Shown here piece after piece: positions 1-64,000 of a DNA stretch of 64,000 nt. The stretch is from an uncultured Chloroflexia bacterium (lineage in GTDB: Bacteria; Chloroflexota; Dehalococcoidia; DSTF01; WHTK01). The stretch is from NCBI GenBank assembly GCA_963732945.1, contig CAVTBL010000004.1, positions 273,864 to 337,863 on the forward strand, written 5' to 3'. Under the pieces are notes generated by a model. The model ran no database searches. It was not told the DNA's origin and saw only the letters and a list, made by a program, of their open reading frames with translations. The translations under genes were made by a program, and so were the position numbers. Within the stretch, counting starts at the first letter, position 1, and each line of letters starts with the position of its first letter.

Positions 1-1
1 G

Positions 2-400
2 ATGCAGCCGCTAATTGGCGCACGTCGGGGCACCGTCCAGCTCGGGAACCTGATGCTCAACCGAGACACCTTCCATGTCTCGGTCGGCCAGGAACCCGTC
101 CTCCTCGGCAAGCATGAGTTCGACCTGCTCGAAGCTCTTGTGTTGCAGCCGGACCTGATCATTCACTCGGACGACCTCAGCGAAATGCTCTGGAATGAGA
201 CGAATCGGCGATGCCGCAGACGTCTATCCGTCATGGTCTTCCGCCTGCGTACAAAGCTCACCGGTCTCGGTCCCTACAGGATCGAGTCCGCGAGGAGCCG
301 CGGTTACGGTCTTGTCCTGGATGAGCAACCAACAATCTTAGGCAAAGGAGGCTTCAGTGGAGCAGACGCTGCCGGGCGGTATCCTGCTTCTGGGCGATGA
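2..400 (+). CDS. C-terminal winged-helix (OmpR/PhoB-type) DNA-binding domain of a response regulator; the 5' end lies outside the window
   Basis: The translation has the OmpR-type output domain pattern (KHEFDLLEALV ... RRLSVMVFRLRTKL ... SRGYGLVL). The open frame runs off the left edge. Confidence 0.75.
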   Translation: MQPLIGARRGTVQLGNLMLNRDTFHVSVGQEPVLLGKHEFDLLEALVLQPDLIIHSDDLSEMLWNETNRRCRRRLSVMVFRLRTKLTGLGPYRIESARSRGYGLVLDEQPTILGKGGFSGADAAGRYPASGR

Positions 401-758
401 CCTGTCATTCTTAACGGAGCTGTCGACCGATTTAAGGAGCATTTGCCGCAGCGTGGTGATTACAGCAGCTCCGGATGCGGTGCGAAGCGGCGGGCAAGGT
501 GGGTTCGGCGCCCCGGCAGCGGCAGTTGTTTGTCTTGACGGTTCGGAGAATCTCGGTGATGTTCACGCCCTGATGGGAAAGTATCCAGGAACCACGTTCC
601 TCTTCCTATCCGGGACGGCGCCTCCTCGGGCTTCGATAGCTCGCGCAGTCCATCGCGGCGGTGGTGAGATCATCCCGCGCGCCGAGAGCCGTCTGGTGAT
701 CACCGCAACCCTGGTCGCGATGATGGCGCGCAGTCCTCGCGCAGCAGCTGATTCATGA
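357..758 (+). CDS. Stand-alone CheY-like receiver (REC)-like domain protein
   Basis: A GTG start at 357 follows GGAGG (347-351) by 5 nt. The spacing LLLGDD ... VVCLDG ... FLFLSG resembles the receiver acidic pocket, acceptor Asp and conserved Ser/Thr. The stop overlaps the next gene start. The assignment rests on motifs only. Confidence 0.45.
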   Translation: MEQTLPGGILLLGDDLSFLTELSTDLRSICRSVVITAAPDAVRSGGQGGFGAPAAAVVCLDGSENLGDVHALMGKYPGTTFLFLSGTAPPRASIARAVHRGGGEIIPRAESRLVITATLVAMMARSPRAAADS

Positions 759-1888
759 GTGAACAACGCCCCGATCCGGACGCGATCCTTGCGCGTATAA
801 AACGCGAGGAGCGAGAGAGTGAGAGAGGCGGGAGAGGCCACCTGCGCATCTATCTCGGCGCCTTTCCCGGCGTCGGCAAGACGTTCGCGATGCTCAACGA
901 GGCGCACCGGCGCCAGCGCTACGGCGAGGACGTGGTCGTTGGCTTCGCCGAGACGCACGGGCGCAGGGTCACGCAGCAGGAGCTCGAGGGTCTCGAGATG
1001 CTGCCACGAAAACGCATCGACTACCACGGCGTTATCGTGGAAGAGCTCGACGTGGACGCCGTGCTGCAGCGGCACCCGCAGGTCTGCCTGGTCGATGAAC
1101 TGGCTCACACGAACGTCGCCGGCTCCGAGCGCGAGAAGCGATATGAGGACGTCGAGGTCATCCTCAACGCCGGCATCGACGTCGTCTCGACGCTGAACAT
1201 TCAGCATCTCCAGAGCCTGAACGATACGATCACCGGCATCACGGGCGTCCGCGTGCGCGAAACCGTACCGGACTCCGTCCTGGATGAAGCTGACGAGGTC
1301 ATCCTGATCGACCTGTCTCCCGAAGGCGCGCGTGCTCGGTTGCAGCACGGCAACGTCTATCCGCCTGAGCAGGCGAAGCAAGCACTCGAGGGTTTCTTCC
1401 GTCCAGAGAACCTGGCGGCGCTGCGAGAGTTGGCCTTGCGCCGAACAACGCAAGAAGTGGACGAGCAGCTAGAAGAGTACATGCGCGAGTCCACGCACAA
1501 AGCGGACGTGACCGAACGCGTCCTGGTGCTAATAGACCACGACTCGCTGTCGCGTGCGCTGCTGCGACATGCCTGGCGCCTGGCTCAGGGCTTCGACGCG
1601 GAGTTAATCATTGCCTACTTCAAGAGAGACCGGAGCAAGGATGAGGAGCGAGAGCTCGCCCAGACGCTCGAGCTCGCGGAGGACCTGAACGGCCGCATCT
1701 GCCAACTCGATGGCGAAGACCGGCCTGGCGCAGTTGCTGCCTTCCTGCGCGCGGAGGGAATCCGCCAGATGGTGCTGCAGAAGGAGCCGCGCCGCGGTCT
1801 GAGGGCAATGCTGAGTCCTTCGTTCGCCGGCCAGTTGATGGCGATCGCTCCGGACGTGAGCTTCTACCTCCCGGGGGTTCGGCCTTAG
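755..1888 (+). CDS. KdpD N-terminal sensor domain plus USP-like domain protein, without transmembrane or histidine-kinase core
   Basis: It shows a P-loop (GAFPGVGKTFAML), VDELAHTN, STLNIQHLQSLND and LRELALR motifs, all typical of the KdpD N-terminal domain. A USP-like tail follows. The ORF ends at 377 aa with no HisKA/HATPase region. Confidence 0.8.
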   Translation: MSEQRPDPDAILARIKREERESERGGRGHLRIYLGAFPGVGKTFAMLNEAHRRQRYGEDVVVGFAETHGRRVTQQELEGLEMLPRKRIDYHGVIVEELDVDAVLQRHPQVCLVDELAHTNVAGSEREKRYEDVEVILNAGIDVVSTLNIQHLQSLNDTITGITGVRVRETVPDSVLDEADEVILIDLSPEGARARLQHGNVYPPEQAKQALEGFFRPENLAALRELALRRTTQEVDEQLEEYMRESTHKADVTERVLVLIDHDSLSRALLRHAWRLAQGFDAELIIAYFKRDRSKDEERELAQTLELAEDLNGRICQLDGEDRPGAVAAFLRAEGIRQMVLQKEPRRGLRAMLSPSFAGQLMAIAPDVSFYLPGVRP

Positions 1889-2377
1889 AAACTGAGCTCG
1901 GACTACGACGGCGTCTCGTGCGAATGACGTAGAGCTTGGCGGTCCACACCGGTCGCTGGTCACGCCGGTCTCGCTCAATGATGATTGAAGGCATCCCCTT
2001 AGGTTGACAGTCTCGCGGATCGCGAAGACAGACTGGTCTTAGAGGTTTAGGCAAATTCGTACAGATGAAGATCGCTTAAAGCCCCTCCTCTGGCGTACCG
2101 ATTGGGTTGCCAGGTGGTTGTTACGCAGCTCCGCTCATTGAAGCGACGAAGCGACCTCTGGCAGGCAACGGAGCGTCTCCAGGAGCTTCGGGTCCGTCGA
2201 CTGCTGCGACCATACGCTCGGTCACAGCCTCTCCGAGCATCCGGCCGCTGCGGAGTTTTGGGCTGCAATCTGCAGAGGAGGTGCGCGCTGCGCCGGCATA
2301 CCGGTGCCTCAGCGAGTACTGGTTAAACGGCGGCGACAACGAGCTCACCACGCCCCACGTCCGTATCGTGAGACAGG

Positions 2378-2944
2378 CTAATTTCCCAGGTTGGCAGTGC
2401 CTGAGTCCGATCCGGAGCCGGCTAAGTACGCCGTCTCAACAAAGCTGTTCAATGCCTCTTCGCAGCGTTTAAGGCAGGCCTCGACCGTGCGTCGCTCGTC
2501 CATTCCGAAGGCGTCGCGTTCCACAATCTGGGCGAGCCAGCGCTTGCGCTTCTCGAGATCCTCTTCGAGTTCTTCAACCTCAGCAAACTGGAAGTCCTCC
2601 GCCTCCACGACACGTTGAACGTGCCTCAGGTAGCGCTCGCACTTTTCGATGAGGTCACGGTACTCGTCACGGCGGGCGCGGAGGTAAATGTCCTGCAAAT
2701 TTTCACTGCGAGTCTCGTCCGCGCCGTTGGCAATGAAGCTATGGGACCTGCCTCCCAGTTCGGTGATCTCAGCAAGGATGGCATCGATTCTTGGGCGCAG
2801 GGCCGGCAGATAAGGCAGGAACCAGACACCTGTATCGAGATATATAGCACCCAGCTTGCGAAGATGGCGCCAGACGAGCACTCGTTTTCGAGAAGGCTCG
2901 CTCGGAAGGACGTATGAGAGGATGAACCACTGATCTGAGGCCAC
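2378..2944 (-). CDS. ChrB-domain (chromate-resistance regulator-like) protein
   Basis: The N-terminus WFILSYVLPSEPSRKRVLVWRHLRKLGAIYLDTGVWFLP matches the ChrB N-terminal signature from memory. It lies divergent to a membrane-protein gene. Confidence 0.6.
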   Translation of the reverse strand: MASDQWFILSYVLPSEPSRKRVLVWRHLRKLGAIYLDTGVWFLPYLPALRPRIDAILAEITELGGRSHSFIANGADETRSENLQDIYLRARRDEYRDLIEKCERYLRHVQRVVEAEDFQFAEVEELEEDLEKRKRWLAQIVERDAFGMDERRTVEACLKRCEEALNSFVETAYLAGSGSDSGTANLGN

Positions 2945-3021
2945 TTGACGTCCTGAATGGTGGTGCTAGAGTTTTGCGGTGTAACAGGTGTTACATCAAA
3001 TTCAAGAGTCGGAGTCTCTGT

Positions 3022-3792
3022 ATGAAAGATGCCCTGCTAATCCTAGCATCGTTCCTCGCCTGCAGCGTCGAGATGGTCGAGGCCCTGACGATCGTCCTCG
3101 CCGTGGGCGTGACGAGGGGCTGGCGTTCGGCGCTTATGGGTGTTGGCGCAGGCCTCGTGGTCCTTGCCGCCGTCGTGGCCGCACTCGGGCCATCGCTCGT
3201 GAACTTCGTGCCGCTATCGGTCCTCCAGGTCGTCGTCGGTGCGCTGCTGCTGATTTTCGGCATGCAGTGGGTACGCAAAGCGGTCCAGCGCGCGGCCGGC
3301 GTCCGGTCCAAGCACAACGAAGACCAGATCTTCGAGGACGAAATGTCCGAGCTGCGCGGCGGCGCCGTAGTGGCCGGGGCGATGGACTGGACGGGATTCG
3401 TGGTCTCGTTCAAGGGAGTGTTTCTTGAGGGCCTCGAAGTGGCCTTCATCGTGCTGACCTTCGGCGCCAACTCCGGCAAGTTCGGCCTCACAGCCGCTGG
3501 TGCCGCCGCGGCCTTTGTTCTCTTCAGCGGCATCGCCTTGGTTGTGCACCGCCCCTTGAGCCGGGTCCCCGAAAACACGATCAAGTTCACCGTTGGTCTG
3601 ATGTTGATCTCGTTCGGCACCTTCTGGTCCGGCGAGGGTATCGGCGTTGATTGGAAGCTGAGCGACGGCACCATCCTCGTGGCTATCGCGGTCTACAGTC
3701 TCGTTGCCTTCGGCATGGTCGAGGTGCTGAAGCGCCGTAGCGTAGCTCGGCGCGTTAGCCTCGACGTGGCCAACATGGAGGCAGCGCAATGA
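3022..3792 (+). CDS. Two-repeat polytopic membrane protein (COG4280/GDT1-like; putative cation transporter)
   Basis: The ATG at 3022 follows GGAG. There are about 6-7 hydrophobic helices. Two internal repeats each carry an acidic motif (SVEMVEALTIVLAVG and FLEGLEVAFIVLTFG). The family call is tentative. Confidence 0.5.
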   Translation: MKDALLILASFLACSVEMVEALTIVLAVGVTRGWRSALMGVGAGLVVLAAVVAALGPSLVNFVPLSVLQVVVGALLLIFGMQWVRKAVQRAAGVRSKHNEDQIFEDEMSELRGGAVVAGAMDWTGFVVSFKGVFLEGLEVAFIVLTFGANSGKFGLTAAGAAAAFVLFSGIALVVHRPLSRVPENTIKFTVGLMLISFGTFWSGEGIGVDWKLSDGTILVAIAVYSLVAFGMVEVLKRRSVARRVSLDVANMEAAQ

Positions 3793-3977
3793 AGTACGTA
3801 AAGGGTTTCGGCTACTTCTGGTACGACTTCCTAGTCGGCGACTCCGCTGCGTTGGCGGTCGGAGGTGTGGGAGCCCTGCTCCTCGCGTATCTTGTCGTCC
3901 TGGCAGGCGCCCCCGCGTTGGCCGAAATCGTTCTTCCTCTCGTCGTAATCGCAACAATTATTGCCAGCCTTCTTTGA
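3789..3977 (+). CDS. Small two-helix membrane protein, translationally coupled to the upstream gene
   Basis: It has an ATGA stop/start overlap with the upstream gene. The 62-aa sequence is hydrophobic with a good GC3 pattern. Confidence 0.5.
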   Translation: MKYVKGFGYFWYDFLVGDSAALAVGGVGALLLAYLVVLAGAPALAEIVLPLVVIATIIASLL

Positions 3978-4014
3978 GACCGCGTGAAGGCAGAGCAGTG
4001 ACCGGATACACCGG

Positions 4015-4965
4015 ATGAACGTCTTCACACTGCCCGACAGCGCACATGGCGCCAAGTTCACGGATACGCTCGAAATCGATCAAGAAGCGCACCGGCTCTA
4101 TGCCGGCGACAATTGGAGCGGCGGTGTCGACATCTTCGATGTCTCGACACCGGAGGCGCGCTATCTCAAGACCGTACGGATGAGAGGCAACCTCTTCGGT
4201 ATCTGCGTCGCCAAGAACGTCAACAAGGTATTCGTCGGCCTCTCGGGCAGCACTCTTGCCGTGGTCGACATCGAGCCTGACTCGCCGACGTTCGAAACCA
4301 TGGTCGCGCGCATCAGCACCGGTGGCACCGGCAACGCCGACCTTATCGATTACGCCGCAGAGCTCAAGAAGGTCTACATCGCCAACCGCAACGACGGCTT
4401 CATGGCCGTCATCGATGCGGTCAACAACGTACTGCTAAAGAAGATCGAAGGCCTGGGTGGAGGCCTGGAGCAACCGCGCTTCAACCCAAGCGATGGCATG
4501 GTCTACCTCGCGGGAAATACCGATGACGTCGTCTACCAGATCGATGCGACGACGGACGAACTGGTTGCGACGTACCCTTTGAACGAGGACTGTCATCCCA
4601 ACGGCATGGCGATAAACCCAGATACAGGTGAGGCCTTACTGGCTTGTGCCAACCGCCAGCGTCCGCACACCGTAATCTTCGACCTCAAGGCCAAGCGGAT
4701 AGCATCGGTTATAGAGGAATGCGGGTCCGGGGATGGCGCCGTCTACGATCCGGTGGCCTCCCGGTTCTTCTTCGCAGCCTCCGGCTTCAGCGCTGGTCCC
4801 GTAGTCGGCATCTTCGGTGGCAACCCGGTGCGCTGGCTTGCGAACGTCCCCACTGGTCCGTTCGCAAGCTGGGTGGCCTTCGATCAAAGCAACCGCCTGC
4901 TCTATGCGCCGACCATTCGCGATGGCAAGCCGGCTCTGCTGAGCTTCGCCCTGCCGTCAACCTGA
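4015..4965 (+). CDS. Beta-propeller repeat protein (YVTN/NHL-like)
   Basis: It has repeated strand-turn motifs (LYAGD, VFVGL, VYIANRNDG, VYLAGNTDD, LLYAP) with roughly 40-50 aa periodicity. No signal peptide is evident. Confidence 0.5.
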   Translation: MNVFTLPDSAHGAKFTDTLEIDQEAHRLYAGDNWSGGVDIFDVSTPEARYLKTVRMRGNLFGICVAKNVNKVFVGLSGSTLAVVDIEPDSPTFETMVARISTGGTGNADLIDYAAELKKVYIANRNDGFMAVIDAVNNVLLKKIEGLGGGLEQPRFNPSDGMVYLAGNTDDVVYQIDATTDELVATYPLNEDCHPNGMAINPDTGEALLACANRQRPHTVIFDLKAKRIASVIEECGSGDGAVYDPVASRFFFAASGFSAGPVVGIFGGNPVRWLANVPTGPFASWVAFDQSNRLLYAPTIRDGKPALLSFALPST

Positions 4966-5005
4966 GCGTCCGGCGCTATTAGAACCCTGAGGGAGAGACG
5001 CATCC

Positions 5006-5500
5006 ATGTACGAGCACATTCTGGTTCCCTTAGACGGGTCGGATCTTGCAGAGGCGGCCGTCCCCTACGCGGAAGAGATTGCTCGCGCCTTCGGCAGCAA
5101 GGTTGCCCTGTTTCAGGTCATCAGGTCATTAGATTCGATCATCGCGGAGACGTTGCCATGGGGTTCGATGAATCCCGCCGAGCACGAGGTACCCCTCGGC
5201 GTTGCCAAGACCAGGTTCGAATCAGAGCAGCAAGCCGCTGAGGCGTACCTGAACTCAATTGTCAAGCAACTCGGAGACAAGGGTGTATCGGCTGAAGTCG
5301 AGGTGGCCGAAGGTGATGCGCGTGATGAGATCCTCTCGTACATCTCCAAAGCCGGCATTTCCCTTGTCGTAATGAGCAGTCACGGCCGTGGAGCGCTGGG
5401 TCGCCTCGTCCTGGGCAGCGTCGCCGATACGATTCTTCGTCGTGCCGGCATACCGGTGCTGCTGATTACGCCTGCCGCAATTGCTCAAGGCGCTCAGTGA
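5006..5500 (+). CDS. Universal stress protein (UspA family)
   Basis: It begins ILVPLDGS and ends VVMSSHGRGALGRLVLGSVADTILRRAGIPVLLI, the canonical Usp ATP-binding tail. Confidence 0.85.
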   Translation: MYEHILVPLDGSDLAEAAVPYAEEIARAFGSKVALFQVIRSLDSIIAETLPWGSMNPAEHEVPLGVAKTRFESEQQAAEAYLNSIVKQLGDKGVSAEVEVAEGDARDEILSYISKAGISLVVMSSHGRGALGRLVLGSVADTILRRAGIPVLLITPAAIAQGAQ

Positions 5501-5744
5501 TCGCGGAGAGAAGCAGCGCCGGTACGTTTCGTAATTCGTAGGACTCCCGGATCAGTTCATCGTGTGGGCGGGTAGGCGTTCTCTGGCGCGCCGAGCGTTC
5601 AGCGCTGCTCAGCGAGAGTCGCTACAAAGCGGTAGGTGGGGCGCTGGCGGATGCCGGCTTGATCGTCGAAGGCGTGCCCTTCATTGAAGAGTCCGCTCGG
5701 GTACGGGCAGCCCTGTTTGAATGTCGAAAGGGCAGATGCTTGAA

Positions 5745-6947
5745 CTAGTTAACCAGCGCTGGGAAGTTGTTCAGGCTGTTATCGTTGAGCGCCTGTCGAA
5801 TGGCGTCCGGGTTGACGCCGATGTCGACGATCTCCGCCTGAAGGTCACAGGAATTGCCCTTGCACCAGTTCCCGGCGGTAACCTGCGCCGGATCGATCAC
5901 GACTATCAGGAAGTTGACGATCGGCACGTTGGTCTTGCCGTTGGCATCCGGGAAAAGGCCACTCAGGACCGGGATCATCTTGACGAGCGACACGCCCGTA
6001 TAGCCCGGCAGGAACGGATTGCACTTGTCATTCAGGGAATAGCGCGTGGTCCCGTCGACGGTTTCGGTCTGAATTATCTTGGCGAGCGTGTTGCAGTCGC
6101 TCGGGACGTTGTCCACCAGGAACTGGACGGAGCTCCTGACCGCCGCGATGTTGTTGCCAGGTTCGGTATCGACGCTGGTTTGGCAGTCCTCGCCAGCAGT
6201 GGCAGCCGCAGCCACGCATAGTGGCGTGATTGCGCCGAAACAGATCGCATCTTTGAGCTTGCGCTCCTCCAAACTGCCGGGTTCGGGGAAACCACAGTTG
6301 GAACCGCCACCAGACGAATCGATGGCCAGGGTCCAGAAGTTGCCGGTATTGGAGCCACAGCCTCCGCCGCTGCCATTCTGGGAGTCGTACTTGATCGTCA
6401 CGACTGAGCCGCCGTGCATCTCGCCACTATCGCCGGTGTTCGGAAGCCCGTCAGGACCAAAGACGCACGTCTTCTCGACGCCGAACGGGGCCATGCCAAC
6501 GCCGCCGCCGACGGAGAAGTGGGTCGCCGACGCACAGACCGAGACGTCGGCTTTGTTGATCCCGAGCACGCGGGCGAACGTCGTGCTGCGGGTCCTCTTC
6601 AGCTTCACCATGATCGTATTGCTCGCGGTTTGACCAGAGCAGGTCTGGTTGAAATAGATTCCCTTTACTTCCGACGCGTCGACGCTGTTCTTCGTGCTCC
6701 AGGTCATGGCGGTTTCGATCGCGGTGCTGTTGCCCGAAGCGTCAGTCTTCAGTTGGCTTGCCCCGGCCAGCGCCATGGCGTCGGCAGCATTTTGCAAATT
6801 GCGTCGGTCATGGGTTAGCAGGCCGAGGTCGACCACGAGGGCGGTGAACCCCAGGACCACTACCATGACGAAGGCCGCGGCGATGACCAGCTGGCCGCTC
6901 TGCCCATCGCCGGCGCGCCCCAGTCGCGAGAGCATGCGCCCTGGCAT
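5745..6947 (-). CDS. tadG: TadG-like pilus-assembly/pseudopilin protein (pair 1), Cys-rich ectodomain
   Basis: The N-terminus is GDGQSGQLVIAAAFVMVVVLGFTALVVDLGLL...NLQNAADAMALAGA, a TadG/Tad_N signature. The start ATG overlaps the tadE stop by 1 nt (TGATG). The remainder contains many Cys residues. Confidence 0.75.
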   Translation of the reverse strand: MPGRMLSRLGRAGDGQSGQLVIAAAFVMVVVLGFTALVVDLGLLTHDRRNLQNAADAMALAGASQLKTDASGNSTAIETAMTWSTKNSVDASEVKGIYFNQTCSGQTASNTIMVKLKRTRSTTFARVLGINKADVSVCASATHFSVGGGVGMAPFGVEKTCVFGPDGLPNTGDSGEMHGGSVVTIKYDSQNGSGGGCGSNTGNFWTLAIDSSGGGSNCGFPEPGSLEERKLKDAICFGAITPLCVAAAATAGEDCQTSVDTEPGNNIAAVRSSVQFLVDNVPSDCNTLAKIIQTETVDGTTRYSLNDKCNPFLPGYTGVSLVKMIPVLSGLFPDANGKTNVPIVNFLIVVIDPAQVTAGNWCKGNSCDLQAEIVDIGVNPDAIRQALNDNSLNNFPALVN

Positions 6948-7405
6948 CACTCCACTCTCATGTCGCTGGTCGACTTGATAGTGATCGAGGACGGTACGCC
7001 GCTGCCAAAGATGCTCATGAGGCCGCCGAGCGGAGTCACCATCTTGTAGTCGTACTGGACCGTCACTCGTGCGGAATCGCCGGTTGTAAAGTCGCAATCA
7101 GCAGGATCGATGGTGATTTGCGAACCTGAGGTGACGAGGCCGCCGGATGAATCCTCAACGCGTTGTTTGATGCTGTCACAGGTTGCATGAACGGCGGCCA
7201 GCCTCGCACCTTCGCGCGCTGAGTTGGTGATGCTGATCCACGCTCTCAGGCCCAGCCCAAAATCGACGACGCCCATGACCAGAATGAGGAAGATCGGCAA
7301 CACCAGGGCCAACTCCACCAGTGCCTGGCCTCGCTGCTTGCGTTCGCCTGTCGTTCGGCGTAGTGCGCCGGCATTGTGTCCGTTCGGAGTCGGCGAAGTA
7401 ATCAT
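6947..7405 (-). CDS. tadE: TadE-like pseudopilin (pair 1)
   Basis: It has RGQALVELALVLPIFLILVMGVVDFG...NAAREGAR, the TadE N-terminal signature. The C-terminus is ...MRVE, as in the other two tadE copies. The start is uncertain (7405 or 7471). Confidence 0.7.
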   Translation of the reverse strand: MITSPTPNGHNAGALRRTTGERKQRGQALVELALVLPIFLILVMGVVDFGLGLRAWISITNSAREGARLAAVHATCDSIKQRVEDSSGGLVTSGSQITIDPADCDFTTGDSARVTVQYDYKMVTPLGGLMSIFGSGVPSSITIKSTSDMRVE

Positions 7406-7810
7406 TTTCCACTGAAATAGTCGGCAGATCAGGCGTGATAAAAAGCGGAAAAAGACTTCCGATAAAGTCAAGAAATAGTCGGGAAAATAAAGTCAGTAGA
7501 GGCCGACGAATATGGCAGATTCAGGAGATATTGCACATAATTTCTGGCAGAAGCGTCCCTCGATGCGGTCGGGAAAAGCAAAAGCTTAATCGGACATCGC
7601 AGGCCACTATTCTCGACCCGACGTCCTCCGCTTCGAGGTCCATGCGAGACCCAGGAAGCCTGTGTATCGGCTCACTGACCCGATGATAACGGCGAAGTAG
7701 CTGTCTGAGTTCCCGCGCCATCGAGCGCGAACTCAGTCAGCGTGGTAGAGGTGTCTCAGAGTGATTCGGCCGGACACGCACCTGGTCCCATATCTCCTGG
7801 CCTGCACGCG

Positions 7811-8950
7811 TTAGCTCCGCCAGATCTTGCGCGCCGTTTTCACGACCAGCTCAAGCTTGGCGTGCTGCTCTTCGAAGCTGAGGGGATTGCCCGCGCCCGA
7901 CGAAGCGAAGCCGCATTGCGTGCTCAGCGCCAGGTTCTCGAGTGGTATGAAGCGGGTGGCCTCGCGGATGCGGCTCTCGACCGCGGCGACGTCCTCCAGC
8001 GCTCCGTTCTTGGTCGTTAGCAGGCCCAGCACGACCGTCGCGCCGCCGCGAACGTGTTCGAGTGGCTCGAAGCCGCCTGCGCGCTCGGTGTCGTACTCGA
8101 GTAGCAGCGTGTCGATGTTGGTTAAGCGAGGGAACATCTGCGCCGCCAGGTGCTCGTAGCCGCCACTGGCGGACCAGTAACCGCCGCCGCCGTTGCCGCG
8201 ACAGACGTGAATCGCGCGCGTGACGCCGCTGAGACCCTCGAACAGCGAGTTATCGAGCTCGGCGTCCGCGATCAGATCGGCCTCGAGGTCGCGACCTTCG
8301 GCCTCGAAGGCTGCGCGCACGTCCGGGTCGGTGTAAGCCTGGCCGTAGTTCGGCGCGTCGATCTGGACGTAGTTGCAGCCCATCGCAATCACGCGGTCGA
8401 CGACTTCTCGCCGGATGAAGTCGCGTACGGCCAGCAGGTAGGCGTCGACCGTCGGGTAGGCGTCGCTCGAGTCCTTCTCGTGCCAGAAGTGGCGGTGGTA
8501 GCTGGGCGCCGTGAACGTGTACTTGGTCCGGAAGCCGGCGTTCTGGCTGAGGAAGCCGTACTCGCTGGTAGCGATGTCGTTGCGCAGACGCAGCGGCGTC
8601 TTGATCACCGTCCCGGGGCCAAGGTTGCGCGGCACGATGTTGCCGGAGCTGTCGCGCCAGAACTTCATGTACGTGATGCGATAGTCCTCGGCGGGACCGT
8701 AACCCTCGAAGGGGGCGTTGGGCTGGTAGCTGGTCGAAGGGTTCCAGCCGACGCGCCGGTATTCGCCGTCCGTGATCACATCCAGCCCGACAGACTTCTG
8801 CAGCTCGATCGCCTCCAGGATCGCCCGGTCCTCGACAGCGCGCAGGTCTTCGGCGCTGATCTTGCCGTCGCGCGCCTGCTGACGCGCCTCGTACAGGTAG
8901 GCGGGACGCAGGAGACTACCGACCGTCTCGGCGCGGGCTGTTGCGACCAT
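7811..8950 (-). CDS. MetE C-terminal-domain-like Zn-dependent alkyl/methyltransferase family protein (paralog 1)
   Basis: It carries VGSLLRP...DGEYRR, the H-x-C motif (IHVCRGN) and STQCGFAS, which correspond to the Zn ligands of cobalamin-independent methionine synthase and its relatives. AAGGAG precedes the ATG. Confidence 0.8.
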   Translation of the reverse strand: MVATARAETVGSLLRPAYLYEARQQARDGKISAEDLRAVEDRAILEAIELQKSVGLDVITDGEYRRVGWNPSTSYQPNAPFEGYGPAEDYRITYMKFWRDSSGNIVPRNLGPGTVIKTPLRLRNDIATSEYGFLSQNAGFRTKYTFTAPSYHRHFWHEKDSSDAYPTVDAYLLAVRDFIRREVVDRVIAMGCNYVQIDAPNYGQAYTDPDVRAAFEAEGRDLEADLIADAELDNSLFEGLSGVTRAIHVCRGNGGGGYWSASGGYEHLAAQMFPRLTNIDTLLLEYDTERAGGFEPLEHVRGGATVVLGLLTTKNGALEDVAAVESRIREATRFIPLENLALSTQCGFASSGAGNPLSFEEQHAKLELVVKTARKIWRS

Positions 8951-9049
8951 GAAAGGGCTCCTTCTAAGACTCGAGGTGATTGGTGATGCTGGTATCGGGC
9001 GCGAGCATGAGGTTGCAGTTGCTGGCGCACCTTCGCGGCGAAGACAAAA

Positions 9050-9966
9050 CTAGCGCTCGGGCCTGACGTCGATACGCGACTCGTCCAGCGTCACGAGATG
9101 ATGAGGTGTCCAGATGCCGAGCTTACCGGCGACGGCCGCTGCCTTGATCTTGGCCGGCGCCTGCGGGTCCCGCGCGAGCGAACCGTAGCCCTCGTTGCGC
9201 AGCCTCGTGCGGATCTCGTCCTCGGTCATGCGTGAGGGCGCCGTAGTCGCGCGGCTTCCAGGTCTCGTCCTTCTGAACGTACTCGTGGCCGATCACAATG
9301 CCCTTCTGCTTCATGAAATAGCGTGGCGCCGTCGGCTTCCATGGCCTGCCACTCCGGAGACGCGACAGCGCGCTGGAACGCAGCGTAATCGTCGAACCAG
9401 AGCTCGGACCAGCCGTCGTGCGTCATGTTGCGCAGCTGGAACGCCTGCAGCGCGGCGTGGCACTGCGTGTAACGCCGCAGGCCCGGCAGCTTGGCGGCGA
9501 TTGGCCCGTGCACGTTGAGCCAGTGGTCGAAGAAGTCGCGGTGGTCGAGGCCGGGCTTGCGGCAGACCATGAAGATCGCGTTGATCATCGACGGCGTGGT
9601 CGTCCCATCGATGATGACGTGCTCGTCGCCGAAGATCACGGCGTGCTGGTCGTCGCGAGGCCAGCGGTCGGTGCGGTCGAACAGTTGCCGGTCGTCGGCC
9701 GGGACCGGAGACCACGACATATCGGTCCCGGGCGTGTTCACGACGAGTGGGTCCTCGTGCCAGAACATCGAGATGCCGACGAAGGTTGGTGCGGGTTCGT
9801 GTTCGTAGGCTTCGGGCAGGCTGAAGTAGTGGTAGTAACGCTCGAGGTTTGGCCGGTTGGCCACCAGCTTGCCGTGGCTATCGGCCCAGTAGTCCTGGAC
9901 CTCGGTGCGGGAGCGCCCGCTGGTCAGGTTGGGATTTGCTGCCGTGATTCGCTTGACTACCATCAC
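9050..9966 (-). pseudogene. Tandem EthD-domain protein, paralog A; frame interrupted twice (pseudogene or assembly indels)
   Basis: It is collinear with the intact paralog at 18711-19646. The frame breaks near 9316 (extra base in an AAA/TTT run) and near 9232. All three frame pieces are recoverable, ending ...LVTLDESRIDVRPER. Confidence 0.7.
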
Positions 9967-10001
9967 ACCTGCCCTCGCTGAGAGACCCTAACGGAGTCTG
10001 G

Positions 10002-10018
10002 ATTCCAATGTGCGGAAT
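10002..10018. promoter_or_regulatory. Imperfect palindrome ATTCCA-ATGTG-CGGAAT (candidate IclR-type operator) in a divergent intergenic region
   Basis: Read directly from the sequence. It lies 36-52 nt upstream of the EthD-A start and upstream of the divergent IclR gene. It is related to the sites at 15366, 15530 and 16692. Confidence 0.5.
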
Positions 10019-10214
10019 TCATTGTCGCGCATTGTAACCTAGGCCCGAAGTATGTCAAGGTAGCCATGCTGTGGCTTGAGGTCGCCCACGCTAATCGCGA
10101 GGCGCAGGGCTTGAATCAATCAGGGTGTTTCGTGTGAGATTTAACGAGGAAGACAAAGTAAGAGTCACTTCGACGGGCAGGGCAGGCTGATATCGTGGGA
10201 TGGGGTAAGGCAGG

Positions 10215-11051
10215 ATGAGCGACGGATCTGAGTCTTCGGCCCAGCGTTCTGGTAACGTCCGCTCGGTTCAGCGGGCGGCACGGATTATCACGGCGCTCGC
10301 GGAGCATCCCTACCCGATGGGCGTCGCCGAGCTCGCGGCGCGTGTCATGCTTTCGCCGGCCAGTGTGCACCGCATGCTTGCGACGCTGATTAGCGTCGGT
10401 TGGGTCGATCAGAACTCCCGCACCGCGAAGTACCGTCTCGGGACTCGCATGCTGGGTATCGGTTCGACCGGCCTGATCACCAGCCCGGTAATCCAGAACG
10501 GCCGCGGCTTCCTGACGCGGCTCGCCGAACAAACCGGCCAGTCGACCGCCCTCAGCACGCTGGTCGGCATGCGCGTCATCCACCTCGCGCGCTCGCCCGG
10601 CGCCAAGATGGTCGGCCGGCCCGACTTCGAACCAGGCGTCTCGCAACCGGCCCACGCCATGGCGGACGGCAAGCTGCTGCTTTCATACCTGCCGGCTACG
10701 GAGCGCGCCTACCTCTACGAGGTCGACGGCCTGCGACGCTACACCGACACCACGATCGTCGATCCCGCCGCCATGGAGCGCGAGATCGAGTGCATCCGCG
10801 AGAGCGGCTACGCCGTCGACCATTACGAACGCTTTGCAGCCGCGCGAGGTGTTGCGGTGCCGGTGCTAGGGCTCGACGGCGAACCGCTGCTGGCGATGCT
10901 CTGCCTCGGCCACATCAACGACGATCCGGCTGAGGATGCGGCGCTGGCGCGTCAGATGCAGTCGCTGGCAGCCGAGATGTCGGACAACATCGCGGTCCTC
11001 GGCGACATGCCCAAGGCGAACACCGAGTTCGCGAAATACAACCTCGAGTAG
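10215..11051 (+). CDS. IclR-family transcriptional regulator
   Basis: It has an N-terminal wHTH (VQRAARIITALAEHPYPMGVAELAARVMLSPASVHRMLATL) and a C-terminal IclR effector-domain pattern. Confidence 0.9.
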   Translation: MSDGSESSAQRSGNVRSVQRAARIITALAEHPYPMGVAELAARVMLSPASVHRMLATLISVGWVDQNSRTAKYRLGTRMLGIGSTGLITSPVIQNGRGFLTRLAEQTGQSTALSTLVGMRVIHLARSPGAKMVGRPDFEPGVSQPAHAMADGKLLLSYLPATERAYLYEVDGLRRYTDTTIVDPAAMEREIECIRESGYAVDHYERFAAARGVAVPVLGLDGEPLLAMLCLGHINDDPAEDAALARQMQSLAAEMSDNIAVLGDMPKANTEFAKYNLE

Positions 11052-11114
11052 CGCATAGACATAGGCATACACATAAAGCACGAGAGTCGCGGCTGACGCC
11101 GCGTTAATCTCTGT

Positions 11115-11168
11115 GCCTATGCCTATGCCTATGCCTATGCCTATGCCTATGCCTATGCCTATGCCTAT
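11115..11168. repeat. Perfect hexanucleotide microsatellite (GCCTAT)x9
   Basis: Counted directly. It overlaps the last codons and stop of the gene at 11165-11684. Degenerate inverted copies (ATAGGC-like) lie at 11052-11078. Confidence 0.95.
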
Positions 11169-11684
11169 GCGCTGATTAGTCGCTTGCCAACGTCCTCGCC
11201 GTAGAAGTGCGGTCCGGTGCCTTGCTTCGGCGCCATGTTCGCGAGAACGGCGAGCAGCTCTTCGTTGCTCGCATCCAGGTCGATCGGTTCGTTGTGGGGC
11301 TGCGGGTAGTCCATGCCCGTGGACCAGTAGACCTCGACGTGGTTGTTCTCTGGATCGCGGAAGTAGCAGCCGAACGCGATGCCGTGGTTCGTGATGCGGA
11401 AGTTCTCGATACCGTAGTCGCGCAGGGCGTGGTACATCTCGCGCAGGTCGTCCAGCGATCCCGATCTTGAACGAGATCTGCTGCGCGTTGGTGTGACGGT
11501 CCGGCGAGGGGCTGATCAGGAACTCGTGGTGCTCCGTCTCCGGGTGAGCGCTGAGGAAGACGCCGCGGCCGTTGCCGCCGTCGGTCACCGTCAGCCCGAG
11601 GATGCGCGTGTAGAAGTCGAGCATCTTGTCCAGGTCCTGTACCGAGATGCCGACGTGCCCAAGCGATGTGACTCGTGTCGCCAT
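11165..11684 (-). pseudogene. VOC/glyoxalase-fold (extradiol dioxygenase-like) protein, paralog 2; one frame interruption
   Basis: It is collinear with 11707-12240. The frame breaks at a CCC/GGG run near 11460-11462 (ISFKI|G|SLDDLREMYH). Confidence 0.7.
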
Positions 11685-11706
11685 TTCTTGTCTCCTCGTC
11701 TCGCGC

Positions 11707-12240
11707 TTAGCGCGTCGAGACTTGCTCCGGCGCCAGGCGCTTGCCGACGTCCGTGCCGTAGTAGTGCGGCCCGGTACCGGCGCGCGGCTCCAGGTCCTCG
11801 ATCAGCTTCAGCAGCGCGTCGTCGCTCTGCGACAGGTCGATTGGGTCGGCGTAGGGCTGCGGGTAGTCGATGCCCGTCGACCAGTAGACCTCGATCCGGT
11901 TGTCCTCCGGGTCGCGGAAGTAGCAGCCGAACGCGATGCCGTGATTGACGACGCGGTCGATCGGGCTGCCGTACTCGACGATGCGCTTGTGCATCGCCTT
12001 GAGGTCCTGCAGCGAATCGACGTGGAAGGAGACCTGACCGGCGTCCGTCTTCTGGTCCGGCGACTTCGCCAGCGCGATCTCGTGGTGCTCTGTTTCCGGA
12101 TGCCCGCTGAGGAACACGACGCGGTCTTCCGGTCCCCGGTCGGTTTCGGTCAGGCCGAGGACGCTCGTATAGAAGTCGACCATCGTCGGCACGTCCCGGA
12201 TGAAGATGCCGAAATGCCCCAGCCCGGTTACTTTTGCCAT
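11707..12240 (-). CDS. VOC/glyoxalase/bleomycin-resistance/extradiol-dioxygenase fold protein
   Basis: It has GLGHFGIFIRDVP...FYTSVLGL...HHEIAL...NHGIAFGCYFRDPEDNRIEVY. GGAGG lies 6 nt before the ATG. Confidence 0.8.
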   Translation of the reverse strand: MAKVTGLGHFGIFIRDVPTMVDFYTSVLGLTETDRGPEDRVVFLSGHPETEHHEIALAKSPDQKTDAGQVSFHVDSLQDLKAMHKRIVEYGSPIDRVVNHGIAFGCYFRDPEDNRIEVYWSTGIDYPQPYADPIDLSQSDDALLKLIEDLEPRAGTGPHYYGTDVGKRLAPEQVSTR

Positions 12241-12250
12241 CGCCTGCCTC

Positions 12251-13418
12251 CTAGCTGAACGCCTGTCGAGCCGCCTCTGCCACGAGCTCGAGCTTGCGGC
12301 GCTGCTCGTCCCAGGTCAAGCAGATTGCCCTGCGCCGTCGATGCGAAGCCGCACTGCGTCGAGATCGCGAGGTTGTCGATCGAGACGTACTTTGTCGCTT
12401 CCTCGATGCGGCGTCGCAGGTAATCGACCTGCTCCAGCTCCGGCAGCTTCGAGCTGATCAACCCGAGCACGACCATCTTGTCTTTGGGAACGAAGCGCAG
12501 CGGCTCGAAGCCTCCGGCACGCTCGCTCTCGTACTCGAGCAGGAAGCGGTCGACGTTGAGCTGCGCGAACGCCTTCTCCGCGATCGGTTCGTAGTCGCCT
12601 TCGGCGTGCCAGCGGCTGCGTGCGTTGCCGCGACACATGTGCAGGCCGACGGTGACGCCCGGCGTGCCGCGCAGGCCATCGAGCGCAATGTTGTCGAGCC
12701 GGATCAGCTCGTTGAGGTAGGCGTCCGGGTCCTCTCCCTCCGCGATCATGCGCGGCCGCACCGTCTTGTCGGCGACGCGCTCGACATAATGCAGCGAGTC
12801 GAGCTGGACGTAGGGCGCGCCGTCTTTGACCAGCGCCTTCATCTCGTCGTTGATCATGCCGGCGAGGTCCTGGGCCAGGTCGAAGCGCGTCGGGTAGGCC
12901 TTCTCGCTGACGCCGGGCTCGTACATGCCGCCGGCCATCGACATCGGGCCGGGCAGGGTGATCTTCCACGGCCCCGGCGCATGCTCACTCAGGAACGCGG
13001 CGTCGGTCGCGACGAAACGACGCGTCTTCTGCAGCTTCTCGCCCGCCACCATGGCGCGTGCTCGCTGAAGCATCGTGTTGACGTCGTTGGCGACGGGCTC
13101 ATCCGGCGTCGGGCCGCGCCACACGTCGAAGATGCGGCGGATCGGCGAGCCCTCTACCGGGACGAGACCGGAGATCGCGCCGGCAGCAGGGTTGCTCCAG
13201 CCGGTGCGACGGTACTCGCCGTCCGTGAACACGCTGATCCCCGACTGGCGCTCCATCTCCAGCGCCTTGAGGACGCTCGCGTCTTCGACCTCGCGCAACT
13301 GCTCCTCGCTGATTTTGCCGTCGGTGAAGGCGGCGCGCGCCTCCAGGAGCTCGGGCGGTCGCAGCAGGCTGCCGACGTGGTCGGCTCGGTACTTGGTCGC
13401 GGTGGTTGTCGATGTCAC
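12251..13418 (-). pseudogene. MetE-like Zn alkyl/methyltransferase family protein (paralog 2); frame interrupted about 20 codons before the stop
   Basis: It has a GTG start after AGGAAGGG and the motifs HMCRGN and STQCGFAS. Removing one base near 12318 restores ...GNLLTWDEQRRKLELVAEAARQAFS*, which is homologous to the paralog 1 tail. Confidence 0.75.
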
Positions 13419-13457
13419 AAACGATGCCCTTCCTAAGCGGTGACGTGGTTTCGGTGT

Positions 13458-14383
13458 CTACGATACCCAGCGCGAAGGCCGGGCGTCGATGCGCGAATCG
13501 TCCAGCGTGACCAGGTGCTCGGGCGTCCAGACACCAAGCTTGTCGTGCTGCGCTGCAGCCTTTATCTTGGCGGGCGCGTTCGGGTCCTTCGCCAGCAGGC
13601 CGCCGTAGTCTTCTTTGAGCAGTCGCGCGCGGATCTGGTCCTCGCTCAGTCAGCAGCGCACCGTAGTCGCGTGGCTTCCAGCTCTCGTCCTTCTGCACGT
13701 ACTCGCGACCGATGACGATGCCCTTCTCCGGACAGAACAGCGTGGCGCCGTCAGCCTCCATCGCGGCCCACTCAGGCGACTGTGTCGCGTGCTGGAACGA
13801 CCAGAAGTCGTCGAACCACAGCTCAGACCAGCCGTCGTGGGTGCTGGTGCCGCGCGCCAGGCTCTCCAGCACGACGTGGTTCTGAATGTAGCGCCTGAGA
13901 CCGGGGAGTTGCGCCGCGAGCGGGCCGTGCACGTTGAGCCAGTGGTCGAAGAAGTCGCGGTGGTCGAGGCCGGGCTTGCGCACGACCATGAAGATCGCGT
14001 TGACCATCGATGCCTTCGTCTGTCCGTCGATCAGCACGTGCTCTTCGCCGAGGATGTCGGCGTGCTGATCGTCGATCGGCCAGCGAATCGTGCGGTCGAA
14101 CACGTGCTCGTCGTCCTGTCGCACCGGGAACCAGGCGCTGGGGTCCGGCGGCTGAGGCGGCGGCAGCGGGTTGTCGCGCCAGAACATCGAGATGCCGATG
14201 AAGGTCGGCTTCGGGTTCGGAGTCGTAGGCCTCGGGCAGGCTGAAGTAGTGATGGTAGCGCTGAAGCGCCGCACTGTTCGCGACCAGCTTGCCGTGGCTC
14301 TCGGCCCAGTAGTGCTGGGCTTCGACTCGCGATCGTCCGTTGGTCAGGTTCTCGTTGGCTGCCGTGATGCGCTTGATCGCCAT
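13458..14383 (-). pseudogene. Tandem EthD-domain protein, paralog B; frame interrupted twice
   Basis: Breaks lie near 14214 (GGG/CCC run) and near 13650. The pieces reassemble collinearly with the intact paralog D. Confidence 0.7.
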
Positions 14384-14409
14384 GCCCGTCTCTCCTTCTG
14401 CAGACTGAT

Positions 14410-15346
14410 TCAGCGTTGAGGTCGCGCGTCGATCCAGTTGTCGCCGTAGACGGCGAGGTGTTCCGGCGTCCAGACCGCGATCTGGTCCTTCAGGGCCGCG
14501 GCCTTGATCTTCGTCGCGATGGCGGGGTCGCAGGCGAGTGATTTGTAGCCTTCCTTGCGCAGACGGGCGCTGATCTCTTCCTCGGTCATCGAGAGCGCGC
14601 CGTAGTCGCGCGGCTTCCAGCTTTCGTCCTTCTGCACGTACTCGCGCCCGATGACGATGCCCTTCTCAGGGCAAAATAGCGTCGCGCCGTCTGCTTCCAT
14701 GGCAGCCCACTCGGGAGACTGCGTGGCCTGCTGGAACGACCAGTAGTCGTCGAACCAGAGCTCGGACCAGCCGTCGTGGGTGCTGGTGGCGTAGGCGAAG
14801 CTCTCGAGCACGGCGTGGTTCTGAATGTAGCGCCTGAGCCCGGGTAGCTGCGCCGCGAGTGGTGCCGTGCACGTTGAGCCAGTGGTCGAAGAAGTCGCGG
14901 TGGTCGAGGCCCGGCTTGCGCACGACCATGAAGATCGCGTTGACCATCGACGCCTTCGTTTCGCCGTCGATAAGCACGTGCTCCTCGCCGAGGATGTCGG
15001 CGTGCTGGTCGTCTGTCGGCCAGCGCTTCTCGCGGTCGAATACCTGACGGTCGTCGGAGCCGAGTGGCTGGTTGCGATAGTAGTGCGTGAACGGGTCCTG
15101 GTCGGCCTCGGAGCGCGCCGGTACGTTCAGCGGGTTGTCGCGCCAGAACATCGAGATGCCGATGAAGGTCGGTTTCGGTTCGTTCTGGTAGGCCTCGTAG
15201 AGGCTGAAGTAGTGGTGATAGCGCCGCAGCGTCGGGCTGTTCGCGACGAGTCTGCCGTGCGTCTCGGCCCAGTAATGCTGGGCCTCCATGCGGGAGCGGC
15301 CGGTGTAGGTGTTCTCGTTGGCTGCGGTGATACGCTTGATTGCCAA
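14410..15346 (-). pseudogene. Tandem EthD-domain protein, paralog C; frame interrupted once
   Basis: A TTG start at 15346 follows AAGGAGG. There is a single break near 14863 (DHWLNVHG|PLAAQLPGLRRY). Confidence 0.7.
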
Positions 15347-15365
15347 GGCCCCTCCTTCACGGTCG

Positions 15366-15382
15366 ATTTCGTTGTGCGGAAT
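15366..15382. promoter_or_regulatory. Imperfect palindrome ATTTCG-TTGTG-CGGAAT upstream of EthD-C
   Basis: Read directly. It lies 20-36 nt upstream of the TTG start at 15346. Confidence 0.45.
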
Positions 15383-15502
15383 CGGCTTCCAACATCGTAG
15401 ACATGGGGCATCGCCTGTCAATACCCTGATCGCCGTTCCCGTAGCGTCGTGGTCACCGATCGACGTTACAGAAGAAAGATGCTGTCAATTCCGTCCGATT
15501 GC

Positions 15503-15531
15503 TTGACAGGCCAATGATGTGGACGTAGCAT
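15503..15531 (+). promoter_or_regulatory. Candidate sigma-70-type promoter TTGACA-N17-TAGCAT for the LLM gene
   Basis: The hexamers were read directly. The same -10 (TAGCAT) recurs at 16675. Confidence 0.45.
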
Positions 15532-15546
15532 TCCGCACCACGGAAT
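15530..15546. promoter_or_regulatory. Perfect palindrome ATTCCG-CACCA-CGGAAT overlapping the -10/+1 of the candidate promoter
   Basis: Read directly. This position is typical of a repressor operator. Confidence 0.55.
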
Positions 15547-15613
15547 CTACTTTCGGATTCCGCTCTTTCGGTTCGACGGGTCAGGCCCGGCTTTGTCTGC
15601 GGAGGTAGCGGCT

Positions 15614-16588
15614 GTGCAGATCTTCGGCAACACGATTCGCTTCAACGTCCAGGCCACGACCACCCGCTGGACCTACCCGGAGTTTCGCGACAACTGGCTG
15701 CTCTTCGAGCGCCTCGGCTACGACGTTGCCTACGTGACCGACCACTTCGTTTCGGAGAACCCGCAGGCCGGCCTCTCGCCGGTGTGGGAGGGTCCGACCA
15801 TGCTCTCGGCGCTCGCGGCCCAGACGACGCGTATTCGCTGCGGCGTCATGGTCGCCGGCAACACGTATCGCAATCCCGGCATCCTGGCCAAGATCGCGAC
15901 GACTATCGATCACGTCTCGAATGGGCGCATGGAGCTCGGCATGGGCTCCGGCCACACGCAGATCGAGCACGACCAGTACGGCATCCCGTACTACACCTCA
16001 GGCCGCCGCCTGCGCGCCTTCGCGGAGTCGGCCAAGATCGTGCGCAGTCTGCTGCACAACGAGCGCACCGACTTCGACGGGCAGTACTACAAGATCACCA
16101 ACGCGGCCTGCGAGCCGAAGCCGGTGCAGCAGCCGTTCCCGCTCCTGGTTGGCGGCATCGGCGAAGAGCTCTCGATGCGCATCGTGGCCGAGTCCGCCGA
16201 CATCTGGAATAACTGGACCTCGCCCGGCTACGAGGAGTATCAGCAGAAGCTCGACGCCCTCGCGCGCCACTGTAAGGATGTGGGTCGCGATCCCGCCGAC
16301 ATCCGTAAGTCGATGCACATCAAACCGATCGTTGGCGAGACCGACGCGGAGGTAGAGGAACGCGCTTCCGTGCCGGGGCGTCATCGCAGCCAGGGCACGC
16401 CGGACCAGGTTACGGAGGCGCTGCTCGGCTTCGTGCGCATGGGCGTCAGCGACTTCGTGTTCATGTTCGATTCGCCGGGTGACTACCGCAGCCTGGAGCT
16501 GCTCGCGACGCAGGTAGCGCCGCATGTACGCGCCGAGGGGCCTCGATTGTTGGAGGCGGCAGCGTCCGCATCGCGGGCTTCGGTGTAG
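15614..16588 (+). CDS. Luciferase-like monooxygenase (LLM) / F420- or flavin-dependent oxidoreductase family protein
   Basis: It has GYDVAYVTDHF, MVAGNTYRNPGILAK and MELGMGSG, which match the LLM pattern. The GTG at 15614 lies 8 nt after GGAGG; the ORF-track start of 15593 is an alternative. Confidence 0.8.
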   Translation: MQIFGNTIRFNVQATTTRWTYPEFRDNWLLFERLGYDVAYVTDHFVSENPQAGLSPVWEGPTMLSALAAQTTRIRCGVMVAGNTYRNPGILAKIATTIDHVSNGRMELGMGSGHTQIEHDQYGIPYYTSGRRLRAFAESAKIVRSLLHNERTDFDGQYYKITNAACEPKPVQQPFPLLVGGIGEELSMRIVAESADIWNNWTSPGYEEYQQKLDALARHCKDVGRDPADIRKSMHIKPIVGETDAEVEERASVPGRHRSQGTPDQVTEALLGFVRMGVSDFVFMFDSPGDYRSLELLATQVAPHVRAEGPRLLEAAASASRASV

Positions 16589-16652
16589 CGGGGTCGTTCA
16601 AGCCTGTACAGTAACCCTTCTTCATAACGCTTCGATGTAAACAATCTCGATA

Positions 16653-16680
16653 TTGACAAGCTGTATTTCATAGCTAGCAT
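16653..16680 (+). promoter_or_regulatory. Candidate promoter TTGACA-N16-TAGCAT for the solute-binding-protein gene
   Basis: Read directly. Confidence 0.45.
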
Positions 16681-16691
16681 GGCGACAGTAC

Positions 16692-16708
16692 ATTCCGATA
16701 AGCGGAAT
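16692..16708. promoter_or_regulatory. Perfect palindrome ATTCCG-ATAAG-CGGAAT just downstream of the candidate promoter
   Basis: Read directly; it extends to 7-5-7 if the flanking C/G are included. Confidence 0.55.
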
Positions 16709-16732
16709 GCCATCTTGCAAGGAGGAACTGCA

Positions 16733-18624
16733 ATGGAAGCCAACTACTGGCACAGCTTCAGGGCAACGCGTCTAACGCGGCGCCGCGCTCTTGCTGCCAC
16801 TGGATCTGCGGCAGCTGCGGCAGCGTTCTTAGCAGCCTGTGGCGGCAGCAGCAACAACTCGTCTAACGGCTCCAGCCAGGGCGGTTCCTCGACGGGGAGG
16901 GCGGAGCCGGCTCCGGTAGCAGCAGCTCCGGCTCGGGAGCGTCTTCCGGCGCCGCGGCGTCGAAGCTCCTGTTGATCCCGACGGACCAGACATCGACGCG
17001 AAAGCGCGGCGGCACGATGAACATCGCCGTCAACGTCGCCACTGCCACGCTCGAGCAGTCGGCCGGCGGCAACGGCTCCGGCAGCGCACTGGTGCACAGC
17101 GCCTACAGCCAGTTGATGCGCGCCAAGATCGGCACCTACAAGGACACGCCTCAGGGCGTCTGGGAGCCGGAGTTCGCGCAATCCTTCGAGCAGAGCGCCG
17201 ACGGCCTCTCGGTCACCTTCAAGCTGCGCGGCATGAAGTTCGACAACCGCGCGCCTACCAACGGTCGCGTCAGCACCTCGGCCGACGTCAAGTACAGCTG
17301 GGACCGCTTCGTCAACACGAATCCGCGCGCCCCCGAGCTGGCGAATGCCAAAGCGGCAGACGCCCCCGTCACCAGCGTCGACACGCCGGATGAGCAGACG
17401 GTGGTCTTTCACCTCGCGTTCCCGTTTGCGCCGTTTTCGGCTTACCTTGGTAGCGCCTTCTTCCCCTTCATATACCCGAAGGAGGCCGACGGCGGCTATC
17501 AGACCAAGGGCGTCGCGCGCGGTACCGGTGTCTGGCAAATTCCCGACGACCGCCCGAGCGGCGACGCCGAGATGATCCGCAACCCGAATTACGTTCACAA
17601 CGGCGCGGACGGCGAGCCCTACTTCGACAAGCTCACCATGCACAGCCTCACGGATCCTTCGACGATCTACGCGCAGCTCAACGCGGGCGCGCTCGAGTTC
17701 GTCACGACCGCACTGAGCCAGGAGGACATCCTCAAGCTCAAGCAGGACAATCAGAAAATGATCATGTATCAGCGCCCCTTCTACGCGAAGGGCTCCGGCG
17801 GCATCTTCTTCGGACGCCGGACAGGATCGCCGTGGAACGACGATCGCGTGCGCAAGGCCCTTGCGATGAACATGGACGCGGAACTGTGGGGCGACAACGC
17901 CAGCAACCGCAAGAAGTACGAAGCCCAGGGCCTGCCGGTCAACACGAAGTGGTTCGCGCGCTGCGGCCCCGGCTACGAGTGGTACCTGGACCCCAAGACG
18001 GACGCTGCCGGGCCCGGCGGTAAGTACCTGCAGCACAACCCGGACGATGCGCACAAGATGCTCCAGGCGACGGGCCTCAAGCTCCCGATCGAGAGCATCT
18101 GGCAGAGGACAACGGACGCATCGCGCGACCCTAACTACGAGGCGATGATGGGTCTCTTCGAGCAGAGCGGCGACTTCAAGTTCACGAACCAGATCTGGCC
18201 CGACGTGAACACCTACTACGCCCAGGTGCGTAACACCGGCGGCGACTTCGACGGTCACAGCATCGCGTTCTACTTCGACCACCACGACTACGACTGGACG
18301 ATGTACCTCATGTACAACGTCAAGTCCACCGACTTCTGGATGAAGATCGCCGGCGAAGACCCGAAGATGACCGACTTCGTCAACCGCCAGCGACGCGAGC
18401 TGGACGGGAAGAAGCGCGAGACCATCTGGCAGGACTTCGTCAAGTACGATCTGCAGCAGATGAACTACCTCCCGTATCACTGGCCTGCCGACTGGCAGCC
18501 CTACTACATCGCTCAGCCCTGGGTCGGTGGTTGGGGTTGGTGGCAGCCCTACATCGAGCAGTACCCGGACGGAGCCGGTCAGATCTACTCGCAGTACTGG
18601 TACGACGCGAGCAAGAAGGCTTAA
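16733..18624 (+). pseudogene. ABC-transporter solute-binding protein, family 5 (peptide/nickel/opine type), Tat-lipoprotein signal; frame interrupted in the Ser/Gly linker
   Basis: The ATG follows GGAGG. It has a twin-arginine motif (TRRRAL) and lipobox (LAAC). The frame breaks near the GGGG run at 16894-16897. The remainder is collinear with the paralog at 62205. Confidence 0.75.
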
Positions 18625-18648
18625 TCTTCGTTCTCTCAGTGCAACGAC

Positions 18649-18687
18649 GGGGTCGGCTTCCATTTTCGGAAGCCGGCCCCGGTTTTC
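18649..18687 (+). terminator. Intrinsic terminator-like hairpin with T tract
   Basis: GGGGTCGGCTTCC-loop-GGAAGCCGGCCCC forms a 13-bp stem with one G-U pair, followed by GGTTTTC. Confidence 0.6.
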
Positions 18688-18710
18688 ATCCGTCAGGAGG
18701 GGCTTTGGCC

Positions 18711-19646
18711 ATGGGCATCAAGCGCATCACGGCGGCGAACGAGAACGTCACTGCGGGGCGTTCGCGTGAAGAAGCTCAGCACTACTGGGCCGAGAGCCAC
18801 GGCAAGCTCGTGGCGAACAATGCCGGCATTCTGCGTTATCACCACTACTTCAGCCTGCCCGAGGCCTATGAGCACGACCCCAAGCCGAACTTCATCGGCA
18901 TCTCGATGTTCTGGCGCAACGATCTCGAGACGATGTTCGCGCAGCGCATCCTGCAGCCCGGCCAGTCCGCCTACAACGCGGACGACCACCAGCTATTCGA
19001 CCGCGAGATTCGCTGGCCCACCGATGACCAGCACGCTGACATCTTCGGCGAAGAGAACATCATCATCGACGGGCCCAAGACGCCGTCGATGGTCAACGCG
19101 ATCTTCATGGTCGTGCGCAAACCCGGCCTCGATCACCGCGACTTCTTCGAGCACTGGAAGCAAGTGCAGGTGCCTCTCGCCTCCAAACTGCCGGGCCTGC
19201 GCCGCTACATCCAGTGCCCCGTCGTGCTCGAGAGCATCGCGCGCGGCTCGAGCACCCACGACGGCTGGTCCGAGTTCTGGTTCGACGACTACGCCGCGTT
19301 CCAGCGGGCCGTCGCCTCGCCGGAGTGGGCGGCGATGGAGGCCGATGGCGCCACGCTGTTCATGAAGCAGAAGGGCATCGTTATCGGCCGCGAGTACGTG
19401 CAGAAGGACGAGACGTGGAAGCCGCGCGACTACGGTGCGCTATCGCTCAGCGAGGACGAGATTCGCGCTCGCCTTGAGCGCGAGGGCTACACCTCGGTCG
19501 CCGCGGACCCGACGGCTCCGGCCAGGATCAAGGCTGCGGCCGCCGCCAACAAGCTCGGCGTCTGGACGGAGCACCACCTCGTGACGCTGGACGAATCGAG
19601 CATCGACGCGCGACCAGAGCGCATCCAGGCACAGCCGCTGCACTGA
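18711..19646 (+). CDS. Tandem EthD-domain protein, paralog D (the only uninterrupted copy), with a C-terminal extension of about 70 aa and unknown function
   Basis: The ATG follows AGGAGG. It has two EthD-like halves (RSREEAQHYWAESHGKLV...LRYHHY and GLDHRDFFEHWKQVQVPLASKLPGLRRYIQ). The tail is SEDEIRARLEREGY...LGVWTEHHLVTLDESSIDARPER. Confidence 0.75.
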   Translation: MGIKRITAANENVTAGRSREEAQHYWAESHGKLVANNAGILRYHHYFSLPEAYEHDPKPNFIGISMFWRNDLETMFAQRILQPGQSAYNADDHQLFDREIRWPTDDQHADIFGEENIIIDGPKTPSMVNAIFMVVRKPGLDHRDFFEHWKQVQVPLASKLPGLRRYIQCPVVLESIARGSSTHDGWSEFWFDDYAAFQRAVASPEWAAMEADGATLFMKQKGIVIGREYVQKDETWKPRDYGALSLSEDEIRARLEREGYTSVAADPTAPARIKAAAAANKLGVWTEHHLVTLDESSIDARPERIQAQPLH

Positions 19647-19768
19647 AGGTCGAACGCTCCTCATCTGAGTGAAGCACGGAGGCTTGTCTTGAACGAAGGC
19701 AGAGGCGTTTTGTCTTTCGAGTGGTGGCTCGCTGCCCGGTGGGAAGCTCTACGTGTACAGATAAAGTC

Positions 19769-20500
19769 CTATGCGAGCGCTGCGGCCGGAAGATTGCCGA
19801 ACCGTGCTGTCCAGCTGCCGGGTGGTGAAGCCAGTGCCGTGAGTTGCTCAACGAAACGAAGGAAGTCCTGCCGAGGCATCCGCTCGGCGCCCAGACTCAG
19901 CAAGTGTGGGTTCTCGACTTGGGCGTCGATGAGGGGGAAGTCCCACTCGGAGAGCCTGCGTGCCAGGCCCGCCAGCGCGACCTTCGAGCCGCCGGACTCG
20001 GCGCTGAACATGCTCTCGCCGAAGAACATGTGGCCAATCGCAACGCCGTAGATGCCGCCGACGAGCCGCTCGCGATCGTAGACCTCTACCGAGTGCGCGC
20101 TGCCCTGGGAATGAAGCGCCAGATACGCCTCTTGCATCTCCCGGGTTATCCAGGTGCCGTTCTGTCCCGTTCTCGGTATGGCCGCGCAGGCTTCGATGAC
20201 GTCTCGAAACGCCGTGTCAGCGCGGACCGTCCAGGTAGAGCTTCGCAGGCTGCGCCGAAATCGACTCGGTAGGCTGAAGGCGTCCGTGCGGAACACGACG
20301 CGAGGATCGGGTGACCACCAGAGGATCGGTTGGCCTTCGGAGTACCACGGGAAGATGCCGTTTCGGTAGGCGTTCAGGAGCCGAGCCGGCGACAGGTCGC
20401 CGCCCGCCGCCAGCAGCCCGTCCGGCCAGCGCATCGCCGACTCCGGAGGCGGGAACGGGGCGCATGGATCGTCCGGCAGTAGATACAAACGCCGATTCAT
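19769..20500 (-). CDS. aat: Leucyl/phenylalanyl-tRNA--protein transferase
   Basis: It has LLNAYRNGIFPW, ILWWSPDPR, TWIT.EM..AY..LH..G.AHSVE and GG.YG...G..FFGESMFS, the characteristic Aat motifs. Confidence 0.85.
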   Translation of the reverse strand: MNRRLYLLPDDPCAPFPPPESAMRWPDGLLAAGGDLSPARLLNAYRNGIFPWYSEGQPILWWSPDPRVVFRTDAFSLPSRFRRSLRSSTWTVRADTAFRDVIEACAAIPRTGQNGTWITREMQEAYLALHSQGSAHSVEVYDRERLVGGIYGVAIGHMFFGESMFSAESGGSKVALAGLARRLSEWDFPLIDAQVENPHLLSLGAERMPRQDFLRFVEQLTALASPPGSWTARFGNLPAAALA

Positions 20501-20653
20501 GACACAAGCCTAACCTGCCATGCCCAGTGGCGGTGAGCGCCAGCAATCCAGATCGAGAGACCTCGGATGAGCGTTGGCGCGTGGGTCACGCGCCGCCGAC
20601 TGCGGTGCGCCGCAGCTCTTCAGGTGAAGTGGAAGCGCGTCTGGACGGCGAAC

Positions 20654-22195
20654 CTAGTGCTTCAGGCCCGCGTCGCCGGTGTTCGGCGGCGTGATGCAGA
20701 CGTTGTTGCCGATCGGGATACACGCTATCGGTGCGCCGCTGCTCGAGGTCGCGCCGCCGGTTGTGCTCGTCGGGTTCGGGCAGGTCGCGTGCAGAATAAC
20801 GGAGCCGAACTTGTCGCCCGAGGCCGCCGTAACCTTCACGTCGCCCTGGACCGCTCCCACGATGTACTTCACGTTGAGCACGCCGTTGACCGTCGGCGCC
20901 GAAAGCGTGTTGAGTGCCACGTTGGTGCCGTCCTGGTACGAGCCGTCCGGGTTGAGGAACTGGCCGTTCGTCGCCAGGAAGTTGACCACCGTGTTGTCGG
21001 CAACGACCTGGACCTTCGAGTCGCGTACGCTGGCGCCGATGAACACCGTCTCGCCGCAGGTCACCGCGGTCGACGACGCGTTGAGGTCGAGCAGACCGGG
21101 CTGCACCGAGCTGTTCACGTTGGGGCCGGGGCAGAACTGCTGCACCGTCACCACGGCCGCGTCGAAGGTGCGCTCCTGCGTGCCGTCGAGCGTTCCAACG
21201 CTGACCGTCACGTTAGAGGACGTCATGCCAGGCTGCAGCGTCAGGGTCGCGATGCCGGATTCGTTGTTCGCGTCGTTAGGCTGGACCACCAGCAGACCAA
21301 CGTCCGTGGCGAAGTGGAAGCCGAGGCCCGCCACGACGTGACCGTTGGGGTCGCGACCCGAGGCCGTGATCGTGGAGGTGCCGCCGCACTCGATGACGTT
21401 AGGGCTCGCCGTGACGACGACCGAGACATTGGCCTCTCCGGCGAAGCTGCCGCACGCCAGCGAGACGTCCACGGTCGCCGTTTTCACCGCCTTGTCCACC
21501 GGGTCCGCGATCGAGGCCGTGACCTTTGCGGTCGTCTGGTTCGGTCCCAGGGTTAGGGTTGCCGTGTTGTTGGTCGTCTGAGTCAGCAGGCCGCCCGTGG
21601 TCGAGAAGCTGAAGGCCGCGCCGTTGAGGACGTTGCCGACCTGGTCGAAGACGGTCGCGGTGATCGTGGACGTGCCGCCCTGGCACGGCAGGAGGTTGGG
21701 GCTCGCCGACACCGTGACCTGGCCGCCGCCGACGAACTGATTGCCGCCGCCGCTACTCGCCGCGATGCACTGGATGTTCACCGAGGTTACGTCCGCCTCA
21801 CCGGGCTCGGCCGTCACCGTAACGATGCCGTTCGTCGAGCAGGTAACCGTGAGGCGCACCAGAATCGAGCCGATGTTGTCCTCTTCCACGGTGACAATGT
21901 TGCTGGCCGGATCCGAGTCGGTGCAGGACGGGTTGCACGAAACGAGGTCGAGGGTTCCGGAGGCGTTGCTCGCGCCGCCATCGCCGTTGGCCGCAGCGAT
22001 CGTTGTGGATTCAGTGGTGTCTCCGGCGAGGTTCAAATTGACCACGATGATCGTCGAATTTCCGGAGTTGACGCTGGTCGAGTTCGGTACGAGAGGCGGG
22101 ACGACCGTGGCGTTTGCCGCCGTGGATGCGAACGACATTGCGACGACAACCAGCGCAGCTACGGCGGTCGAAATGAGTAGTGGTTTTTTCCGCAT
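20654..22195 (-). CDS. Secreted protein with several bacterial Ig-like (Big_1/invasin-type) domains
   Basis: It has a signal peptide (MRKKPLLISTAVAALVVVAMSFASTAANA). Repeated modules of about 90 aa follow, such as VTASPNVIECGGTSTITASGRDPNGHVVAGLGFHFAT...GIATLTL. I moved the start to 22195, the first Met with a signal peptide. Confidence 0.65.
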   Translation of the reverse strand: MRKKPLLISTAVAALVVVAMSFASTAANATVVPPLVPNSTSVNSGNSTIIVVNLNLAGDTTESTTIAAANGDGGASNASGTLDLVSCNPSCTDSDPASNIVTVEEDNIGSILVRLTVTCSTNGIVTVTAEPGEADVTSVNIQCIAASSGGGNQFVGGGQVTVSASPNLLPCQGGTSTITATVFDQVGNVLNGAAFSFSTTGGLLTQTTNNTATLTLGPNQTTAKVTASIADPVDKAVKTATVDVSLACGSFAGEANVSVVVTASPNVIECGGTSTITASGRDPNGHVVAGLGFHFATDVGLLVVQPNDANNESGIATLTLQPGMTSSNVTVSVGTLDGTQERTFDAAVVTVQQFCPGPNVNSSVQPGLLDLNASSTAVTCGETVFIGASVRDSKVQVVADNTVVNFLATNGQFLNPDGSYQDGTNVALNTLSAPTVNGVLNVKYIVGAVQGDVKVTAASGDKFGSVILHATCPNPTSTTGGATSSSGAPIACIPIGNNVCITPPNTGDAGLKH

Positions 22196-22541
22196 TGCCA
22201 ACCCCTCGTCCTTGAACACGGTCAGCCAGGCCGGATCCCAAATGGGATCCTTCCCGTGGACCGTACGCTTGGGGGTTTGCATCGACGAGCAGCAGTGAGC
22301 GGGGACCCTAGCCGGCCTCGCTCGAGACGTCAAACCCCGCCACCAGCCCGGGCATGCGGGAGTGCCTGGGCTGCCCGATCTACTAACGAAGTCGCATGCT
22401 AAAGAGTTAACGTCCAAACGTCCAGCTTATGCACCTCGAGTTTCGTCAGGAGAGGACGAGAGCAAAGCCACGGTCGACACGCTAAGGAATTTTCGAAGCA
22501 GGCCGACAATTCTGCAGGTGTAATCGAGTTACTGCAGGACG

Positions 22542-22754
22542 GTGATTTGCATGAGCAGCATGAGCATCGCATGTGTCGTAGCGTTGGGCACGGCAATTGG
22601 CCTGGTTCTGGCGCTGCCTGAAGCTGAGCGACTGGATATGGCAGCCGCTGCCTACATCACGATCTTCTTCAACGCGCTTTTCGCGGCCTGGGCGTTCGCT
22701 ATCGGGCGAAGCATCGTGAGAATGGTCCGGGAGTCTGGCGAAACCCGGCGCTAA
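22542..22754 (+). CDS. Possible small two-helix membrane protein
   Basis: This rests on ORF and hydrophobicity only; the RBS is weak. Confidence 0.3.
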   Translation: MICMSSMSIACVVALGTAIGLVLALPEAERLDMAAAAYITIFFNALFAAWAFAIGRSIVRMVRESGETRR

Positions 22755-22769
22755 TTTCGTGACGAAGCT

Positions 22770-24221
22770 TTAGCTCACTTTGAGACGATAAGGACCGATC
22801 GTTATCTCGTCGCCCGGGCTGAGCGTGGCCCAGTCGACCGGCTTCCCCTCGATCAGCGACGGTACCGAGTCCGACAGCTGGTGGAAGATCAGCTTCCCGT
22901 CCCGGCTCCAGATTCGCGCGTGCACGCCGGCGACGCGGCCCTGCGGGTCTTCGAGGCGAAGCTGGTTCGACGCGTCGGTGCCGATGGTCGCGGGCTCGCG
23001 GCCTACGTGCGCGGTCTGTCGCGTGTCCGGGCCCTCGACCTCGATCGAGACGTCGGGCGCGGCCGGCGCCGGTTCGCCCGGAGCCGAGGTCTGCAGCTCG
23101 CCGACGGCGCCGGTGCTCAGCACGGCAAGCTGAGCCGAGAGGCGCCTCGTCTTGAGGCGGTTGTAGCTGAAGGCGCCGCCGCCGACCACAACCCCGACGA
23201 CCAGGACCGCGAGAAGGATCAGCAGGACGGAGCTGCTGTTGCTCGATTCCGTGCCCGTGGCTGCAGGCGCCGGCGCGGCTCCGGCCTCTGTGTCCGCGCC
23301 CGCCACTCCCGTGACGCTGCGAAGCGTCTTGTAGTCGCTGCTGACCTGCAGGGTCCCGGCCGAGCTGTAGATGCGCAGGTCGAGGCTGCGGTCGGCAACG
23401 TTGGGGTCGGCGGTCGAGTTCAGCGTGACCACGTACTGGCTCTTGAGCAGCTGAGCGACCTGCTTGTAGAGGGTCGTCACGTCTGCGCTGGAAGGAGCCT
23501 GGAGGAAGGCGCCGCCGGATTGCGCGGCCAGCGAGGTCAGGAAGGCGCGGTCGATGTCCTGGCCGAGGCCGATGACGTAGAACGGTATGTGGGCGTTCGC
23601 GGCCAGCCTCAGCGCCTGGTCTGAGCTCAGGTCCGAGTGGCCGCCGTCGTCCTTGCCGTCCGAGAGAAACACGATGGCCTTGCGCGGCAGCGTCGCAGCC
23701 TGCGCCGTCTTGATCGAGGTTTCGACGGCCGAGTACAACGCCGTGTCGCCGCGCGCGATCAGCCCGTCGAGCGCCGATACCGCCGCGTTGTGGTCCGCGG
23801 TCAGGCCTTCGACGAGGTTGGCCTGGCTGGCGAAGTTCAGCACGGCAACCTGGTCGGCGGGTTGGAGGTTCTTGACGAAGTCGCTTATCGCCGATTTCGC
23901 GGCGGCCAGCGGCGGTCCGAACATGCTGCCGCTCGTGTCGACCGTCATGATCACGCCGAGGCCGAGGTTCTGGTTCGAGACGGTCTGCAGCTTCGTCACC
24001 GCCGCCGATGCGCCCGTCTCCTGCGCCGTCACGTCGGCCGGCTGCAGGTCGACGACGGGCTGCCCGGTCGAGTCGACCAGCGTCAGCACGGCCTCGACCG
24101 TGGGGAAGGCGCTGTCGTCGACGCTGACGATCTGCGCCACCGGCGCGGCGCCACGCACCGTGGTCCCGCCGGATATGAGGGCAAAGACCAACACGACAAT
24201 AGTGGCTAACGCTGTACGCAC
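22770..24221 (-). CDS. Bitopic protein: signal/anchor, extracytoplasmic VWA domain, TM helix, cytoplasmic FHA domain
   Basis: A GTG start follows GGGAGA. The VWA MIDAS-like motif is DTSGSM...S...GDTALY...FLSDGKDD. The TM segment is VLLILLAVLVVGVVVGGGAF. The C-terminal FHA pattern is TIGTDASNQLRLEDP..VAGVHARI...LIFHQLSD..PSLIEGKPV. Confidence 0.8.
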   Translation of the reverse strand: MRTALATIVVLVFALISGGTTVRGAAPVAQIVSVDDSAFPTVEAVLTLVDSTGQPVVDLQPADVTAQETGASAAVTKLQTVSNQNLGLGVIMTVDTSGSMFGPPLAAAKSAISDFVKNLQPADQVAVLNFASQANLVEGLTADHNAAVSALDGLIARGDTALYSAVETSIKTAQAATLPRKAIVFLSDGKDDGGHSDLSSDQALRLAANAHIPFYVIGLGQDIDRAFLTSLAAQSGGAFLQAPSSADVTTLYKQVAQLLKSQYVVTLNSTADPNVADRSLDLRIYSSAGTLQVSSDYKTLRSVTGVAGADTEAGAAPAPAATGTESSNSSSVLLILLAVLVVGVVVGGGAFSYNRLKTRRLSAQLAVLSTGAVGELQTSAPGEPAPAAPDVSIEVEGPDTRQTAHVGREPATIGTDASNQLRLEDPQGRVAGVHARIWSRDGKLIFHQLSDSVPSLIEGKPVDWATLSPGDEITIGPYRLKVS

Positions 24222-24343
24222 CGCAGGTTCTCCCGAATGGAGTAAACGATTTCGAGAGTCAAGAATAACGGAAACACGCGAAAAAGCCAGAAGAAATTCC
24301 GTCCCGCATTCTGGCGAGACGGGACCGTTGGGGAGAGAACACG

Positions 24344-24520
24344 ATGAACCAGGCTACAGACGAATCTGAGACGCAGGCGCCCGCAACGGCCCAGATAATC
24401 GACATCGAGACGCTGCGGCAGCATCGGCGCCTCGTCGAAGCGCGCGAGTGGCTGCGAGCCCAGCTGCCCTGGCAGCGCGCCGACGCCCGCCGGATCAGCG
24501 ACCGCATCCGCGCCGCCTGA
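24344..24520 (+). CDS. Possible 58-aa Arg-rich helical protein (below the ORF-track cutoff)
   Basis: The ATG follows GGGGAGAG. GC3 is high and there are no internal stops. The translation is MNQATDESETQAPATAQIIDIETLRQHRRLVEAREWLRAQLPWQRADARRISDRIRAA. Confidence 0.35.
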   Translation: MNQATDESETQAPATAQIIDIETLRQHRRLVEAREWLRAQLPWQRADARRISDRIRAA

Positions 24521-24743
24521 GTTATCCTTCGACGGCGGCAATTTTCGCCGCCCGAATATCCTCAAATTGCGCACAGATCCCGACGGCGCAGCCCTGCCCG
24601 CCAGCCTCCAAAGAAATTTTAGACCAGGCCGACGAATTATGGCCTCTGCGGAAGATATGTATTAAACTCGCGCGACTTAGCGCTCGAAACTCGAACAGGC
24701 ATAGATGGCCTTGTTACAGTTTCTAGATGGGCGCGCCTCTCTC

Positions 24744-24772
24744 TTGACATTTATGTAATCCTGCCTTATCAC
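24744..24772 (+). promoter_or_regulatory. Candidate promoter TTGACA-N17-TATCAC about 280 nt upstream of flp
   Basis: Read directly, in the lower-GC stretch 24575-25050. Confidence 0.35.
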
Positions 24773-25049
24773 TTATGTCTGCCTCTGTTCGTTTGCGCAG
24801 TGGTCATCGTGACACAACTGCCGGACGTAATAGAGGCGATATGGCCCTTTGCTCCCCGCCTCGTTAGGGCTGTAATACTTCCGACGGTTTCCGCGTTTAG
24901 CGGACAGAAGGCAATTTGCCTGCGTCGGGAAAGTTACAGAGAAGGAGGCGCCCTGGAAGCAAGGATGCAAGCGGGATTAAGCCTGCTCTTTGCCGGAGTT
25001 TCCGGCACTCCAACCACACCCCGTATTTAGTCATGGAGGACCTGCAAGG

Positions 25050-25223
25050 ATGCAGTTCATCAATTTCATCAAGGATCGAATCTCCGCTCTGTTCACGGAA
25101 GAGTCCGGCCAGGACGGCATCGAGTACCTGCTCGTCATCGGCGGCATCAGCGTGGCCATCATCGTCGCAGCGTTGCCGCGCTCGTTACTGGTGGCTGCCC
25201 GGCGTCGTCACCGGCGTCTGTGA
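25050..25223 (+). CDS. flp: Flp-family type IVb prepilin
   Basis: GGAGGA lies 9 nt before the ATG. It has the Flp motif G|QDGIEYLLVIGGISVAIIV. The Arg-rich C-terminal tail is atypical, so the 3' end may carry an indel. Confidence 0.75.
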   Translation: MQFINFIKDRISALFTEESGQDGIEYLLVIGGISVAIIVAALPRSLLVAARRRHRRL

Positions 25224-25294
25224 AGCAGCTCATCGACGGTATCATACTCCGGCGTCACCGCTTAGCCTAAGCTGGTCGACTAGGGCGGGACTGG

Positions 25295-25525
25295 CTGTTC
25301 AGCCCGCTCAAGGCTACCCGCGCCCTCTTGACGCGACTGCTTCGCTGATCGAGGACGAGACGGTCAGGCCGGCATCGAGTACCTGCTCGCGATGGGCGCT
25401 ATCGCAGTCGTGGTCGCCGGCAGCTCTTGATCGGCGGCTTCGAGGCCATCGTGCGCGGCGTGCTACCGGTGCTCTGCGACGCGGTCGATCCCCTACGCGG
25501 CGGCGGTAACTGTATCAGCTTTTAG
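25295..25525 (+). pseudogene. flp: Second Flp-like prepilin, reading frame broken at least twice
   Basis: GQAGIEYLLAMGAIAVVVAG is readable in one frame. The leader (...LIEDET) and tail (LLIGGFEAIVRGVLPVLCDAVDPL...) are in other frames. There is no clean start codon. Confidence 0.5.
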
Positions 25526-25558
25526 TCGGAAGACCGAACTAGTTCTGGGTTCTGAACA

Positions 25559-26025
25559 ATGATGAGACTTACGAGCATTCGACGACCGGTGCGACGCGGC
25601 ATCAAGGACGAGAAGGGCCAGGCGGCCATCGAGCTGCTGCTCGTCTTTCCCGTCTTCATCGTTGTCGTGCTGCTCGCCGTCGACTTCGGTCTCTGGATGT
25701 ATCAGACCGTAAGCGTCGCCAGCGCGGTTCGCGACGGCGCGCGCTACGCCGCGGTCAACTGCGGCGGCAACCTCCTGCACCGCGAGCGACATCGCAACTT
25801 ACACGGCCAATCACTCCAGCGGCAGCATCGACGCCGCTCATGTTCACGTGAGCTGGGCGGCGAGTCGGCCCGCCGCGGCCGGCGCCAAGGGCAGCCAGGT
25901 CGTCGTTGAGGCCTGCGCGCCCTACTCGATGATCTTCGCCCCGGTCACGTTCTCGACGGGGCTTGCCTCCAGCGACAACATGCGCGTGGAGCAGTCGTTC
26001 TCCTCCACGGCAGGCGGCTCAGTCA
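25559..26025 (+). pseudogene. tadE: TadE-like pseudopilin (pair 2); one frame break and no stop before tadG
   Basis: It has KGQAAIELLLVFPVFIVVVLLAVDFG...VRDGARYAAV. The frame breaks near 25775. The continuation ends ...DNMRVE, as in other TadE copies, but runs on in frame into the next gene. Confidence 0.65.
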
Positions 26026-27346
26026 TGTCCCTGATGCGGCACGCCATGGGCGTAGTGCGCCTGCTCGCCCGGGAGGAATCGGGGCAAACCGCTATTGCGA
26101 TCCTGCTGGTGTTTCTCGGCGTCTTCGCGCTGTGCGGGCTCTCGCTCGATGCCGGCTTCTGGTACTTCGACCATCGCACAGCACAGAACCAGGCAGACTC
26201 GGCGGCGCTGGCCGGTATCCAGGCGCTACCCTCGTCCAGCACGGGTGGGGCGCTCACGGACGCGGTTACCTGGCTGCAGAACAACGGAATCACGTCCGGG
26301 CTGCCAGTCCTCGACCTCGAGCGACTGCAATCGAGATGGCGTCGAACGATATTCGAGTCGTGGTTACGGATGAGATACCAGCGGGAAACCCGGACGGCAT
26401 CTACGACACCGTCCGCGTTTGCATCCGAAGAAATTCTGCCGTACTGCTGAGCGCGCTATCCGGTGTCGGCGAGGCGAGAGTAAGCGCAGCGGCAAAAACC
26501 AAGACCGGCGGCGCAGAAGGATCAACCGTAATGCCCTGGGCGGCGATTCCCTTCGACCTCAACTGCGATGCAATTGGCGAGATGTGCAACGTGGACCTCA
26601 ACGCCAACGGCGTGCTGGACCCCGGCGAATCAGGCGTCTGCACATTCGTCGACTGTCCCTTCGGCATCGACAATCGGCGCCTGTTTTCGCTTAAAGAACG
26701 GGAACCTGAACCAGTGCAATAGCAGCCAGTACTGCCCGGCGGTCCCCATCCAGGCGTGCGGCAACGGCGCGAGTAGCTACCGCGATTGCATCACCGGCGA
26801 CGCCACGAGCTCGCGGTTTCGCAGGTCGGCGCCACAGTCCAGGTCGATACGTTGCAGGGCAACATGGGTGTCAACACGAGCAATCCCCTGGACCAATGGG
26901 CGACCGACAACGGCGACGCTGCCCAAAACTGCGACGTGGCATCGACACCGGACCAGACGCAGGGCGGCCTCGATACCGACGTGATCAACGGCGTGTTGCA
27001 GACCCGGCTCAACGATCCGGCCTGCGACTACCGCAAAGTCGTGCTGGCAATTGTCTGCCAGACGGCCAACGCGAACTGTGTGCCCAACAACGGCAGCAAC
27101 CACCTGCTCGTAGTGGGGCTCGCCGTGTACTACGTGGCCGGCTGGGATCAGAACGCGGCCGCAGGCTCAACTACGCAAGCCTGCACCCACTACAACGGTA
27201 ATAACGTTCCCAACGGAAAGTTCAATTGCGGGGCTGTCTGGGGCTATCTGCTCAAGGGCGAGGACCCGGCAGGTCGATTCAAGCTCGACGAGATCAGCAA
27301 CAACCCGAACCCATTGGCGCCAATAGTCATCGCGCTGGTTGAGTAG
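26026..27346 (+). pseudogene. tadG: TadG-like protein (pair 2); at least three frame breaks
   Basis: It has ESGQTAIAILLVFLGVFALCGLSLDAGFWYFDHRTAQNQADSAALAG. The pieces continue in other frames, with breaks near 26310, 26690 and 26800. The C-terminus is ...PIVIALVE. Confidence 0.6.
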
Positions 27347-27421
27347 ACCTGACGTCGCGTAACACACGACGTCAAAGCGCGTTAGCAAATTAGCAAAACA
27401 AATTCGTCCACGGAGGGACTT

Positions 27422-28234
27422 ATGACGAGCATCAGTCAGGCACAACGCGGAGGGCGCGCCAACAAACGGCAACTCTGGATTGCTGCCGCTCTCGGTCTGC
27501 TCGCGGCGGTCCTCGTCATCGTGTTCCTCAGCAACGCGGGCAGCAAGGACAACAACAGCAGCACCTCCGTAGCGACGGAGGGCGTCATCGTTGCGTCCCA
27601 GCCGATCGCTATCGGCACGCAGATCACCGCCGATATGCTGACCACCAAACAGGTTGCAACCTCGGCTATCGCTTCCGACGCCATACGCGACAAGACTCTG
27701 GCCATCGGGCAGGTCGCCCGCTATCCGATCTCGCGTGGCGACACCCTGAGCACGGGCGAGCTGGTCGCGGCGCCGCAGGTCAAGTCGCTGTCGTTCGAGA
27801 TCCCGCCGGGCCTGCGCGGCATGACCATCCCGGTCTCGATTAACAACACGCCCTCGGCGCTGATCGCCCCCGGCGACTTCGTCGACGTGATCGTCAGCGC
27901 GGACGCCGTGCTGCTCAACGGCAACGTCGTGACGCTGCCGGGCAACAACCAGCAGCAGGCTCGAGGCTCGGCGACGCTCCTGCAGAACGTGCAGGTGCTC
28001 TCCGTCGACCGCAACTTCGCCGACACCGGCGTCGTCTACGACTCCTCGGTCCGCGGTACGCCGCCCGATGCGAAGGACAGCGTCTCCTTCGTCACCCTGG
28101 CTGTAACTCCCGATCAAGCGCAGCTTCTCTGGCTGGCGCAGGACAGCGGCAAGCTCACCATCGTGCTGCGTGCGTTCGGCGATGACAAAGTCGTCACCCT
28201 CACGCCGGACGTCGAGCCGCTGCAGCTTCCTTAG
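27422..28234 (+). CDS. cpaB: Flp pilus assembly protein CpaB/RcpC (SAF domain)
   Basis: It has an N-terminal TM segment, then VIVASQPIAIGTQITADML and a RcpC-type C-terminal region. GGAGGG precedes the ATG. Confidence 0.8.
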   Translation: MTSISQAQRGGRANKRQLWIAAALGLLAAVLVIVFLSNAGSKDNNSSTSVATEGVIVASQPIAIGTQITADMLTTKQVATSAIASDAIRDKTLAIGQVARYPISRGDTLSTGELVAAPQVKSLSFEIPPGLRGMTIPVSINNTPSALIAPGDFVDVIVSADAVLLNGNVVTLPGNNQQQARGSATLLQNVQVLSVDRNFADTGVVYDSSVRGTPPDAKDSVSFVTLAVTPDQAQLLWLAQDSGKLTIVLRAFGDDKVVTLTPDVEPLQLP

Positions 28235-28260
28235 ACATCGCTCGACTGAAAGGCACAATC

Positions 28261-29484
28261 ATGGCCGCGAAATCACGAGTACTGATCATCGACGAAGACC
28301 TCGATAGCCGCGTCGAGACGCGCAAGGCGATTCAGCGCGCGGGCCTGGACAACGCCGGCGAGGTCGGCTTCGGCGCCGAGGCCGTGACCACCGCCAGCGA
28401 AGTGCGCCCCGACGTGCTGCTGATCGCCGTCGAGGAGCCGGTCACGCGCGCGCTGGAGACGGTCGACTCGCTGGCCAACGTGCTGCCCGAGACGCCGATC
28501 ATCTTCTACGCATCCAGCACGGACGCGGACTCGGTACGCCGCGCCGTGATCTACGGCGCCCGCGACTACCTGATCAAGCCGCTGCAGGCCGAGGGCCTCA
28601 AGCAGGCCGTGATCCGCGCCCTCGAGTTCGAAGAGAAACGCCACATGCGCCAGGCGGGGCAGCTCGCATCGGCGCCGGTGCGCGGCACCGTGATCACGGT
28701 CGCGGGCGCCAAGGGCGGCATCGGCAAGTCGGTGATCGCGACCAACCTCGCGCTCGCGTTGCGACAGAAGACGCAGGCCAGCGTCGTCATCGTCGACGCC
28801 GACACGCACTTCGGCGACATCGCGACAATGCTCGACGTGACGCCCACGGTCACGGCCGCCGATCTGCTGCGCGACCTGCCGAAGCTGGACCGCAACAAGA
28901 TCCACGACTACCTCACCGAGGCGCCGCTCGGCGTCTGGGTCCTCGCCGGCTCTCGCGACGAGGACAACGTCTGGGAGGCGGCCGACAAGGACAGCGGTAA
29001 GAAGATCGTCGAGCTCCTGTCGCTCTCGCACGACTTCATCATCGTCGACACGTCCGGTGCCATGGACAGCTTCGTGCGTGAGGTGATCAGCGCCTCGACG
29101 CTGGTGCTCCTGGTTACGACAGGCGAGGTCTCGAGCGTGCGTGATACACGGTCCGCGCTCAACCGCTTGAAGAGTTGGTCGGTGCCGGCCGAGAAGGTCA
29201 AGATTCTCCTCAACCGCGGCGCCCGGGCCGACGGCTTCCAGGTCGCCGACATCGAGAAGAGCCTCGACCGCCCGATCTTCTGGGAGCTACCGCGAGACCG
29301 CGAGGTGGGACGCTCGATTCAGCTCGGCCGCCCCGTCGTTATCGAGAAGCCGGGCACGGCTGCCGCGCGCAACATCACTGCACTGGCTGAGGCGATTGGT
29401 GGCAACGTCAGGACCGCGACGTCCAACGGCCACCGCCCAGGGCTGATGTCTCGCTTCAGCAGAACGAAGCAGGTGGTGGCATGA
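28261..29484 (+). CDS. tadZ: TadZ/CpaE: atypical receiver domain fused to a ParA/MinD-type ATPase
   Basis: It has a REC-like N-terminus (VLIIDED) with Ala at the expected acceptor-Asp position (LLIAVEEP). The deviant Walker A is AGAKGGIGKS. Confidence 0.85.
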   Translation: MAAKSRVLIIDEDLDSRVETRKAIQRAGLDNAGEVGFGAEAVTTASEVRPDVLLIAVEEPVTRALETVDSLANVLPETPIIFYASSTDADSVRRAVIYGARDYLIKPLQAEGLKQAVIRALEFEEKRHMRQAGQLASAPVRGTVITVAGAKGGIGKSVIATNLALALRQKTQASVVIVDADTHFGDIATMLDVTPTVTAADLLRDLPKLDRNKIHDYLTEAPLGVWVLAGSRDEDNVWEAADKDSGKKIVELLSLSHDFIIVDTSGAMDSFVREVISASTLVLLVTTGEVSSVRDTRSALNRLKSWSVPAEKVKILLNRGARADGFQVADIEKSLDRPIFWELPRDREVGRSIQLGRPVVIEKPGTAAARNITALAEAIGGNVRTATSNGHRPGLMSRFSRTKQVVA

Positions 29485-30788
29485 CGTCCTGGCAGACCAT
29501 CCTCCCGCGGGTAGAGCCCGACAGCACCAGCGAGATCGAGGAGGCCGTACACCAGCGTGTGATCCGCGCCGTCAACGATTCCGAGATTCGCGGCCTCGGC
29601 AAGGAGCAGGCGCGGCCCATCGTCGCGGACGCCACGCGGCGTCTCCTCACGGAAGAGTACCCGGCCGTCGTCGGCGACTCGAAGGACGAGCTCGTCACGC
29701 GTATCGTCGATGAGATAACGGGTCTGGGGCCGATCGAAGGGCTGCTGCGCGACCCGAGCGTATCCGAAGTCATGGTCAACGCGCCGGACGAGGTCTACTT
29801 CGAGCGCGACGGCATCATCCACGAGTCCGATGTGCACTTCAGAAACGATGCGCACGTCATGCGCATCGTCGAGCGAATCACGTCGGCGCTCGGTCGTCAT
29901 GTCGACGAAGCGTCGCCTATGGTCGACGCGCGCCTCGAGGACGGCTCACGTGTCAACGTAATCATTCCGCCGCTGGTGCCGCGCAGCGCCGTCCTGACGA
30001 TTCGCAAGTTCCGCGCCGACATGTTCTCCATGAACGATCTCGTGCACGCCGGCACGCTGTCGCGGCAGATGGCGGACTTCCTTGGCGGCTGCGTCCAGGC
30101 GAAGCTCAACATCGTCGTCTCCGGTGGCACCGGTACCGGTAAGACAACGCTGCTGAACGCCCTTTCAGCCTTCATCCCGATGCGAGAACGCATCATCAGC
30201 ATCGAGGACCCGCTCGAGATGCAGCTTCAGCAGAAGCACGTCATCGCCATGGAAGCGCGTCCGCCTTCCGTCGAAGGCGCCGGCGAGGTGACGCAGCGCA
30301 TGCTCCTGCGCAACGCGCTGCGCATGCGCCCGGACCGCATCATCGTCGGCGAGGTTCGTGGCTCCGAGGCCTTCGACATGATGCAGGCGATGAACACCGG
30401 TCACGAGGGCTCGCTGACCACGGTTCACGCCAACTCACCGAGAGACGCCCTCGCACGCATCGAGAACATGGTCCTGATGGCCGGCTTCGAGTTGCCCGTG
30501 GCGGTGATTCGCGAGCAGATGGCGTCGGCGCTCCACGTCGTGATCCATCTCTCCCGCCTCTTCGATGGCAGCCGTAGGGTCGTCAACATCAGCGAAGTGT
30601 CCGGCATGGAAGGCAACGTGATCACGATGCAGGACATTTTCCTGTTCCATCAGGACGACATCACGTCGGACGGGCGCGTCGTTGGCGATCTGAGGCCGAC
30701 GGGTTTGCGTCCGCACTTCGTCGACCGTCTCAAGTCATTCGGTATCGAGTTCAGCGACGACATCTTCGGTGTCGCGAGGTGGACCTGA
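29481..30788 (+). CDS. tadA: TadA/CpaF secretion ATPase
   Basis: It has Walker A ([10 protein letters not shown]), Asp/His boxes and [12 protein letters not shown]. An ATGA overlap links it to tadZ. Confidence 0.9.
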
Positions 30789-30789
30789 C

Positions 30790-31746
30790 GTGGATCCTTC
30801 TATCCTCATAGCCGGTGCCGCCGCGGCGGGTGCTGTGTTCGTCGCAACGCTTACGCTGCAACGCAACGCCAGCACGAGCCGCGAGCTGATTCAGTCCCGG
30901 ATAAGCTCCGATGGCTCGCCGAACATCGCACAGCCGCGGCTCCAGCTTGCGATCCCACGCATGGCTTCACTGTCGCAGCGGGGTCAGCGACTTGCGCGCG
31001 ACCTCGATAGGGCCGGTGTAGCGCTGACCGTGAGCGAGTACATGATGGTGCGGACCGCCGTCGCGGTGTTGGGCTCCATCGTTGCCCTCCTGCTGGCCTC
31101 CTCATTCTCCGCGGGCATGGCAGTCAAAATCGGTGCGGCCGTCTTCGGCTTCATCTTTGGCTACTGGTTACCGGGGCAGTACATCAACGGTCGTAAGGCA
31201 CGCAGATTGAAGCGCATCGAAGATGAGCTGGTCGAGGTCATGGTCTCGATGGCGAAGTCGCTGCGCGCCGGGGTCGGCCTGACGCAGGCTCTCGAGTATG
31301 CCGGGCGCGATGCTCCCGACCCCCTGGGCAGCGAGCTCCTGCGCGTGGTGCGCGAGCTACAGCTCGGTGCCGATGTTGAAAACGTGTTCGAGGAGATGAA
31401 TGCTCGCATCGCCAGCCCCGACCTCGAGATCGCCTCGGCGGCGATCATTATTCAGCGCAGAGTCGGCGGCAACCTCTCCGAAGTCCTCACTAATGTGGCG
31501 AACACGATTCGAGAGCGAAGAGCGATTCGTAACGAGCTGAACGCGATTACCGCGAAGCAGCGCCTGCAGGGCAACGCCTCGGCTTTGATTCCTGTATTTG
31601 TGGCCGTCTTCTTTTTCTTCGTGAACCATGACACGGCCAAGCTGCTGTTCACCACGACGGCCGGCAACATCGCGCTCGCGGTCGGCATCTTCTTCGAGGT
31701 CGCCGGCCTGTGGATGGTGCGCCGCTTTGGAGCAATCGAGGTCTGA
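30790..31746 (+). CDS. tadB: TadB (T2SS-F-like inner-membrane platform protein)
   Basis: It has a T2SSF domain pattern (LVEVMVSMAKSLRAGVGLTQAL) and terminal TM helices. The GTG at 30790 follows AGGTGGA. Confidence 0.8.
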   Translation: MDPSILIAGAAAAGAVFVATLTLQRNASTSRELIQSRISSDGSPNIAQPRLQLAIPRMASLSQRGQRLARDLDRAGVALTVSEYMMVRTAVAVLGSIVALLLASSFSAGMAVKIGAAVFGFIFGYWLPGQYINGRKARRLKRIEDELVEVMVSMAKSLRAGVGLTQALEYAGRDAPDPLGSELLRVVRELQLGADVENVFEEMNARIASPDLEIASAAIIIQRRVGGNLSEVLTNVANTIRERRAIRNELNAITAKQRLQGNASALIPVFVAVFFFFVNHDTAKLLFTTTAGNIALAVGIFFEVAGLWMVRRFGAIEV

Positions 31747-31747
31747 T

Positions 31748-32665
31748 ATGCCGCTGCTGATTGGACTCCTGACCTTTGTCGCCGTGATGCTGCTCGTCAG
31801 CTACGTGGCCCAGCCTCGTCAGGATGAGGTTCGGCGCCGCATCCTGGCGGGCGGCTCCGGCGGTGCAGAATCGAGCGAGCCGTCCAGTGCGTCATTCGGC
31901 AAGAGGCTGATCCGCCCGATGTTCAGCTGGCTCGGCTCCGGCTTCGGCAAGCTGCTGCCCCAACACATGATTCAGAGCCTCGAGACCACGCTGGTCCAGG
32001 CCGGCGAGCCCATGGCGCTGTCGAGCTTTCTCGCAATCTGGGGACTGGTCGCATCGTTGGCAGCGCTGGCCGTCTTCTGGCTCCTTACCGCGCAGGCCGA
32101 CTGGGGCTTCGGGCGCCTGTTCGTTTTGAGCGCCCTGATTCTCGTGTATTCGATTGGCACGCCGTACCTGCTGCTCAGGCGCCGCGCCGGCAAGCGCAAG
32201 AAGCGCATCGAGCGGGCCCTGCCGGATGCCCTCGATCTGCTCCTCACGTGCATCGAAGCCGGTCTGGGCGTGGACGCTGCCTTCGCGCTCGTGGCGCAGA
32301 GGTCGACGGGTCCGCTGGCCGAGGTGCTTACGGAATACCTGAGACTCGTCGGGTTCGGGCAGTCACGCCGCGACGCTCTCGAATACATCAGCCAGCGCTC
32401 CGGCGCTCCCGGGCTGAATCGTCTGGCCGCGGTAGTGGCGCAGGCCACGGCTGTCGGAACCACCATGGGCGACGTGCTGCGCGTTCAGGCAGCCGAGCTG
32501 CGTGAGGCTCGCCGCCTCAAGGCGCAGGAGGCGGCCGCAAAAGCACCGATCTGGATGACGATTCCGCTGGCGCTGTGCTTCATGCCGGCCATGGGCGCCG
32601 TCATCGTGGTGCCTTCCATTCTTCATCTCTTGAATTCGATAAAGGACCTGGGGTTAAGAGCATGA
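31748..32665 (+). CDS. tadC: TadC (T2SS-F-like platform protein)
   Basis: It has LPDALDLLLTCIEAGLGVDAAF plus TM helices. The ATG lies 1 nt after the tadB stop. Confidence 0.8.
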   Translation: MPLLIGLLTFVAVMLLVSYVAQPRQDEVRRRILAGGSGGAESSEPSSASFGKRLIRPMFSWLGSGFGKLLPQHMIQSLETTLVQAGEPMALSSFLAIWGLVASLAALAVFWLLTAQADWGFGRLFVLSALILVYSIGTPYLLLRRRAGKRKKRIERALPDALDLLLTCIEAGLGVDAAFALVAQRSTGPLAEVLTEYLRLVGFGQSRRDALEYISQRSGAPGLNRLAAVVAQATAVGTTMGDVLRVQAAELREARRLKAQEAAAKAPIWMTIPLALCFMPAMGAVIVVPSILHLLNSIKDLGLRA

Positions 32666-33228
32666 CTTACGCAACTGAAGCCAGAAGCATGACCGGGCGA
32701 GACTCGACGTTCTACGCCTATCTGGCGGTTCCAGTACTGGAGCTGCTCGCACTCGTCGTCATGACGTTCCTGCCCGATCGCGTTGCCGCGGCGCTGCTCA
32801 CCGAAGTCACGGTTGTGTTGCTGCTGTACCTGGGGCTGATCGACTTTCTCACCCTCAAAGTGCCGAACCTGATCGTGTACCCATCGATTGCGTTCGTGCT
32901 GATCGGCACGGCGCTGGTCAAGATGAGCGCGCTCGATAATGCGCTGCTTGGTGGAGGGGCGCTGCTCGGCATCATGTTCGTTCTCGCAATCATCGGCCGC
33001 GGTTCGATGGGCATGGGCGACGTCAAGTTCGCCTGCCTGCTGGGCTGCGCGCTGGGACCGATTGTTGGCGTGCTCGCGCTGGCGTCCGGCTTCGTCGTCG
33101 GCGCAGTAAGCGCGATCGTGCTGCTGGTTCTGCACCTGAAAGGCCGAAAGGATTCGGTGCCGCTCACGCCTTATCTCGCGATAGGCGGGATCGTCTGGAT
33201 CCTGCTCATCGGCACGCTGGTGAAGTAG
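32662..33228 (+). CDS. tadV: A24-family prepilin peptidase (TadV/CpaA type, no methyltransferase domain)
   Basis: The two catalytic Asp contexts are LIDFLTLKVPN and GMGDVKF. It is polytopic and has an ATGA overlap with tadC. Confidence 0.85.
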   Translation: MTYATEARSMTGRDSTFYAYLAVPVLELLALVVMTFLPDRVAAALLTEVTVVLLLYLGLIDFLTLKVPNLIVYPSIAFVLIGTALVKMSALDNALLGGGALLGIMFVLAIIGRGSMGMGDVKFACLLGCALGPIVGVLALASGFVVGAVSAIVLLVLHLKGRKDSVPLTPYLAIGGIVWILLIGTLVK

Positions 33229-33238
33229 AGGTCACACG

Positions 33239-33631
33239 TTGAAAACCGTACGCGTCGAGCTGCCAGACGGATCGTTGCTGTGCAACGCCGAGCTGGCGAA
33301 CAACCTCTGGACACGTGGTGTAGGCCTGCTGGCCCGAAAAGGGCTCGATCCAGACAAAGGCCTGCTGATTGAGCCCTGCACGTCCGTGCACACCTGGTTC
33401 ATGCTCTTCGCCCTCGACGTCCTGTTTCTCGATAACGAAGGCACGGTGGTCAAGGTGAAAACGCTAAAGCCGTTCTGGTTCTCCTTCGGAGGCAAGGGCG
33501 CGAAACGAGTTCTCGAAATCAAGTCCGGCTCCGCGGCCGCCCACGCAGTGAAGAAGGGCGATCGCCTCCTGATCTCCGAGATCGATGCGGCCGCGGCCGG
33601 CGCCTCGAGGACGGCAGCGGAGCATGACTGA
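33239..33631 (+). CDS. DUF192-family protein
   Basis: A TTG start lies 10 nt after tadV. RGVGLLARKGL...GLLIEPCTSVHTWFMLFALDVLFLD..G.VV...L.P......GAKRVLEIKSG matches the DUF192 pattern from memory. Confidence 0.65.
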   Translation: MKTVRVELPDGSLLCNAELANNLWTRGVGLLARKGLDPDKGLLIEPCTSVHTWFMLFALDVLFLDNEGTVVKVKTLKPFWFSFGGKGAKRVLEIKSGSAAAHAVKKGDRLLISEIDAAAAGASRTAAEHD

Positions 33632-33721
33632 GCTATCGCCTCGGGTTTTCGAGGATGTGAGAGCTAAACGTCGAGCCGGTCTGAAGTAGTCGGACCCTCG
33701 TAACAAGAAAGCAAGGATGCT

Positions 33722-36700
33722 ATGAATCTATCTCGGCTCAAATTCCTGGCGATCGCGCTTGGCGCTTTCGTAGTTGCGTTCGCCTTCGCGGGCACCGGAA
33801 CAGCTTCCAACCCGACTACAGCCGTGGCGGCGCCGACGGTAAACATCCCGTTGAACAACGACACTGCCGGCGCAGCGCAGGGCTGTCCGACCGACGGCGC
33901 TGCCTACTGGCACTTCGTCATCACGCCGAACAGCGGTGGCTCGTCTTTCGTGACATTCCACCTCAATCTTGGCGATGTGAGCACGTATGACACGAGCTCT
34001 TACGTGCCGAACGGGGCCCAGACAGACAACGTCTTCGTACAGGTTCCCGCCGGGAAGACGCTTACATCGCTGGACAATACTGGCAGCAGCGCCGACGTCA
34101 CATGGGACGGCACTCACGCGCCCAGCAAGTTCACGCTCAGCGGTACCTGCGCGGGTTCCGCCCCCAGTCCCGACGTTGGCGTGGCCAAGAGCGACAACAC
34201 CTCGCACAGCGTTACCGCCGGCGGGACCTTCAACTGGACCCTTACGATCACGGTGACCAACGGCCCGACTTCGGCGACGGTGCAAGACACGATCCCGAGC
34301 GGCTTCGCCATCGGCAGCGTTACCGACAAGAACAGCGGCAACGCCGACGAGTCGAGCATCGTGTGCAATACGTCGACACAAACCGTGACCTGCTCGCTCA
34401 ACGCTACGCCCAGTGGCACCTACACCGTGACGATCCCGGTAACGGCGCCGACGGGCACCCCGACGACGAACTGCAAGCAGTACACGAACACCGCCAACAT
34501 CACGAACGGCGGCGGTAGCAACACGCAGAATGACACCGCCAGCGATTCCGTCACGGTGCTGTGCCCCGCGCAGCCCGACGTCGCGATTGCCAAGAGCGAC
34601 AACACATCGCACAGCGTTCACGCCGGCGGGACGTTCAACTGGGTGCTGACGATCACCGTGACCAACGGCCCGGCTTCGGCGACCGTGCAGGACACGGTCC
34701 CGAGCGGCTTCGCCATCGGCAGCGTCACGGACAAAAACAGCGGCAACGTCGACGAGTCCAGCATCGTCTGTAACACGGCGTCGCAGACTGTCACCTGCAC
34801 GCTGACCAGCACTGCGACCGGTACCTACACCGTGACGATCCCGGTTACGGCGCCGGACGGCTCGCCTGGCTCCGAGTGCACCAGCTTCCAGAACACGGCC
34901 TCGATTACCGCGGGCGGCGGCACCAACGCCAGCAACGACTCGGCCAACGACTCCGTGACCGTGACCTGCCCCGACGTCGGCGTTAGCAAATCGGACGACA
35001 CTGGCGGCACGGTTCAGGCAGGCGGCTCGTTCAACTGGCTCGTAACGGTCAGCGTGACCAACGGTCCCGCTTCCGGGACGATCCAGGACACGGTGCCCGC
35101 CAACTTCATCATCGGAACGCCCGGCGCCGACAGCGGCACCATTGGCTGCAGCAAGCTCGGTCAGGTCGTCACCTGCACCTTGACCAATACTCCGACCGGC
35201 AGTCACACGATCACGATTCCTGTCACGGCGCCGAGCAGCACCGCGCTTGCCGCCTGCGCCAGCTATGAGAACGACGTCTCGATCACGGCCGGCGGCGGCA
35301 CGAACGCCAACAACGACTCGGCGAGCGACTCCGTCACCGTGACCTGCCCCGACGTCGGCATCAGCAAGACGAACAACGTCAACGGCAGCGTCGCCGCCGG
35401 TGGCAGCTTCAACTGGGTCCTGACGGTCAGCGTGACCAACGGTCCGGCTTCGGCGACCGTCCAGGACACGGTCCCGGCTGGCTTCAGCATCGGCAGCGTC
35501 ACCGACAACGCCGCGAGCATCGACTGCGGTACGGCGTCTCAGACCGTCACGTGCACGTTGACAGACACCCCGACCGGCACCTACACCGTGACGATTCCGG
35601 TCACGGCGCCCGGCTCGGACCCGTCCGACAACTGCAAGGCGTATGAGAACGACGCCTCGATAACGTCGGGCGGCGGCACGAACGGCAACAACGACAGCGC
35701 GAGCAACTCGGTGACCGTGCTCTGTCCCGCGCAGCCCGACGTCGGCATCAGCAAGACCGACAACACTCAGGGCAGCGTTCATGCTGGCGGCGGCTTCGAC
35801 TGGACACTGACCGTGACCGTGACTAACGGCCCGGCTTCGGCCACTGTCGTCGACAACGTGCCCGCGGGCTTCACGATCGGTAGCGTCACGGACGCCAACA
35901 GCACGCCTGCCGACGAGGCGACGATCGGCTGCAGCACGAGCCTAGCAGACCGTCACCTGCACGCTGACCAGCACGCCGACTGGTACCTATACGATCACGA
36001 TTCCGGTCACGGCGCCCGCGGCCACGGTCGCGGACGCCTGTGCACCGCACGAGAACGTCGCTAACGTCACGGTCGGCGGCGGTACCAACGCGAACAACGA
36101 CAGCGCTAACGACGCCGTCACGGTGGTTTGCCCGGACGTTGGCGTCAGCAAGAGCGACGACACGCAGGGCAGCACTCACGCCGGCGGCTCGTTCAACTGG
36201 CTCGTCACGATCAGCGTGACCAACGGCCCGGCTTCCGCCACGGTAGAGGACACGGTCCCTGCGAACTTCGCGATCGGTAGCGTGAGTGCAAACGACGCGA
36301 GCATCGACTGCAGCAACGTATCTCAGACCGTTACCTGTACGCTGACCAACACTCCGACCGGTACGTACACCGTCACGATCCCGGTGACCGCCCCCGCCGC
36401 CAGCGTCGACGGAGCCTGTGCCAACCACGAGAACGACGTCGTGGTCACTTCCGGCGGCGGCACCAACGCCAACAACGACTCGGCCAGCGACACCGTTGGC
36501 GTCATCTGCCCCGATGTCGGCGTGTTCAAGAGCAACGACGCGGGCGGCTCCATCACCGCCGGCGGCTCGTTCACCTGGACGGTCACCGTTGCCGTCACCG
36601 ACGGCCCGGCCTCGGGCACTGTGCAGGACACGGTCCCGGCCGGCTTCGCTATCGGCAACTTCAGCTCCAACGAGGCGACGATCGACTGCGGCGCGGCCGG

Positions 36701-37947
36701 CGCAGGTCGTGACGTGTACGCTGACCAACACGCCGAATGGCAGCTACGCCGTGTCGATCCCGGTGACCGCGCCCAGCGACAACCCGAATACGAACTGCAC
36801 GCAGTACAACAACACCGCCACGATCACCGATGGCGGTGGCACCAGCAGCGCCAACGACTCGGCCAGCGACCCGATGACGGTCGTTTGCCCCGGCCAGGCG
36901 GTGCTCTCCATCGTCAAGTCGGGTGACGCAACCGTCACGACCGGCGACACCGTGAGCTACGGCGTGACCGTAACTAACACCTCGGCCCTCGGCGCCAACA
37001 GCGTCGTGGTTACGGACGACCTGCCGAACAGCCTCACCGGCGTCACGGCGACCTACGACGTCGACCCGACGACAGCGGGCGGCACCGGGAGCTGCAGCGT
37101 CGGGGTGGGCAACAGCGTGACATGTAATGTCGGCGCCCTCGCGGCCAGCGACGGCAACACGAGTGCGCCTGAGGCGGACGTGGTCCAGGTCTCGATCAGC
37201 GCAACCGTCACCGGCTGCGCCACGCTGACCAACCAGGCGACCGTCACCTACTCCACGGACGGCAGCGCTCAGCCGCCGAACGTCGTCGACAGCAACATCG
37301 TCACGACCGACGTGACCTGTGGCTCGATCACGATCGTCAAGAACGCGGTGCCGAACAGCACGCAGGACTTCGGTTTCAGCGGCGATCTCGGCGCCTTCAC
37401 GCTCGACGACGACGGTAACAACAACAACGCGTTCTCGAACACAGTGGTGTTCAACGACCTCGGCATCGACACCTACGTCGTTACTGAGAACGTGACCGCC
37501 GGCTGGCTAGTCAACTCGATTACGTGCAGCGACGGCAGCGCCACCAGCGTGACTACCCGCTCCGCGGTGATTCAGCTTGCCGGTGGCGAAGACGTTACGT
37601 GTACGTTCGTCAACGTAACCGACCCGGGGACAATCCCGCCCGTTACGCCTCCGTTCACGCCGCCGGTGACACCGCCGCTGGTCGTGCCGCCGCCTGCCAA
37701 CGTCACCACGGTGACGACGCTGCCGCTGATTGCACAGGTGCAGGGAGCGGTCTCGGTACCTTCGACGCAGCCGACCACGCCGGGGCTGATCTCGGAGGTC
37801 GAGGGCGTACGCACGCTGCCGGGCACCGGTACGGGCGGCTACCTCAATTCGGAGAGCTCGTCTGGTCCCGCTAGCTGGCTCGTTGGGCTGCTTGCGGCCG
37901 TCGGCGTTAGCTTCCTCCTCCTGCGCGTCCGTAGGGGCGCGCGGTGA
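33722..37947 (+). pseudogene. Wall-anchored adhesin of about 1,400 aa: signal peptide, N-terminal domain, 7 tandem DUF11-like modules, canonical DUF11 module, prealbumin-like domain, Pro-rich stalk, LPGTG sorting signal; two frame breaks
   Basis: The signal peptide is MNLSRLKFLAIALGAFVVAFAFA. The modules begin CPDVG[VI]SK. The C-terminus is LPGTG followed by a hydrophobic segment and RVRRGAR. The frame shifts near 35945 and near 36700. Confidence 0.8.
34169..36890 (+). repeat. Seven tandem coding repeats of about 378-405 bp (about 130-aa modules)
   Basis: Module starts (CCC/CCG GAC/GAT GTY) lie at about 34169, 34574, 34970, 35348, 35735, 36132 and 36510. The next, divergent module starts near 36888. 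Confidence 0.85.
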
Positions 37948-38609
37948 GGAGCTGGCGCGGCTTCTGGCTGAGCGTCTTCGCGCTGCTGGTCGCCAGCTTC
38001 GCGCTGGGTGCGGGCCTGCTCGTCTGGCAGGGAGACAGCTCCAGTTCGAAGCCCGAGAGCACCAGCGCCAGCACTGAAGTAACGCGGCCGGCGGCGAAAC
38101 CGTCGCAGCCGGCCGCGCCGAATCAGGCGCCGGCGGGCTCGACTAGTGCGGCCGCTCCGGTCGACCTGCACGCGATCTCGCGGCTCGTCGTACCGGGTGT
38201 CGGCATCGATGCGCCGGTCGTGACGCTGGGCGTCAACTCGGACGGCGTCATGCAGTCGCCGGCCACTCCGACCGATGTCGGCTGGTACAACTTCTCGTCG
38301 CTCCCCGGCGGTGGCAGCAACATCGTCCTGTCCGGGCACGTCGACTACGTGAACTACGGCCCGGCGATCTTCTGGAACCTGCGCGAGCTCAAGCCAGACG
38401 ACGTCGTACAGGTCGTTCTGGACAACGGCTCGGTCGTCAATTATCACGTGACGACAGTGACGACCTACGATGACCAGACGGCGCCGGTACAGCAGATCAT
38501 CGGTGCGACGCCCGCGGAGACGATCACGATGATCACCTGCACCGGCACCTTCGATACGCAGTCGCGGGAATACGACAAGCGTCTCGTGGTCCGCGCCGTC
38601 AGGACCTGA
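37944..38609 (+). CDS. Sortase (class E/F-like) transpeptidase
   Basis: The GTG overlaps the adhesin TGA (GTGA). It has an N-terminal TM segment, catalytic His (LSGHVD), ITMITCTG (the TLxTC equivalent) and a C-terminal Arg (RLVVRA). Confidence 0.85.
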   Translation: MRSWRGFWLSVFALLVASFALGAGLLVWQGDSSSSKPESTSASTEVTRPAAKPSQPAAPNQAPAGSTSAAAPVDLHAISRLVVPGVGIDAPVVTLGVNSDGVMQSPATPTDVGWYNFSSLPGGGSNIVLSGHVDYVNYGPAIFWNLRELKPDDVVQVVLDNGSVVNYHVTTVTTYDDQTAPVQQIIGATPAETITMITCTGTFDTQSREYDKRLVVRAVRT

Positions 38610-38629
38610 CTTGTGGAATCTGGTTCGGC

Positions 38630-39082
38630 CTAAGCGACGCGCTGAGTCTCGCCGCAAACAGGGCAGAGGCCGTCCGCGGTTGGAGCGTACTCCGCGCCGC
38701 ACAGAGGGCAGGCCGGGACGCGTTCGAGTGACTGACTGCGGCGGCGTTCTCGATATGCCGCGAGGTCGCTGACCTCAGCCTCGACTGATGACGCTTGGCC
38801 CGATGCGCGCGTCGAGAGCACGGCGTGCAGTCGCGGTCCCTGCCTGACCATGAGAACACCCAGCGCGATCAATCCCGCGTAGACCAGGAGCAGGCCGAGC
38901 GTCACAGAGTCGAAGACATCTGCCTCGAGAACTCGAACGGCGCCGTAGACCAGAAAGAAGACCGTAGAGACCGCGAGCAGCCAGCCTTCGACTACCAGCG
39001 GACTGAGAGACGTCTCACGGTCGTTCTTTGGACGCCGCCGAAACAGTCCCGAAATGTCGATCACATTCGTCTTCTCTTGCAT
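38630..39082 (-). CDS. Membrane protein with C-terminal zinc-ribbon (CPLCG...CPVCG)
   Basis: The ATG at 39082 lies 6 nt after GGAGG. It has two TM helices and a Cys4 ribbon at the C-terminus. No family was recognised. Confidence 0.5.
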   Translation of the reverse strand: MQEKTNVIDISGLFRRRPKNDRETSLSPLVVEGWLLAVSTVFFLVYGAVRVLEADVFDSVTLGLLLVYAGLIALGVLMVRQGPRLHAVLSTRASGQASSVEAEVSDLAAYRERRRSQSLERVPACPLCGAEYAPTADGLCPVCGETQRVA

Positions 39083-39241
39083 CACATAGCCTCCGCAACA
39101 ACGATGGCGCATTGCATTCCGCAAAGCTGACCGTATCTGTCGAGGTTGCTTTGCGGAACTTCTCTGCGCTAATAGCTTCTGTATTATTAATCTGGTTGAT
39201 CTCACCGAATTCGTCGAAATAGTAGCAAATAATCGTCGAGT

Positions 39242-40810
39242 CTATTCGACGAGCTTGTAGCCCTGCGTATCAGTGTCGATGTAGCGCGTAAACTTGATCT
39301 GTATGTCCTGTGACCCGCCCTGCGAGAACGTCTTCGTGATGATCTGTACGGAGCCAAAGTTGCCGCCGCCCGTGACCTGCATGTTTGCGTTCGGGAAGTA
39401 CATGATGCCGGTCGTGGTCCAGGCCGAGCCGCTGCTCGATCCGGCGAACTTGAACTGCTGGCTACACGAATCGTCTTGCCAGAACAGCATGTTCAAGTAG
39501 CCCGTGAGCGAAGTCGAGTGCGAAACGGTCGGTGCGGCCAGCTTGAGTACACCACTGCCTGTGATGCTCATGCCCTGGCACGCCTGTTCCGTCGATTTGT
39601 TGGCGTAGGGGTCAGATGTGTTGAAGATCGTGACGCCGGTCGCCGTCGGGCAGTTGTCCGAGGCGGTCGCGGGGCCGCAGATGTTGCCGCTTTGATAGCT
39701 GAAGCCGCCGCCGTTGCCGTTGTGGTCCGCACCCGCGAACACGTAGATCCCGGGTTGGAAGTGCACAGTCTGGCTGGTGCTGTTGATCTTCAGCCCGCCG
39801 TAATAGGTACCCGGCTGCAGCGTGACGTCGCCAGCGCCGGTGAGAGAGGTGATCGTCGGGTTCGTAGCGGCGGACCGTTGGTTCGCCGAGCAGGGGATCG
39901 CGTGGTTGCCACAGGCAGTTAGTGAAATCGGGACGCAGTTGGTAGGCGTCGTAGCGCTGAAGTCCGAGCACCCTACCGGTCGCGGGCAGTACTCAGCAGA
40001 CTGGTTACCGGGCGGACTGCATGACAGTGGATCCGGGAATAACGGCGCTTTTGTCGGCTTCGGAGACGCTGTCGAATTGCTCGGGACGCTCCAGCTGCCG
40101 CGGCTGTTGTAGTCCAGCTTGCAATCGATGACGTCGCCCGCTTTGTCATAGCAGGTCTGGGCTGTGACCACGCTGCCGCCGTTCTGTGCTGCAGAGATGC
40201 CGGTACAGCTACCGCCGGTCGTTGCCGCCGAGTCGACCACGGCACCACCGCCGGTGATCGTGATGTTGCTGCTGGTTGTAAACGCGTCGCACTGCGTCTT
40301 ATCCAGCACGATGAGGGCGTAGTTGCGCTTGAGCGGCGTTGCGCCGCCCACCGCCCGCGCTTCGACCCGGGCAGTCTTCACGCCGAGAATGCGGATGAAG
40401 ACCGTGGGGTCGTTTCGGGTGATTCGAACTTCGATGTATGAGTGGTCGCCGATGTGCTTGCCGGAAGTCGGCGGCAGGTTCACCGTCACTTCGCTGTTGG
40501 GGCAGGTGCCGGTGCCGAGGCCGTTCTTCTCGGCGTAAGTGCAGGCGATCTGCTTGGCCTGGTCTTCGACACCGTCAGTGCCGAAGTTGTACATCAGGTA
40601 CTGTGCGCCTGCCAGCGCGGCGGCATCCGCGGTGCGCTGTCGTTCGGTCCGATGCAGCATCAGCAGGCCGACATCGAGTGCGAGCCCGGCGAAGCCTATG
40701 ATGAGCGGCGTCAGAAGACCCGCGATGATGATGATCTGGCCTCGCTCACCCCAGCGTGCAGCGAATATTAGCCTCAGCTTCGAACCCCAACCGTCAGCGC
40801 TGCGCCTCAT
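39242..40810 (-). CDS. tadG: TadG-like protein (pair 3), 522 aa, Cys-rich ectodomain
   Basis: It has ERGQIIIIAGLLTPLIIGFAGLALDVGLLMLHRTERQRTADAAALAGAQ, the TadG N-terminal signature. Confidence 0.75.
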   Translation of the reverse strand: MRRSADGWGSKLRLIFAARWGERGQIIIIAGLLTPLIIGFAGLALDVGLLMLHRTERQRTADAAALAGAQYLMYNFGTDGVEDQAKQIACTYAEKNGLGTGTCPNSEVTVNLPPTSGKHIGDHSYIEVRITRNDPTVFIRILGVKTARVEARAVGGATPLKRNYALIVLDKTQCDAFTTSSNITITGGGAVVDSAATTGGSCTGISAAQNGGSVVTAQTCYDKAGDVIDCKLDYNSRGSWSVPSNSTASPKPTKAPLFPDPLSCSPPGNQSAEYCPRPVGCSDFSATTPTNCVPISLTACGNHAIPCSANQRSAATNPTITSLTGAGDVTLQPGTYYGGLKINSTSQTVHFQPGIYVFAGADHNGNGGGFSYQSGNICGPATASDNCPTATGVTIFNTSDPYANKSTEQACQGMSITGSGVLKLAAPTVSHSTSLTGYLNMLFWQDDSCSQQFKFAGSSSGSAWTTTGIMYFPNANMQVTGGGNFGSVQIITKTFSQGGSQDIQIKFTRYIDTDTQGYKLVE

Positions 40811-40830
40811 CTGCCTACTCCGCCGGCGTC

Positions 40831-41307
40831 CTACTCGGACCGCATCCTGGTCGTCGACGTGAAGGTGATCGAGTCCGATCCGCCGAGGATCCTCACGATG
40901 CCGCCGAGCGGCGTGATGAAGTTGTAGGTGTACTGCGCCGTCACGACCACTTCCGATCCGGTGGAGCAGGGCGTGGTTGCCTGGATAACGTTGGCGGCTG
41001 TGAGGCCCAGTGCGCTGCCGGAGTCGACTACCTGCGCGATGGCGGCGTTGGAGGCGGTCGTCGTGTCATCGCCCTCGCAGACCACGCCGACTCGGGCGCC
41101 TTCACGCGCGGCGTTGGTCAGCATGATGTCTGCACGCAGCGCCATGCCGAAATCGATGATCCCAAGGACTACTACCACGAATACGGGAATAACGACGGCG
41201 AATTCGACCATTGACTGGCCGCGTTCCCTGCGTCGTCTGGTCTGGGTTCGGTCGGAATTCTGGCGTCCTGGGCGTGCGTCCGGTGACGCAACGTGATCGA
41301 TGCCCAT
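40831..41307 (-). CDS. tadE: TadE-like pseudopilin (pair 3)
   Basis: The ATG follows AAGGGAGGG. It has ERGQSMVEFAVVIPVFVVVVLGIIDFG...NAAREGAR and the C-terminus ...RMRSE. Confidence 0.75.
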   Translation of the reverse strand: MGIDHVASPDARPGRQNSDRTQTRRRRERGQSMVEFAVVIPVFVVVVLGIIDFGMALRADIMLTNAAREGARVGVVCEGDDTTTASNAAIAQVVDSGSALGLTAANVIQATTPCSTGSEVVVTAQYTYNFITPLGGIVRILGGSDSITFTSTTRMRSE

Positions 41308-41490
41308 CTCGCCCTCCCTTATGCATATTCGGCAGACGTGCCGAAACACGAAGGGCGTGAGACATCAAATCGCCAGATTAGGCGCTACGTAGAGAGTATC
41401 GGCCGCATCCCAGCGAACCTTTAGTTATTTGACCTATCTTCTTCAAAACTCGATTTCGTCGGCTGGCGGATCGATGGGGCGAGGCAGATG

Positions 41491-42960
41491 TCAGTTCTGC
41501 CCGTTGCCGTTGCCGCTGTTACCGGAGCCGGCGTTGCCGTTGCCGCCGGAGCCAGCGTTACCGTTGCCGTTGCCGTTGCCAGCGTTGCCGTTGCCGGAGC
41601 CAGCGCTGCCGTTGCCGTTGCCGGAGCCAGCGTTGCCGTTGTTACCGGAGCCAGCGCTGCCGTTGCCGTTGCCGGAGCCAGCGTTGCCGCTACCGTTGTT
41701 CGAACCGCCATTCCCGTTGCCATTGTCGGTGCCGCCGCTGCCGTTGCCATTGTTCGAACCGCCGTTCCCGTTGCCGTTGCCGGAGTTGCCGTTCCCGTTG
41801 CCATTGCCGTTGTTGCCGGAGCCCGCGTTGCCGTTGCCGTTGTTGCCGTTGCCGGCGTTGCCGTTGCCGGCGTTGCCGTTGCCGGCGTTGCCGTTGCCGG
41901 CGTTGCCGTTGCCGGCGTTGCCGTTGCCGTTGTCGGTGCCGCCGCTGCCGTTACCGTTGTTCGAACCGCCGTTCCCGTTACCGTTGTTCGAACCGCCGTT
42001 CCCGTTACCGTTGCCGTTGTTGCCGGAGTTGCCGTTGCCGTTACCGTTGTTCGAACCGCCGTTCCCATTGCCGTTGTCGGTGCCGCCGCTGCCGTTACCG
42101 TTGTTCGAACCGCCGTTCCCGTTACCGTTGCCGTTGTTGCCGGAGCCCGCGTTGCCGTTGTTGCCGTTGCCGTTGCCATTGCCGTTGCCATTGTCGGTAC
42201 CGTCGCTGCCGTTGCCGTTGTTCGAACCGCCGTTCCCGTTGCCGGGGTTGTCGACCTGACCGGGAGGGTTGACCACGCTCGCAGGACTGGCTGCCGGCGC
42301 GGCGCCGGAGCCGCTGCTCTTCGGCTCCTCGGTGGAGGAGGTCACAGGGTTGGTTGCGCCGCTGCCTTCATCGTTGCTGCCGGATGCGATCGACGGTGTC
42401 GGCGTGGTGGGCGTTGTCACGATGGACGGGACTTCCGTTTGCTGGCCGTCCGGCAGGCTATCGAGTACCGGCTTGCCGGGTTGAGTAAGGTTGCCGGCCC
42501 CTTCGCCGGTTCCGGTCGCTCCAGTGGCGTTCCCGGACTTATCGTGTGACGAACCTCCGGTTACCGCGGCCTCGATCGAATGTAGTGCGCCCGTCAGCGG
42601 CTGTGTCGAGACCGAGCCCGAGGCGAACGCTCCCGCGACGCCCAGGCCGATACCGATGGCTCCGATCACCGCCAGGAAGCGAGGGCCGGTGCCGCGATGT
42701 TTCGTCAGGCCGGAGCGGAATCGGCGCAGCTCGGCACGCATAGCCTTGCGCGCGGAGGCGGTTGCTTCCATTGAAGGAGCGGGCGTCTCGACGGCGAGTA
42801 GGCTCTGGAGCCCGGCCAGCTCACGAATCGCCGGCGCCAGGTCGGGGTGCGCTGCGAGCACGCTCTCGCCATCGCCGCGGTCGACCTGCTCGAGGTAAGC
42901 GGCCAGCACTTCGACGAGTTCGTCTTCGGGAGGACGTTTGCCAAACCTTCTCGAAGTCAT
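41491..42960 (-). CDS. Putative anti-sigma factor: cytoplasmic N-domain, one TM helix, extracytoplasmic region ending in about 250 aa of Gly/Asn(/Ser) low complexity
   Basis: It has an ATGA overlap with the upstream ECF sigma gene. The TM segment is FLAVIGAIGIGLGVAGAFA. The tail is ...NGNGNGGSNNGNGSGGTDNGNGN... and runs to the stop. The anti-sigma role is inferred from position and topology. Confidence 0.55.
   Translation of the reverse strand: MTSRRFGKRPPEDELVEVLAAYLEQVDRGDGESVLAAHPDLAPAIRELAGLQSLLAVETPAPSMEATASARKAMRAELRRFRSGLTKHRGTGPRFLAVIGAIGIGLGVAGAFASGSVSTQPLTGALHSIEAAVTGGSSHDKSGNATGATGTGEGAGNLTQPGKPVLDSLPDGQQTEVPSIVTTPTTPTPSIASGSNDEGSGATNPVTSSTEEPKSSGSGAAPAASPASVVNPPGQVDNPGNGNGGSNNGNGSDGTDNGNGNGNGNGNNGNAGSGNNGNGNGNGGSNNGNGSGGTDNGNGNGGSNNGNGNGNSGNNGNGNGNGGSNNGNGNGGSNNGNGSGGTDNGNGNAGNGNAGNGNAGNGNAGNGNAGNGNNGNGNAGSGNNGNGNGNGNSGNGNGNGGSNNGNGSGGTDNGNGNGGSNNGSGNAGSGNGNGSAGSGNNGNAGSGNGNGSAGSGNGNAGNGNGNGNAGSGGNGNAGSGNSGNGNGQN
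41494..42250 (-). repeat. Coding low-complexity repeat array built from GTT/GCC-rich 6-, 15- and roughly 50-100-bp units
   Basis: It includes a perfect 15-bp x5 tandem repeat (GCCGGCGTTGCCGTT, 41851-41925). Longer units recur, encoding GGSNNGNG and NGSGGTDN. Confidence 0.9.
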
Positions 42961-43595
42961 GCTCGGTCCTCGTCGACAAGATGCTTGCGCAGGTTCACGA
43001 GCGCCCTCGCCTGAAGTGAATACACCGCGGTCTGCGTCTTACCGATGATGCCGGCGACATCCTGCGCGGCGAGGCCCATCAGGTAGCGCAGGATAATCAC
43101 CTGTCGTTGCTCGTTCGGCAGGCTCCGGATTGCGTTGAACAAATCGATGCTGGCTGCAAGGCCTTCGACCCCGGGCTCGATGGCATCGGCATCGGGCGCC
43201 GTGATCATTGCCCGCCGCGCCTCCGCTTTGAGCCTGTCGTATATCAGATTATGCTCGATGCGATACAGCCAGGCGAGGACCGGCCGTCCCGTGTACTCGA
43301 AGCTTTTGATGCCACGCAGCGCCTCGACGAATACCTGCGAGGCCATGTCCTCAGCCTCGCCGCGGTTGCGCAGACGAATGTAGGCGTAGCGGAAGAGGCG
43401 CGGGTAGAACTCCTGGAACCACTGGTCCCAGAGCTCGGGATCGCCGGCCTTGGCCCGGGCGACCTCGCGTATCTCGGCCTGCTGCCGGTCCAGATGAGCC
43501 CTCGCCGATGCGGCAGTCTCGCGCCCCGTGGTTTCTCCGGGGCCGCTTCCCTCGCTGGCCGCCATGTCCCCAATCACGAGCTTGAAGACCCGCAT
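42957..43595 (-). CDS. ECF-type sigma-70 family RNA polymerase sigma factor (pair 1)
   Basis: Region 2 reads FQEFYPRLFRYAYIRLRNRGEAEDMASQVF. Region 4 reads LPNEQRQVIILRYLMGLAAQDVAGIIGKTQTAVYSLQARAL. Confidence 0.85.
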   Translation of the reverse strand: MRVFKLVIGDMAASEGSGPGETTGRETAASARAHLDRQQAEIREVARAKAGDPELWDQWFQEFYPRLFRYAYIRLRNRGEAEDMASQVFVEALRGIKSFEYTGRPVLAWLYRIEHNLIYDRLKAEARRAMITAPDADAIEPGVEGLAASIDLFNAIRSLPNEQRQVIILRYLMGLAAQDVAGIIGKTQTAVYSLQARALVNLRKHLVDEDRA

Positions 43596-44124
43596 ACAGG
43601 GTTACTATCGGTTTCCCGCGTTAGAGGCACAGACGTAGCGCCTTACTTCTCCGGCCCTGATTGGCCACAGGCTTCGATAAGTCACCAGGCTGGCGTTTCC
43701 GCGCCGGAATTACCGCCAACATCCTGTCCCTTCATGCTGCCCGATTGAGCGCCGATCCTGAGCCACGCCTGGGTCCCGAGGCTGCCGAGTTTGGCCACGA
43801 TCAGACGCCTTCGGCCCCGAGTATGCACCGCTTTTAGCCTCGACGCCAAATCATTTCCTCGAGACGCCATGAGCAAAGAATTTTTCGAAATTCTCCCGCT
43901 CCGACGTTCAGTAATTCGCACTGATCTGCATGTATTGAGCGGTGGGGTGTCACTTACTACAACGCAATAACCCCGTACTTGATTTCAGGTGGAATGCCGG
44001 CAAGCGCCCATAACAACGGGCGAGAAATCGAATTGATGAGACTCCCCGCAGGAGGAACAGGCAGGTAGTAGTCGGCTAAACAGATCTCCCAGGGAGCGGG
44101 AATTTTCAGCAAGGAAGCAGATCG

Positions 44125-45366
44125 ATGTTCAAGTTCAAATTAGCGATTCTTCTTGCCGGCGTCACGGCGATAGCGAGCCTGGTCGGGCTCGCAGCGATTG
44201 CGGAAGCTGCGGGTGGACCGCAGGGAACACTTACGTGTGTTGACTCGGCGACCAACTTGCCGTTGGGCATCTATAACAGTCAAAAGTACGCGCTCCAGAT
44301 CGGTGAGACGGCAAACTGCCAGATCATCGACGCCACGGACGCCAGCGGCCTCACAACGACGACAGTCATCATCCAGAGTTCCGATCTTGGCAACGCCAGT
44401 ACCCTCGGGACTGTCACCGGAACCACGATTAGCTTTTCGTGGACTGCTCCGGCCAATGGCTGCAATACGACGATTGTCGCGTGGCTGGGTAAGAGTGGTA
44501 AGCATACGATCGAGTCAGATCCAGGTGGATTCGGCTACGTCGATGCCAATGGCAATCACGTTACGTGTGGGACCAGTACGGGACCTACGCTGGAGACGAC
44601 ACCGTCTGTGACTGGCGCCTTCGTCCCCGTGACGATCAACGACAGCGCCACGCTGGCCGGCGGAACGACCAGCCCTGCGATCAGCGGGACAATCACGTTC
44701 AACCTCTACGGCCCCGGCGACACCACCTGCAGCGGCCCCGTCCTCTACACGGACGTCGTCACGGTTAACGGCAACGGCATTTACACGACGGCCTCCGGTG
44801 ACAACCCTGGGGGTTACTCTGCATCAGCCTCGGGCACGTACAACTGGATCGCCAGCTACAGCGGCGACGGCAACAACGTGGCGCTGAGCGGCGTCTGCGG
44901 CGACGAGGCGATTACTGTCCCGGCGTCCGTGTTCACTGTCAGCAAGACCATAACCATCTCGTCCAGCCAGACCTGCACCTGGGACGTCGACAAGTCTGTC
45001 GATGACAGTAGCCTTGTACTGCAGGACGGCGGTACTGCGACCGTGAACTACACCGTCGACGTCACGAAGTCGTGCGGCGACGTCGTCTACACCGGCTCCG
45101 GCAGCATCACGGTTTCGACCACGGACGGTGTGACCGTCAGCTCGGTCTCCGACCCTGGCGCCGACCTCAGCTGCCCGGTCTTCCCGGTCACGGTCCCGGC
45201 AGGTTCTACGGACTACGAGATCTGCACCTACACCATGCCGGTAAGCAACCCCGACACCGTGACCAACACCGCGACGGTAACGTCCCTCGACGGCGTTGAG
45301 GAGTCAAACGCCACGCTCGACAAGACCGTCAACTCGACCGTCGTAATCGACGACTGTCCAACATGA
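44125..45366 (+). CDS. Secreted Cys-rich protein with Ig-like modules (probably the N-terminal part of one larger gene)
   Basis: The signal peptide is MFKFKLAILLAGVTAIASLVGLAAIAEA. It has an Ig-like module of the type DSATLAGG...GTITFNLYGPGD...GTYNWIASYSGDGNN. The last module appears to continue across the junction. Confidence 0.6.
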   Translation: MFKFKLAILLAGVTAIASLVGLAAIAEAAGGPQGTLTCVDSATNLPLGIYNSQKYALQIGETANCQIIDATDASGLTTTTVIIQSSDLGNASTLGTVTGTTISFSWTAPANGCNTTIVAWLGKSGKHTIESDPGGFGYVDANGNHVTCGTSTGPTLETTPSVTGAFVPVTINDSATLAGGTTSPAISGTITFNLYGPGDTTCSGPVLYTDVVTVNGNGIYTTASGDNPGGYSASASGTYNWIASYSGDGNNVALSGVCGDEAITVPASVFTVSKTITISSSQTCTWDVDKSVDDSSLVLQDGGTATVNYTVDVTKSCGDVVYTGSGSITVSTTDGVTVSSVSDPGADLSCPVFPVTVPAGSTDYEICTYTMPVSNPDTVTNTATVTSLDGVEESNATLDKTVNSTVVIDDCPT

Positions 45367-46664
45367 CGGACACGAATTCGAGCGGGCCGAACGAGCAGAC
45401 CTGCGCCTCGAACACCTACCAGTACCCGGTCGAAATCACCGCCGACGGCTGCGATCAGCAGACCTTCGACAACACGGCGACTGTGAAGGGCGTCGACTCC
45501 GGGGACGGTGACGAAGCATCCGCAACCGTCACGGTCGACAAGGCATGTGTTGCCGTAAGCAAGACTGCGAACGCGACCTGGGGCTCGAAGTGCGATTGGA
45601 CCATCGACAAGAGCGGTCCCGCTTCGGCCGGCGTACCGGCAGGCGGCACCACGACAGTCACATACGCGGTCCTCGTCAACGACGACTGCCAGCAGGTCAT
45701 CGAGGTTTCCGGGACGATCACGGTTGAAAACACCGGCACTGCCAACGTCACGATAACGGACGTCAGCGATCAGCTAGGAGGCACTCTCGACTGCAGCCCG
45801 ATCGAGGGCAGTGCCCTCCAGCCGGGTGACAAGATGGAGTGCACGTACGACCTCGCGCTGGACTCGGCCACAGACACTACCAACACTGCGACCGCGGCCT
45901 GGACCTATGACGGCGGCAGCTCCAGCACGGACAGCGATCCCGTCGCTGTGGACTTCCCCGAGACTCCGACCGGCACCAACACCTGCGTCGTCGTAAAGGA
46001 CGTGACGACCGGCGAGGTCCTGGACTCGGAGCTTTGCGTCAACGAGGTCCCGGCCGGCGGCGCCAGCTACTCCGTCACGGTTAGTCTTGACCCGACGAAG
46101 TGCGGTCCCTACACCAACGTAGCCGAAGTTATCGGCGATGGCAGTACCGTCCTCGACCAGGACGACGCGACCACCACGGTAGGCTGCCTCGGCTACACGA
46201 TGGGCTTCTGGGGTAACAAGAACGGCCAGGAGTTGCTCGCGAGTACCGATGCCTTCACCAACCCCGTGACTCTCGGCATCAACCCGGGCGGCTGCTACGT
46301 CGTCGTCAACACGGCGTCCAAGTCGACGACCATCTTCCCTAAGTCGTTGAACGGATTCTCTGCGATGCAGAACTGCTCGGCACTCGACAAAGGCATAAAC
46401 AAGAACTCGTTCAACACGCTTCTGGGCCAGACTCTGGCGCTCAGCTACAACATTCGCTACGTCGACAACTACGCTGGTCAGTCTATCGGCGACCTGGGCT
46501 GCACGCCTGTCGGTGGCCTGACGTCGGCCAGCACGGTCGAGGACGTTCTTACCTACGCCAACGGTCTGATCGGCAACGCTAAGAGTGGCTACGGCAGCAC
46601 CGTTACGCAGAGCCAGATCGGCGACCTGAACACCCTGCTCGGCTGTCTCAACCGAGAGGCATAG
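45363..46664 (+). CDS. Continuation or second secreted Cys-rich protein; about 150-aa C-terminal domain of unknown family (GFWGNKNGQ...)
   Basis: It has no signal peptide of its own. Its modules are homologous to those of the upstream ORF. An ATGA junction separates them. Confidence 0.55.
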   Translation: MTDTNSSGPNEQTCASNTYQYPVEITADGCDQQTFDNTATVKGVDSGDGDEASATVTVDKACVAVSKTANATWGSKCDWTIDKSGPASAGVPAGGTTTVTYAVLVNDDCQQVIEVSGTITVENTGTANVTITDVSDQLGGTLDCSPIEGSALQPGDKMECTYDLALDSATDTTNTATAAWTYDGGSSSTDSDPVAVDFPETPTGTNTCVVVKDVTTGEVLDSELCVNEVPAGGASYSVTVSLDPTKCGPYTNVAEVIGDGSTVLDQDDATTTVGCLGYTMGFWGNKNGQELLASTDAFTNPVTLGINPGGCYVVVNTASKSTTIFPKSLNGFSAMQNCSALDKGINKNSFNTLLGQTLALSYNIRYVDNYAGQSIGDLGCTPVGGLTSASTVEDVLTYANGLIGNAKSGYGSTVTQSQIGDLNTLLGCLNREA

Positions 46665-46690
46665 ACCAGGGCTCGGCGAGCACTGGAGAC

Positions 46691-46722
46691 GAGAGAGGGA
46701 GGGGGCAACCCCTCCCTCTCTC
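46691..46722. terminator. Perfect 14-bp-stem hairpin (GAGAGAGGGAGGGG-GCAA-CCCCTCCCTCTCTC) between convergent genes
   Basis: Read directly. There is no clear T tract, and it could act bidirectionally. Confidence 0.55.
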
Positions 46723-46784
46723 TATGTCCGAGGAGCTTGGCTCGCCAGAGGGCCGAAGCTGGGACCGGAACATCTTGGCCTGCG

Positions 46785-47651
46785 TCAGGCTGCGGTCGTC
46801 TCGTGATTCATGCTTTCACGCAGCCGCGCCATGATGCGCCGGTGCAGCTGGCAGACCCGCGACTCTGTCAGGCCCAGCGCGCTTCCGATTTCGCGGAAGG
46901 TCATCGAACTGCCGTAGTACAGCTCGACGATCTGCCGATCGCGTTCCGCCAAACCACCCAGGCACTCGATCAGCGCCTGGTGCATTCCGAGCCTTTCGAT
47001 TGCGACCTCAGGGCTGCTGTCTTCGTGCTCGTCCTGTAGCCAGGCCTGGGTGTCCTCTCGCGTCTCGCGGTCGATGGCTTCGAGAGACGCGGCCGCAGCA
47101 GCGTTGGCGCGCAGTTGCCGGACCTGGGCGACGGCCAGACCGGTCCGTACCGCGATCTCCCTGTCCGTCGGCCAGCGCCCGAGTGTATGAGCCAGCTCAA
47201 CCAGTGCAGCATCGAGCTCTCGGACCTGTCGCCGGACCGCGCGAGGCAGCGGGTCGATGCGACGGACGGCGTCCAGGATGGCGCCGCGTATGCGTGGTAA
47301 TGCGAACGTCGAAAGAGAGGCCCCACGAGATACGTCGTAAGAGTCAACGGCCTGGATCAGCCCCATGACACCATACGAATACGCGTCTTCCTTCTCCAGC
47401 CGGCCGCGTGAGCAGATTTGCGACATGCGCGCAACCGTCAACGCGACGAGGCCGAGGTGGCTCTGAATCAAAGCATCGCGAGACGGAGGGGGAGCAGACG
47501 CCACGGCGCTTGCGTGCGTCGCTTCCGTGACTCGGAGAGAGTGATGCTCGTAGGTGAATTCGTAGCTGCGTCTGGAGGCCAGTGGCTCCACAGAACCTTG
47601 CCGGCGGTCCGCGGTTCCTGGTTCGGCTTGTCCCTGACCGCTGCAATCCAC
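46785..47651 (-). CDS. Sigma-70 family sigma factor, group 3 (FliA/WhiG/SigB-like)
   Basis: Region 2 reads LIQSHLGLVALTVARM...EDAYSYGVMGLIQAVDSYD. Region 3 is present. Region 4 reads LAERDRQIVELYYGSSMTFREIGSALGLTESRVCQLHRRI. The exact start is uncertain. Confidence 0.7.
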   Translation of the reverse strand: MDCSGQGQAEPGTADRRQGSVEPLASRRSYEFTYEHHSLRVTEATHASAVASAPPPSRDALIQSHLGLVALTVARMSQICSRGRLEKEDAYSYGVMGLIQAVDSYDVSRGASLSTFALPRIRGAILDAVRRIDPLPRAVRRQVRELDAALVELAHTLGRWPTDREIAVRTGLAVAQVRQLRANAAAAASLEAIDRETREDTQAWLQDEHEDSSPEVAIERLGMHQALIECLGGLAERDRQIVELYYGSSMTFREIGSALGLTESRVCQLHRRIMARLRESMNHETTAA

Positions 47652-47959
47652 AGATGCTTATCGACAGAGGCGAGCGCGGCGCAGAGCGTCTCAGGTGAGA
47701 TTTGAGGAGGATTTAAGCGCTGTTCGAAGTAGGATCGTTCTAGCCCGCCCGATGTTTCGTTGAGAAGGTCTGCAAAACTCGCGAAACCATCGTTCTGAAA
47801 TCGGCGCGTAGACGCATATTTAAGTGTGTAGGTCGCGTCGTCGAGCGAGGGGCGGGAGTCTCGGGCACCTAACTCCGCAGTAATCCTCCTTGAGCGAGGT
47901 CTCGTGATTCGAGACTCTCGCCACCTTGCTCGACGACGCGCCGCATCGCCCGGCGCCGC

Positions 47960-49852
47960 CTACGAGTCGTTGAGCAGGGCGCTGCTGGGCTCCCGGACGG
48001 CCGGCAACGCCGGTTGAGCCGTCCCGATTGCTCGAAGCTCCCGGTCGCCGAGGACTGCCAGATAAAGCGCCGCCAGGAAGATGGCGCTTTGCATCACGGC
48101 GCCGACAGCGAACATGCGCAGCAGCCCCGGTTCGTGCACGAACTCGAGGGCAAGCGCGGCGAACAGCAGGCTGCCGATGCCGAGGACGGTCTCGGCGCGG
48201 GCCTGGCTGACGGCGTGCAGGCCGGACGCGCTGACCTTGAACTTGTTGGTGCGGCGCCAGGCGATGCTGGACTGGACGAGGCCCTGCAAGCTGGCGACCC
48301 CGCGTACGTAGGTCAGTGCCTTGCTCGTCACGAACGCCCCTAACGTCTCGCCGAGGCCGGCTCGGGACAGCGTCCGGTAGACCAGAGCCCAGTGCACGAA
48401 GCTGGTGAGCAGAGCCACGGTAGCTGTGATCCACAGCACGAACGGCACCGCCACGACTTCGTGATGCAGCGCCATCGAGCTCATTACCGCGGCTCCGAGC
48501 ACCAGGGTCAGGAACCCGAGGCCCATGCTGATGTTCTCGATGCCGTGATTCAGGTGGTGCAGCTTCTGAAGCGGCGTCAGGTTGCTTGGCGCCCCGAAGG
48601 GAGTTGGCAGGAACAGGCGCCAGTGTCGCTTGAACTCCTGCACCGGCCCGACGGTCCAGCGATGTCGCTGCTTCTTGAAGTCTCCGAACGTCTCGGGGAT
48701 CAGTCCGCGGCCGAACGTCTGGTTGAGATAGACCGACGAGTAGCCACGGGCGTGAATGCGGATCGCGAGCTCGGAGTCTTCAGTGGCGCACCACTCGGCC
48801 CACGCGCCCGCTTCCTCGAGGGCCTGCTTGCGGATCACGCACATCGTCCCGACGATGATCGCAGCGTCGCGCTCGTTCTGGCTGACGAGGTTGGTCTCGA
48901 AGAAGTAGCGGTACTCCCAGTAGCACTTGCGCAGGAACGCGTTGTCCTGCCAGTCGCGATAGTCGTGCGGCGTCTGCACGAAACCCATCTGCGCATCGTC
49001 GAAGAAGGGCACCATCGAGCTGAGGAAGTCGCTCTCGACCTGGTAGTCGCTATCGACGATTGAGACAAGCTGAGCCTCAGGGTCGGTGTGCCGGAGCGCG
49101 AAGTTCAGCGCGCCTGCCTTGGCTCCCTGTAACGGGTCGACGTGGAAGAAGCGAAACTCGGGGCCCAGCGCGCGGCAGTGGGCTTCTACGGGACGCCACA
49201 GCGACTCTTCCTGGGTGTTGTTGTCGATGACCAGCACTTCGTAGTTCGGGTAGTCGAGCTTCCTGATCGAGTCGAGCGTGGCGATGACGACGTCGGGTGG
49301 TTCGGCGTGCACCGGTACATGAATCGATACCAGGGGCGCGTCCGGCCCAAAACGGTGCGACCGGGCAGACCTCGGCCGGCGCCAGTCGAGCCGGATCAAA
49401 GACTCCCACTGCTCGACGCCCTGGACGATCGTCGTAACCGTCGTCAGCGCCAGCAGCGGGTAGGCCGCGAACATCAGCGCGCGCGTCACCGGATCGACAT
49501 GGATCGTTGCGATGAACCACAGCGCCCAGGCGAGCCCGAACAGCACGGTCTCGGCGTTGCCCGCGAGCATCAGCGCGCCGACCGGCGAAAGGCCCCGAGC
49601 GACGCGGACCGAAGGCAGCAGAAGCGCGAGGTTCAGGCCGGCGACGAGCAGCGTCAGCGGGTAGATCCCGGACATCTGGCTCGCGAGAGCAACGAGGCAA
49701 GTGACGAGGCCGGCAGCAAGCCGCCCGAATTTGCCGGGTCTCCCCAGGCTGTGTTCCAGGGCGATAAGCAGGACGGAGATACCGAAGCTAAGGGAGGAGA
49801 AGAGAAGCAGGTTCGTCAGCGGGTTACCGAGGTCATTCAATCGCAAAATCAT
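47960..49852 (-). CDS. Processive family-2 glycosyltransferase (polysaccharide synthase) with N- and C-terminal TM bundles
   Basis: It has the D, DxD context (VLVIDNN, IVDSDY), TED (CATEDSEL) and QRHRW (the QxxRW motif), plus about 9 TM helices. Confidence 0.8.
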   Translation of the reverse strand: MILRLNDLGNPLTNLLLFSSLSFGISVLLIALEHSLGRPGKFGRLAAGLVTCLVALASQMSGIYPLTLLVAGLNLALLLPSVRVARGLSPVGALMLAGNAETVLFGLAWALWFIATIHVDPVTRALMFAAYPLLALTTVTTIVQGVEQWESLIRLDWRRPRSARSHRFGPDAPLVSIHVPVHAEPPDVVIATLDSIRKLDYPNYEVLVIDNNTQEESLWRPVEAHCRALGPEFRFFHVDPLQGAKAGALNFALRHTDPEAQLVSIVDSDYQVESDFLSSMVPFFDDAQMGFVQTPHDYRDWQDNAFLRKCYWEYRYFFETNLVSQNERDAAIIVGTMCVIRKQALEEAGAWAEWCATEDSELAIRIHARGYSSVYLNQTFGRGLIPETFGDFKKQRHRWTVGPVQEFKRHWRLFLPTPFGAPSNLTPLQKLHHLNHGIENISMGLGFLTLVLGAAVMSSMALHHEVVAVPFVLWITATVALLTSFVHWALVYRTLSRAGLGETLGAFVTSKALTYVRGVASLQGLVQSSIAWRRTNKFKVSASGLHAVSQARAETVLGIGSLLFAALALEFVHEPGLLRMFAVGAVMQSAIFLAALYLAVLGDRELRAIGTAQPALPAVREPSSALLNDS

Positions 49853-50198
49853 CCTCTCGAAGTCATGCGCCCGATTCCACGCTGTGACTCGCCAACGACT
49901 GCAAGAAGAGCGATTCGATAGGTGAGCACTCCTCTTTCATGACGAAACCTGGCCATTTCTGAACGTGCTCGCGAACTTGACATACTGATCGCGCACGAGC
50001 GTTTCGACTCGAACGCCTCGGACGTTGCGTATGACGATGGCCCGAGGCATGCCGCGAGCGAGGCGTCACATGGTCGGCTCGGCCGCGTTGTTCTAGTCAG
50101 CGATATCGCAGGATGACGGGGAGCAAGGGACACGCTAAACTTGCTTCAGCTTCCCCGCGTCTTCGCCAGTTTGATGCCGCCCGGGCAAGGACTACTGC

Positions 50199-50810
50199 GT
50201 GACCAGCGCGCGCACTCTTAGCGGTCAGCCTGCAGCCGATGAGCGAGAACCCGATCTCGTTCGAGACCTGAAGGCGCGCTCGCCCCAGGCCTGGGAGCAG
50301 CTGTTCAACGATCACTACGAACGTCTCGTGCGCTACGTCGCGGTGCGCGTTCGCAACCTCGAGGAAGCGCAGGACGTTGCCTCCAGCGTCTTTTTGCGGG
50401 CGCTGAAGAACATCGACACATACCGGTACACCGGGAAGCCGGTCGTGGCCTGGCTCTACGGTATCGCGCAAAACCTCTTGAGGGAGCGGTTCCGCAGGGT
50501 CAAGCAGGAGACCGGGTTCGATGCCTCCGAGGCGTTGCTGAACATGGCCGCTGCCGGGACCTTGAACGGCGCCAGCGGCTCGACCGCGCATATCGAGAGA
50601 CTCGACCTTGAAATCGAGATCTCGCGGCTCACGCCTCTCCAACAGGAAGTGCTCGTCTTGAGGTATATAGCCGGCTTTCGTGGGCGCGAAGTAGCCTCCA
50701 TGTTGGGAAAGAGCGAAAGGGCAGTCTACTATCTCGAGGCAAGGGGACTGGTGCGATTGCGCGATAGTCTCGGTCTTGAGGTAAAGAAGGCGGGTCAGGC
50801 CAATGACTGA
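50199..50810 (+). CDS. ECF-type sigma factor (pair 2), paralog of 42957-43595
   Basis: It reads WEQLFNDHYERLVRYVAVRVRNLEEAQDVASSVF...GKPVVAWLYGIAQN...LTPLQQEVLVLRYIAGFRGREVASMLGKSERAVYYLEARGL. Confidence 0.85.
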   Translation: MTSARTLSGQPAADEREPDLVRDLKARSPQAWEQLFNDHYERLVRYVAVRVRNLEEAQDVASSVFLRALKNIDTYRYTGKPVVAWLYGIAQNLLRERFRRVKQETGFDASEALLNMAAAGTLNGASGSTAHIERLDLEIEISRLTPLQQEVLVLRYIAGFRGREVASMLGKSERAVYYLEARGLVRLRDSLGLEVKKAGQAND

Positions 50811-52060
50811 ACGCCGGAACCGGCTCAGCGAGGTGTTTGGTGACACGCTGGCGCGCCTGACCACGGATTCGAGTGTCGCGTCGGTGGTGGCGTACCTTCA
50901 GGACTACGAGCGCCTCGTGCTGGACAGCGGCCTCAGCCCCGACAGCCTTGTCCCTACCGAGACAGACGTTCAGGCGATCTTCCGGCTGATCCTGGACCTC
51001 CGCACCTTGACGCTCGAGGTGCCGCAGGCCAACGCTCGAGATCGCTTCATGCGCCAGGTCGCCATCGCGCGCGCCGATTACCTCGCCGACAGGGCCAGGA
51101 AGGCGGCCCGTCGCAGCAAGGCGAACAGCATTGCCGCGGGCGTGGCCGCGGTCTGCATCCTCGCGGCAACCGCGAGCGTCGCCGGCGCGACCAGCGACCT
51201 GCCGAAAGTCACGCTACCGGTCTCCCTGCAGGACATCGTCGACGCGATCTCCCCCTCAAAACCCGCAGACCAGAACGGCTCCCAGGCAGCGCCCACGCTG
51301 CCGTCTAACGTGTCCAGCGCCAATCAGGTGACGGGGCTCACTGGCGTCGATAGCGAGAACAGCGGCATCTCGGCCGACGGTTTGCCTGGCGTCGCCGAAC
51401 TGCGCCAGGTCCTGGAGACGCTGCAGAGCACCCTGCTCGACGAGCAAACGGCATCGCCGGCGGCGTCAGGCGACGTCACTTTCGGAGCAGAGACCTCGAA
51501 AGGGTCGAGCCAGGCTCCGCTCGCGCCTAACACCGCTTCGAGCACGCAGAGCGCCGCCGGCCAGTCAACTGCCACCGGGAGCTCTTCTGTGCAGTCGGGC
51601 TCTGTCGCTAGTCAGCCCAGCACGCCGGCAACGCAGCCGGCCACGTCTCCTGTCGACATGCAGCCGGGTTCAGATCACTCCGGGACAACCGGCGGCCAAT
51701 CGGCTTCGGCGCCCGGCGTGACCGGCGCGACACCTGGTCAGAGCGGTTCGACTCCTGGTCAGAGCGGCGGGGGAGGCGGTAGCCAACCGAGCACCGCACC
51801 GGGCTTGACGGGCTCGACGCCTGGGCTGAATGACTCGGCGCCGGGTCTGTCCGGTTCAACCCCCGGTCAGTCCAGTTCGGCCCCTGGTAATTCGGGCTCC
51901 GCTCCGGGTAACTCTGGCTCCAGTCCGGGTCAGTCTGACGCCACACCCGGCGGGCTCCGGCTCGGCTCCGGCTCAGTCCGACTCCTCGGCCAGCTCGGGC
52001 ACGAATGCCGGCCAGTCTGGCTCATCGAACGGCTCCTCAGACTCTCATGCCGGACACTAG
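50803..52060 (+). pseudogene. Putative anti-sigma factor (pair 2) with one TM helix and a Ser/Gly/Pro/Thr-rich tail; one frame break near the 3' end
   Basis: It overlaps the sigma gene by 8 nt. The TM segment is IAAGVAAVCILAATASVAGA. An extra G in the GGG run at 51952-51954 breaks the frame. The corrected tail ends ...SSNGSSDSHAGH* at 52060. Confidence 0.55.
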
Positions 52061-52603
52061 GCCTGAAGCACAGCCGGCGTCTGAACTCGCTCAGACGATG
52101 CGCATCTGAACGTCGGGTGCACGCAGCAGCAGCCAGAGCGAGCGCTTCGGGCTTCTTAGCCGAACGCCAACCTGACGCCGGGTGATCGACCACAAGATTC
52201 ACCTGGCGCGAAGAAGAGTTCTCTGGGTACGGGCCGCTGGGCTCCACGTTCGCTCGAAATGGCCACATCTCTAGACGCCGTCCACCACGCGTCCGCCCTC
52301 AGCTGGCTCCCCGAGAGGACCGGTCGGACGCTGAGCCTGTTCGGTAGACCTATCTATTCCCGTCGAAGGCCGTTAGACTGAGAAGGTACCCCTCAGGTAA
52401 TCCCTAGCTTTCAGACCAGCCAGCTTCCCAAAGCCGACCTCTTTGTTCTAGGGCCACTTGCTTCAGGCCTGATTCAGAGGACGGTTTGATTCCTCGTGAC
52501 TGGCATTCAGTACCGGCTTCGTCCGCGGGCGAGTACGCAGGTCCAACCGTGCGCAACCCGATGACTGGCCGAGCGACATTCTTGTCGGATTGGAAGGTAT
52601 GAC

Positions 52604-52825
52604 ATGGCTGCTGGCGAAATCAAACGCCTGATCTCGGAAACTGGCATCGGATTCATCTCGGAGGTTGGTCGCGAGGAGGAGATTTCCTTCCAGGCCACCG
52701 CACTTATCGGCCATACATTCGATAGGCTCGCAACGGGGCAACATGTCGAATTCGACCATCAGCCCTACTCGAGGTCGTCCAACAGAACGCGCGCGATTAA
52801 CGTACGCGTTATCAGCCAGGCCTGA
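52604..52825 (+). CDS. Cold-shock-domain-like small protein with degenerate RNP motifs
   Basis: The ATG follows GGAAGG. It aligns to the CspA fold pattern (G.IK....E.GIGFIS......ISF.A.....F..L..GQ.VEF), but RNP1 and RNP2 are not canonical. Confidence 0.5.
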   Translation: MAAGEIKRLISETGIGFISEVGREEEISFQATALIGHTFDRLATGQHVEFDHQPYSRSSNRTRAINVRVISQA

Positions 52826-52929
52826 GCAACACGGGGAGACGACCGTCCGGAACGACCCTGATCGGCCGTCTCTTGAGCAAACCAGTACGACGGCATCGTT
52901 GGAACGCCTCTAAGAAGGAGTCGCACTAT

Positions 52930-53133
52930 ATGGATCACGGATACGCAGTTGACGAAAACAGGCGCTGCGCCGCCAGGACAAAGAAGGAACTTCAGTGTCA
53001 GTTGCCTCCCCTGGTGGGAATCAAGCTGTGCGCGCTGCACGCCGGCCTCGCGAAAGCCAAGCTAGCCCCCGGCTTCGGTGATGCAAAGGCACTAGAATCC
53101 TATAAGCGGTCTCATGCCGCCGCCAGAGTCTAG
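52930..53133 (+). CDS. Small hypothetical protein with a C-x9-C ... C-x2-H motif
   Basis: The ATG lies 9 nt after AAGGAG. The motif reads RRCAARTKKELQCQLPPLVGIKLCALHAG. Confidence 0.4.
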   Translation: MDHGYAVDENRRCAARTKKELQCQLPPLVGIKLCALHAGLAKAKLAPGFGDAKALESYKRSHAAARV

Positions 53134-53159
53134 AGCCCGTAACCCGAAAGGTGACCGCA

Positions 53160-53279
53160 ATGGGTGACAAGAGTCCAAAGAACAACTCGAAGGCGAAGAA
53201 GCAGAAGGCCAACAAGAAGAAGGCCCCTGCCGTTCAGCCGATGGCGCCAACTACGGCCCAGAAGCCGAGGTCGGCCTGA
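53160..53279 (+). CDS. Possible 39-aa Lys-rich peptide
   Basis: The ATG follows AAAGGTGA. The translation is MGDKSPKNNSKAKKQKANKKKAPAVQPMAPTTAQKPRSA. It is below the ORF-track cutoff. Confidence 0.3.
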   Translation: MGDKSPKNNSKAKKQKANKKKAPAVQPMAPTTAQKPRSA

Positions 53280-53671
53280 CTGCAGACTCCCCACTAGAGA
53301 GTCTCATACGCAGCCCAATTAGGACCTCCTGACGTTCGGCTGTGGCCCGCCCGAGGCGATTCTGTGTGTGCCAAGCGGGGCGGCCGCCGACCGATTCGGC
53401 CCTTCGAATCGCGTGAATCGCGCTCGCGACCGGGTCACGCCGTCATGTCAGCTCTCGCTGATGTGCTTGCCCGTCTGGCTGCGGCCGTCCTCATAAGAGC
53501 TGTCGCTGGCCGGCTCGCCAAACACCAAGCTGCACGTTTTCGGGCGCCGAGCCTCTCGTCTGGACGAGTACGACGTCGAGCCGCAGTCTCCCGGATTCTC
53601 GGGAAGACGAAACGATGCCTCGCGACGGACCAAAGCTGGCTCGCCCCTCAGATCGATGCGCCGTCGCTAAT

Positions 53672-54280
53672 CTACGCTCCGTCTCGGTGAGTCATACCCG
53701 TGACGCGTACGTCCTCTTCTGACCCCGGCAGCGTGATGCTCAGTTCAGGATGACGCTCCCGCACGGCGCCGAGCATCGGTAGTAGCGCCGGCGGTTCGTC
53801 CCAGCGCACGCCGTCGATGAAGAACGTCGGAGTGCCGCGGACCCCGCTGCGCAGGCCGCTGTTCAGGTCGTCGCGAACGCGTTTGCTGTACGCGTGGTGC
53901 GCCAGGTCGTGCTCGAACCGAGCCCAATCGAGATCGAGCGTGCCGGCCAGGCGTAGCAGCGAGCCTTCGTCCAGCGACTGCTGGTTCGCGTACAGCAGCG
54001 CGTGCATCTGCCAGAACAGCCCCTGCGCCGCGGCGGCTTCGGCAGCTTCGGCGGCCTGTTCGGCCTGAGGATGCAGGCTGGTTAGCGGGAAGTGGCGAAA
54101 CACGTAGCGCAGGTTGTCGCCCAGCGCCGCCTCGAGTCCGTCGACCAGCGGCTGGGCCGCCTTGCAGAACGGGCACTGGTAGTCTCCGTACTCGACGATC
54201 GTTATCGGGGCTGATGGCGGACCCGTGACGTGGTCGGTTTCGCCCACCGGCACGGTCAGCCGCAGCGGCAGCGATACCAT
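53672..54280 (-). CDS. DsbA-family thiol:disulfide oxidoreductase (thioredoxin fold)
   Basis: The active site is YGDYQCPFCK. It also has GTPTFFIDG (the cis-Pro loop region). The ATG overlaps the corrected stop of the upstream gene (TGATG). Confidence 0.8.
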   Translation of the reverse strand: MVSLPLRLTVPVGETDHVTGPPSAPITIVEYGDYQCPFCKAAQPLVDGLEAALGDNLRYVFRHFPLTSLHPQAEQAAEAAEAAAAQGLFWQMHALLYANQQSLDEGSLLRLAGTLDLDWARFEHDLAHHAYSKRVRDDLNSGLRSGVRGTPTFFIDGVRWDEPPALLPMLGAVRERHPELSITLPGSEEDVRVTGMTHRDGA

Positions 54281-55267
54281 CAGCGGCTCCCCGGCGGCAT
54301 CTGCGACGACGGACGTTCGAGAGCCTCGCGGTCCCAGCCGCCGAGATTGGCCACGGTGTCGATAAGTCGATCGCAGGAAGCTCAGCAGCGTCGCGCTTGG
54401 CGACGGCGCCGCACGCACGGCTTCGTACGGCAGGAGAAACTCGCCGAGGCCCGCGTGGTAGTGCGCGGCCGCCGGCTGTACCGAAGCGTCTCTGAAGCCC
54501 TCGGGCTCCGGGGCTGCGTATGCGTAGAAGCTCGCCTCGTCGATCGGACCGCTGCCGGGCCAGAAGCCGCCGCTCATCACCTCATGAGAATACGCCTCTC
54601 GCGTCACCGGGTCGGCGTCGGGACGCTGCGGCGCCCGCCGGCCCGAGAATCGCGTCACGGCCAGGTCGAAGCTACCCCAGAAGAAGTGCACCGGGCTGCA
54701 CTTGCCGAGGTACTCGCCCTTGAAGCGCTTGAAGACGTCCTGCACCAGCGACAGGATGCGCCAGATGCGATAGGCATACTCCGGTTCGTAGGACGCGTGC
54801 TGCTCGTCCTGGGCGAAAGGGATCGTGTGCTCGACCTCGACGGGCACGGGCCAGATCTGGGCCTCGACGCCGAGCCTCGCCAGAGCCTCCAGATAGAGGC
54901 GATAGAACGTCGCTACCGACTGCGGCTCCAACGGCACGGTCTCGATGCCACCCTCGCTGGTACGCATCACGAGCTTGTGATCGATGAAGTCGAACTCGAC
55001 GTCGAGGCTGCGGGAGCGGCTGGGCATCGGCCCGGTCATCAGGCCGCGGGCGCTAAGGTACAGCGGTACGTGCCACCAGTGGTTCTCCGGCGGCGCCAGC
55101 GCCAGGCGCGTCTTGCCGACGATCTGTGTCCACATATGCAGCGTCGCGTAGGTATCTCGCCAGTCGGCCAGCCGTATTTCCGGCCACGGCTCCTCGACCC
55201 CCGCTGTCTGGGGCGCGCGCTGGCCCTGACTGCCCCTCGTGTTGTTTGCATCCTGCTGAGTGTTCAT
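54280..55267 (-). pseudogene. DUF5996-family protein; single extra base near the 3' end fuses it in silico to the DsbA gene
   Basis: The N-terminus WPEIRLADWRDTYATLHMWTQIVGKTRLA...HWWHVPLYLSARGL matches DUF5996 from memory. Removing one base near 54361 restores ...STYDTVANLGGWDREALERPSSQMPPGSR*. Confidence 0.65.
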
Positions 55268-55316
55268 CGCTTCTCCTCAGGATCAGGATAGTCGCCTCGC
55301 GGCGTCGCGAGTTCGT

Positions 55317-56711
55317 CTACTGCGAGCTCCAGAGCTGGCTCAGCTGAGCGAACGCCTGGTCCGTCGCCGCGCTGTGCTGCTGTTGCAGGCACTGGAGATA
55401 GCCCGCCGGGTCGATGCGCGCCGCGGGGATGTACGGCGGCTTCGTGAACGCCGGGTGGTCGAAGTCGAAGAACTCGAGCATCGGGTTGGCGGCGCCGACG
55501 CGACGGGTAATCGGCGGCAGGTTGAAGCGCGTCGAGATGAACTTGAGGATCGATGTGTGGTCGTTGACCACGTGCGAGACGTAATGCGGCCGCGAGAACG
55601 GCGAAATGACCGCGGCGGGCACACGGATGCCGTAGCGGTCGAAGCCTCCGGGCTCGTCGCCCGGCCCGAGCATCGGCGCGATGTCGTCCGGCGGCACCGC
55701 GGCCGGCGGTGGCACGTGGTCGAAGTAGCCGCCGTGTTCGTCGTACACCAGGAACAGGGCCGTTGAGCCCCAGAGCGGGCTGGCGAACACCGTCGAAATC
55801 AGCTGGGAAACGTAGCGCTGGCCGATTTGCACGTCGGTCGGCGGGTGCTCGTCGTTCTCCTGCGCGCCGAGAAACACCGGGTCGACGAACGCCACCTGAG
55901 GCAGCTTGCCCAGCAGTGCATCGCGGTAGAACGCATCGATCGGTGCCAGATTGCGCCAGTTGCGTCGCACGTAGCCGAAGAGGGCCGCGAACGGCACCTG
56001 CGAGTAGTAAACCTTCCAGCTCACGCCGGCCCTGTCGAGCTGCTCGAAGATCGTGCCGTTGGGCGGCGCGAAAGCGTTGGGATCGGCGAGGATGTTCGGC
56101 ACCGTGTCGGTGACATGACCGAACGAGGTGCCAGCCAGCAGGTAGTAGCGGTTGGGGAACGTCGGACCCAGCATCGGTGAGAAGTAGCGGTCGCCCATCG
56201 CGAACGTGCTGAAGAGGCGGTAGTAATACGGCAGGTCGTCGCCGTCGTAGTACGACATGGCGCGGCTGCCGTTGGGGTCGAGCGGGACCTCGTTCACAGC
56301 CGTGAAGCTGTCCATCGCGCCGTGGTTCCAGGCACGATGCGTGCCGTTCCATGAGTGATCGAGGTCCGCGACCGAGCACAGCGTGCCGGCGTGGAACACG
56401 TTGATCGGCGGGCCGCTCGGGTTGAGCGGGTCCGGGTTGGAAGCGTTGCTCGGCAGCCCCTCAGCGGCCGGCTGTCCCTCGTAATGCAGCCTGCCCACGT
56501 AGTTGTCGAACGAGTGGTTCTCCTGCATCACCACGATGATGTGTTCGATCTGCTTGATGCCGTCGCGAGTCGGCCCGAATGCTGCCGTGGTTCGCGGCCG
56601 GCCGAGCGCGCCGGTGAGCGCCAGGCCCGCGGCCACGGAGCCGAGTTGGCGTCGCGTTATGCGGTACTGCCTGGCTTTGGGGCGGTGGCTGGCAACACGA
56701 CGGCTGGGCAT
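55317..56711 (-). CDS. Phosphoesterase-family protein (non-haemolytic phospholipase C / acid phosphatase type), Tat signal
   Basis: It has the twin-arginine motif ITRRQLG and IEHIIVVMQENHSFDNY, the hallmark of the phosphoesterase family. Confidence 0.8.
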   Translation of the reverse strand: MPSRRVASHRPKARQYRITRRQLGSVAAGLALTGALGRPRTTAAFGPTRDGIKQIEHIIVVMQENHSFDNYVGRLHYEGQPAAEGLPSNASNPDPLNPSGPPINVFHAGTLCSVADLDHSWNGTHRAWNHGAMDSFTAVNEVPLDPNGSRAMSYYDGDDLPYYYRLFSTFAMGDRYFSPMLGPTFPNRYYLLAGTSFGHVTDTVPNILADPNAFAPPNGTIFEQLDRAGVSWKVYYSQVPFAALFGYVRRNWRNLAPIDAFYRDALLGKLPQVAFVDPVFLGAQENDEHPPTDVQIGQRYVSQLISTVFASPLWGSTALFLVYDEHGGYFDHVPPPAAVPPDDIAPMLGPGDEPGGFDRYGIRVPAAVISPFSRPHYVSHVVNDHTSILKFISTRFNLPPITRRVGAANPMLEFFDFDHPAFTKPPYIPAARIDPAGYLQCLQQQHSAATDQAFAQLSQLWSSQ

Positions 56712-56916
56712 CTTTCCTCGATTCGAACGCAAAAGCGGGCACGAAAAGCAGCCAAAAGATAGCACGCCGAAACCGGCCTGCATCTAATGGCTTGCTAACG
56801 TCTCGTAATCGATCCGAACCGGCAGACTGATCGCCCGGCTGCGACGGCCGCGAGGCATGCCAAACAGCCGGACGTGCCGGCATCTCAGCGTTTCGCGACG
56901 AGGATGTGTTGCTAGC

Positions 56917-57111
56917 TCAGGGCAGCGACGGCGAGGATGCGCCCCCGGTCAGGGGCTTGCCCTTCGTCTTCTTGGCTGCTGACTTCTTGCTCTTATCCGA
57001 GGCACGGGCCTCGACCTGCAAATTACGCAGGGCTGCGTTGACGTTACGCACCCTGCGGTTCCAGTCTTCGAGATCGACGCCTTCCTCGACGAACGGCCCT
57101 TCTTCGTCCAT
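56917..57111 (-). CDS. Small hypothetical protein with acidic N-terminus and Lys-rich C-terminus
   Basis: The ATG follows GGGGGAAGGTG. It is 64 aa. Confidence 0.4.
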   Translation of the reverse strand: MDEEGPFVEEGVDLEDWNRRVRNVNAALRNLQVEARASDKSKKSAAKKTKGKPLTGGASSPSLP

Positions 57112-57277
57112 CACCTTCCCCCTCAAGTGCAGCATCGGCAGTTCCACCTCCTGGACTAGGGGTAACACCGGTTCTGCAATGACCTTTTAACACGTGCAGC
57201 CCGACCTGCCCCTGCAGCACGCGAAAACATCCCTCCTGGACCGCACGACGTCGTCGCGCCTCAGAGCCCTGGGTACG

Positions 57278-57748
57278 TCAGGCGATGGGCTGCAGCTGTG
57301 CCTGCGGCGTCGCACTGCGCACGGCGTCGCGACGCGCCACGATCATGAACAACGACAGTCGCTGCCGCAGGTCGAGCACGACATGGCGAAAAGCTGCGAT
57401 CCTGTCCTCGTCTTTGAGGCCGGCCAGTGCCGGGTCCGTGAACGTCCAGCGGAACTGACCCAGGCGGCCGGCCGGCAGGTCCAGCTCATCGACCGACGGG
57501 TCGTTGCTCAGCGCGATCACGTAGTCGAAGATTCTGCCGTCGAAGCGCGAAACCGGCTTCGATTCCAGGGTGCGGGGTCGGATGTAGTTCTCGCCCAGAA
57601 CGGCAACGGTCAGAGGATGCACAGCCGTGGGGCACGCGCCGGCGCTCGAAGCCTCGAATGCGCCCTTGCCCATATCGTTTAGCAGAGCCTCGGCGAGAAT
57701 GCTGAGAGTGGCGTTGTTCTTGCAGAGAAACAGAACCTGGATAGCCAT
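57278..57748 (-). CDS. LMW-PTP/ArsC-fold protein with a degenerate P-loop
   Basis: VLFLCKNNATLSILAEALL aligns to VLFLCTGNSCRSxMAE, but the CX5R arginine is absent. Confidence 0.6.
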   Translation of the reverse strand: MAIQVLFLCKNNATLSILAEALLNDMGKGAFEASSAGACPTAVHPLTVAVLGENYIRPRTLESKPVSRFDGRIFDYVIALSNDPSVDELDLPAGRLGQFRWTFTDPALAGLKDEDRIAAFRHVVLDLRQRLSLFMIVARRDAVRSATPQAQLQPIA

Positions 57749-58084
57749 CACACGGTTCCTTCGACGTAATGCTGCGGATTTGGCTTGAGCTATGGGCTCG
57801 AATTCAGCTTAGGAGCGTCGGGTCTCGGCCCGTAAGAGGCGATCAGCCCGAAATGGCAGCCAATCGGAAGTTGGCAGGCTTACCTGACGTCTGCCGCCGT
57901 CTTCCTGGCGCGAGCGACCGCGGCTGTTCCTTACACAACTCATGAACACGCCGTAGCTGGATGAAAGCCGGGTCTGGGGCCGGGAATGTTGTCGATAATG
58001 CGCGGAGCCTGCTCGCGATGTTTAGCGAGCAGGCTCCGATGTGGCCTGAGAGATGCACGCGCCTCGGCGTCGGAAGCGTCTAGC

Positions 58085-59008
58085 CTAGGCCCCGACGGCG
58101 CCTCGTGGTACCGGTACGCCGGGGACGCCCCAGCGGATGCGGTTGATCGTCGTTGGACCGGTGAAGTACAGCGTCATCCAGTCGTCGTCGCCCCAGTTCA
58201 TGTTCACGGCGCGCGTCTGAATCGTGCCGATGTGTTCGCCCTGGGGGGAGATCACCCAGATACCGCCGGGGCCGGTGCAGTAGACGTTGCCTTCGACGTC
58301 GCACTTCATGCCGTCTGGTGCGCCGGGGCGGTCGTCGCCGCGCATGTCGCAGAACAGGCGCGCGCTGCCGCGGTCCACCATGCCGTTGCTCTCGACGTCG
58401 TACGCCATGATTAGCTTGCGATGCCGGTTGCTGTCGTTGAAGTAGAGGATCTTCTCGTCCGGCGAGAAGCACAGCCCGTTGGGGTTCACGAAGTCGCGCA
58501 CGATCATGTTGACCTGGCTGAGGTCGGCCGAGACGCGGTAGAAGCCGGCGATGTCGAGCTCGGGCGTGTGCTCCGGCGGCGTCAGTGGCGGGCGCGGCGG
58601 CGGGTCGGAGAAGTAGATGCTGCCGTCCGACTTCACCACGACGTCGTTAGGGCGGTTGAGCTTCAGCCCGTGGTAACGGTCTGCGATCACCGTGACGCTG
58701 CCGTCGGGCTCGATGCGGTCGACGCGGCGGCTGAAGTGATGGCAGATCACGAGCCGTCCCTGCTGGTCGCGCGTCATGCCGTTGGCGTTGGCGGTTTCTT
58801 CCTGGTCGACGGTGACGCCTTTGCCCGGCTCGTACTTCATGCGACGGCTGCCGTGGATGTCGCTGAATAAGAGGTAACCGCCCTCCTTCCACCACACGGG
58901 ACCTTCGGCCGGGCCGTGCTGCCCGCCGTAACCGCCGCCGAGCTCCTCGGGCGTGTCCTGCGGACCGACGAGGCGCTTCATTGCGTCAGACAGGATCTCG
59001 ATCGTCAT
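58085..59008 (-). CDS. SMP-30/gluconolactonase/LRE-like beta-propeller protein
   Basis: It has EGPVW, LLFSDI, NGMT.D..GRL, NRPNDVVV..DG.IYFSDP, PNGLCFSPDEK.LY and PDGMK.D..GN motifs. Only the lower third of the 737-aa ORF-track entry is this gene. Confidence 0.8.
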   Translation of the reverse strand: MTIEILSDAMKRLVGPQDTPEELGGGYGGQHGPAEGPVWWKEGGYLLFSDIHGSRRMKYEPGKGVTVDQEETANANGMTRDQQGRLVICHHFSRRVDRIEPDGSVTVIADRYHGLKLNRPNDVVVKSDGSIYFSDPPPRPPLTPPEHTPELDIAGFYRVSADLSQVNMIVRDFVNPNGLCFSPDEKILYFNDSNRHRKLIMAYDVESNGMVDRGSARLFCDMRGDDRPGAPDGMKCDVEGNVYCTGPGGIWVISPQGEHIGTIQTRAVNMNWGDDDWMTLYFTGPTTINRIRWGVPGVPVPRGAVGA

Positions 59009-59137
59009 GTTTGGCACCTTTCTCCGACAACGAGCCGCAACCTTGTTGCATTTCAGTGGCGATGCTACCAGAATCTGCACCAAGATTGCTCCATTGGTCA
59101 ATCGTTCCTTATGACTCCGTCCTAGAAGAAGAGAGAG

Positions 59138-60367
59138 ATGAAGCGAAGCACCGACCGAATCCTCACGACTCACGTAGGCAGCCTGGTCCGTCCGCCCGAA
59201 GTCATGGAGATGATCCTCAAGAAGGTAACAGGCGGCGAGTTTGACGAGGCCGAATTCGAAAAGGTGGTGGCGCAGGGCGTTAAAGACGTCGTTCGCATGC
59301 AAGCCGAGGTCGGCATCGACGTACCGAGCGACGGCGAGTTCTCGAAGCCGAGCTTCAGCGGCTACATCAACGAGCGCCTCGCCGGCCTCGAGCCGCGCCC
59401 CGTCGAGCGACGCCCCAGCACCGGCCCCATGAACTACCCGATCCTCAACGAGGAGTTCCCGGGCTTCATGACGCAGTACGCCGGTATGTACCGCACCATG
59501 TGGATGCCGATGTCGCTCGACAAGGAGCTGATCGACCAGGCAGTCAAGGTCGGCCCCGGCGAGCGCACCGTCCTTGTTGGCCCCGTCTCCTACAAGGGCC
59601 AGGCCCTGGTGCAGCGTGACATCGCCAACTTCAAGGCCGCGATGCAGGGTCTGCAGTTCGAGGAAGCCTTCATCCCGGCCGCGACGCCGAGCCGCCAGGA
59701 CGCCGACCCCAAGGAGGTCTACCCCAGCGAGCAGGCCTACCGCTACGCCCTGGCCGATGCGATGCACGAAGAGTACAAGGCGATCGTCGATGCCGGATTC
59801 GTCGTGCAGCTCGACCTCGGCCTGCCGGCGCGCAACCAGGTGCTCCCCGGTGATACGCGCCCGAGCTGGGAGAAGCTGCGCGAAGCCTCGATGAAGGACG
59901 TCGAGGCCTACAACCACGCCCTGCGCGGCATCCCGGAGGACCGCGTTCGCTACCACCTCTGCTGGGGCAGCATGAACACGCCTCACACCAGCGACGTGCC
60001 GCTCAAGGAAATCGTCGACATGATCCTCAGCATCAACGCGCAGGCCTACTCCATCGAGGCCGCCAACCCGCGTCACGAGCACGAGTGGATGGTCTGGCAG
60101 GACGTGAAGCTGCCCGAGGGCAAGATCCTCATCCCCGGCATCGTCTCGCACCAGACCAACGTCGTCGAGCATCCCGAGCTCGTGGCGTGGCGCATCAAGA
60201 ACTACGCCAGCGTCGTCGGCCGCGAGAACGTCATCGCCGGCACGGATTGCGGGTTCTCCCAGGGCTGGAACATGATCCGCGTACATCCCGAGGTGCAATG
60301 GGCCAAGCTGCGCTCGCTGGCCGAGGGCGCTGCGCTGGCCAGCAAGGACTTGTGGGGCCGCAACTAG
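59138..60367 (+). CDS. MetE-like/UROD-superfamily Zn alkyltransferase family protein (paralog 3, divergent subfamily)
   Basis: It has THVGSLVRP, DGEFSK, H-x-C (YHLCWG) and TDCGFS motifs. Confidence 0.7.
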   Translation: MKRSTDRILTTHVGSLVRPPEVMEMILKKVTGGEFDEAEFEKVVAQGVKDVVRMQAEVGIDVPSDGEFSKPSFSGYINERLAGLEPRPVERRPSTGPMNYPILNEEFPGFMTQYAGMYRTMWMPMSLDKELIDQAVKVGPGERTVLVGPVSYKGQALVQRDIANFKAAMQGLQFEEAFIPAATPSRQDADPKEVYPSEQAYRYALADAMHEEYKAIVDAGFVVQLDLGLPARNQVLPGDTRPSWEKLREASMKDVEAYNHALRGIPEDRVRYHLCWGSMNTPHTSDVPLKEIVDMILSINAQAYSIEAANPRHEHEWMVWQDVKLPEGKILIPGIVSHQTNVVEHPELVAWRIKNYASVVGRENVIAGTDCGFSQGWNMIRVHPEVQWAKLRSLAEGAALASKDLWGRN

Positions 60368-60409
60368 CCGTCACCCCAATCTGAAGAGTAGCTACCGAGG
60401 AGGCTCGTA

Positions 60410-61177
60410 ATGGGATCGCACTTCAAGGAAAAGCTCTACGACCCGAAGACCAGGCCGCTGGGGATGTTCGTCAAGTTTCCGACTCTCGAGACCACGGAGA
60501 TTCTCGCGAGCAGCGGCCTCGACTTCATCATCCTGGACATGGAGCACGCGCCGTTGGGCGTCGAGACGGTCTACGGCATGATTGCGGTCGCCGAGCGCTG
60601 CGGTATGTCGGCGCTGGTGCGACTGCGCGGCCACGACATCTCGACCGGCAACATGTTCCTCGATGCCGGCGCCTCGGGCGTGCTCGTGCCGCACTGCTCG
60701 CCCTACGACGTCGCCTGTGAGCTGCTCGGCGACATGGTGTTTCCGCCGGTCGGCCGTCGTGGCGCCGGCGGCGGCGGTCGCGCCACCCAGTGGGGCCTCG
60801 ACGGCGCCGAGGAGTATCGCCGCGGCGGCGACCAGGGCGTCGTGCGCGTGCCGATGATCGAGGACCCGGAAGCGGTCGAAGACATCGAGCGCATCCTGAC
60901 GATTCCCGGCCTCGACGCCGCCTTCATCGGCCAGGGCGACCTCGGCCAGACGCTGGGCGATCGCGAAAAGGTACCGCCTCTGGTCGAAAAGGCGCTCGCA
61001 GCCTGCAATTCGGCTGGCATTCCGGCCTGCACGACGGCGTACGGCGCCGACGTCGAGGCGCGGCTCAAGCAGGGCTTCAAGTTCCTCGCTATCTCGAACG
61101 ATACAGGCCTGTTCACGCGCGCGGCGCAGGATCGGATTAAGGTCGCGAAGCAGGCCGTCGAGGCGGTAGCGCGCTAA
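60410..61177 (+). CDS. HpcH/HpaI-family aldolase (2-keto-3-deoxy-acid aldolase type)
   Basis: It has GLDFIILDMEHAP, ALVRL and GASGVLVPH, the family pattern. GAGGAGG precedes the ATG. Confidence 0.8.
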   Translation: MGSHFKEKLYDPKTRPLGMFVKFPTLETTEILASSGLDFIILDMEHAPLGVETVYGMIAVAERCGMSALVRLRGHDISTGNMFLDAGASGVLVPHCSPYDVACELLGDMVFPPVGRRGAGGGGRATQWGLDGAEEYRRGGDQGVVRVPMIEDPEAVEDIERILTIPGLDAAFIGQGDLGQTLGDREKVPPLVEKALAACNSAGIPACTTAYGADVEARLKQGFKFLAISNDTGLFTRAAQDRIKVAKQAVEAVAR

Positions 61178-61296
61178 CGGAGGCCCTCAGGCGCCCAGCC
61201 AGCCGCGGAACCGTCTCTCGAGACGGCTGTCGGCCGGTTACGAGGATCGCCGCGAGTCTTGCGAAGGACCCGCGCAGGACGCCGCCACGCTAGTGG

Positions 61297-62058
61297 CTAG
61301 CCGACGAGTTCGCGCACGCCACGGCGATAGCCGAGGCTGGAAGAGATGACGTCGGCGAGCTGGAGGAGCGGTGGGATTAGCTTCTCCAGCGTGGCTTCGT
61401 CGGTGATGCCGTAGAAGCACACGGCGGCGATCGGACTCCCACTCGAGTCCAGGATCGGCGCCGCAACGGCGATGTGGCTGTTGTCGTAGTGCTCACCGCG
61501 GTTGATCGCATAGCCCTGCTGCCTGATCCGGGCGAGCTCCTCGCTCAGCGTCTCACGCGTGGCGAAGGTTTGCGGTGTGAACTGCTTCAGCGGTCCATTG
61601 AGGATGGACTGCCGAACCTCCTCGCTGGAGAACGCGAGGATTGCCTTGCCCGGGGCGCAGGCGTAGACCGGCACGATGTACGACAGGATGTTGTACATCG
61701 CGTAGTCGTCCTGGGGTGTGAGGCTCTCGAGGTAGATCGTCTGGTCGCCGCGTACGACGGCAATGTAGGCGGCGTTGCCCCATTCCTTGACGGCCACCTC
61801 CATGTGCGGCCGAGCGATATCGAGGAAGGGCAGGCGTCGCGCCGCCTGTACGCCCCAGGTCCAGAAGCGCACGTCGAGGAAATGTCGCCCCGTGTCGTCG
61901 CGCTCGACGAGTCCGTCGTCCACTAGCGAAGCCAGCAAGCGGGAGACGGTGGACTTGTTGGCGCCCATCTTCTCGGCCAGATCGGTGACCGTTAGACCTT
62001 TCGGGAAGGCAGCAAGCAGGTCGAAAGCCTGGACTGTTCGGGAAAGACTATTCGCCAT
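61297..62058 (-). CDS. IclR-family transcriptional regulator (second copy)
   Basis: It has the wHTH SRTVQAFDLLAAFPKGLTVTDLAEKMGANKSTVSRLLASL and an effector domain. I moved the start to 62058. Confidence 0.85.
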   Translation of the reverse strand: MANSLSRTVQAFDLLAAFPKGLTVTDLAEKMGANKSTVSRLLASLVDDGLVERDDTGRHFLDVRFWTWGVQAARRLPFLDIARPHMEVAVKEWGNAAYIAVVRGDQTIYLESLTPQDDYAMYNILSYIVPVYACAPGKAILAFSSEEVRQSILNGPLKQFTPQTFATRETLSEELARIRQQGYAINRGEHYDNSHIAVAAPILDSSGSPIAAVCFYGITDEATLEKLIPPLLQLADVISSSLGYRRGVRELVG

Positions 62059-62096
62059 CTGGTTCCAGATCATACGGGACGCGACCGATTCGTTCA

Positions 62097-62118
62097 ATCT
62101 GTGAAATGAAACACAGAT
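62097..62118. promoter_or_regulatory. Inverted repeat ATCTGTG-N8-CACAGAT in the IclR2/SBP2 divergent region
   Basis: Read directly. Confidence 0.35.
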
Positions 62119-62129
62119 GCAATCCAGTC

Positions 62130-62161
62130 TTGACATTCGTAGATTCTGCAACTAAGTTGCA
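62130..62161 (+). promoter_or_regulatory. Candidate promoter TTGACA-N17-TAAGTT whose -10 is embedded in the perfect palindrome TGCAAC-TAA-GTTGCA (62147-62161)
   Basis: Read directly. It lies 44 nt upstream of the SBP2 ATG. Confidence 0.4.
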
Positions 62162-62204
62162 CGACATCGGCCGAATCCCGCTTGGGAGCAAGGGAGGTCC
62201 ACAG

Positions 62205-64000
62205 ATGGCGAACTACTGGGACAAGACACTGAGCACCAGGATTTCACGCCGGCGCGGGTTGGTCGGCCTCGGAGGCGGTGCGCTGGGCGCCGCGTTCCTC
62301 GCAGCCTGCGGCGGTAGCAGTAACAACAACAACTCGTCTACCACTTCGGGCGCTTCGTCCGCTTCCGGCGCCTCGTCTGGCAGCGGCGCGGCATCGGGCA
62401 GCAGCGCAGCGTCAGGCGCCACTGGCGCCGCATCCGGTGCGTCGGGCAGCGTCGACAAGTCCGGCCTGCTGACCAAAGCCGTCGACACCACCGCGCAGGC
62501 CAAGCCGGGCGGCACGTTCCCCTACTACGTAACGTCCGAAGTCAAGACGATGGACCCGCTGAACAACGCGGCGGTCGGCTCCGGTATCAACAACCAGGCC
62601 TACGCCTACAGCCGGATGTTCCAGTGGAAGCCCGGCGTGCTCGACAACCCGGTCGGCGGCGCCTTCGTGCCGGACGCGGCCGAGTCTTACGAGGTTTCTC
62701 CGGACGGGCTGACGATCACCTTCAAGATGCGCTCGGACGTGAAGTTCGACCCGCGCCCGCCGACAAACGGCCGCCTCATGACGGCGAACGACGTCAAGTT
62801 CAGCTGGGACAAGTTCTCGGTCAACGGCCTCACTCGCTTCGACTACGTCAACTCGCTGAACGCGGCGGGACCGGTGAAGTCTATCGATGCAACCGATGAC
62901 CACACGGTCGTGGCCAAGCTAGCTTTCCCGATCGCGAACATGGTGTCGCGTTTCGCCTTCCACCGTTTCCTCTCGATCATGCCTACGGAGTCTGATGGCG
63001 GCTTCGACCCCAAGACGGACCAGCGCGGCTCCGGCCCCTGGATGCTGCGCAAGTGGGAGCCAAGCGTCGCCTATACCTACGACCGCAACCCAACTTGGCA
63101 CCTGCGCAAGGGCCAGCCTTACCTCGACACGCTGAACCTGGCCCTGATCTCGGAGCCCGCCCAGATTCGCGCTCAGCTCCTCTCGGGCGGCATCTGGAAC
63201 GCACGCACCAACGCCGGGGAGATCGATCCTACAGACGTCATCGCGGCGAAGAAGGAAGAGACGAAGCTCGGCATGTATGACGACGGCTACCCCTGGGGTG
63301 GCCCGAACCACCTGGCCTTCGGGTTCAAGGACCCGTCGCCGTTCCAGGACGTGCGCATCCGTCGCGCCATGTCGATGACCCTCGACCGCGACCTCTGGAT
63401 CGACGCCAACTACAACGTCAGCAAGTTCGAGGCGCAGGGTCTGCCGATGGAGACGCGCTGGAACACGCACTACTCGGCCGACGACAAGACCTACTGGCTC
63501 GACCCCAAGGGCACTTCCCTGGGCGAAGGCGCAGCGTACTTCAAGTTCAACGTCGCCGACGCCACCAAGCTGATGCAGGCCGCCGGCTACAACTCACCCA
63601 TGAAGCTCACGGGCCTGATGCAGGGCAACGGTAACAACCAGATCACCAGCCTCGTCGGGATGCTTACCGGCAGCAAGCTGTTCGACGTTAGCATCCAGAG
63701 CCTGACCGCCACCGACTACAACCACACGGTGTACAACGGCTCCGGCGACTTCGAGGGTCTCGGCCTGGCGCAGAACATGGGCGTCCGCGGCGACATCGAC
63801 CAGTACCTCTCGACGCGCTGGTCCCCGGGCGGCGCATCGGGCACGCAGACGATGTTCCCCAAGGTCTACGACTGGTATCAGAAGTCGCAGGACCTGATCA
63901 CCGCCCAGCGGCAGGAGCTCGACGACAAGAAGCGCCTCAGCATCATCCTCGATCTCGAGAAGGAGCTGGCGCTGCAGATGCCCACCGTGCCGTACCCCGG
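62205..64000 (+). CDS. ABC-transporter solute-binding protein, family 5, Tat-lipoprotein signal; 3' end outside the window
   Basis: The ATG follows GGGAGG. It has SRRRGL plus the lipobox LAAC, then a Ser/Gly/Ala linker. It is collinear with 16733-18624. The frame stays open to the window edge. Confidence 0.8.
   Translation, partial: MANYWDKTLSTRISRRRGLVGLGGGALGAAFLAACGGSSNNNNSSTTSGASSASGASSGSGAASGSSAASGATGAASGASGSVDKSGLLTKAVDTTAQAKPGGTFPYYVTSEVKTMDPLNNAAVGSGINNQAYAYSRMFQWKPGVLDNPVGGAFVPDAAESYEVSPDGLTITFKMRSDVKFDPRPPTNGRLMTANDVKFSWDKFSVNGLTRFDYVNSLNAAGPVKSIDATDDHTVVAKLAFPIANMVSRFAFHRFLSIMPTESDGGFDPKTDQRGSGPWMLRKWEPSVAYTYDRNPTWHLRKGQPYLDTLNLALISEPAQIRAQLLSGGIWNARTNAGEIDPTDVIAAKKEETKLGMYDDGYPWGGPNHLAFGFKDPSPFQDVRIRRAMSMTLDRDLWIDANYNVSKFEAQGLPMETRWNTHYSADDKTYWLDPKGTSLGEGAAYFKFNVADATKLMQAAGYNSPMKLTGLMQGNGNNQITSLVGMLTGSKLFDVSIQSLTATDYNHTVYNGSGDFEGLGLAQNMGVRGDIDQYLSTRWSPGGASGTQTMFPKVYDWYQKSQDLITAQRQELDDKKRLSIILDLEKELALQMPTVPYP

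Follow-up and report, generated by a model that had tools for sequence, protein, structure and literature searches.

The ~12-kb island in the 64,000-nucleotide stretch of DNA analyzed here (the window) is real and conserved, is of catabolic type, and belongs to uncultured soil Chloroflexota of the Dehalococcoidia type. It is very probably a conserved and co-regulated unit, and the best overall explanation, which we favor with modest confidence, is a vertically conserved catabolic island taking up and degrading an aromatic compound, or several related ones, of plant or lignin origin. The functional chain proposed for it is drawn solely from gene context and from similarity at the level of families. 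The genes and candidate regulatory sites are listed below, EthD2 denoting a tandem-EthD protein and SBP a solute-binding protein.

7811..8950, minus strand: MetE-like 1, 379 aa, intact, single-domain Meth_synt_2 (Pfam PF01717)
9050..9963, minus strand: EthD2 copy 1, directly upstream of MetE-like 1; +1 insertions at ~9313 and ~9230, tblastn matches in three frames
10003..10017: degenerate palindrome (2 mismatches) in the divergent intergenic region 9967-10214 between IclR and copy 1
10215..11051, plus strand: IclR regulator, 278 aa; top families BhcR and PcaR/PcaU/PobR, all below curated cut-offs
11165..11684, minus strand: VOC1, one-domain, extradiol-dioxygenase-like; +1 insertion at ~11458
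11707..12240, minus strand: VOC2, 177 aa, intact; aligns with the XylE catalytic domain
12251..13418, minus strand: MetE-like 2; +1 insertion at ~12319, last ~20 residues out of frame
13458..14383, minus strand: EthD2 copy 2, directly upstream of MetE-like 2; +1 insertions at ~14215 and ~13649 (tblastn)
14410..15346, minus strand: EthD2 copy 3; one +1 insertion at ~14859-14869 (tblastn)
15367-15381: second degenerate copy of the palindrome, beside the start of copy 3
15531..15545: palindrome TTCCGCACCACGGAA, 62-83 nt before the LLM start; candidate IclR operator
15593..16588, plus strand: LLM (luciferase-like) oxidoreductase; top family TIGR03560, 207.5 bits (cut-off 231.4)
16693..16707: palindrome TTCCGATAAGCGGAA (1 mismatch), 26-40 nt before the SBP start codon
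16733..18624, plus strand: SBP of family 5; leader and linker out of frame with the mature domain, indel near 16888
18711..19646, plus strand: EthD2 copy 4, 311 aa, the sole intact EthD2 copy, directly downstream of SBP

Contigs independent of one another keep both the gene set and the gene order of the island. The set LLM, SBP, EthD2, EthD2, MetE-like, VOC, VOC, IclR, EthD2, MetE-like is intact in many soil Dehalococcoidia contigs, and the succession LLM, SBP, EthD2, EthD2, MetE-like, followed by IclR or by VOC-VOC, was found at loci L001-L004, L022, L023 and L026/L027 and in ~20 JGI soil contigs. Locus L026 is a gene-for-gene mirror of the window with all genes intact, the one exception being the absent copy-4 ortholog. 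Some EthD2 pairings are fixed, namely EthD2->MetE-like, which occurs twice in the window and is tightly kept across related loci, SBP->EthD2 and, in relatives, EthD2->LigJ/LigY-like amidohydrolase. The original prediction had described four ~310-aa paralogs, a duplicated EthD2 and MetE-like cassette, two VOC genes, an LLM gene, an IclR gene and a Tat-lipoprotein SBP without adjoining permease or ATPase, and all of these are present: the paralogs measure ~305 aa with gene ends as predicted, the Zn motifs (H-x-C, E, C) are invariant in both cassettes, and a genome-neighborhood check on the cassette brought up the same gene set in many soil contigs. The uncharacterized catabolic-type pathway that it proposed is borne out to the extent that the cluster is conserved and the tandem-EthD proteins are core components, repeatedly retained.

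In 10 of 11 orthologous loci, the palindrome TTCCGC-N3-GCGGAA, with at most one mismatch, precedes the LLM start by 38-83 nt, the background being 2 matches in 426 kb of distant loci, and further copies stand upstream of SBP, copy 3 and IclR/copy 1. This conserved palindrome provides in-silico evidence of co-regulation, and the island apparently is co-regulated; the IclR protein would bind the palindrome and control the divergent operons. The LLM oxidoreductase is probably F420-dependent and would perform a redox step. The SBP leader carries a twin-arginine motif and a lipobox (TRRRALAA...FLAAC), and the protein, near which no permease or ATPase gene was found, would capture the substrate as a Tat-exported lipoprotein.

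Seven of the 11 island genes, including copies 1-3, VOC1, MetE-like 2 and SBP, are broken by single-base indels. The eight frameshifts most likely are long-read assembly errors and not gene decay, because frameshifts also occur elsewhere in the window (at ~35946 and ~36702 in an unrelated repeat surface protein, and in Tad genes) and in the sister long-read assembly L111, which is fragmented likewise, an unrelated carboxyltransferase gene included. Relative to the intact orthologous cluster L026, seven of them (those listed above for copies 1-3, VOC1 and MetE-like 2, the one in copy 3 at 14859) are +1 insertions and make up all the well-aligned non-3n indels; the eighth lies near 16888 in the linker of SBP and is also a non-3n indel. 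Once their five inserted bases are taken out, copies 1-3 read through to full-length products with zero internal stops (303 aa for copy 1), and VOC1 and the MetE-like 2 C-terminus are likewise regained by single-base corrections. The tails in the corrected frame are 68-82% identical to orthologs. The truncated ORF of copy 1 corresponds exactly to one public gene call, P0109 (245 aa).

The frameshift density inside the cluster, ~0.7 per kb, is ~5x that of the rest of the window, and this unexplained excess leaves room for real decay, in which all eight frameshifts would be genuine and seven of the 11 genes recent pseudogenes. Most inserted bases also lie outside homopolymers, which is unusual for nanopore errors, and the copy-4-linked amidohydrolase of relatives is missing in the window. 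Nevertheless, decay is unlikely: the seven clear events are all +1 insertions, with no nonsense mutations or larger deletions, conservation downstream of each shift equals that upstream, and unrelated window genes are frameshifted too. Moreover, another long-read assembly of the same kind is fragmented alike, whereas the JGI, TPA soil-MAG and other examined contigs are intact. The frameshifts in most island genes had been overlooked in the original prediction.

The island likely has an aromatic ring-cleavage context, and the surrounding genes point to meta-cleavage catabolism of a catechol-type aromatic (lignin or plant phenolic) rather than to ETBE or epoxide metabolism. This is suggested by the extradiol-dioxygenase-like VOCs, the PcaR/BhcR-like IclR and, in related loci, LigJ/LigY-like amidohydrolases, LigXa-type Rieske oxygenases and LigB. 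In relatives, the amidohydrolase encoded downstream of the copy-4 lineage has LigJ (5e-41) and LigY (3e-38) as its nearest matches, and LigXa-type Rieske oxygenases, LigB and ThDP enzymes are found near distant homologs.

The top matches of the VOC proteins are catechol 2,3-dioxygenase, HpaD and BphC. One-domain type I extradiol dioxygenases are exemplified by BphC2/BphC3 of Rhodococcus globerulus P6; like these, the window VOCs are ~175 aa long with a single VOC domain, and equivalents of H153, H199, H246, Y255 and E265 are conserved (VOC2 has H9, H53, H100, Y107 and E117). Five of the six XylE active-site residues are kept in 10/10 VOC orthologs. In contrast to the type I enzymes, all 10 have Gln at the position of the second Fe ligand, His214 (Q69 in VOC2), and the canonical 2-His-1-carboxylate triad is absent. 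Dioxygenase activity is therefore not assured, and the two proteins would process a catechol-type product in an extradiol-dioxygenase-like manner.

The Lig pathway of Sphingobium SYK-6 (LigXa O-demethylase, LigZ/LigB dioxygenases, LigY hydrolase, LigJ hydratase) resembles the proposed chain in its course from demethylation through extradiol-type ring chemistry and hydrolase/hydratase to aldolase. LigJ/LigY-like amidohydrolases, LigXa-type Rieske oxygenases and LigB add to the likeness in related loci, and the window regulator is an IclR of the PcaR type, as in lignin meta-cleavage clusters. In contrast to SYK-6, the window island has VOC-type and not LigB-type proteins, with Gln for one Fe ligand, and MetE-like Zn enzymes in place of demethylases of the Rieske or THF-dependent kind. 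Its four tandem-EthD proteins have no equivalent in the Lig pathway, its LLM is putatively of the F420 type, and its host belongs to the Chloroflexota. Hydrolase and aldolase steps after ring cleavage are absent from the window cluster itself. A second related module of five genes, whose aldolase and lactonase also speak for the aromatic context, occupies 58085..64000 of the same window:

58085-59011, minus strand: SMP-30/gluconolactonase-like lactonase
59138-60367, plus strand: third, distant MetE-like protein
60410-61177, plus strand: HpcH/HpaI aldolase
61297-62151, minus strand: second-module IclR
62262 to window end, plus strand: second-module SBP_bac_5

Three MetE-like paralogs thus lie within 64 kb. 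MetE-like 1 belongs to the family 'cobalamin-independent methionine synthase II', has PRK06520 as its top NCBIfam match (232 bits, cut-off 313) and matches PDB 1YPX at 5e-49; MetE-like 2 is ~40% identical to it, and the Zn ligands H248, C250, E285 and C346 are invariant, together with the VGS and DGE motifs. Such Zn enzymes would activate a thiol, probably an amino-acid thiol such as homocysteine because VGS and DGE are retained, and would strip the substrate of a methyl or alkyl group. The most plausible reaction would be O-demethylation of a methoxy-aromatic to a catechol. No literature precedent for a MetE-type aryl-O-demethylase was found, and a function as thiol-dependent demethylase is possible but doubtful.

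Another possible explanation is that the cassettes encode folate-independent core methionine synthases together with a partner that generates the donor (cf. MesD/MesX) and serve methionine or methyl salvage, not carbon catabolism. The literature documents core methionine synthases whose methyl donors are unknown and which need obligatory partner proteins (PMC7857596), one having been described in Dehalococcoides (PMC7005905), and both this need for partners and the tight conservation of the EthD2/MetE-like pair would be in keeping with the idea. The window proteins also share a single Meth_synt_2 catalytic domain, the Zn ligands H-x-C, E, C and VGS/DGE with MesA-D/core-MetE and with the 1YPX/YxjG-YxjH 'methionine synthase II' proteins. 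However, none of the curated methionine-synthase equivalogs takes them in, and they score far below every curated core-synthase and MetE cut-off. They are multiple paralogs in predicted IclR-controlled catabolic clusters, sit among SBP, VOC and LLM genes, and have >8000 homologs in varied catabolic contexts; unlike MesA-D, they have no corrinoid protein or MesX partner in the cluster, and a riboswitch search of the window, including SAM and B12 types, found none. A methionine synthase role is accordingly improbable.

It is more improbable still that the island degrades an alkyl ether (ETBE) or epoxide, with tandem EthD acting like its counterpart in the eth system of Rhodococcus and the MetE-like proteins serving as EaCoMT-like epoxyalkane:thiol transferases. 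The EthD domain does occur twice per protein, one R. opacus homolog adjoins a limonene-1,2-epoxide hydrolase family gene, and the MetE-like proteins share their superfamily and Zn-thiol-activating motifs with epoxyalkane:coenzyme M transferase (EtnE/XecA), EtnE of Nocardioides JS614 being filed under the same broad NCBI family name. Yet they are only 22-28% identical to this presumed EtnE in partial alignments, as against 38-40% for generic members of the family; the DGE motif of the cluster proteins is replaced by DGK in EtnE, and the neighboring genes are of aromatic-catabolism type. Alkene monooxygenase/CoM-biosynthesis genes flank etnE in JS614, whereas a scan of the cluster genes and of other window ORFs turned up no eth-type P450/ferredoxin, alkene/SDIMO monooxygenase or CoM-biosynthesis genes. 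The ETBE/alkyl ether and epoxide options of the original prediction find no support, and its third option, a methylated substrate, survives.

The double-EthD family is uncharacterized. Copies 1-3 match copy 4 with tblastn E values of 1e-87 to 1e-119 and 59-66% identity over the main aligned segments. The EthD assignment of the halves stood up to both HMM and structure comparison: each half alone exceeds the Pfam EthD gathering cut-off of 22 (25.3 and 59.2 bits), and AlphaFold/Foldseek agrees. No Pfam family was found for the ~70-aa conserved tail. The AlphaFold model (pLDDT 89.5, pTM 0.86) predicts a fused double ferredoxin-like barrel plus the tail, with Foldseek matches to fused double-barrel proteins (putative monooxygenases 3F44 and 3MCS, bacterial chalcone isomerase, anthrone-oxidase-like 5F9P, coproheme decarboxylase) and single-domain ones (EthD 2FTR, 4-methylmuconolactone methylisomerase). 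The modeled C-terminal half superposes on 2FTR with a target-normalised TM of 0.85 and 29% identity, and the Pfam EthD domain is common to EthD2, 2FTR and EthD of the Rhodococcus ruber ethRABCD ETBE system. Unlike these, EthD2 has two fused EthD domains and the conserved ~70-aa tail, and the cluster, with wholly other neighbors, has no P450, ferredoxin or reductase partner.

We tentatively suggest that the role of EthD2 may be enzymatic and cofactor-free, in which case the fused proteins would be dimeric alpha+beta-barrel-type enzymes (isomerase, oxygenase or decarboxylase); alternatively, they may be obligate partners of the neighboring metallo-TIM-barrel enzymes. The predicted fold and pseudo-dimeric architecture recall bacterial chalcone isomerase, 4-methylmuconolactone methylisomerase, anthrone oxidases and ActVA-Orf6-type monooxygenases, cofactor-free enzymes of catabolic or tailoring pathways whose substrates are aromatics, lactones or flavonoids. 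The likeness does not go beyond the fold (query-normalised TM 0.4-0.5, 8-13% identity), catalytic residues are not mappable, and the tail domain is unique to EthD2. Since the closest characterized folds include anthrone-oxidase-like and ABM-type monooxygenases and the EthD-domain literature deals mostly with fungal polyketide pathways, the island might be thought a secondary-metabolite tailoring cassette (e.g. for an aromatic polyketide), its EthD/ABM-like barrels acting as cyclases or oxygenases with a methyltransferase-like enzyme, the VOCs and LLM. This is extremely improbable, as no PKS, NRPS, terpene or RiPP core genes occur in the cluster or annotated related loci, and the uptake SBP, PcaR-like IclR and Lig-type neighbors fit catabolism better.

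In a neighbor-joining tree, each window EthD2 copy groups with orthologs from L022 and/or L026. The four paralogs are ancient, each with its own orthologs, and for copy 1 an intact ortholog (P0121) is >90% identical.

The island (7811-19646, ~12 kb) contains 11 genes, four of which encode paralogs of a tandem-EthD protein of ~305 aa with a C-terminal tail, here called EthD2. The original prediction of four such paralogs was borne out: the ORF listing and tblastn with copy 4 as query gave the other three, and the positions it assigned agree with the true gene ends. Copies 1-3 match copy 4 with tblastn E-values of 1e-87 to 1e-119.

Genes of the island (window coordinates)
7811-8950, minus strand, MetE-like 1
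9050-9963, minus strand, EthD2 copy 1 (tblastn, copy 4 as query)
10215-11051, plus strand, IclR regulator
11165-11684, minus strand, VOC1
11707-12240, minus strand, VOC2
12251-13418, minus strand, MetE-like 2
13458-14383, minus strand, EthD2 copy 2 (tblastn, copy 4 as query)
14410-15346, minus strand, EthD2 copy 3 (tblastn, copy 4 as query)
15593-16588, plus strand, luciferase-like oxidoreductase (LLM)
16733-18624, plus strand, family-5 solute-binding protein (SBP)
18711-19646, plus strand, EthD2 copy 4 (311 aa; sole uninterrupted copy and tblastn query)

The EthD-like character proposed for the two halves is upheld by both profile and structure comparison. PF07110 (cut-off 22) gives 25.3 bits for the N-terminal half, 59.2 for the C-terminal half and 78.1 for the complete protein, which also reaches 75.1 bits with TIGR02118 (cut-off 30.5); the tail matched no Pfam family. 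An AlphaFold2 model built from a 24-sequence alignment (pLDDT 89.5, pTM 0.86) has two ferredoxin-like beta-alpha-beta-beta-alpha-beta halves of the dimeric alpha+beta-barrel type, followed by a small helical and beta tail. In a Foldseek search of the PDB the model matched fused double barrels, namely the putative monooxygenases 3F44 and 3MCS, bacterial chalcone isomerase, an anthrone-oxidase-like protein, coproheme decarboxylase and sulfur oxygenase reductase, as well as the single-domain proteins EthD 2FTR (target-normalised TM 0.85) and 4-methylmuconolactone methylisomerase. The resemblance to these proteins is confined to the fold. EthD2 proteins may be cofactor-free barrel enzymes, or partners of the adjoining metallo-TIM-barrel enzymes.

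Among 1.84 billion representative proteins 3879 relatives of EthD2 were found; the best 150 of these are mostly tandem-EthD proteins of ~225 aa without the tail, and the full architecture, tail included, occurs in about seven 50%-identity clusters among the matches listed. The named sources are Dehalococcoidia MAGs. Aat and Tad genes had hinted at a proteobacterial origin of the window, an idea rejected because the EthD2 and MetE-like genes have their closest homologs in Dehalococcoidia/Chloroflexota MAGs or metagenome contigs.

The cluster of EthD2 genes is real, and seven of the 11 island genes are not intact in this sequence. Copies 1-3 are each split over two or three reading frames, with single extra bases visible in a DNA alignment of the four copies, and alignment of each gene with its counterpart in L026, an orthologous cluster that is intact, placed the following indels.

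Indels in island genes relative to L026
Copy 1, minus strand, +1 insertions at 9230 and 9313
VOC1, minus strand, +1 insertion at 11458
MetE-like 2, minus strand, +1 insertion at 12319
Copy 2, minus strand, +1 insertions at 13649 and 14215
Copy 3, minus strand, +1 insertion at 14859
SBP, plus strand, non-3n indel near 16888 in a low-complexity linker

With the five extra bases taken out, copies 1-3 encode full-length products (303-311 aa) free of internal stops, and one-base corrections likewise recover VOC1 and the C-terminal end of MetE-like 2. The seven frameshifts that align clearly are +1 insertions without exception, neither nonsense mutations nor larger deletions were found in the island genes, and similarity to orthologs past each shift (68-82%) equals that of the segments before it. 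Unrelated genes outside the island are also affected, as seen in a coding-frame Viterbi scan and by inspection, giving at least 14 frameshifts in the 64 kb overall. A repeat-rich surface protein with bMG10, DUF11 and SpaA-like domains (33722-37947) changes frame at ~35946 and ~36702, its motif QTVTCTLT.TPTGTYT.TIPVTAP carrying on in the next frame at each point, and the TadE/TadG-like genes at 25598-27310 change frame at ~25779, 26322, 26673 and 26808.

One public gene call (P0109), on an 853-kb contig present in NCBI and ENA, coincides exactly with the truncated copy-1 ORF, and another (P0121) is an intact copy-1 ortholog that is >90% identical. The same island on an ENA contig (ERZ25039504 contig_37511, 1-7000; L111) is covered by many short gene calls, with EthD pieces of 88-162 aa, an SBP split into 358 + 159 aa and an unrelated carboxyltransferase gene that is also broken. 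The naming of this contig (contig_NNNNN) matches long-read MAG records, and its fragmentation is a sign of systematic indel errors across that series of assemblies; the cluster is intact in JGI, TPA soil-MAG and other contigs examined. The uniform +1 shifts, the conservation downstream of them, the damage to unrelated genes and the fragmentation of L111 beside intact contigs together make it likely that the island frameshifts are assembly errors rather than marks of pseudogenes. That reading does not account for a frameshift density roughly fivefold greater within the island than across the rest of the window, nor for the location of the inserted bases, mostly outside homopolymers. Programmed frameshifting or a separate tail ORF, suggested by database proteins of 237-250 aa, was rejected because these proteins are N-terminally truncated calls or the frameshifted window ORF itself, and because orthologs are contiguous ORFs and the shift sites are not conserved. 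Gene calls made from this long-read assembly are not to be relied on, the public annotation truncating seven of the 11 island genes.

Conservation was surveyed by a scan of genome representatives, contig look-ups and a metagenome scan. Three architectures recur in close relatives.

Recurrent architectures in close relatives
Type A: LLM, SBP, EthD2, EthD2, MetE-like, then IclR or VOC-VOC
Type B: LLM, SBP (two in some), EthD2, Amidohydro_2
Type C: EthD2 with LLM and LigXa-type Rieske oxygenases

Two loci (L026 and L027) reproduce the window island gene for gene except for the copy-4 ortholog, and a third (L022) has four EthD2 genes, two SBPs, LLM, MetE-like, two VOC and IclR, after which come genes for an amidohydrolase and an HMGL-like aldolase. 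In a neighbour-joining tree every window copy groups with orthologs from L022 and/or L026, so that the quadruplication is ancestral and each paralog has been retained. The same-strand pairs EthD2->MetE-like, SBP->EthD2 and EthD2->amidohydrolase are fixed. The Amidohydro_2 proteins encoded downstream of copy-4-lineage EthD2 in the following relatives are closest to LigJ (5e-41), a 4-oxalomesaconate hydratase, and to LigY (3e-38).

Amidohydro_2 genes after copy-4-lineage EthD2 in related loci
L022, 13938-14999
L031, 4482-5534
L035, 1190-1834
L044, 1009-2067

The window lacks an amidohydrolase gene after copy 4, the next gene being one for a Leu/Phe-tRNA protein transferase on the opposite strand, and the flanks of L026 have no counterpart within the window. 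More distant EthD2 homologs (40-50% identity) in Chloroflexia, Acidobacteriota and Actinomycetota MAGs often adjoin LLM, LigXa-type Rieske oxygenases and ThDP enzymes; the genes neighbouring homologs on Rubrobacter and R. opacus plasmids were uninformative. The literature searched on EthD, TIGR02118, MetE-like demethylases and aromatic catabolism in Dehalococcoidia yielded no description of the cluster.

The MetE-like proteins of the window (379-409 aa) consist of a single Meth_synt_2 domain, whereas MetE (~750 aa) has two domains, including an N-terminal folate-binding domain. The Zn ligands H248, C250, E285 and C346 (His-x-Cys, Glu, Cys), as in the superfamily of MetE/UROD-like Zn thiol-alkyltransferases, are invariant in 11 sequences, among them all three window paralogs, and VGS and DGE motifs are present. 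Every curated cut-off for methionine synthases is missed: among MetE families TIGR01371 gives 22 bits (cut-off 930) and PRK05222 26 (541); and among core methionine synthases (equivalogs of MesA-D type) PRK04326 gives 64-84 (406), PRK09121 46-65 (392), PRK00957 21-32 (258) and PRK06233 187-189 (576). The closest matches are PRK06520 and PDB 1YPX. More than 8000 homologs are named "cobalamin-independent methionine synthase II family protein" and occur in varied catabolic contexts. A role of the island in methionine synthesis is less likely.

The original prediction also entertained an ether, with EthD's link to ETBE oxidation in mind, or an epoxide as substrate; neither the ETBE nor the epoxide reading found support. 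In Rhodococcus, EthD of the ETBE system is encoded together with the P450 EthB, the ferredoxin EthC and the reductase EthA, whereas none of these three families was found among the island genes or the annotated related loci. Likewise, the window ORFs that were scanned and the related loci contained neither alkene monooxygenase nor CoM-biosynthesis genes. For comparison with epoxyalkane:CoM transferase (EaCoMT) we used the gene of Nocardioides JS614 (pNOCA01, L116 34268-35359) that we take to be etnE from its position by etnABCD-type genes and from the literature; it adjoins alkene-monooxygenase-type genes, with CoM-biosynthesis genes nearby. Its presumed product is 22-28% identical to the MetE-like proteins in partial BLASTP alignments (27.5% over 138 aa, 22.6% over 235 aa, 24.6% over 248 aa), and has DGK where they have DGE. 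This gene too is annotated merely as a "cobalamin-independent methionine synthase II family protein", so the NCBI name appears to lump EaCoMT with MetE-like paralogs.

The VOC proteins have their best matches in catechol 2,3-dioxygenase, HpaD and BphC, and they align to the catalytic domain of XylE. Equivalents of XylE H153, H199, H246, Y255 and E265 are conserved (H53, H100 and Y107 corresponding to H199, H246 and Y255); the second ligand of the 2-His-1-carboxylate Fe(II) triad of XylE (H153/H214/E265), by contrast, is Gln in all ten VOC orthologs and paralogs. With H214 replaced and the other five residues kept, the VOC proteins are extradiol-dioxygenase-like without being canonical members of the type I family. 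The four best NCBIfam matches of LLM are all F420 LLM subfamilies, TIGR03560 being the best (207.5 against a cut-off of 231.4). The SBP had been described as an orphan, and indeed neither BPD_transp nor ABC_tran genes were found in the island, L022 or L026.

The IclR protein has the expected domains and resembles BhcR and PcaR (NCBIfam). A palindrome, TTCCGC-N3-GCGGAA, is common to the divergent promoter regions. Of the 11 loci that cover the stretch ahead of LLM, 10 carry it, with no more than one mismatch, 38-83 nt upstream of the LLM start; the exception, L025, has neither palindrome nor IclR gene. The background is two matches in 426 kb of distant loci.

Copies of the palindrome
Upstream of LLM: window 15531-15545; L001 6838; L022 8785; L026 3534; L031 420; L034 1892; L036 3838; L039 941; L043 1910; L111 1701
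Window 16693-16707, 26-40 nt upstream of the SBP start
Window 15367-15381, adjoining the copy 3 start
Window 10003-10017, between IclR and copy 1

Across the window the palindrome is not enriched above shuffles (7 observed vs. 5.7 expected, at most two mismatches), so that the argument for an operator rests on position and cross-locus conservation. In silico, these point to a candidate operator through which IclR may co-regulate the island genes. The convergent IclR/VOC1 intergenic region contains, at 11114-11170, a perfect hexanucleotide microsatellite, (TGCCTA) x 9.5, whose minus-strand unit is TAGGCA, the first TAG being the VOC1 stop codon.

The EthD2 island is real and conserved, and is probably a cluster for aromatic catabolism whose two core families are uncharacterised. 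The best-supported interpretation takes it as a conserved catabolic island under IclR control that would act on aromatics from plants or lignin, via catechol-type intermediates; a role in secondary metabolism is less likely for a cluster whose relatives encode LigJ- and LigY-like proteins and LigXa-type oxygenases. The MetE-like enzymes may perform a thiol-dependent dealkylation, most plausibly an O-demethylation. In the loci examined, no MetE-like gene (type A) occurred alongside a LigXa-type Rieske gene (type C), a separation that is weakly consistent with the demethylase idea. A more daring proposal, which we regard as improbable, is that the EthD2->MetE-like pair is a new two-component aryl-methyl-ether demethylase that would work without corrinoid, folate or oxygen. 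In this scheme the fused EthD barrel would serve to bind or activate a methoxylated aromatic (lignin-, lignan- or flavonoid-derived), the MetE-like Zn enzyme would pass the methyl directly to a thiol (homocysteine or a relative of it), giving methionine and a catechol, and processing of the catechol would fall to the atypical H/Q/E VOC proteins.

The Dehalococcoidia and other Chloroflexota of soils are abundant and as yet uncultured, and little is known about what they use as carbon sources. The island is conserved and apparently regulated, two uncharacterised enzyme families are present in it in several copies, and it offers clonable candidates for the use of plant aromatics by these bacteria. 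Aryl-O-demethylation is a known bottleneck in lignin valorisation. If the pair did prove to be a thiol-dependent demethylase, it would represent a fourth mechanistic class of aryl-O-demethylase, the >8000-member "methionine synthase II" family would constitute a rich source of substrate-specific demethylases in Chloroflexota and further soil phyla, and a very large family presently mis-annotated as methionine synthase would be reassigned.

Elsewhere in the window, a second catabolic module (58085-64000) encodes an SMP-30/gluconolactonase-like lactonase, a MetE-like paralog, an HpcH/HpaI aldolase, IclR and SBP_bac_5, so that the combination of MetE-like, IclR and orphan family-5 SBP recurs in the genome. 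This third MetE-like paralog is 19% identical to MetE-like 1 and keeps the Zn motifs. The window (1-64000) contains no tRNA genes, no riboswitch and no Rfam family at gathering threshold. A Tad/Flp pilus locus (27422-32665, also 5745-7471 and 39242-40810) includes RcpC/CpaB, a response-regulator-ParA/CpaE-like ATPase and two T2SSF TadB/TadC genes, with a further ORF at 29481-30788 between the CpaE-like and TadB genes and several TadE/TadG-like genes scattered through the window. At 53672-55267 a 531-aa protein has a complete DUF5996 domain (E 5e-126) fused to a DsbA/thioredoxin-like domain.

Follow-up and report, generated by a model that had tools for sequence, protein, structure and literature searches.

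Four promoter-proximal palindromes as predicted operators of an IclR-family regulator of tandem-EthD, MetE-like, luciferase-like, and solute-binding protein genes in an uncultured Chloroflexia bacterium

We identified four 17-bp inverted repeats (core, ATTCC-N7-GGAAT) that very probably serve as operators of the IclR-family regulator encoded at positions 10215 to 11051, at which the protein would block RNA polymerase and thus repress four transcription units of the window (i.e., the whole 64,000-nucleotide stretch of DNA that was analyzed). The initial annotation had read a palindrome, ATTCCG-N5-CGGAAT, as the operator through which this regulator represses EthD, MetE-like, LLM, and SBP genes. 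That reading is supported by the uniqueness of the sites, their placement at promoters, their evolutionary conservation, their co-occurrence with the regulator, and their fit to a known consensus, all of which, like the existence of the sites, were computed here.

A pattern search of the window located two perfect copies, at 15530 to 15546 (ATTCCGCACCACGGAAT; operator O3) and at 16692 to 16708 (ATTCCGATAAGCGGAAT; operator O4), and two copies with one mismatch, at 10002 to 10018 (operator O1) and 15366 to 15382 (operator O2), as first described; no further perfect or one-mismatch copies occur elsewhere in the window, which agrees with the earlier inspection by eye. None of 100 shuffled versions of the window reached two perfect or four near-perfect matches. 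The genome-wide search with one mismatch that had been suggested as a check returned eight matches in the whole assembly (3.17 Mb; two perfect and six one-mismatch), of which four are inside one 6.7-kb stretch; under a Poisson model, clustering of this kind would arise by chance somewhere in the genome with a probability of approximately 1e-7. Thirty related genomes contain 0 to 7 scattered matches each, a number similar to that of a reversed-pattern control. With a position weight matrix (PWM) built from six sites, the four sites of the locus scored 23.6 to 28.5 bits, and the next match in the genome scored 16.9 bits. A noncircular matrix, built from nine sites of three related loci (G007, L052, and L060) with the window sites left out, likewise gave the four window sites the four highest ranks in the genome (25.3 to 20.9 bits). 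The palindromes are thus essentially confined to the IclR locus within this genome. Two other sites were considered as regulon members and rejected: one on contig C16 (position 222538; 20.9 bits), which lies 2 nt before the start of an LLM-like gene and for which about one such match is expected by chance (Markov simulation predicts approximately one match per genome at 20 bits or more), and one on contig C12 (position 12580), which scored only 17 bits and precedes one of about 30 SBP paralogs with its own GntR-like gene adjacent.

The conserved part of the motif is shorter than originally proposed. The strict ATTCCG-N5-CGGAAT pattern matches the closest genome ortholog locus only when two mismatches are allowed, which indicates that positions 6 and 12 can vary (they are semiconserved as R/Y) and leaves ATTCC-N7-GGAAT as the core. 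As had been pointed out, CAC opens three of the four spacers in the coding-strand orientation of their targets, and this feature is not general.

All four palindromes adjoin predicted promoters; indeed, the four best sigma-70-like matches between positions 7500 and 20500 (10 to 11 of 12 consensus positions) are those next to the palindromes. On the minus strand, the promoter-like site of transcription unit 1 (10031 to 10058; TTGACA-N16-TACAAT, 11/12) is followed, 12 nt downstream of its −10 element, by O1 (ATTCCGCACATTGGAAT on the EthD-A coding strand), and that of transcription unit 2 (15394 to 15421; TTGACA-N16-TACGAT, 10/12) is followed at 11 nt by O2 (ATTCCGCACAACGAAAT on the EthD-C coding strand), which has a third box (GGAAG-N3) in front. 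The orthologous sites in L052 are at 9869 and 15182, respectively. On the plus strand, O3 covers the final two bases of the −10 element and the expected transcription start of the unit 3 promoter (15503 to 15531; TTGACA-N17-TAGCAT, 10/12). O4 follows the −10 element of the unit 4 promoter (16653 to 16680; TTGACA-N16-TAGCAT, 10/12) at a distance of 11 nt, and its center precedes the start codon of SBP by 33 nt. The promoter scan therefore reproduces the earlier description of O3 and O4, and it places the one-mismatch copies, previously described as upstream of EthD-A and EthD-C, at the predicted promoters of these genes. The spacing between the −10 element and the operator is thus 11, 11, and 12 nt at three sites with an overlap at the fourth, and the operator centers are 28 to 76 nt before the start codons. 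At these promoters, which like their start points are predicted from consensus hexamers, the operators would overlap the RNA polymerase site or the start point, and sites on or just after the −10 element of near-consensus promoters are in the position expected for repression. No second palindrome was found 18 to 22 nt from any site, and in the divergent site pairs (EthD-C/LLM or SBP/LLM) the centers are 164, 161, 135, and 133 bp apart at the four loci. Tandem sites and DNA looping were therefore rejected, as there is neither a second nearby palindrome nor a helical phase conserved across the four loci.

The predicted targets comprise 11 genes. Transcription unit 1 (7811 to 9966, minus strand) includes the tandem-EthD gene A (approximately 9053 to 9966; two frame breaks relative to G007) and MetE-like gene 1 (7811 to 8950), with matches to Pfam EthD and Meth_synt_2. 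Transcription unit 2 (11166 to 15346, minus strand) consists, by Pfam, of EthD-C, EthD-B, MetE-like gene 2, VOC2 (11707 to 12240), and VOC1 (approximately 11166 to 11684). Compared with the G007 orthologs, all genes of this unit except VOC2 have frame breaks; L052 has the same gene order with intact genes. Transcription unit 3 (15614 to 16588, plus strand) is LLM, an F420-type luciferase-like oxidoreductase gene (Pfam Bac_luciferase, E = 2e-46), which also matches NCBIfam TIGR03560 below the cutoff of that family. Its likely start, judged by the sequence and by alignment to G007, is the GTG codon at 15614, behind a GGAGG motif. Transcription unit 4 (16733 to 19646, plus strand; Pfam SBP_bac_5 and EthD) contains the gene for a family-5 solute-binding lipoprotein (SBP; 16733 to 18624), with one frame break near 16970 relative to G007, a hairpin (18648 to 18681), and the intact tandem-EthD gene D (approximately 18711 to 19646). 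Pfam agrees with the gene identities originally assigned (IclR, EthD, MetE-like, LLM, and SBP), and the two VOC/glyoxalase genes are additional members of the set. In this assembly, the reading frame is broken in 6 of the 11 predicted targets, which may reflect either partial decay of the regulon in this genome or assembly error.

The regulator gene (10215 to 11051, plus strand) has an intact frame and encodes a 278-amino-acid protein with an N-terminal PF09339 HTH_IclR domain (residues 17 to 67; E = 5e-17) and a C-terminal PF01614 IclR_C domain (residues 92 to 227; E = 3e-23), i.e., the domain order and total length (about 250 to 280 amino acids) of the IclR family. The closest solved structures are also IclR-family regulators (8eju, a Pca regulon regulator; E = 5e-21). 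No NCBIfam equivalog fits the protein, the best partial matches being BhcR and PcaR/PcaU/PobR. Its orthologs are 71 to 82% identical in related Dehalococcoidia and 55 to 63% identical in Actinomycetota. The same genome encodes a paralog (contig C10, 111267 to 112082) that is 56% identical and has an almost identical recognition helix. Autoregulation of the IclR gene is not supported: an alignment of the regions upstream of its orthologs revealed no conservation, and the nearby intergenic site, present only in the window and L052, belongs to the divergent EthD-A promoter, approximately 200 bp from the IclR start.

In the three related uncultured Dehalococcoidia loci, whose IclR proteins are 71 to 82% identical to that of the window, the boxes are kept at the same promoter positions, and the spacers and flanks have diverged. 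We aligned eight EthD/SBP promoters and four LLM promoters from the four loci, and the invariant columns are almost all on the −35 element, the −10 element, one A of a weak third box, and both half-sites. The operator overlaps or abuts the −10 element in the LLM promoters of all three relatives as well, and orthologous operator sites are present in the SBP promoters of G007, L052 (two sites), and L060; the third box is clear at the L052 sites. In this genus, the IclR ortholog and close tandem-EthD orthologs have the same distribution, both being present in the same five genomes and in no others. Other contigs of three genomes (G006, G013, and G017), whose assemblies are too fragmented to span the promoters, contain only background-like matches, none of them beside LLM or SBP orthologs.

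The motif also accompanies the more distant IclR orthologs of Actinomycetota. Searches for ATTCC-N7-GGAAT with at most one mismatch around these genes yielded 25 matches versus 1 control match in genomes (302 kb) and 24 versus 0 on metagenome contigs (222 kb), i.e., 49 versus 1 in 524 kb. On five short contigs (L071, L072, L074, L077, and L081), the distance between the site and the IclR gene is 150 to 320 bp. Most of the regulated genes differ from those of the window; the operator placement is kept in the orthologous loci of Streptomyces and Nocardioides. In the actinobacterial sites the third box (GGAAx-N3-ATTCC-N7-GGAAT) is clear, and in the window it is weak.

Judged by its sequence, the motif is a textbook IclR-family operator of group 1, subgroup WTT-11-AAW (WTTYCRYW3RYGRAAW), for which 935 sites in 43 orthologous groups have been described (Suvorova and Gelfand 2021, PMC8222616). 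The four window sites match this consensus at 15, 16, 15, and 16 of 17 positions. As in that subgroup, they are odd-length 17-bp palindromes in promoter regions near the regulator gene, they are conserved at the orthologous genes of G007, L052, and L060, and they lie in the reported typical operator zone (−20 to −80); a third box of alternating direction, known from 32 orthologous groups (PMC8222616), stands out clearly in the L052 and actinobacterial sites and is weak in those of the window. In contrast to the described IclR regulons, the targets are tandem-EthD and MetE-like genes. The helix-turn-helix strings of the orthologous group found here had no match in the part of the PMC8222616 supplement that was searched. 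Table 2 of the survey gives 0% for WTT-11-AAW motifs in Chloroflexi, and with the present locus a motif subgroup that this large survey did not find in the phylum gains an example from Chloroflexota. Two characterized regulators have the same or closely similar sites, namely, GenR of Corynebacterium glutamicum, with the footprint consensus ATTCC-N7(5)-GGAAT, which equals the core found here, and HmgR of Pseudomonas putida, with ATTACGTTATTCGTAAT (PMC8222616). The HmgR site shares the 17-bp palindromic layout (ATTACG-N5-CGTAAT versus ATTCCG-N5-CGGAAT) with an extra external half-site, and it differs in position 4 of the half-site (A versus C in the window); the two operators belong to different host phyla and target genes.

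The mechanism that follows is inferred, from binding of the protein to DNA and its oligomeric state to the effector and the sign of regulation. IclR, as a dimer or a dimer of dimers, would bind each palindrome through its N-terminal winged helix-turn-helix. At each near-consensus sigma-70-type promoter, the site covers either the end of the −10 element or the initial ~25 bases of the transcript, so the bound protein would block polymerase binding or promoter escape. The units repressed in this way would be EthD-A with MetE-like gene 1; EthD-C, EthD-B, MetE-like gene 2, VOC2, and VOC1; LLM; and SBP with EthD-D. A small molecule bound at the IclR_C domain would release the repressor; this effector is presumably a substrate or intermediate of the encoded pathway and, by analogy with the targets of the Actinomycetota orthologs, is probably phenolic or aromatic.

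The sign of regulation is not fixed by the motif alone, since GenR, with the same consensus, activates two operons, and IclR might bind the sites as an activator or a dual regulator in the manner of GenR. Chao and Zhou are reported to have found in 2013 that GenR switches on genKH and genDFM from sites at the −35 element or farther upstream, its own gene being the only one that it represses. All four window sites, however, lie on or downstream of the −10 element and none upstream of −35, a placement kept in the relatives and in the Streptomyces and Nocardioides loci, and the perfect TTGACA boxes with good spacing are atypical of activator-dependent promoters. GenR and the window regulator, compared here by operator, are both IclR-type proteins with a local catabolic cluster, but the window contains no genes for gentisate-pathway enzymes. 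The genes under GenR-type control encode gentisate 1,2-dioxygenase, fumarylpyruvate hydrolase, maleylpyruvate isomerase, and 3-hydroxybenzoate 6-hydroxylase, whereas the Pfam families of the regulon are EthD, Meth_synt_2, Glyoxalase/VOC, Bac_luciferase, and SBP_bac_5. Several other IclR members (PobR, PcaR, and PcaU) are activators as well, and the shared consensus is documented (PMC8222616, Table 1); on the other side, HmgR, with its very similar palindrome, represses the homogentisate pathway and is released by the pathway substrate homogentisate. We therefore regard an activating or dual role as unlikely and repression as most likely.

Another factor could bind the palindromes instead of, or in competition with, the neighboring IclR, and the C10 paralog is one candidate, as it and its orthologs share the SPAS(V/T)HR.L.TL...GW..QN recognition helix with the window protein. 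No ATTCC-N7-GGAAT-like site was found near the paralog or its G007 and G011 orthologs, however, and over two phyla the motif tracks orthologs of the window IclR within a few hundred bases, even on very short contigs, which makes this explanation quite improbable. It is more improbable still, to the point of being barely tenable, that the repeats are not protein sites but leftovers of promoter duplication or hairpins in 5′ untranslated RNA. The locus does hold duplicated genes (four EthD, two MetE-like, and two VOC) whose promoters could have been copied along, and three of the four palindromes would be part of the transcript, where they could form a 6-bp stem. Passive duplication, though, does not predict that the eight aligned promoters share little outside the −35, −10, and operator boxes (52% mean column identity); the LLM site, overlapping the −10 element and start point, cannot form an RNA hairpin; half-site mismatches are mostly not compensatory (e.g., ATTCCGCACAACGAAAT); and in Actinomycetota the motif precedes unrelated genes wherever the IclR ortholog occurs.

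With IclR as a probable local repressor at a canonical family operator, the regulatory logic is ordinary; it would bring 11 genes in four transcription units of an uncultured Dehalococcoidia lineage under common control. The effector of the regulator could show which substrate the tandem-EthD/MetE-like/VOC/LLM gene set acts on. As a tentative extension, Actinomycetota and soil Dehalococcoidia might share a cassette (i.e., an IclR ortholog, a TTGACA-N16-TAnnAT promoter, and ATTCC-N7-GGAAT at the transcription start) that was rewired in Dehalococcoidia to tandem-EthD, MetE-like, LLM, and orphan SBP genes. In Actinomycetota this cassette would serve aromatic ring-hydroxylation and ring-cleavage genes, with only a small VOC enzyme common to both phyla. 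If the effector specificity was kept, the EthD/MetE-like pathway would act on the same class of phenolic compounds, and the repressor could be used as a ready-made sensor to identify its substrate.

A pattern search for ATTCCG-N5-CGGAAT in the window recovered all four palindromes described in the initial annotation, i.e., two perfect copies at positions 15530-15546 (O3) and 16692-16708 (O4) and two copies with one mismatch at 10002-10018 (O1) and 15366-15382 (O2). None of the window shuffles matched these counts. In the whole assembly (3.17 Mb in 17 contigs; 65% G+C), in which the window spans C4:273864-337863, the same search returned two perfect and six one-mismatch copies, half of which (4 of 8) fell inside a single 6.7-kb stretch. 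With the four matches outside this stretch taken as the background rate, the probability of such a four-site cluster at any genome position is ~1e-7. Three of the four outlying matches sit within long open frames. The 30 related genomes contained 0 to 7 dispersed matches each, which is not above the reversed-pattern control.

A consensus scan of positions 7500-20500 detected six sigma-70-like sites. The best four (10 to 11 of 12 positions, all with a perfect TTGACA) were exactly those adjoining the palindromes, in agreement with the promoter-proximal placement originally claimed. On the coding strands of their targets, O1 (EthD-A; ATTCCGCACATTGGAAT) lies 12 nt after the -10 element, O2 (EthD-C; ATTCCGCACAACGAAAT) and O4 (SBP; ATTCCGATAAGCGGAAT) each lie 11 nt after it, and O3 (LLM; ATTCCGCACCACGGAAT) shares the final two bases of TAGCAT. 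The LLM 5' leader (15547-15600) contains ~36 additional bases that are missing from three relatives; this insert includes two copies of the direct repeat CTTTCGG, a lone ATTCCG half-site, and a small hairpin (15577-15589).

The regulator gene (10215-11051) encodes Pfam HTH_IclR and IclR_C domains. The members of the putative regulon encode two MetE-like Meth_synt_2 proteins, four tandem-EthD proteins, two VOC/glyoxalase proteins, one F420-type luciferase-like oxidoreductase (LLM), and one family-5 solute-binding lipoprotein (SBP). Based on gene order and orientation, these genes would form four transcription units: (i) EthD-A and MetE-like 1 (minus strand); (ii) EthD-C, EthD-B, MetE-like 2, VOC2, and VOC1 (minus strand); (iii) LLM (plus strand); and (iv) SBP and EthD-D (plus strand). 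SBP (16733-18624) lacks neighboring permease and ATPase genes, and the genome carries ~30 SBP_bac_5 paralogs. Past the SBP stop (18624) and ahead of the EthD-D start (~18711), a strong hairpin with a 14-bp stem (18648-18681) is followed by GTTTTCATCC; it looks like a partial terminator within the transcription unit and could set the EthD-D level below that of SBP. A hexanucleotide microsatellite (11115-11168), read as GIGIGIGI... in the minus-strand open reading frame at 10866-11684, occupies the 3' end of VOC1, between this gene and the convergent IclR gene.

Compared with their orthologs in the related uncultured Dehalococcoidia genome G007, 6 of the 11 target genes carry frame breaks (at least eight in all, within 9053-16975): EthD-A (~9230 and ~9310), MetE-like 2 (~12320), EthD-B (~13650 and ~14230), EthD-C (~14865), SBP (~16970), and VOC1 (10866-11684). 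Amino acid similarity carries on past every break, and no long homopolymers occur at the break points. All of these genes are intact on the syntenic metagenome contig L052, and 2 of ~25 genes sampled elsewhere in the assembly are likewise split. Either assembly indels, which the paralogous repeats may have aggravated, or recent decay or pseudogenization could account for the breaks.

Four further genomes of the genus encode an IclR ortholog (72 to 73% identity), as do metagenome contigs (71 to 82%). Within the genus, the five genomes with the IclR ortholog are precisely those that contain close tandem-EthD orthologs. In G007, SBP and LLM are divergent and the sites lie in their shared intergenic region, where ATTCCGCACAGTGAAAT lies 13 nt after the SBP -10 element and CTTCCGCACAGTGGAAT abuts that of LLM. 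The L052 contig preserves the gene order of the window, with sites at the EthD-A, EthD-C, LLM, SBP1, and SBP2 promoters, and on a second contig, L060, the SBP and LLM promoters carry sites. In alignments of eight EthD/SBP promoters and of four LLM promoters, nearly all invariant columns belonged to the -35 and -10 elements, the ATTCC/GGAAT half-sites, or a single A in a weak third box upstream; the remaining promoter sequence has diverged. With a weight matrix built only from nine sites of G007, L052, and L060, the four window sites ranked 1 to 4 genome-wide (25.3 to 20.9 bits). Outside the window, TTTCCGCCCCTTGGAAT at positions 222538-222554 of contig C16 also scored 20.9 bits, and 2 nt separate its end from the start codon of an LLM-like gene; since chance alone would yield ~1 match of 20 bits or more, it is no more than a candidate for a fifth site.

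More distant IclR orthologs (55 to 63% identity) occur in Nocardia, Nocardioides, Nakamurella, Streptomyces, Streptosporangiaceae, and Acidimicrobiaceae, and the recognition helix (SPxSVHRxLxTL...GWVxQN) is kept in all orthologs. Around the ortholog genes, ATTCC-N7-GGAAT with up to one mismatch was found 25 times versus once for the control (302 kb); on the metagenome contigs, it was found 24 times versus 0 (222 kb). The ortholog-locus sites follow TTGACG/TTGACA-N16-18-TAnnnT promoters, just before start codons, and often have a third box on their 5' side (GGAAT-N3-ATTCC-N7-GGAAT). Instances with GGAAT or GAAAT as the third box include positions 10060-10120 and 8595-8640 of two ortholog loci (L027 and L032, respectively) and 16430-16460 and 18470-18503 of L052; within the window, a clear third box (GGAAG-N3) is present only at the EthD-C site. 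The genes behind the cross-phylum sites mostly differ from those of the window (flavin reductase, fumarylacetoacetate [FAA] hydrolase, cupin, coenzyme A transferases, an LLM, and ACAD-like and FAD-dependent ring hydroxylases), and the only gene in common is a VOC2 homolog (53 to 57% identity), so the motif tracks the regulator rather than its cargo.

The core of the motif equals the footprinted consensus of Corynebacterium glutamicum GenR, ATTCC-N7(5)-GGAAT, and the motif resembles the Pseudomonas putida HmgR site, ATTACGTTATTCGTAAT (Suvorova and Gelfand, PMC8222616). Repression by HmgR is lifted by the substrate of its pathway. The window sites fit 15 to 16 of 17 positions of the IclR group-1 subgroup consensus WTTYCRYW3RYGRAAW (43 orthologous groups; 935 sites), and their centers lie 28 to 76 nt before start codons, compared with mostly 20 to 80 nt for known IclR sites (PMC8222616). 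The third-box layout of the orthologous sites is likewise that of the three-box sites known in 32 IclR groups (PMC8222616). Uniqueness, promoter placement, conservation, and this family motif together support, at the sequence level, the proposal that the palindromes are operators of the adjoining IclR and form a well-delimited, canonical set, and non-protein explanations of the palindromes are less likely. The protein should not be filed as GenR, because it has no fitting NCBIfam equivalog, its nearest solved structures are generic IclR regulators, and its regulon, unlike that of GenR, lacks gentisate genes.

A local IclR repressor is the best-supported reading. The protein would bind four intrinsically strong promoters, at the -10 element or the start region, and dissociate in response to a small-molecule effector. 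Since the actinobacterial orthologs run aromatic-catabolic regulons, a phenolic or aromatic compound is the probable effector. Site position and the near-consensus promoters favor repression, and activation, as in GenR, is less likely. Cross-binding by a 56% identical IclR paralog on contig C10 (C10:111267-112082; 8268-9083 of locus L017), which has orthologs in G007 and a further relative, G011, is also less likely: its nearly identical recognition helix would make cross-talk possible, but no ATTCC-N7-GGAAT-like site lies near the paralog. Autoregulation of the local repressor is not indicated, because O1 is part of the divergent EthD-A promoter and the IclR gene begins ~200 bp away from it; in G007-type loci, the vicinity of the IclR gene contains no site. 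The operator set is chiefly useful as a handle on an uncharacterized gene set. Another, only distantly related gene of the IclR family (61378-62052, minus strand; 23% identity) adjoins a further SBP_bac_5 paralog (62481-64000) at the opposite end of the window, and the two may constitute a separate IclR-SBP regulatory pair.

Follow-up and report, generated by a model that had tools for sequence, protein, structure and literature searches.

A conserved and previously undescribed VWA-TM-FHA membrane protein accompanies Tad pilus genes in uncultured soil Chloroflexota

Bacteria use Tad pili to adhere, to form biofilms, to take up DNA and to prey on others, and the machines of these pili are understood almost only from diderm models. 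What takes the place of the outer Tad parts in monoderm-type cells, and how is the outside coupled to the inside? A secretin-less tad locus from a member of the Dehalococcoidia bears on both questions, because the gene divergent from flp encodes a protein, P0001, that joins a VWA domain outside the membrane to an FHA fold inside it. A first-pass annotation of the 64-kb stretch of DNA analyzed here (the window) had taken P0001 for an extracellular module wired to a phosphothreonine reader, possibly acting as a sensor or as a scaffold for the tad machine. Here we ask which of these roles the evidence favors.

Gene and domain layout

The P0001 ORF is a real gene (483 codons for amino acids; Table 1), monocistronic and divergent from flp. 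Its architecture is as first proposed: Pfam searches, an AF2 model and alignment of homologues together confirmed a signal peptide or anchor, a VWA domain with MIDAS residues, a TM helix and, at the C-terminus, an FHA domain. Using the Pfam profile, the VWA domain scored 59.6 bits with PF00092 (E = 6e-16, residues 91-253), and its MIDAS site is complete under the DxSxS + T + D pattern, with D95, S97, S99, T160 and D188 invariant across 20 homologues. Based on DSSP assignments in the AF2 model, residues 28-80 and 262-298 form one beta-sandwich beside the VWA domain. When the ectodomain was compared to solved structures with Foldseek, ITIH1, 4fx5 and ArnB aligned over 314-350 columns, with ArnB among the top matches (8s05, E = 3e-15; also 5a8j). 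The linker that follows varies in both length and sequence among homologues and, judging from the model, is likely to be a spacer between wall and membrane.

P0001 is a bitopic membrane protein, with the VWA/MIDAS domain and beta-sandwich outside and the FHA fold in the cytoplasm. The VWA domain is extracytoplasmic because it lies between the signal peptide and the TM helix, and the C-terminus is cytoplasmic because the YNRLKTRRL cluster follows that helix (positive-inside rule). Small conserved ORFs flank the gene: the 58-aa ORF on the flp side is 32% identical to its counterpart in L001 and 24% to that in L003, with an invariant E-W...P, and the 70-aa ORF on the other side is 89% identical to its counterpart in L002 and 37% to that in L001.

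Table 1 Features of the P0001 region and the neighboring tad locus (window coordinates).
Feature	Position	Strand	Details
Secreted Ig-repeat protein	20654..22195	-	513 aa; 4-5 Ig-like (invasin/Big_1-like) domains
Conserved small membrane-protein ORF, 70 aa	22542..22754	+	convergent with P0001; between P0001 and Ig-repeat gene
P0001 gene	22770..24221	-	GTG start; Shine-Dalgarno GGGAG just 5'
P0001 degenerate FHA-fold domain	22776..23051	-	residues 391-482; Pfam, profile versus PDB, AF2, motif alignment
P0001 positive cluster YNRLKTRRL	23139-23165	-	directly after TM helix; R/K cluster conserved in homologues
P0001 TM helix	23169..23228	-	residues 332-351
P0001 Ala/Pro/Gly/Ser linker	23232..23321	-	residues 301-330; disordered, pLDDT <50
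P0001 beta-sandwich, C-terminal strands	23328..23438	-	residues 262-298; AF2 model
P0001 VWA domain	23442..23960	-	residues 88-260; PF00092 match
P0001 MIDAS D95-T-S97-G-S99	23925-23939	-	complete site with T160 and D188
P0001 N-terminal beta strands	23982..24140	-	residues 28-80; DSSP on AF2 model, pLDDT ~90
P0001 signal peptide or N-terminal anchor	24147..24221	-	residues 1-25; hydrophobic core 4-19; VRG/AA; AF2 helix 2-17
Conserved ORF, 58 aa	24344..24520	+	divergent from P0001; P0001 on one side, flp on the other
Secretin-less tad locus	25051..33228	+	divergent from P0001
flp	25051-25224	+	divergent from P0001, 830 bp away
tadE	25559-25909	+	
tadG-like	25848-	+	
cpaB	27422-28234	+	
tadZ (REC-ParA)	28261-29484	+	
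tadA	29481-30788	+	
tadB	30769-31746	+	
tadC	31628-32665	+	
Prepilin peptidase	32575-33228	+	

Linkage to tad loci

Members of the P0001 family accompany tad loci, and each such locus has a single copy. Across 301 Dehalococcoidia genomes, we recorded the distance from each family member to an RcpC/CpaB gene, with a limit of 12 kb. We found cpaB within this limit for 47 of the 63 members; 14 members were on contigs without cpaB and so outside the test, and of the 49 with RcpC on the same contig, 47 were linked compared with a chance expectation of ~2%. RcpC was present in 41 of 42 family-carrying genomes, and both tad loci of the present genome have their own paralogue. Co-occurrence thus upholds the earlier suggestion that P0001 belongs to the tad system, which would have failed had no conserved linkage been seen.

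Linkage is kept over ~30-90% identity and through changing gene orders. Five of six contexts of metagenomic homologues (31-89% identity) were tad-linked, as were four of eight from species-representative (GTDB) genomes; of the remaining four, three are on contigs whose length does not allow the test. The gene may be divergent from tad (L001, L002), upstream on the same strand (L006), within the operon with tadC and the prepilin peptidase on either side (L004) or inside the structural operon after tadC (L033). In L019, a complete chromosome that probably represents the same genome as G006, it lies 272 kb from cpaB and has an internal stop. Only about a third of RcpC matches in the class had a family member nearby, so the family does not accompany every Dehalococcoidia tad locus. 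It is nonetheless large, comprising 150 or more clusters at 50% identity, the best 150 of which are nearly all full-length matches and all have E <1e-108. We found no publication on this family, which is defined by an unusual layout of VWA outside and FHA inside and by dedication to monoderm-type tad loci.

Could P0001 instead be an independent surface adhesin or a generic membrane VWA protein (BatA-like or wall-anchored) that merely neighbors tad? Some surface proteins of Anaerolineae, TM-anchored and multi-Ig, share its ectodomain type but have neither FHA nor tad (L016, L018, L020), and the generic VWA family TIGR03436 is nearly reached (79.2 bits compared to a cut-off of 81.25; NCBIfam). 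This reading is nevertheless very improbable, given a tad linkage that survives divergence and rearrangement with one paralogue per locus and a conserved cytoplasmic FHA domain that would be superfluous in a pure adhesin. Identity as BatA was rejected (33.7 bits versus a cut-off of 380; NCBIfam).

An FHA fold without phosphothreonine-binding residues

The FHA region is detected by HMM, a point on which the first-pass annotation had staked its proposal. It scored 22.7 bits with PF00498 (Pfam gathering cut-off 20.7), the family profile matched solved FHA domains in the PDB (FhaA 2lc1, E = 3.7e-11; also GarA, OdhI and Ki-67) and the AF2 model of residues 391-482 is an 11-strand sandwich with pLDDT of about 85-94. 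In phosphothreonine readers, such as Rad53 FHA1, FhaA and GarA, the phosphate is held by G-R, S-x-x-H and N. When 18 family FHA domains were aligned to FhaA and GarA, the glycine was found in 18/18 and the histidine in 10/18, compared to 1/18 for the arginine and 0/18 for both the serine and the asparagine. In P0001 itself, IG-T replaces the canonical G-R, V-A-G-V-H replaces S-R-x-H and valine occupies the Asn position of S/T-x-N; W438 and GDE-x-x-IGPYRL are family-specific. In G153, the gene directly after tadC specifies a soluble DnaJ-FHA protein with a degenerate FHA of the same type.

The window contains no Ser/Thr kinase, as noted previously, and the proposed search for a cognate kinase elsewhere in the genome returned only RIO1, the sole kinase-like ORF of the 3.17-Mb assembly (83% complete), with no PF00069 match over the cut-off. 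Eight or more relatives with a family member likewise yielded no Hanks kinase (G058, G153, G283, G257, G082, G101, G019 and G296); these are 93-98% complete by estimate and include one single-contig complete genome (G153). The P0001 family therefore combines an FHA fold that has no phosphothreonine-binding residues with presence in kinase-less genomes.

Several observations would suit a genuine phosphothreonine reader whose Ser/Thr kinase is encoded elsewhere: the fold is genuine, a near-canonical V-S-R-N-H is kept in related VWA-Ig-TM-FHA proteins of Anaerolineae (L037, L047), of 41 genomes from the order, 22 have Hanks kinases, and Tad loci in other phyla contain kinase/FHA modules (Kil system, PMC8460266). 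But other residues stand in place of the canonical Arg, Ser and Asn throughout the tad-linked family, and this, together with the kinase survey, makes such a pathway the least probable of the readings considered here. Of the original proposal, the architecture and topology stand and the phosphothreonine reading falls; the FHA fold is employed without phosphothreonine chemistry, and an 'FHA' annotation here should not be equated with kinase signaling.

VWA-TadB fusions in Actinomycetota

Independent support for the scaffold alternative comes from Actinomycetota, where TadB, the platform protein, carries a fused ectodomain of the P0001 type. The order TadZ-TadA-[VWA-TadB]-TadC was found in 39 of the best 80 loci from species-representative genomes, mostly Actinomycetota, and Pfam confirms VWA and T2SSF within one protein. 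Examples include Actinospongicola halichondriae Hal317 (L030:9977-11914) and Saccharothrix mutabilis JCM 3380 (L076); the former is 30% identical to P0001 over residues 2-272, starting from the signal peptide (E = 2e-25). In the fusions, the signal peptide, beta-sandwich and VWA/MIDAS ectodomain are homologous to those of P0001, and the linker-plus-TM layout and the tad context are the same, whereas their cytoplasmic part is a T2SSF platform domain in place of the FHA fold. We found no description of them in the literature. They occur in cultured actinomycetes and tie the family to the platform; with the other findings, a loosely framed choice between sensor and scaffold becomes a specific one that can be tested in growable organisms.

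Proposed role and its main rival

On balance, we favor P0001 as a dedicated, phosphorylation-independent accessory subunit of the secretin-less (monoderm-type) Tad/Flp machine of Dehalococcoidia; the most likely role for the VWA-TM-FHA protein is docking or coupling within the pilus machine, without reading any phospho-signal. The ectodomain would sit at the TadB/TadC platform, on the membrane's outer face, where the MIDAS metal may bind an acidic residue, whether in a pilin, in a minor pilin or in a wall or surface ligand. The degenerate FHA would be a constitutive protein-protein docking module that ties P0001 to a cytoplasmic Tad part, possibly the cytoplasmic domains of TadB/C, TadZ or TadA, and P0001 could thereby link events outside, at the pilus base, with the motor inside. 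The equivalent job in Actinomycetota would fall to the covalent VWA-TadB fusion.

The main rival is a regulatory role. Here, the ectodomain would sense a surface or wall ligand or the state of the pilus, and the FHA tail would hold or release a regulator, so controlling tad transcription or assembly; the most plausible candidates are the TadZ receiver and the ECF sigma factor whose gene lies beside a long paralogue. We regard this as possible but clearly less probable. An ECF sigma gene always directly follows the long VWA-Ig-TM-FHA paralogue (L006, L010, L012, L013, L014, L015 and the C3 locus of this genome), which also counts against a subunit, and one lies between the short form and tad in L001. 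The gene's usual position as its own transcription unit, at the locus edge or divergent as in P0001, suits a regulator as much as a subunit. The distant, interrupted copy in L019 and the partial coverage of RcpC matches also count against a dedicated subunit. There is also precedent, as ArnA (FHA) and ArnB (vWA), the latter matching the ectodomain in Foldseek, regulate another type IV filament in Sulfolobus (PMC6509490, PMC4858521). Against regulation, the short form has no adjacent sigma factor in five of six contexts, the VWA-TadB fusions put the ectodomain on the machine itself and the gene lies within the structural operon in L004 and L033. Moreover, the sigma gene of L006 and L010 shares its end with a small ORF that could be its own anti-sigma, and no FHA-sigma interaction is known.

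Extending the accessory-subunit reading beyond Dehalococcoidia, we speculate that the VWA/MIDAS plus beta-sandwich ectodomain might be a general, overlooked extracytoplasmic part of monoderm Tad machines, fused to TadB in Actinomycetota and carried on a TM helix with a phosphorylation-blind FHA dock in Dehalococcoidia. Positioned on the platform at the foot of the fiber, it might use its MIDAS metal to hold Flp or a minor pilin by an acidic residue and so prime, gate or sense assembly and retraction. This broader idea is doubtful at present; if true, it would add a new structural layer to the Tad machine, replacing the TadG-vWA or outer-membrane roles of diderms.

Comparison to known systems

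A close parallel for the proposed dock is SctD (YscD/PrgH/EscD) of the type III secretion inner-membrane ring, which, like P0001, is a bitopic protein of a trans-envelope machine with a cytoplasmic FHA fold that lacks phosphothreonine-binding residues and in SctD is a docking surface. Yop-YscD_cpl (PF16697) was the best-scoring FHA-type Pfam model (25.8 bits for P0001, up to 32.2 for relatives; cut-off 33.2). The topology is reversed, however, with FHA N-terminal in SctD and C-terminal in P0001, and the SctD ectodomain consists of ring-building motifs compared to VWA in P0001. Based on the sub-threshold score and a window without T3SS genes, we rejected P0001 as a T3SS SctD.

Among pilus systems, FHA proteins in or beside the Tad clusters of predatory diderms (Myxococcus Kil, PMC8460266; Bdellovibrio tad neighborhoods, bioRxiv 10.64898/2026.07.08.737194) have been proposed as putative signaling or assembly factors. 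Those systems have secretins and assumed phosphorylation cascades, in contrast to the secretin-less P0001 locus, and none of their proteins is described as a VWA-TM-FHA fusion. The ArnA/ArnB pair, which controls a type IV filament, the Sulfolobus archaellum (PMC6509490, PMC4858521), resembles P0001 in combining FHA and vWA, and ArnB in joining vWA to a beta-sandwich. However, ArnA and ArnB are two soluble cytoplasmic proteins, whereas P0001 is a single membrane-spanning polypeptide with VWA outside; their interaction requires phosphorylation by ArnC/ArnD (PMC6509490, PMC4858521), and T4P loci never include their genes (PMC4858521). A vWA-MoxR or ArnAB-type cytoplasmic module was rejected for P0001 given its extracytoplasmic VWA, the missing kinase and no MoxR among the neighbors scanned.

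TadG/CpaL, PilY1 and PilC1 are vWA/MIDAS proteins of type IV pili with proposed functions in adhesion or mechanosensing (PMC12607857), and share with P0001 an extracytoplasmic VWA, a complete MIDAS and association with Tad or type IV pili. Their N-termini are pilin-like and they are thought to enter the fiber or tip (PMC12607857), whereas P0001 stays in the membrane because of its signal peptide, own TM anchor and cytoplasmic domain. T6SS TagH/Fha1, gliding GltG and mycobacterial FhaB/FipA are also FHA-containing accessory proteins of envelope machines, but Fha1 and FipA act via phosphothreonine, unlike P0001. Their NCBIfam models matched the FHA region weakly, with scores far under the cut-offs, and identity as TagH (33.6 versus 120.25 bits), GltG (22.3 versus 650) or FhaB (20 versus 125) was rejected.

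The downstream Ig-repeat protein

The secreted Ig-repeat protein encoded downstream is a neighbor in a separate transcription unit, narrowly distributed, and is no conserved partner of P0001. The first-pass annotation had described it as a multi-Big_1 protein on the same strand as P0001, with flp divergent; strand and flp placement were correct, while Big_1 (PF02369) was below threshold (19 bits, cut-off 34.9) and the Ig-like fold appeared in the AF2 model (pLDDT 70) as a string of 4-5 sandwiches, with invasin as a Foldseek match (1cwv, E = 3e-12). A sequence search of the PDB gave no match, and some homologues have precomputed PF02369 matches. The ORF is real, with its true start at the ATG at 22195 (MRKKP...), matching homologues. 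The two genes do not form one operon because the opposite-strand gene at 22542-22754 separates them, and the protein was found in only 3 of 301 class genomes, non-adjacent in 2 of those 3, which does not bear out a conserved partnership.

The C-terminal end of the Ig-repeat protein is CIPIGNNVCITPPNTGDAGLKH, with PPNTG at 20675-20689 and no membrane anchor. We rejected it as a sortase substrate, since it ends ...ITPPNTGDAGLKH-stop with neither a hydrophobic helix nor a positive tail. Separately, six other ORFs of the genome carry PPNTGDAGL followed by a helix and an RR tail.

Conserved linkage to tad loci

The VWA-TM-FHA protein P0001 is encoded divergently from a tad locus, as the first-pass annotation had described, and we confirmed the content of that locus as flp, tadE, tadG, cpaB, tadZ, tadA, tadB, tadC and a prepilin peptidase, with no secretin in the window tad locus. 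Metagenomic homologues of P0001 (31-89% identity) were located on their own contigs. In L001 (44% identity) the homologue and a complete tad operon are divergently oriented, and L002 shows synteny with the window. In L004 the gene lies within the operon, with tadC on one side and the prepilin peptidase on the other; in L005 it adjoins DUF192 and the peptidase, and in L006 it precedes an ECF sigma factor, flp and then the operon. Among L001-L006, only L003 had no tad gene in the available 10 kb.

Across 301 class-level genomes searched with the family profile and Pfam RcpC, we found 63 strong family matches in 42 genomes, 41 of which contain cpaB. Forty-seven of the 63 were within 12 kb of cpaB, compared to a chance expectation of ~2% (two loci, 3-Mb genome), which bears out the proposed conserved linkage of this architecture with tad loci; a further 14 were on contigs without cpaB and only two were demonstrably far from it. 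The position of the family gene relative to tad varied: it may lie upstream in the same orientation, divergently, convergently or just behind tadC. Such variation speaks for selection that keeps the gene close to tad, not for synteny by inheritance. The family is a large one: the best 150 of its clusters at 50% identity all had E < 1e-108, and nearly all were full-length, at 470-520 aa or 610-720 aa. The only clear far case is L019 (OY969711.1, a complete chromosome), where the gene is 272 kb from cpaB; a TGA breaks its reading frame there, and the copy may therefore be decaying. L019 is probably the same genome as G006 (see table).

The genome under study has two tad loci. The second lies on contig C3, after the gene for a longer paralogue that carries an additional Ig domain. 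The C3 locus is without its own prepilin peptidase, the genome's only peptidase match being that in the window. Two further observations come from G153, a complete genome of the same order. In its tad locus (L009), a soluble protein with two J domains and a degenerate FHA of the P0001-family type is encoded directly after tadC, and a frame of ~107 aa between the VWA-TM-FHA gene and tadE matches the family profile over its FHA part alone. Its long paralogue has N-V-S-G-S in place of the D-x-S-x-S MIDAS motif, so some members of the long form may not bind metal.

Domain architecture and topology

The VWA domain, TM helix and C-terminal FHA domain noted at first reading were all confirmed. Pfam detected the VWA domain with 59.6 bits (PF00092, residues 91-253) and the FHA domain barely over threshold (PF00498, 22.7 bits versus a cut-off of 20.7, residues 412-476). 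An AF2 model built from 20 homologues had a mean pLDDT of 81 (see table), and the MIDAS residues D95, S97, S99, T160 and D188 were invariant across 20 homologues. Based on the hydrophobic core and the basic segment that follows it, the VWA domain is extracellular and the FHA fold cytoplasmic.

Positions of P0001 features and of other sequences discussed in the text
Feature	Position	Strand	Details and basis
P0001 gene	22770-24221	-	483 residues; GTG start with GGGAG upstream
Signal or anchor helix	P0001 N-terminus		AF2 model
Beta-sandwich flanking VWA	P0001 residues 28-80 and 262-298		AF2 model
VWA fold	P0001 residues 88-260		AF2 model
Disordered Ala/Pro linker	P0001 residues 301-330		AF2 model
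Long TM helix	P0001, hydrophobic core 332-351		followed by YNRLKTRRL; AF2 model, sequence
11-strand sandwich	P0001 residues 391-482		AF2 model
Conserved small ORF	24344-24520	+	58 aa, soluble; 32% identity to L001
Conserved small ORF	22542-22754	+	70 aa, two hydrophobic segments; 37% identity to L001
Ig-repeat gene	20654-22195	-	513 aa; ATG start at 22195, matching homologues' starts
Second flp-like frame	25340-25430	+	...GQAGIEYLLAMGAIAVVVAGSS-stop; no obvious start
Second tad locus	C3:255937-267000		long VWA(DTSGS)-Ig-TM-FHA, ECF sigma factor, cpaB, tadZ, tadA, tadB, tadC, DUF192
RIO1-family kinase	C4:147380-148204		PF01163, E 3e-34
Family match in G006	G006:C1:1380656-1382033		
J-domain/FHA protein of G153	L009:17688-19013		441 aa
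Long paralogue of G153	L010:3857-5728		
VWA-Ig-TM-FHA of Anaerolineae MAGs	L037:2428-4323; L047:9938-11833		
Motif ORFs with hydrophobic helix and RR tail	C17:9768; C4:829615; C4:393074; C6:48345; C17:88139; C4:263354		
Motif ORFs without tail	C10:173800; C3:130658; C4:814065; C10:32481; C6:242200; C10:76927		
Motif of Ig-repeat protein	20675-20689		no tail

Several named families were rejected for P0001. NCBIfam matches to TagH, GltG, FipA and BatA were far below threshold, and the ectodomain fell barely below the cut-off of the generic VWA family TIGR03436. The T3SS YscD-type (SctD) FHA model scored slightly higher than PF00498, at 25.8 bits, but under its own cut-off of 33.2. A vWA-MoxR conflict system was rejected because no MoxR turned up among the neighbouring genes scanned, no Hanks-type kinase was found and the VWA domain is extracytoplasmic.

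An FHA fold with replaced phosphothreonine-binding residues

A profile built from the last 105 residues of 16 family members matched bona fide FHA structures, including FhaA (2lc1, E 3.7e-11), GarA and OdhI, so the fold assignment is secure and the marginal Pfam detection of this region is upheld. We aligned 18 family FHA domains, among them that of this genome's second paralogue and that of the DnaJ-FHA protein of a related tad operon, against FhaA and GarA. The structural Gly was retained in all 18 and the canonical His in 10; the phosphate-binding Arg was present in only one, and the Ser of S-x-x-H and the canonical Asn in none. No Hanks-type kinase passed the Pfam cut-off when this genome (3.17 Mb, 83% complete) was searched for a cognate kinase, and Hanks kinases were absent from 19 of 41 genomes of the same order. 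These 19 include at least eight carriers of the VWA-TM-FHA family: G058, G153 (assembled as one contig), G283, G257, G082, G101, G019 and G296. Given the replaced residues and these kinase-less carriers, the earlier reading of the domain as a cytoplasmic phosphothreonine reader is unsupported. By analogy, it looks like one of the phosphorylation-independent FHA folds that serve as docking modules, of which SctD is the classic case.

The sole protein-kinase-like ORF found in the assembly is a RIO1-family kinase, which was weak in the Hanks kinase search. A tblastn search of the genome with the P0001 FHA region matched only the C3 paralogue; a six-frame PF00498 search found no FHA at E <= 1e-3 and missed P0001 itself, so it says little about other FHA genes. 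In two Anaerolineae MAGs, VWA-Ig-TM-FHA proteins retain a near-canonical V-S-R-N-H, with no tad genes within the available flanks, and may represent an ancestral, phospho-dependent state of the architecture.

Possible regulatory and platform roles

In Foldseek comparisons, the P0001 ectodomain resembled ArnB, a vWA protein that acts with the FHA protein ArnA to regulate the archaellum (PMC6509490). An outside-in regulatory role is the main rival reading, which we judge unlikely though far from negligible. An ECF sigma factor directly follows the long paralogue in seven loci, one of them C3 of this genome, and P0001 is monocistronic, both of which would suit a regulator; for the short form, to which P0001 belongs, a nearby ECF sigma factor was however seen only in L001. 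That P0001 is monocistronic follows from two small ORFs that flank it on the opposite strand and are kept in distant loci. Scanning positions 20400-25200 gave one promoter-like site (0.6 expected) and two terminator-like sites (3.2 expected). A second flp-like frame downstream of flp may be a decayed or frameshifted pilin gene.

An accessory role at the Tad platform is suggested by protein fusions. Weaker matches of the first homologue search included many proteins with VWA (~residues 80-256) and T2SSF (~455-620) Pfam domains on a single chain. Species-representative genomes were then searched with seven closer family sequences, and among the best 80 loci, 39 had the order TadZ-TadA-[VWA-TadB]-TadC, mostly in Actinomycetota, including the cultured Actinospongicola halichondriae and Saccharothrix mutabilis; eight had the full VWA-TM-FHA protein, all in Dehalococcoidia or 'Chloroflexia' MAGs. 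The Actinospongicola fusion (645 aa) comprises a signal peptide, a VWA domain with DVSGS, a beta-sandwich, a linker and a TM helix followed by the TadB domain, and aligns with P0001 from residue 2 to 272 (30% identity, E 2e-25). By a Rosetta-stone type of argument, these fusions suggest the platform as the site where the VWA ectodomain acts; the FHA fold of the Dehalococcoidia proteins would stand in for the covalent VWA-TadB link.

Our literature search found no paper on VWA-TM-FHA proteins in tad loci or on VWA-TadB fusions. FHA proteins beside Tad-like systems have been noted, untested, in Myxococcus Kil clusters (PMC8460266) and Bdellovibrio (bioRxiv 10.64898/2026.07.08.737194), and TadG/CpaL and similar vWA/MIDAS proteins are proposed minor pilins (PMC12607857). 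The P0001 family shares a theme with known FHA-fold accessory proteins of envelope machines. Of the first-pass interpretation, the tad accessory acting as scaffold or sensor stands and the phosphothreonine reader does not, and the family gains a concrete, testable tie to the Tad platform.

The Ig-repeat neighbour and a candidate sorting motif

The neighbouring gene, first described as a multi-Big_1 secreted protein, does encode a secreted string of Ig-like domains, with Pfam Big_1 below threshold. A PDB sequence search with its family profile gave no match, so we relied on fold comparison, in which Foldseek matched the AF2 model to invasin and other multi-Ig rods. The family occurs in only three of the 301 class genomes, all from this genome's own family. 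Its gene adjoins the VWA-TM-FHA gene in the window, L002, L005 and L007, and the prepilin peptidase in L005 and L008; in genomes G019 and G170 it is not adjacent to the VWA-TM-FHA gene. An operon with P0001 was rejected because a conserved convergent small ORF separates the two genes. We read the Ig-repeat protein as an occasional neighbour rather than a core partner; it may be a cargo or adhesin belonging to the same surface programme. A 536-aa ORF in the G153 locus proved not to be a homologue.

The sequence [IV][TS]PP[NS]TG[DS][AG]GL appears to serve this organism as a sortase-type sorting motif. It is followed by a hydrophobic helix and RR tail in six ORFs (see table). Seven tail-less ORFs, the Ig-repeat protein and a paralogue 80% identical to it among them, end 5-8 residues past the motif with no anchor, and this ending is kept in metagenomic homologues, where it is often doubled (ITPPNTG...ITPPSTGSAGLK). 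The genome has five sortase genes, one of which (C6:49117) is ~0.7 kb from a full-signal ORF.
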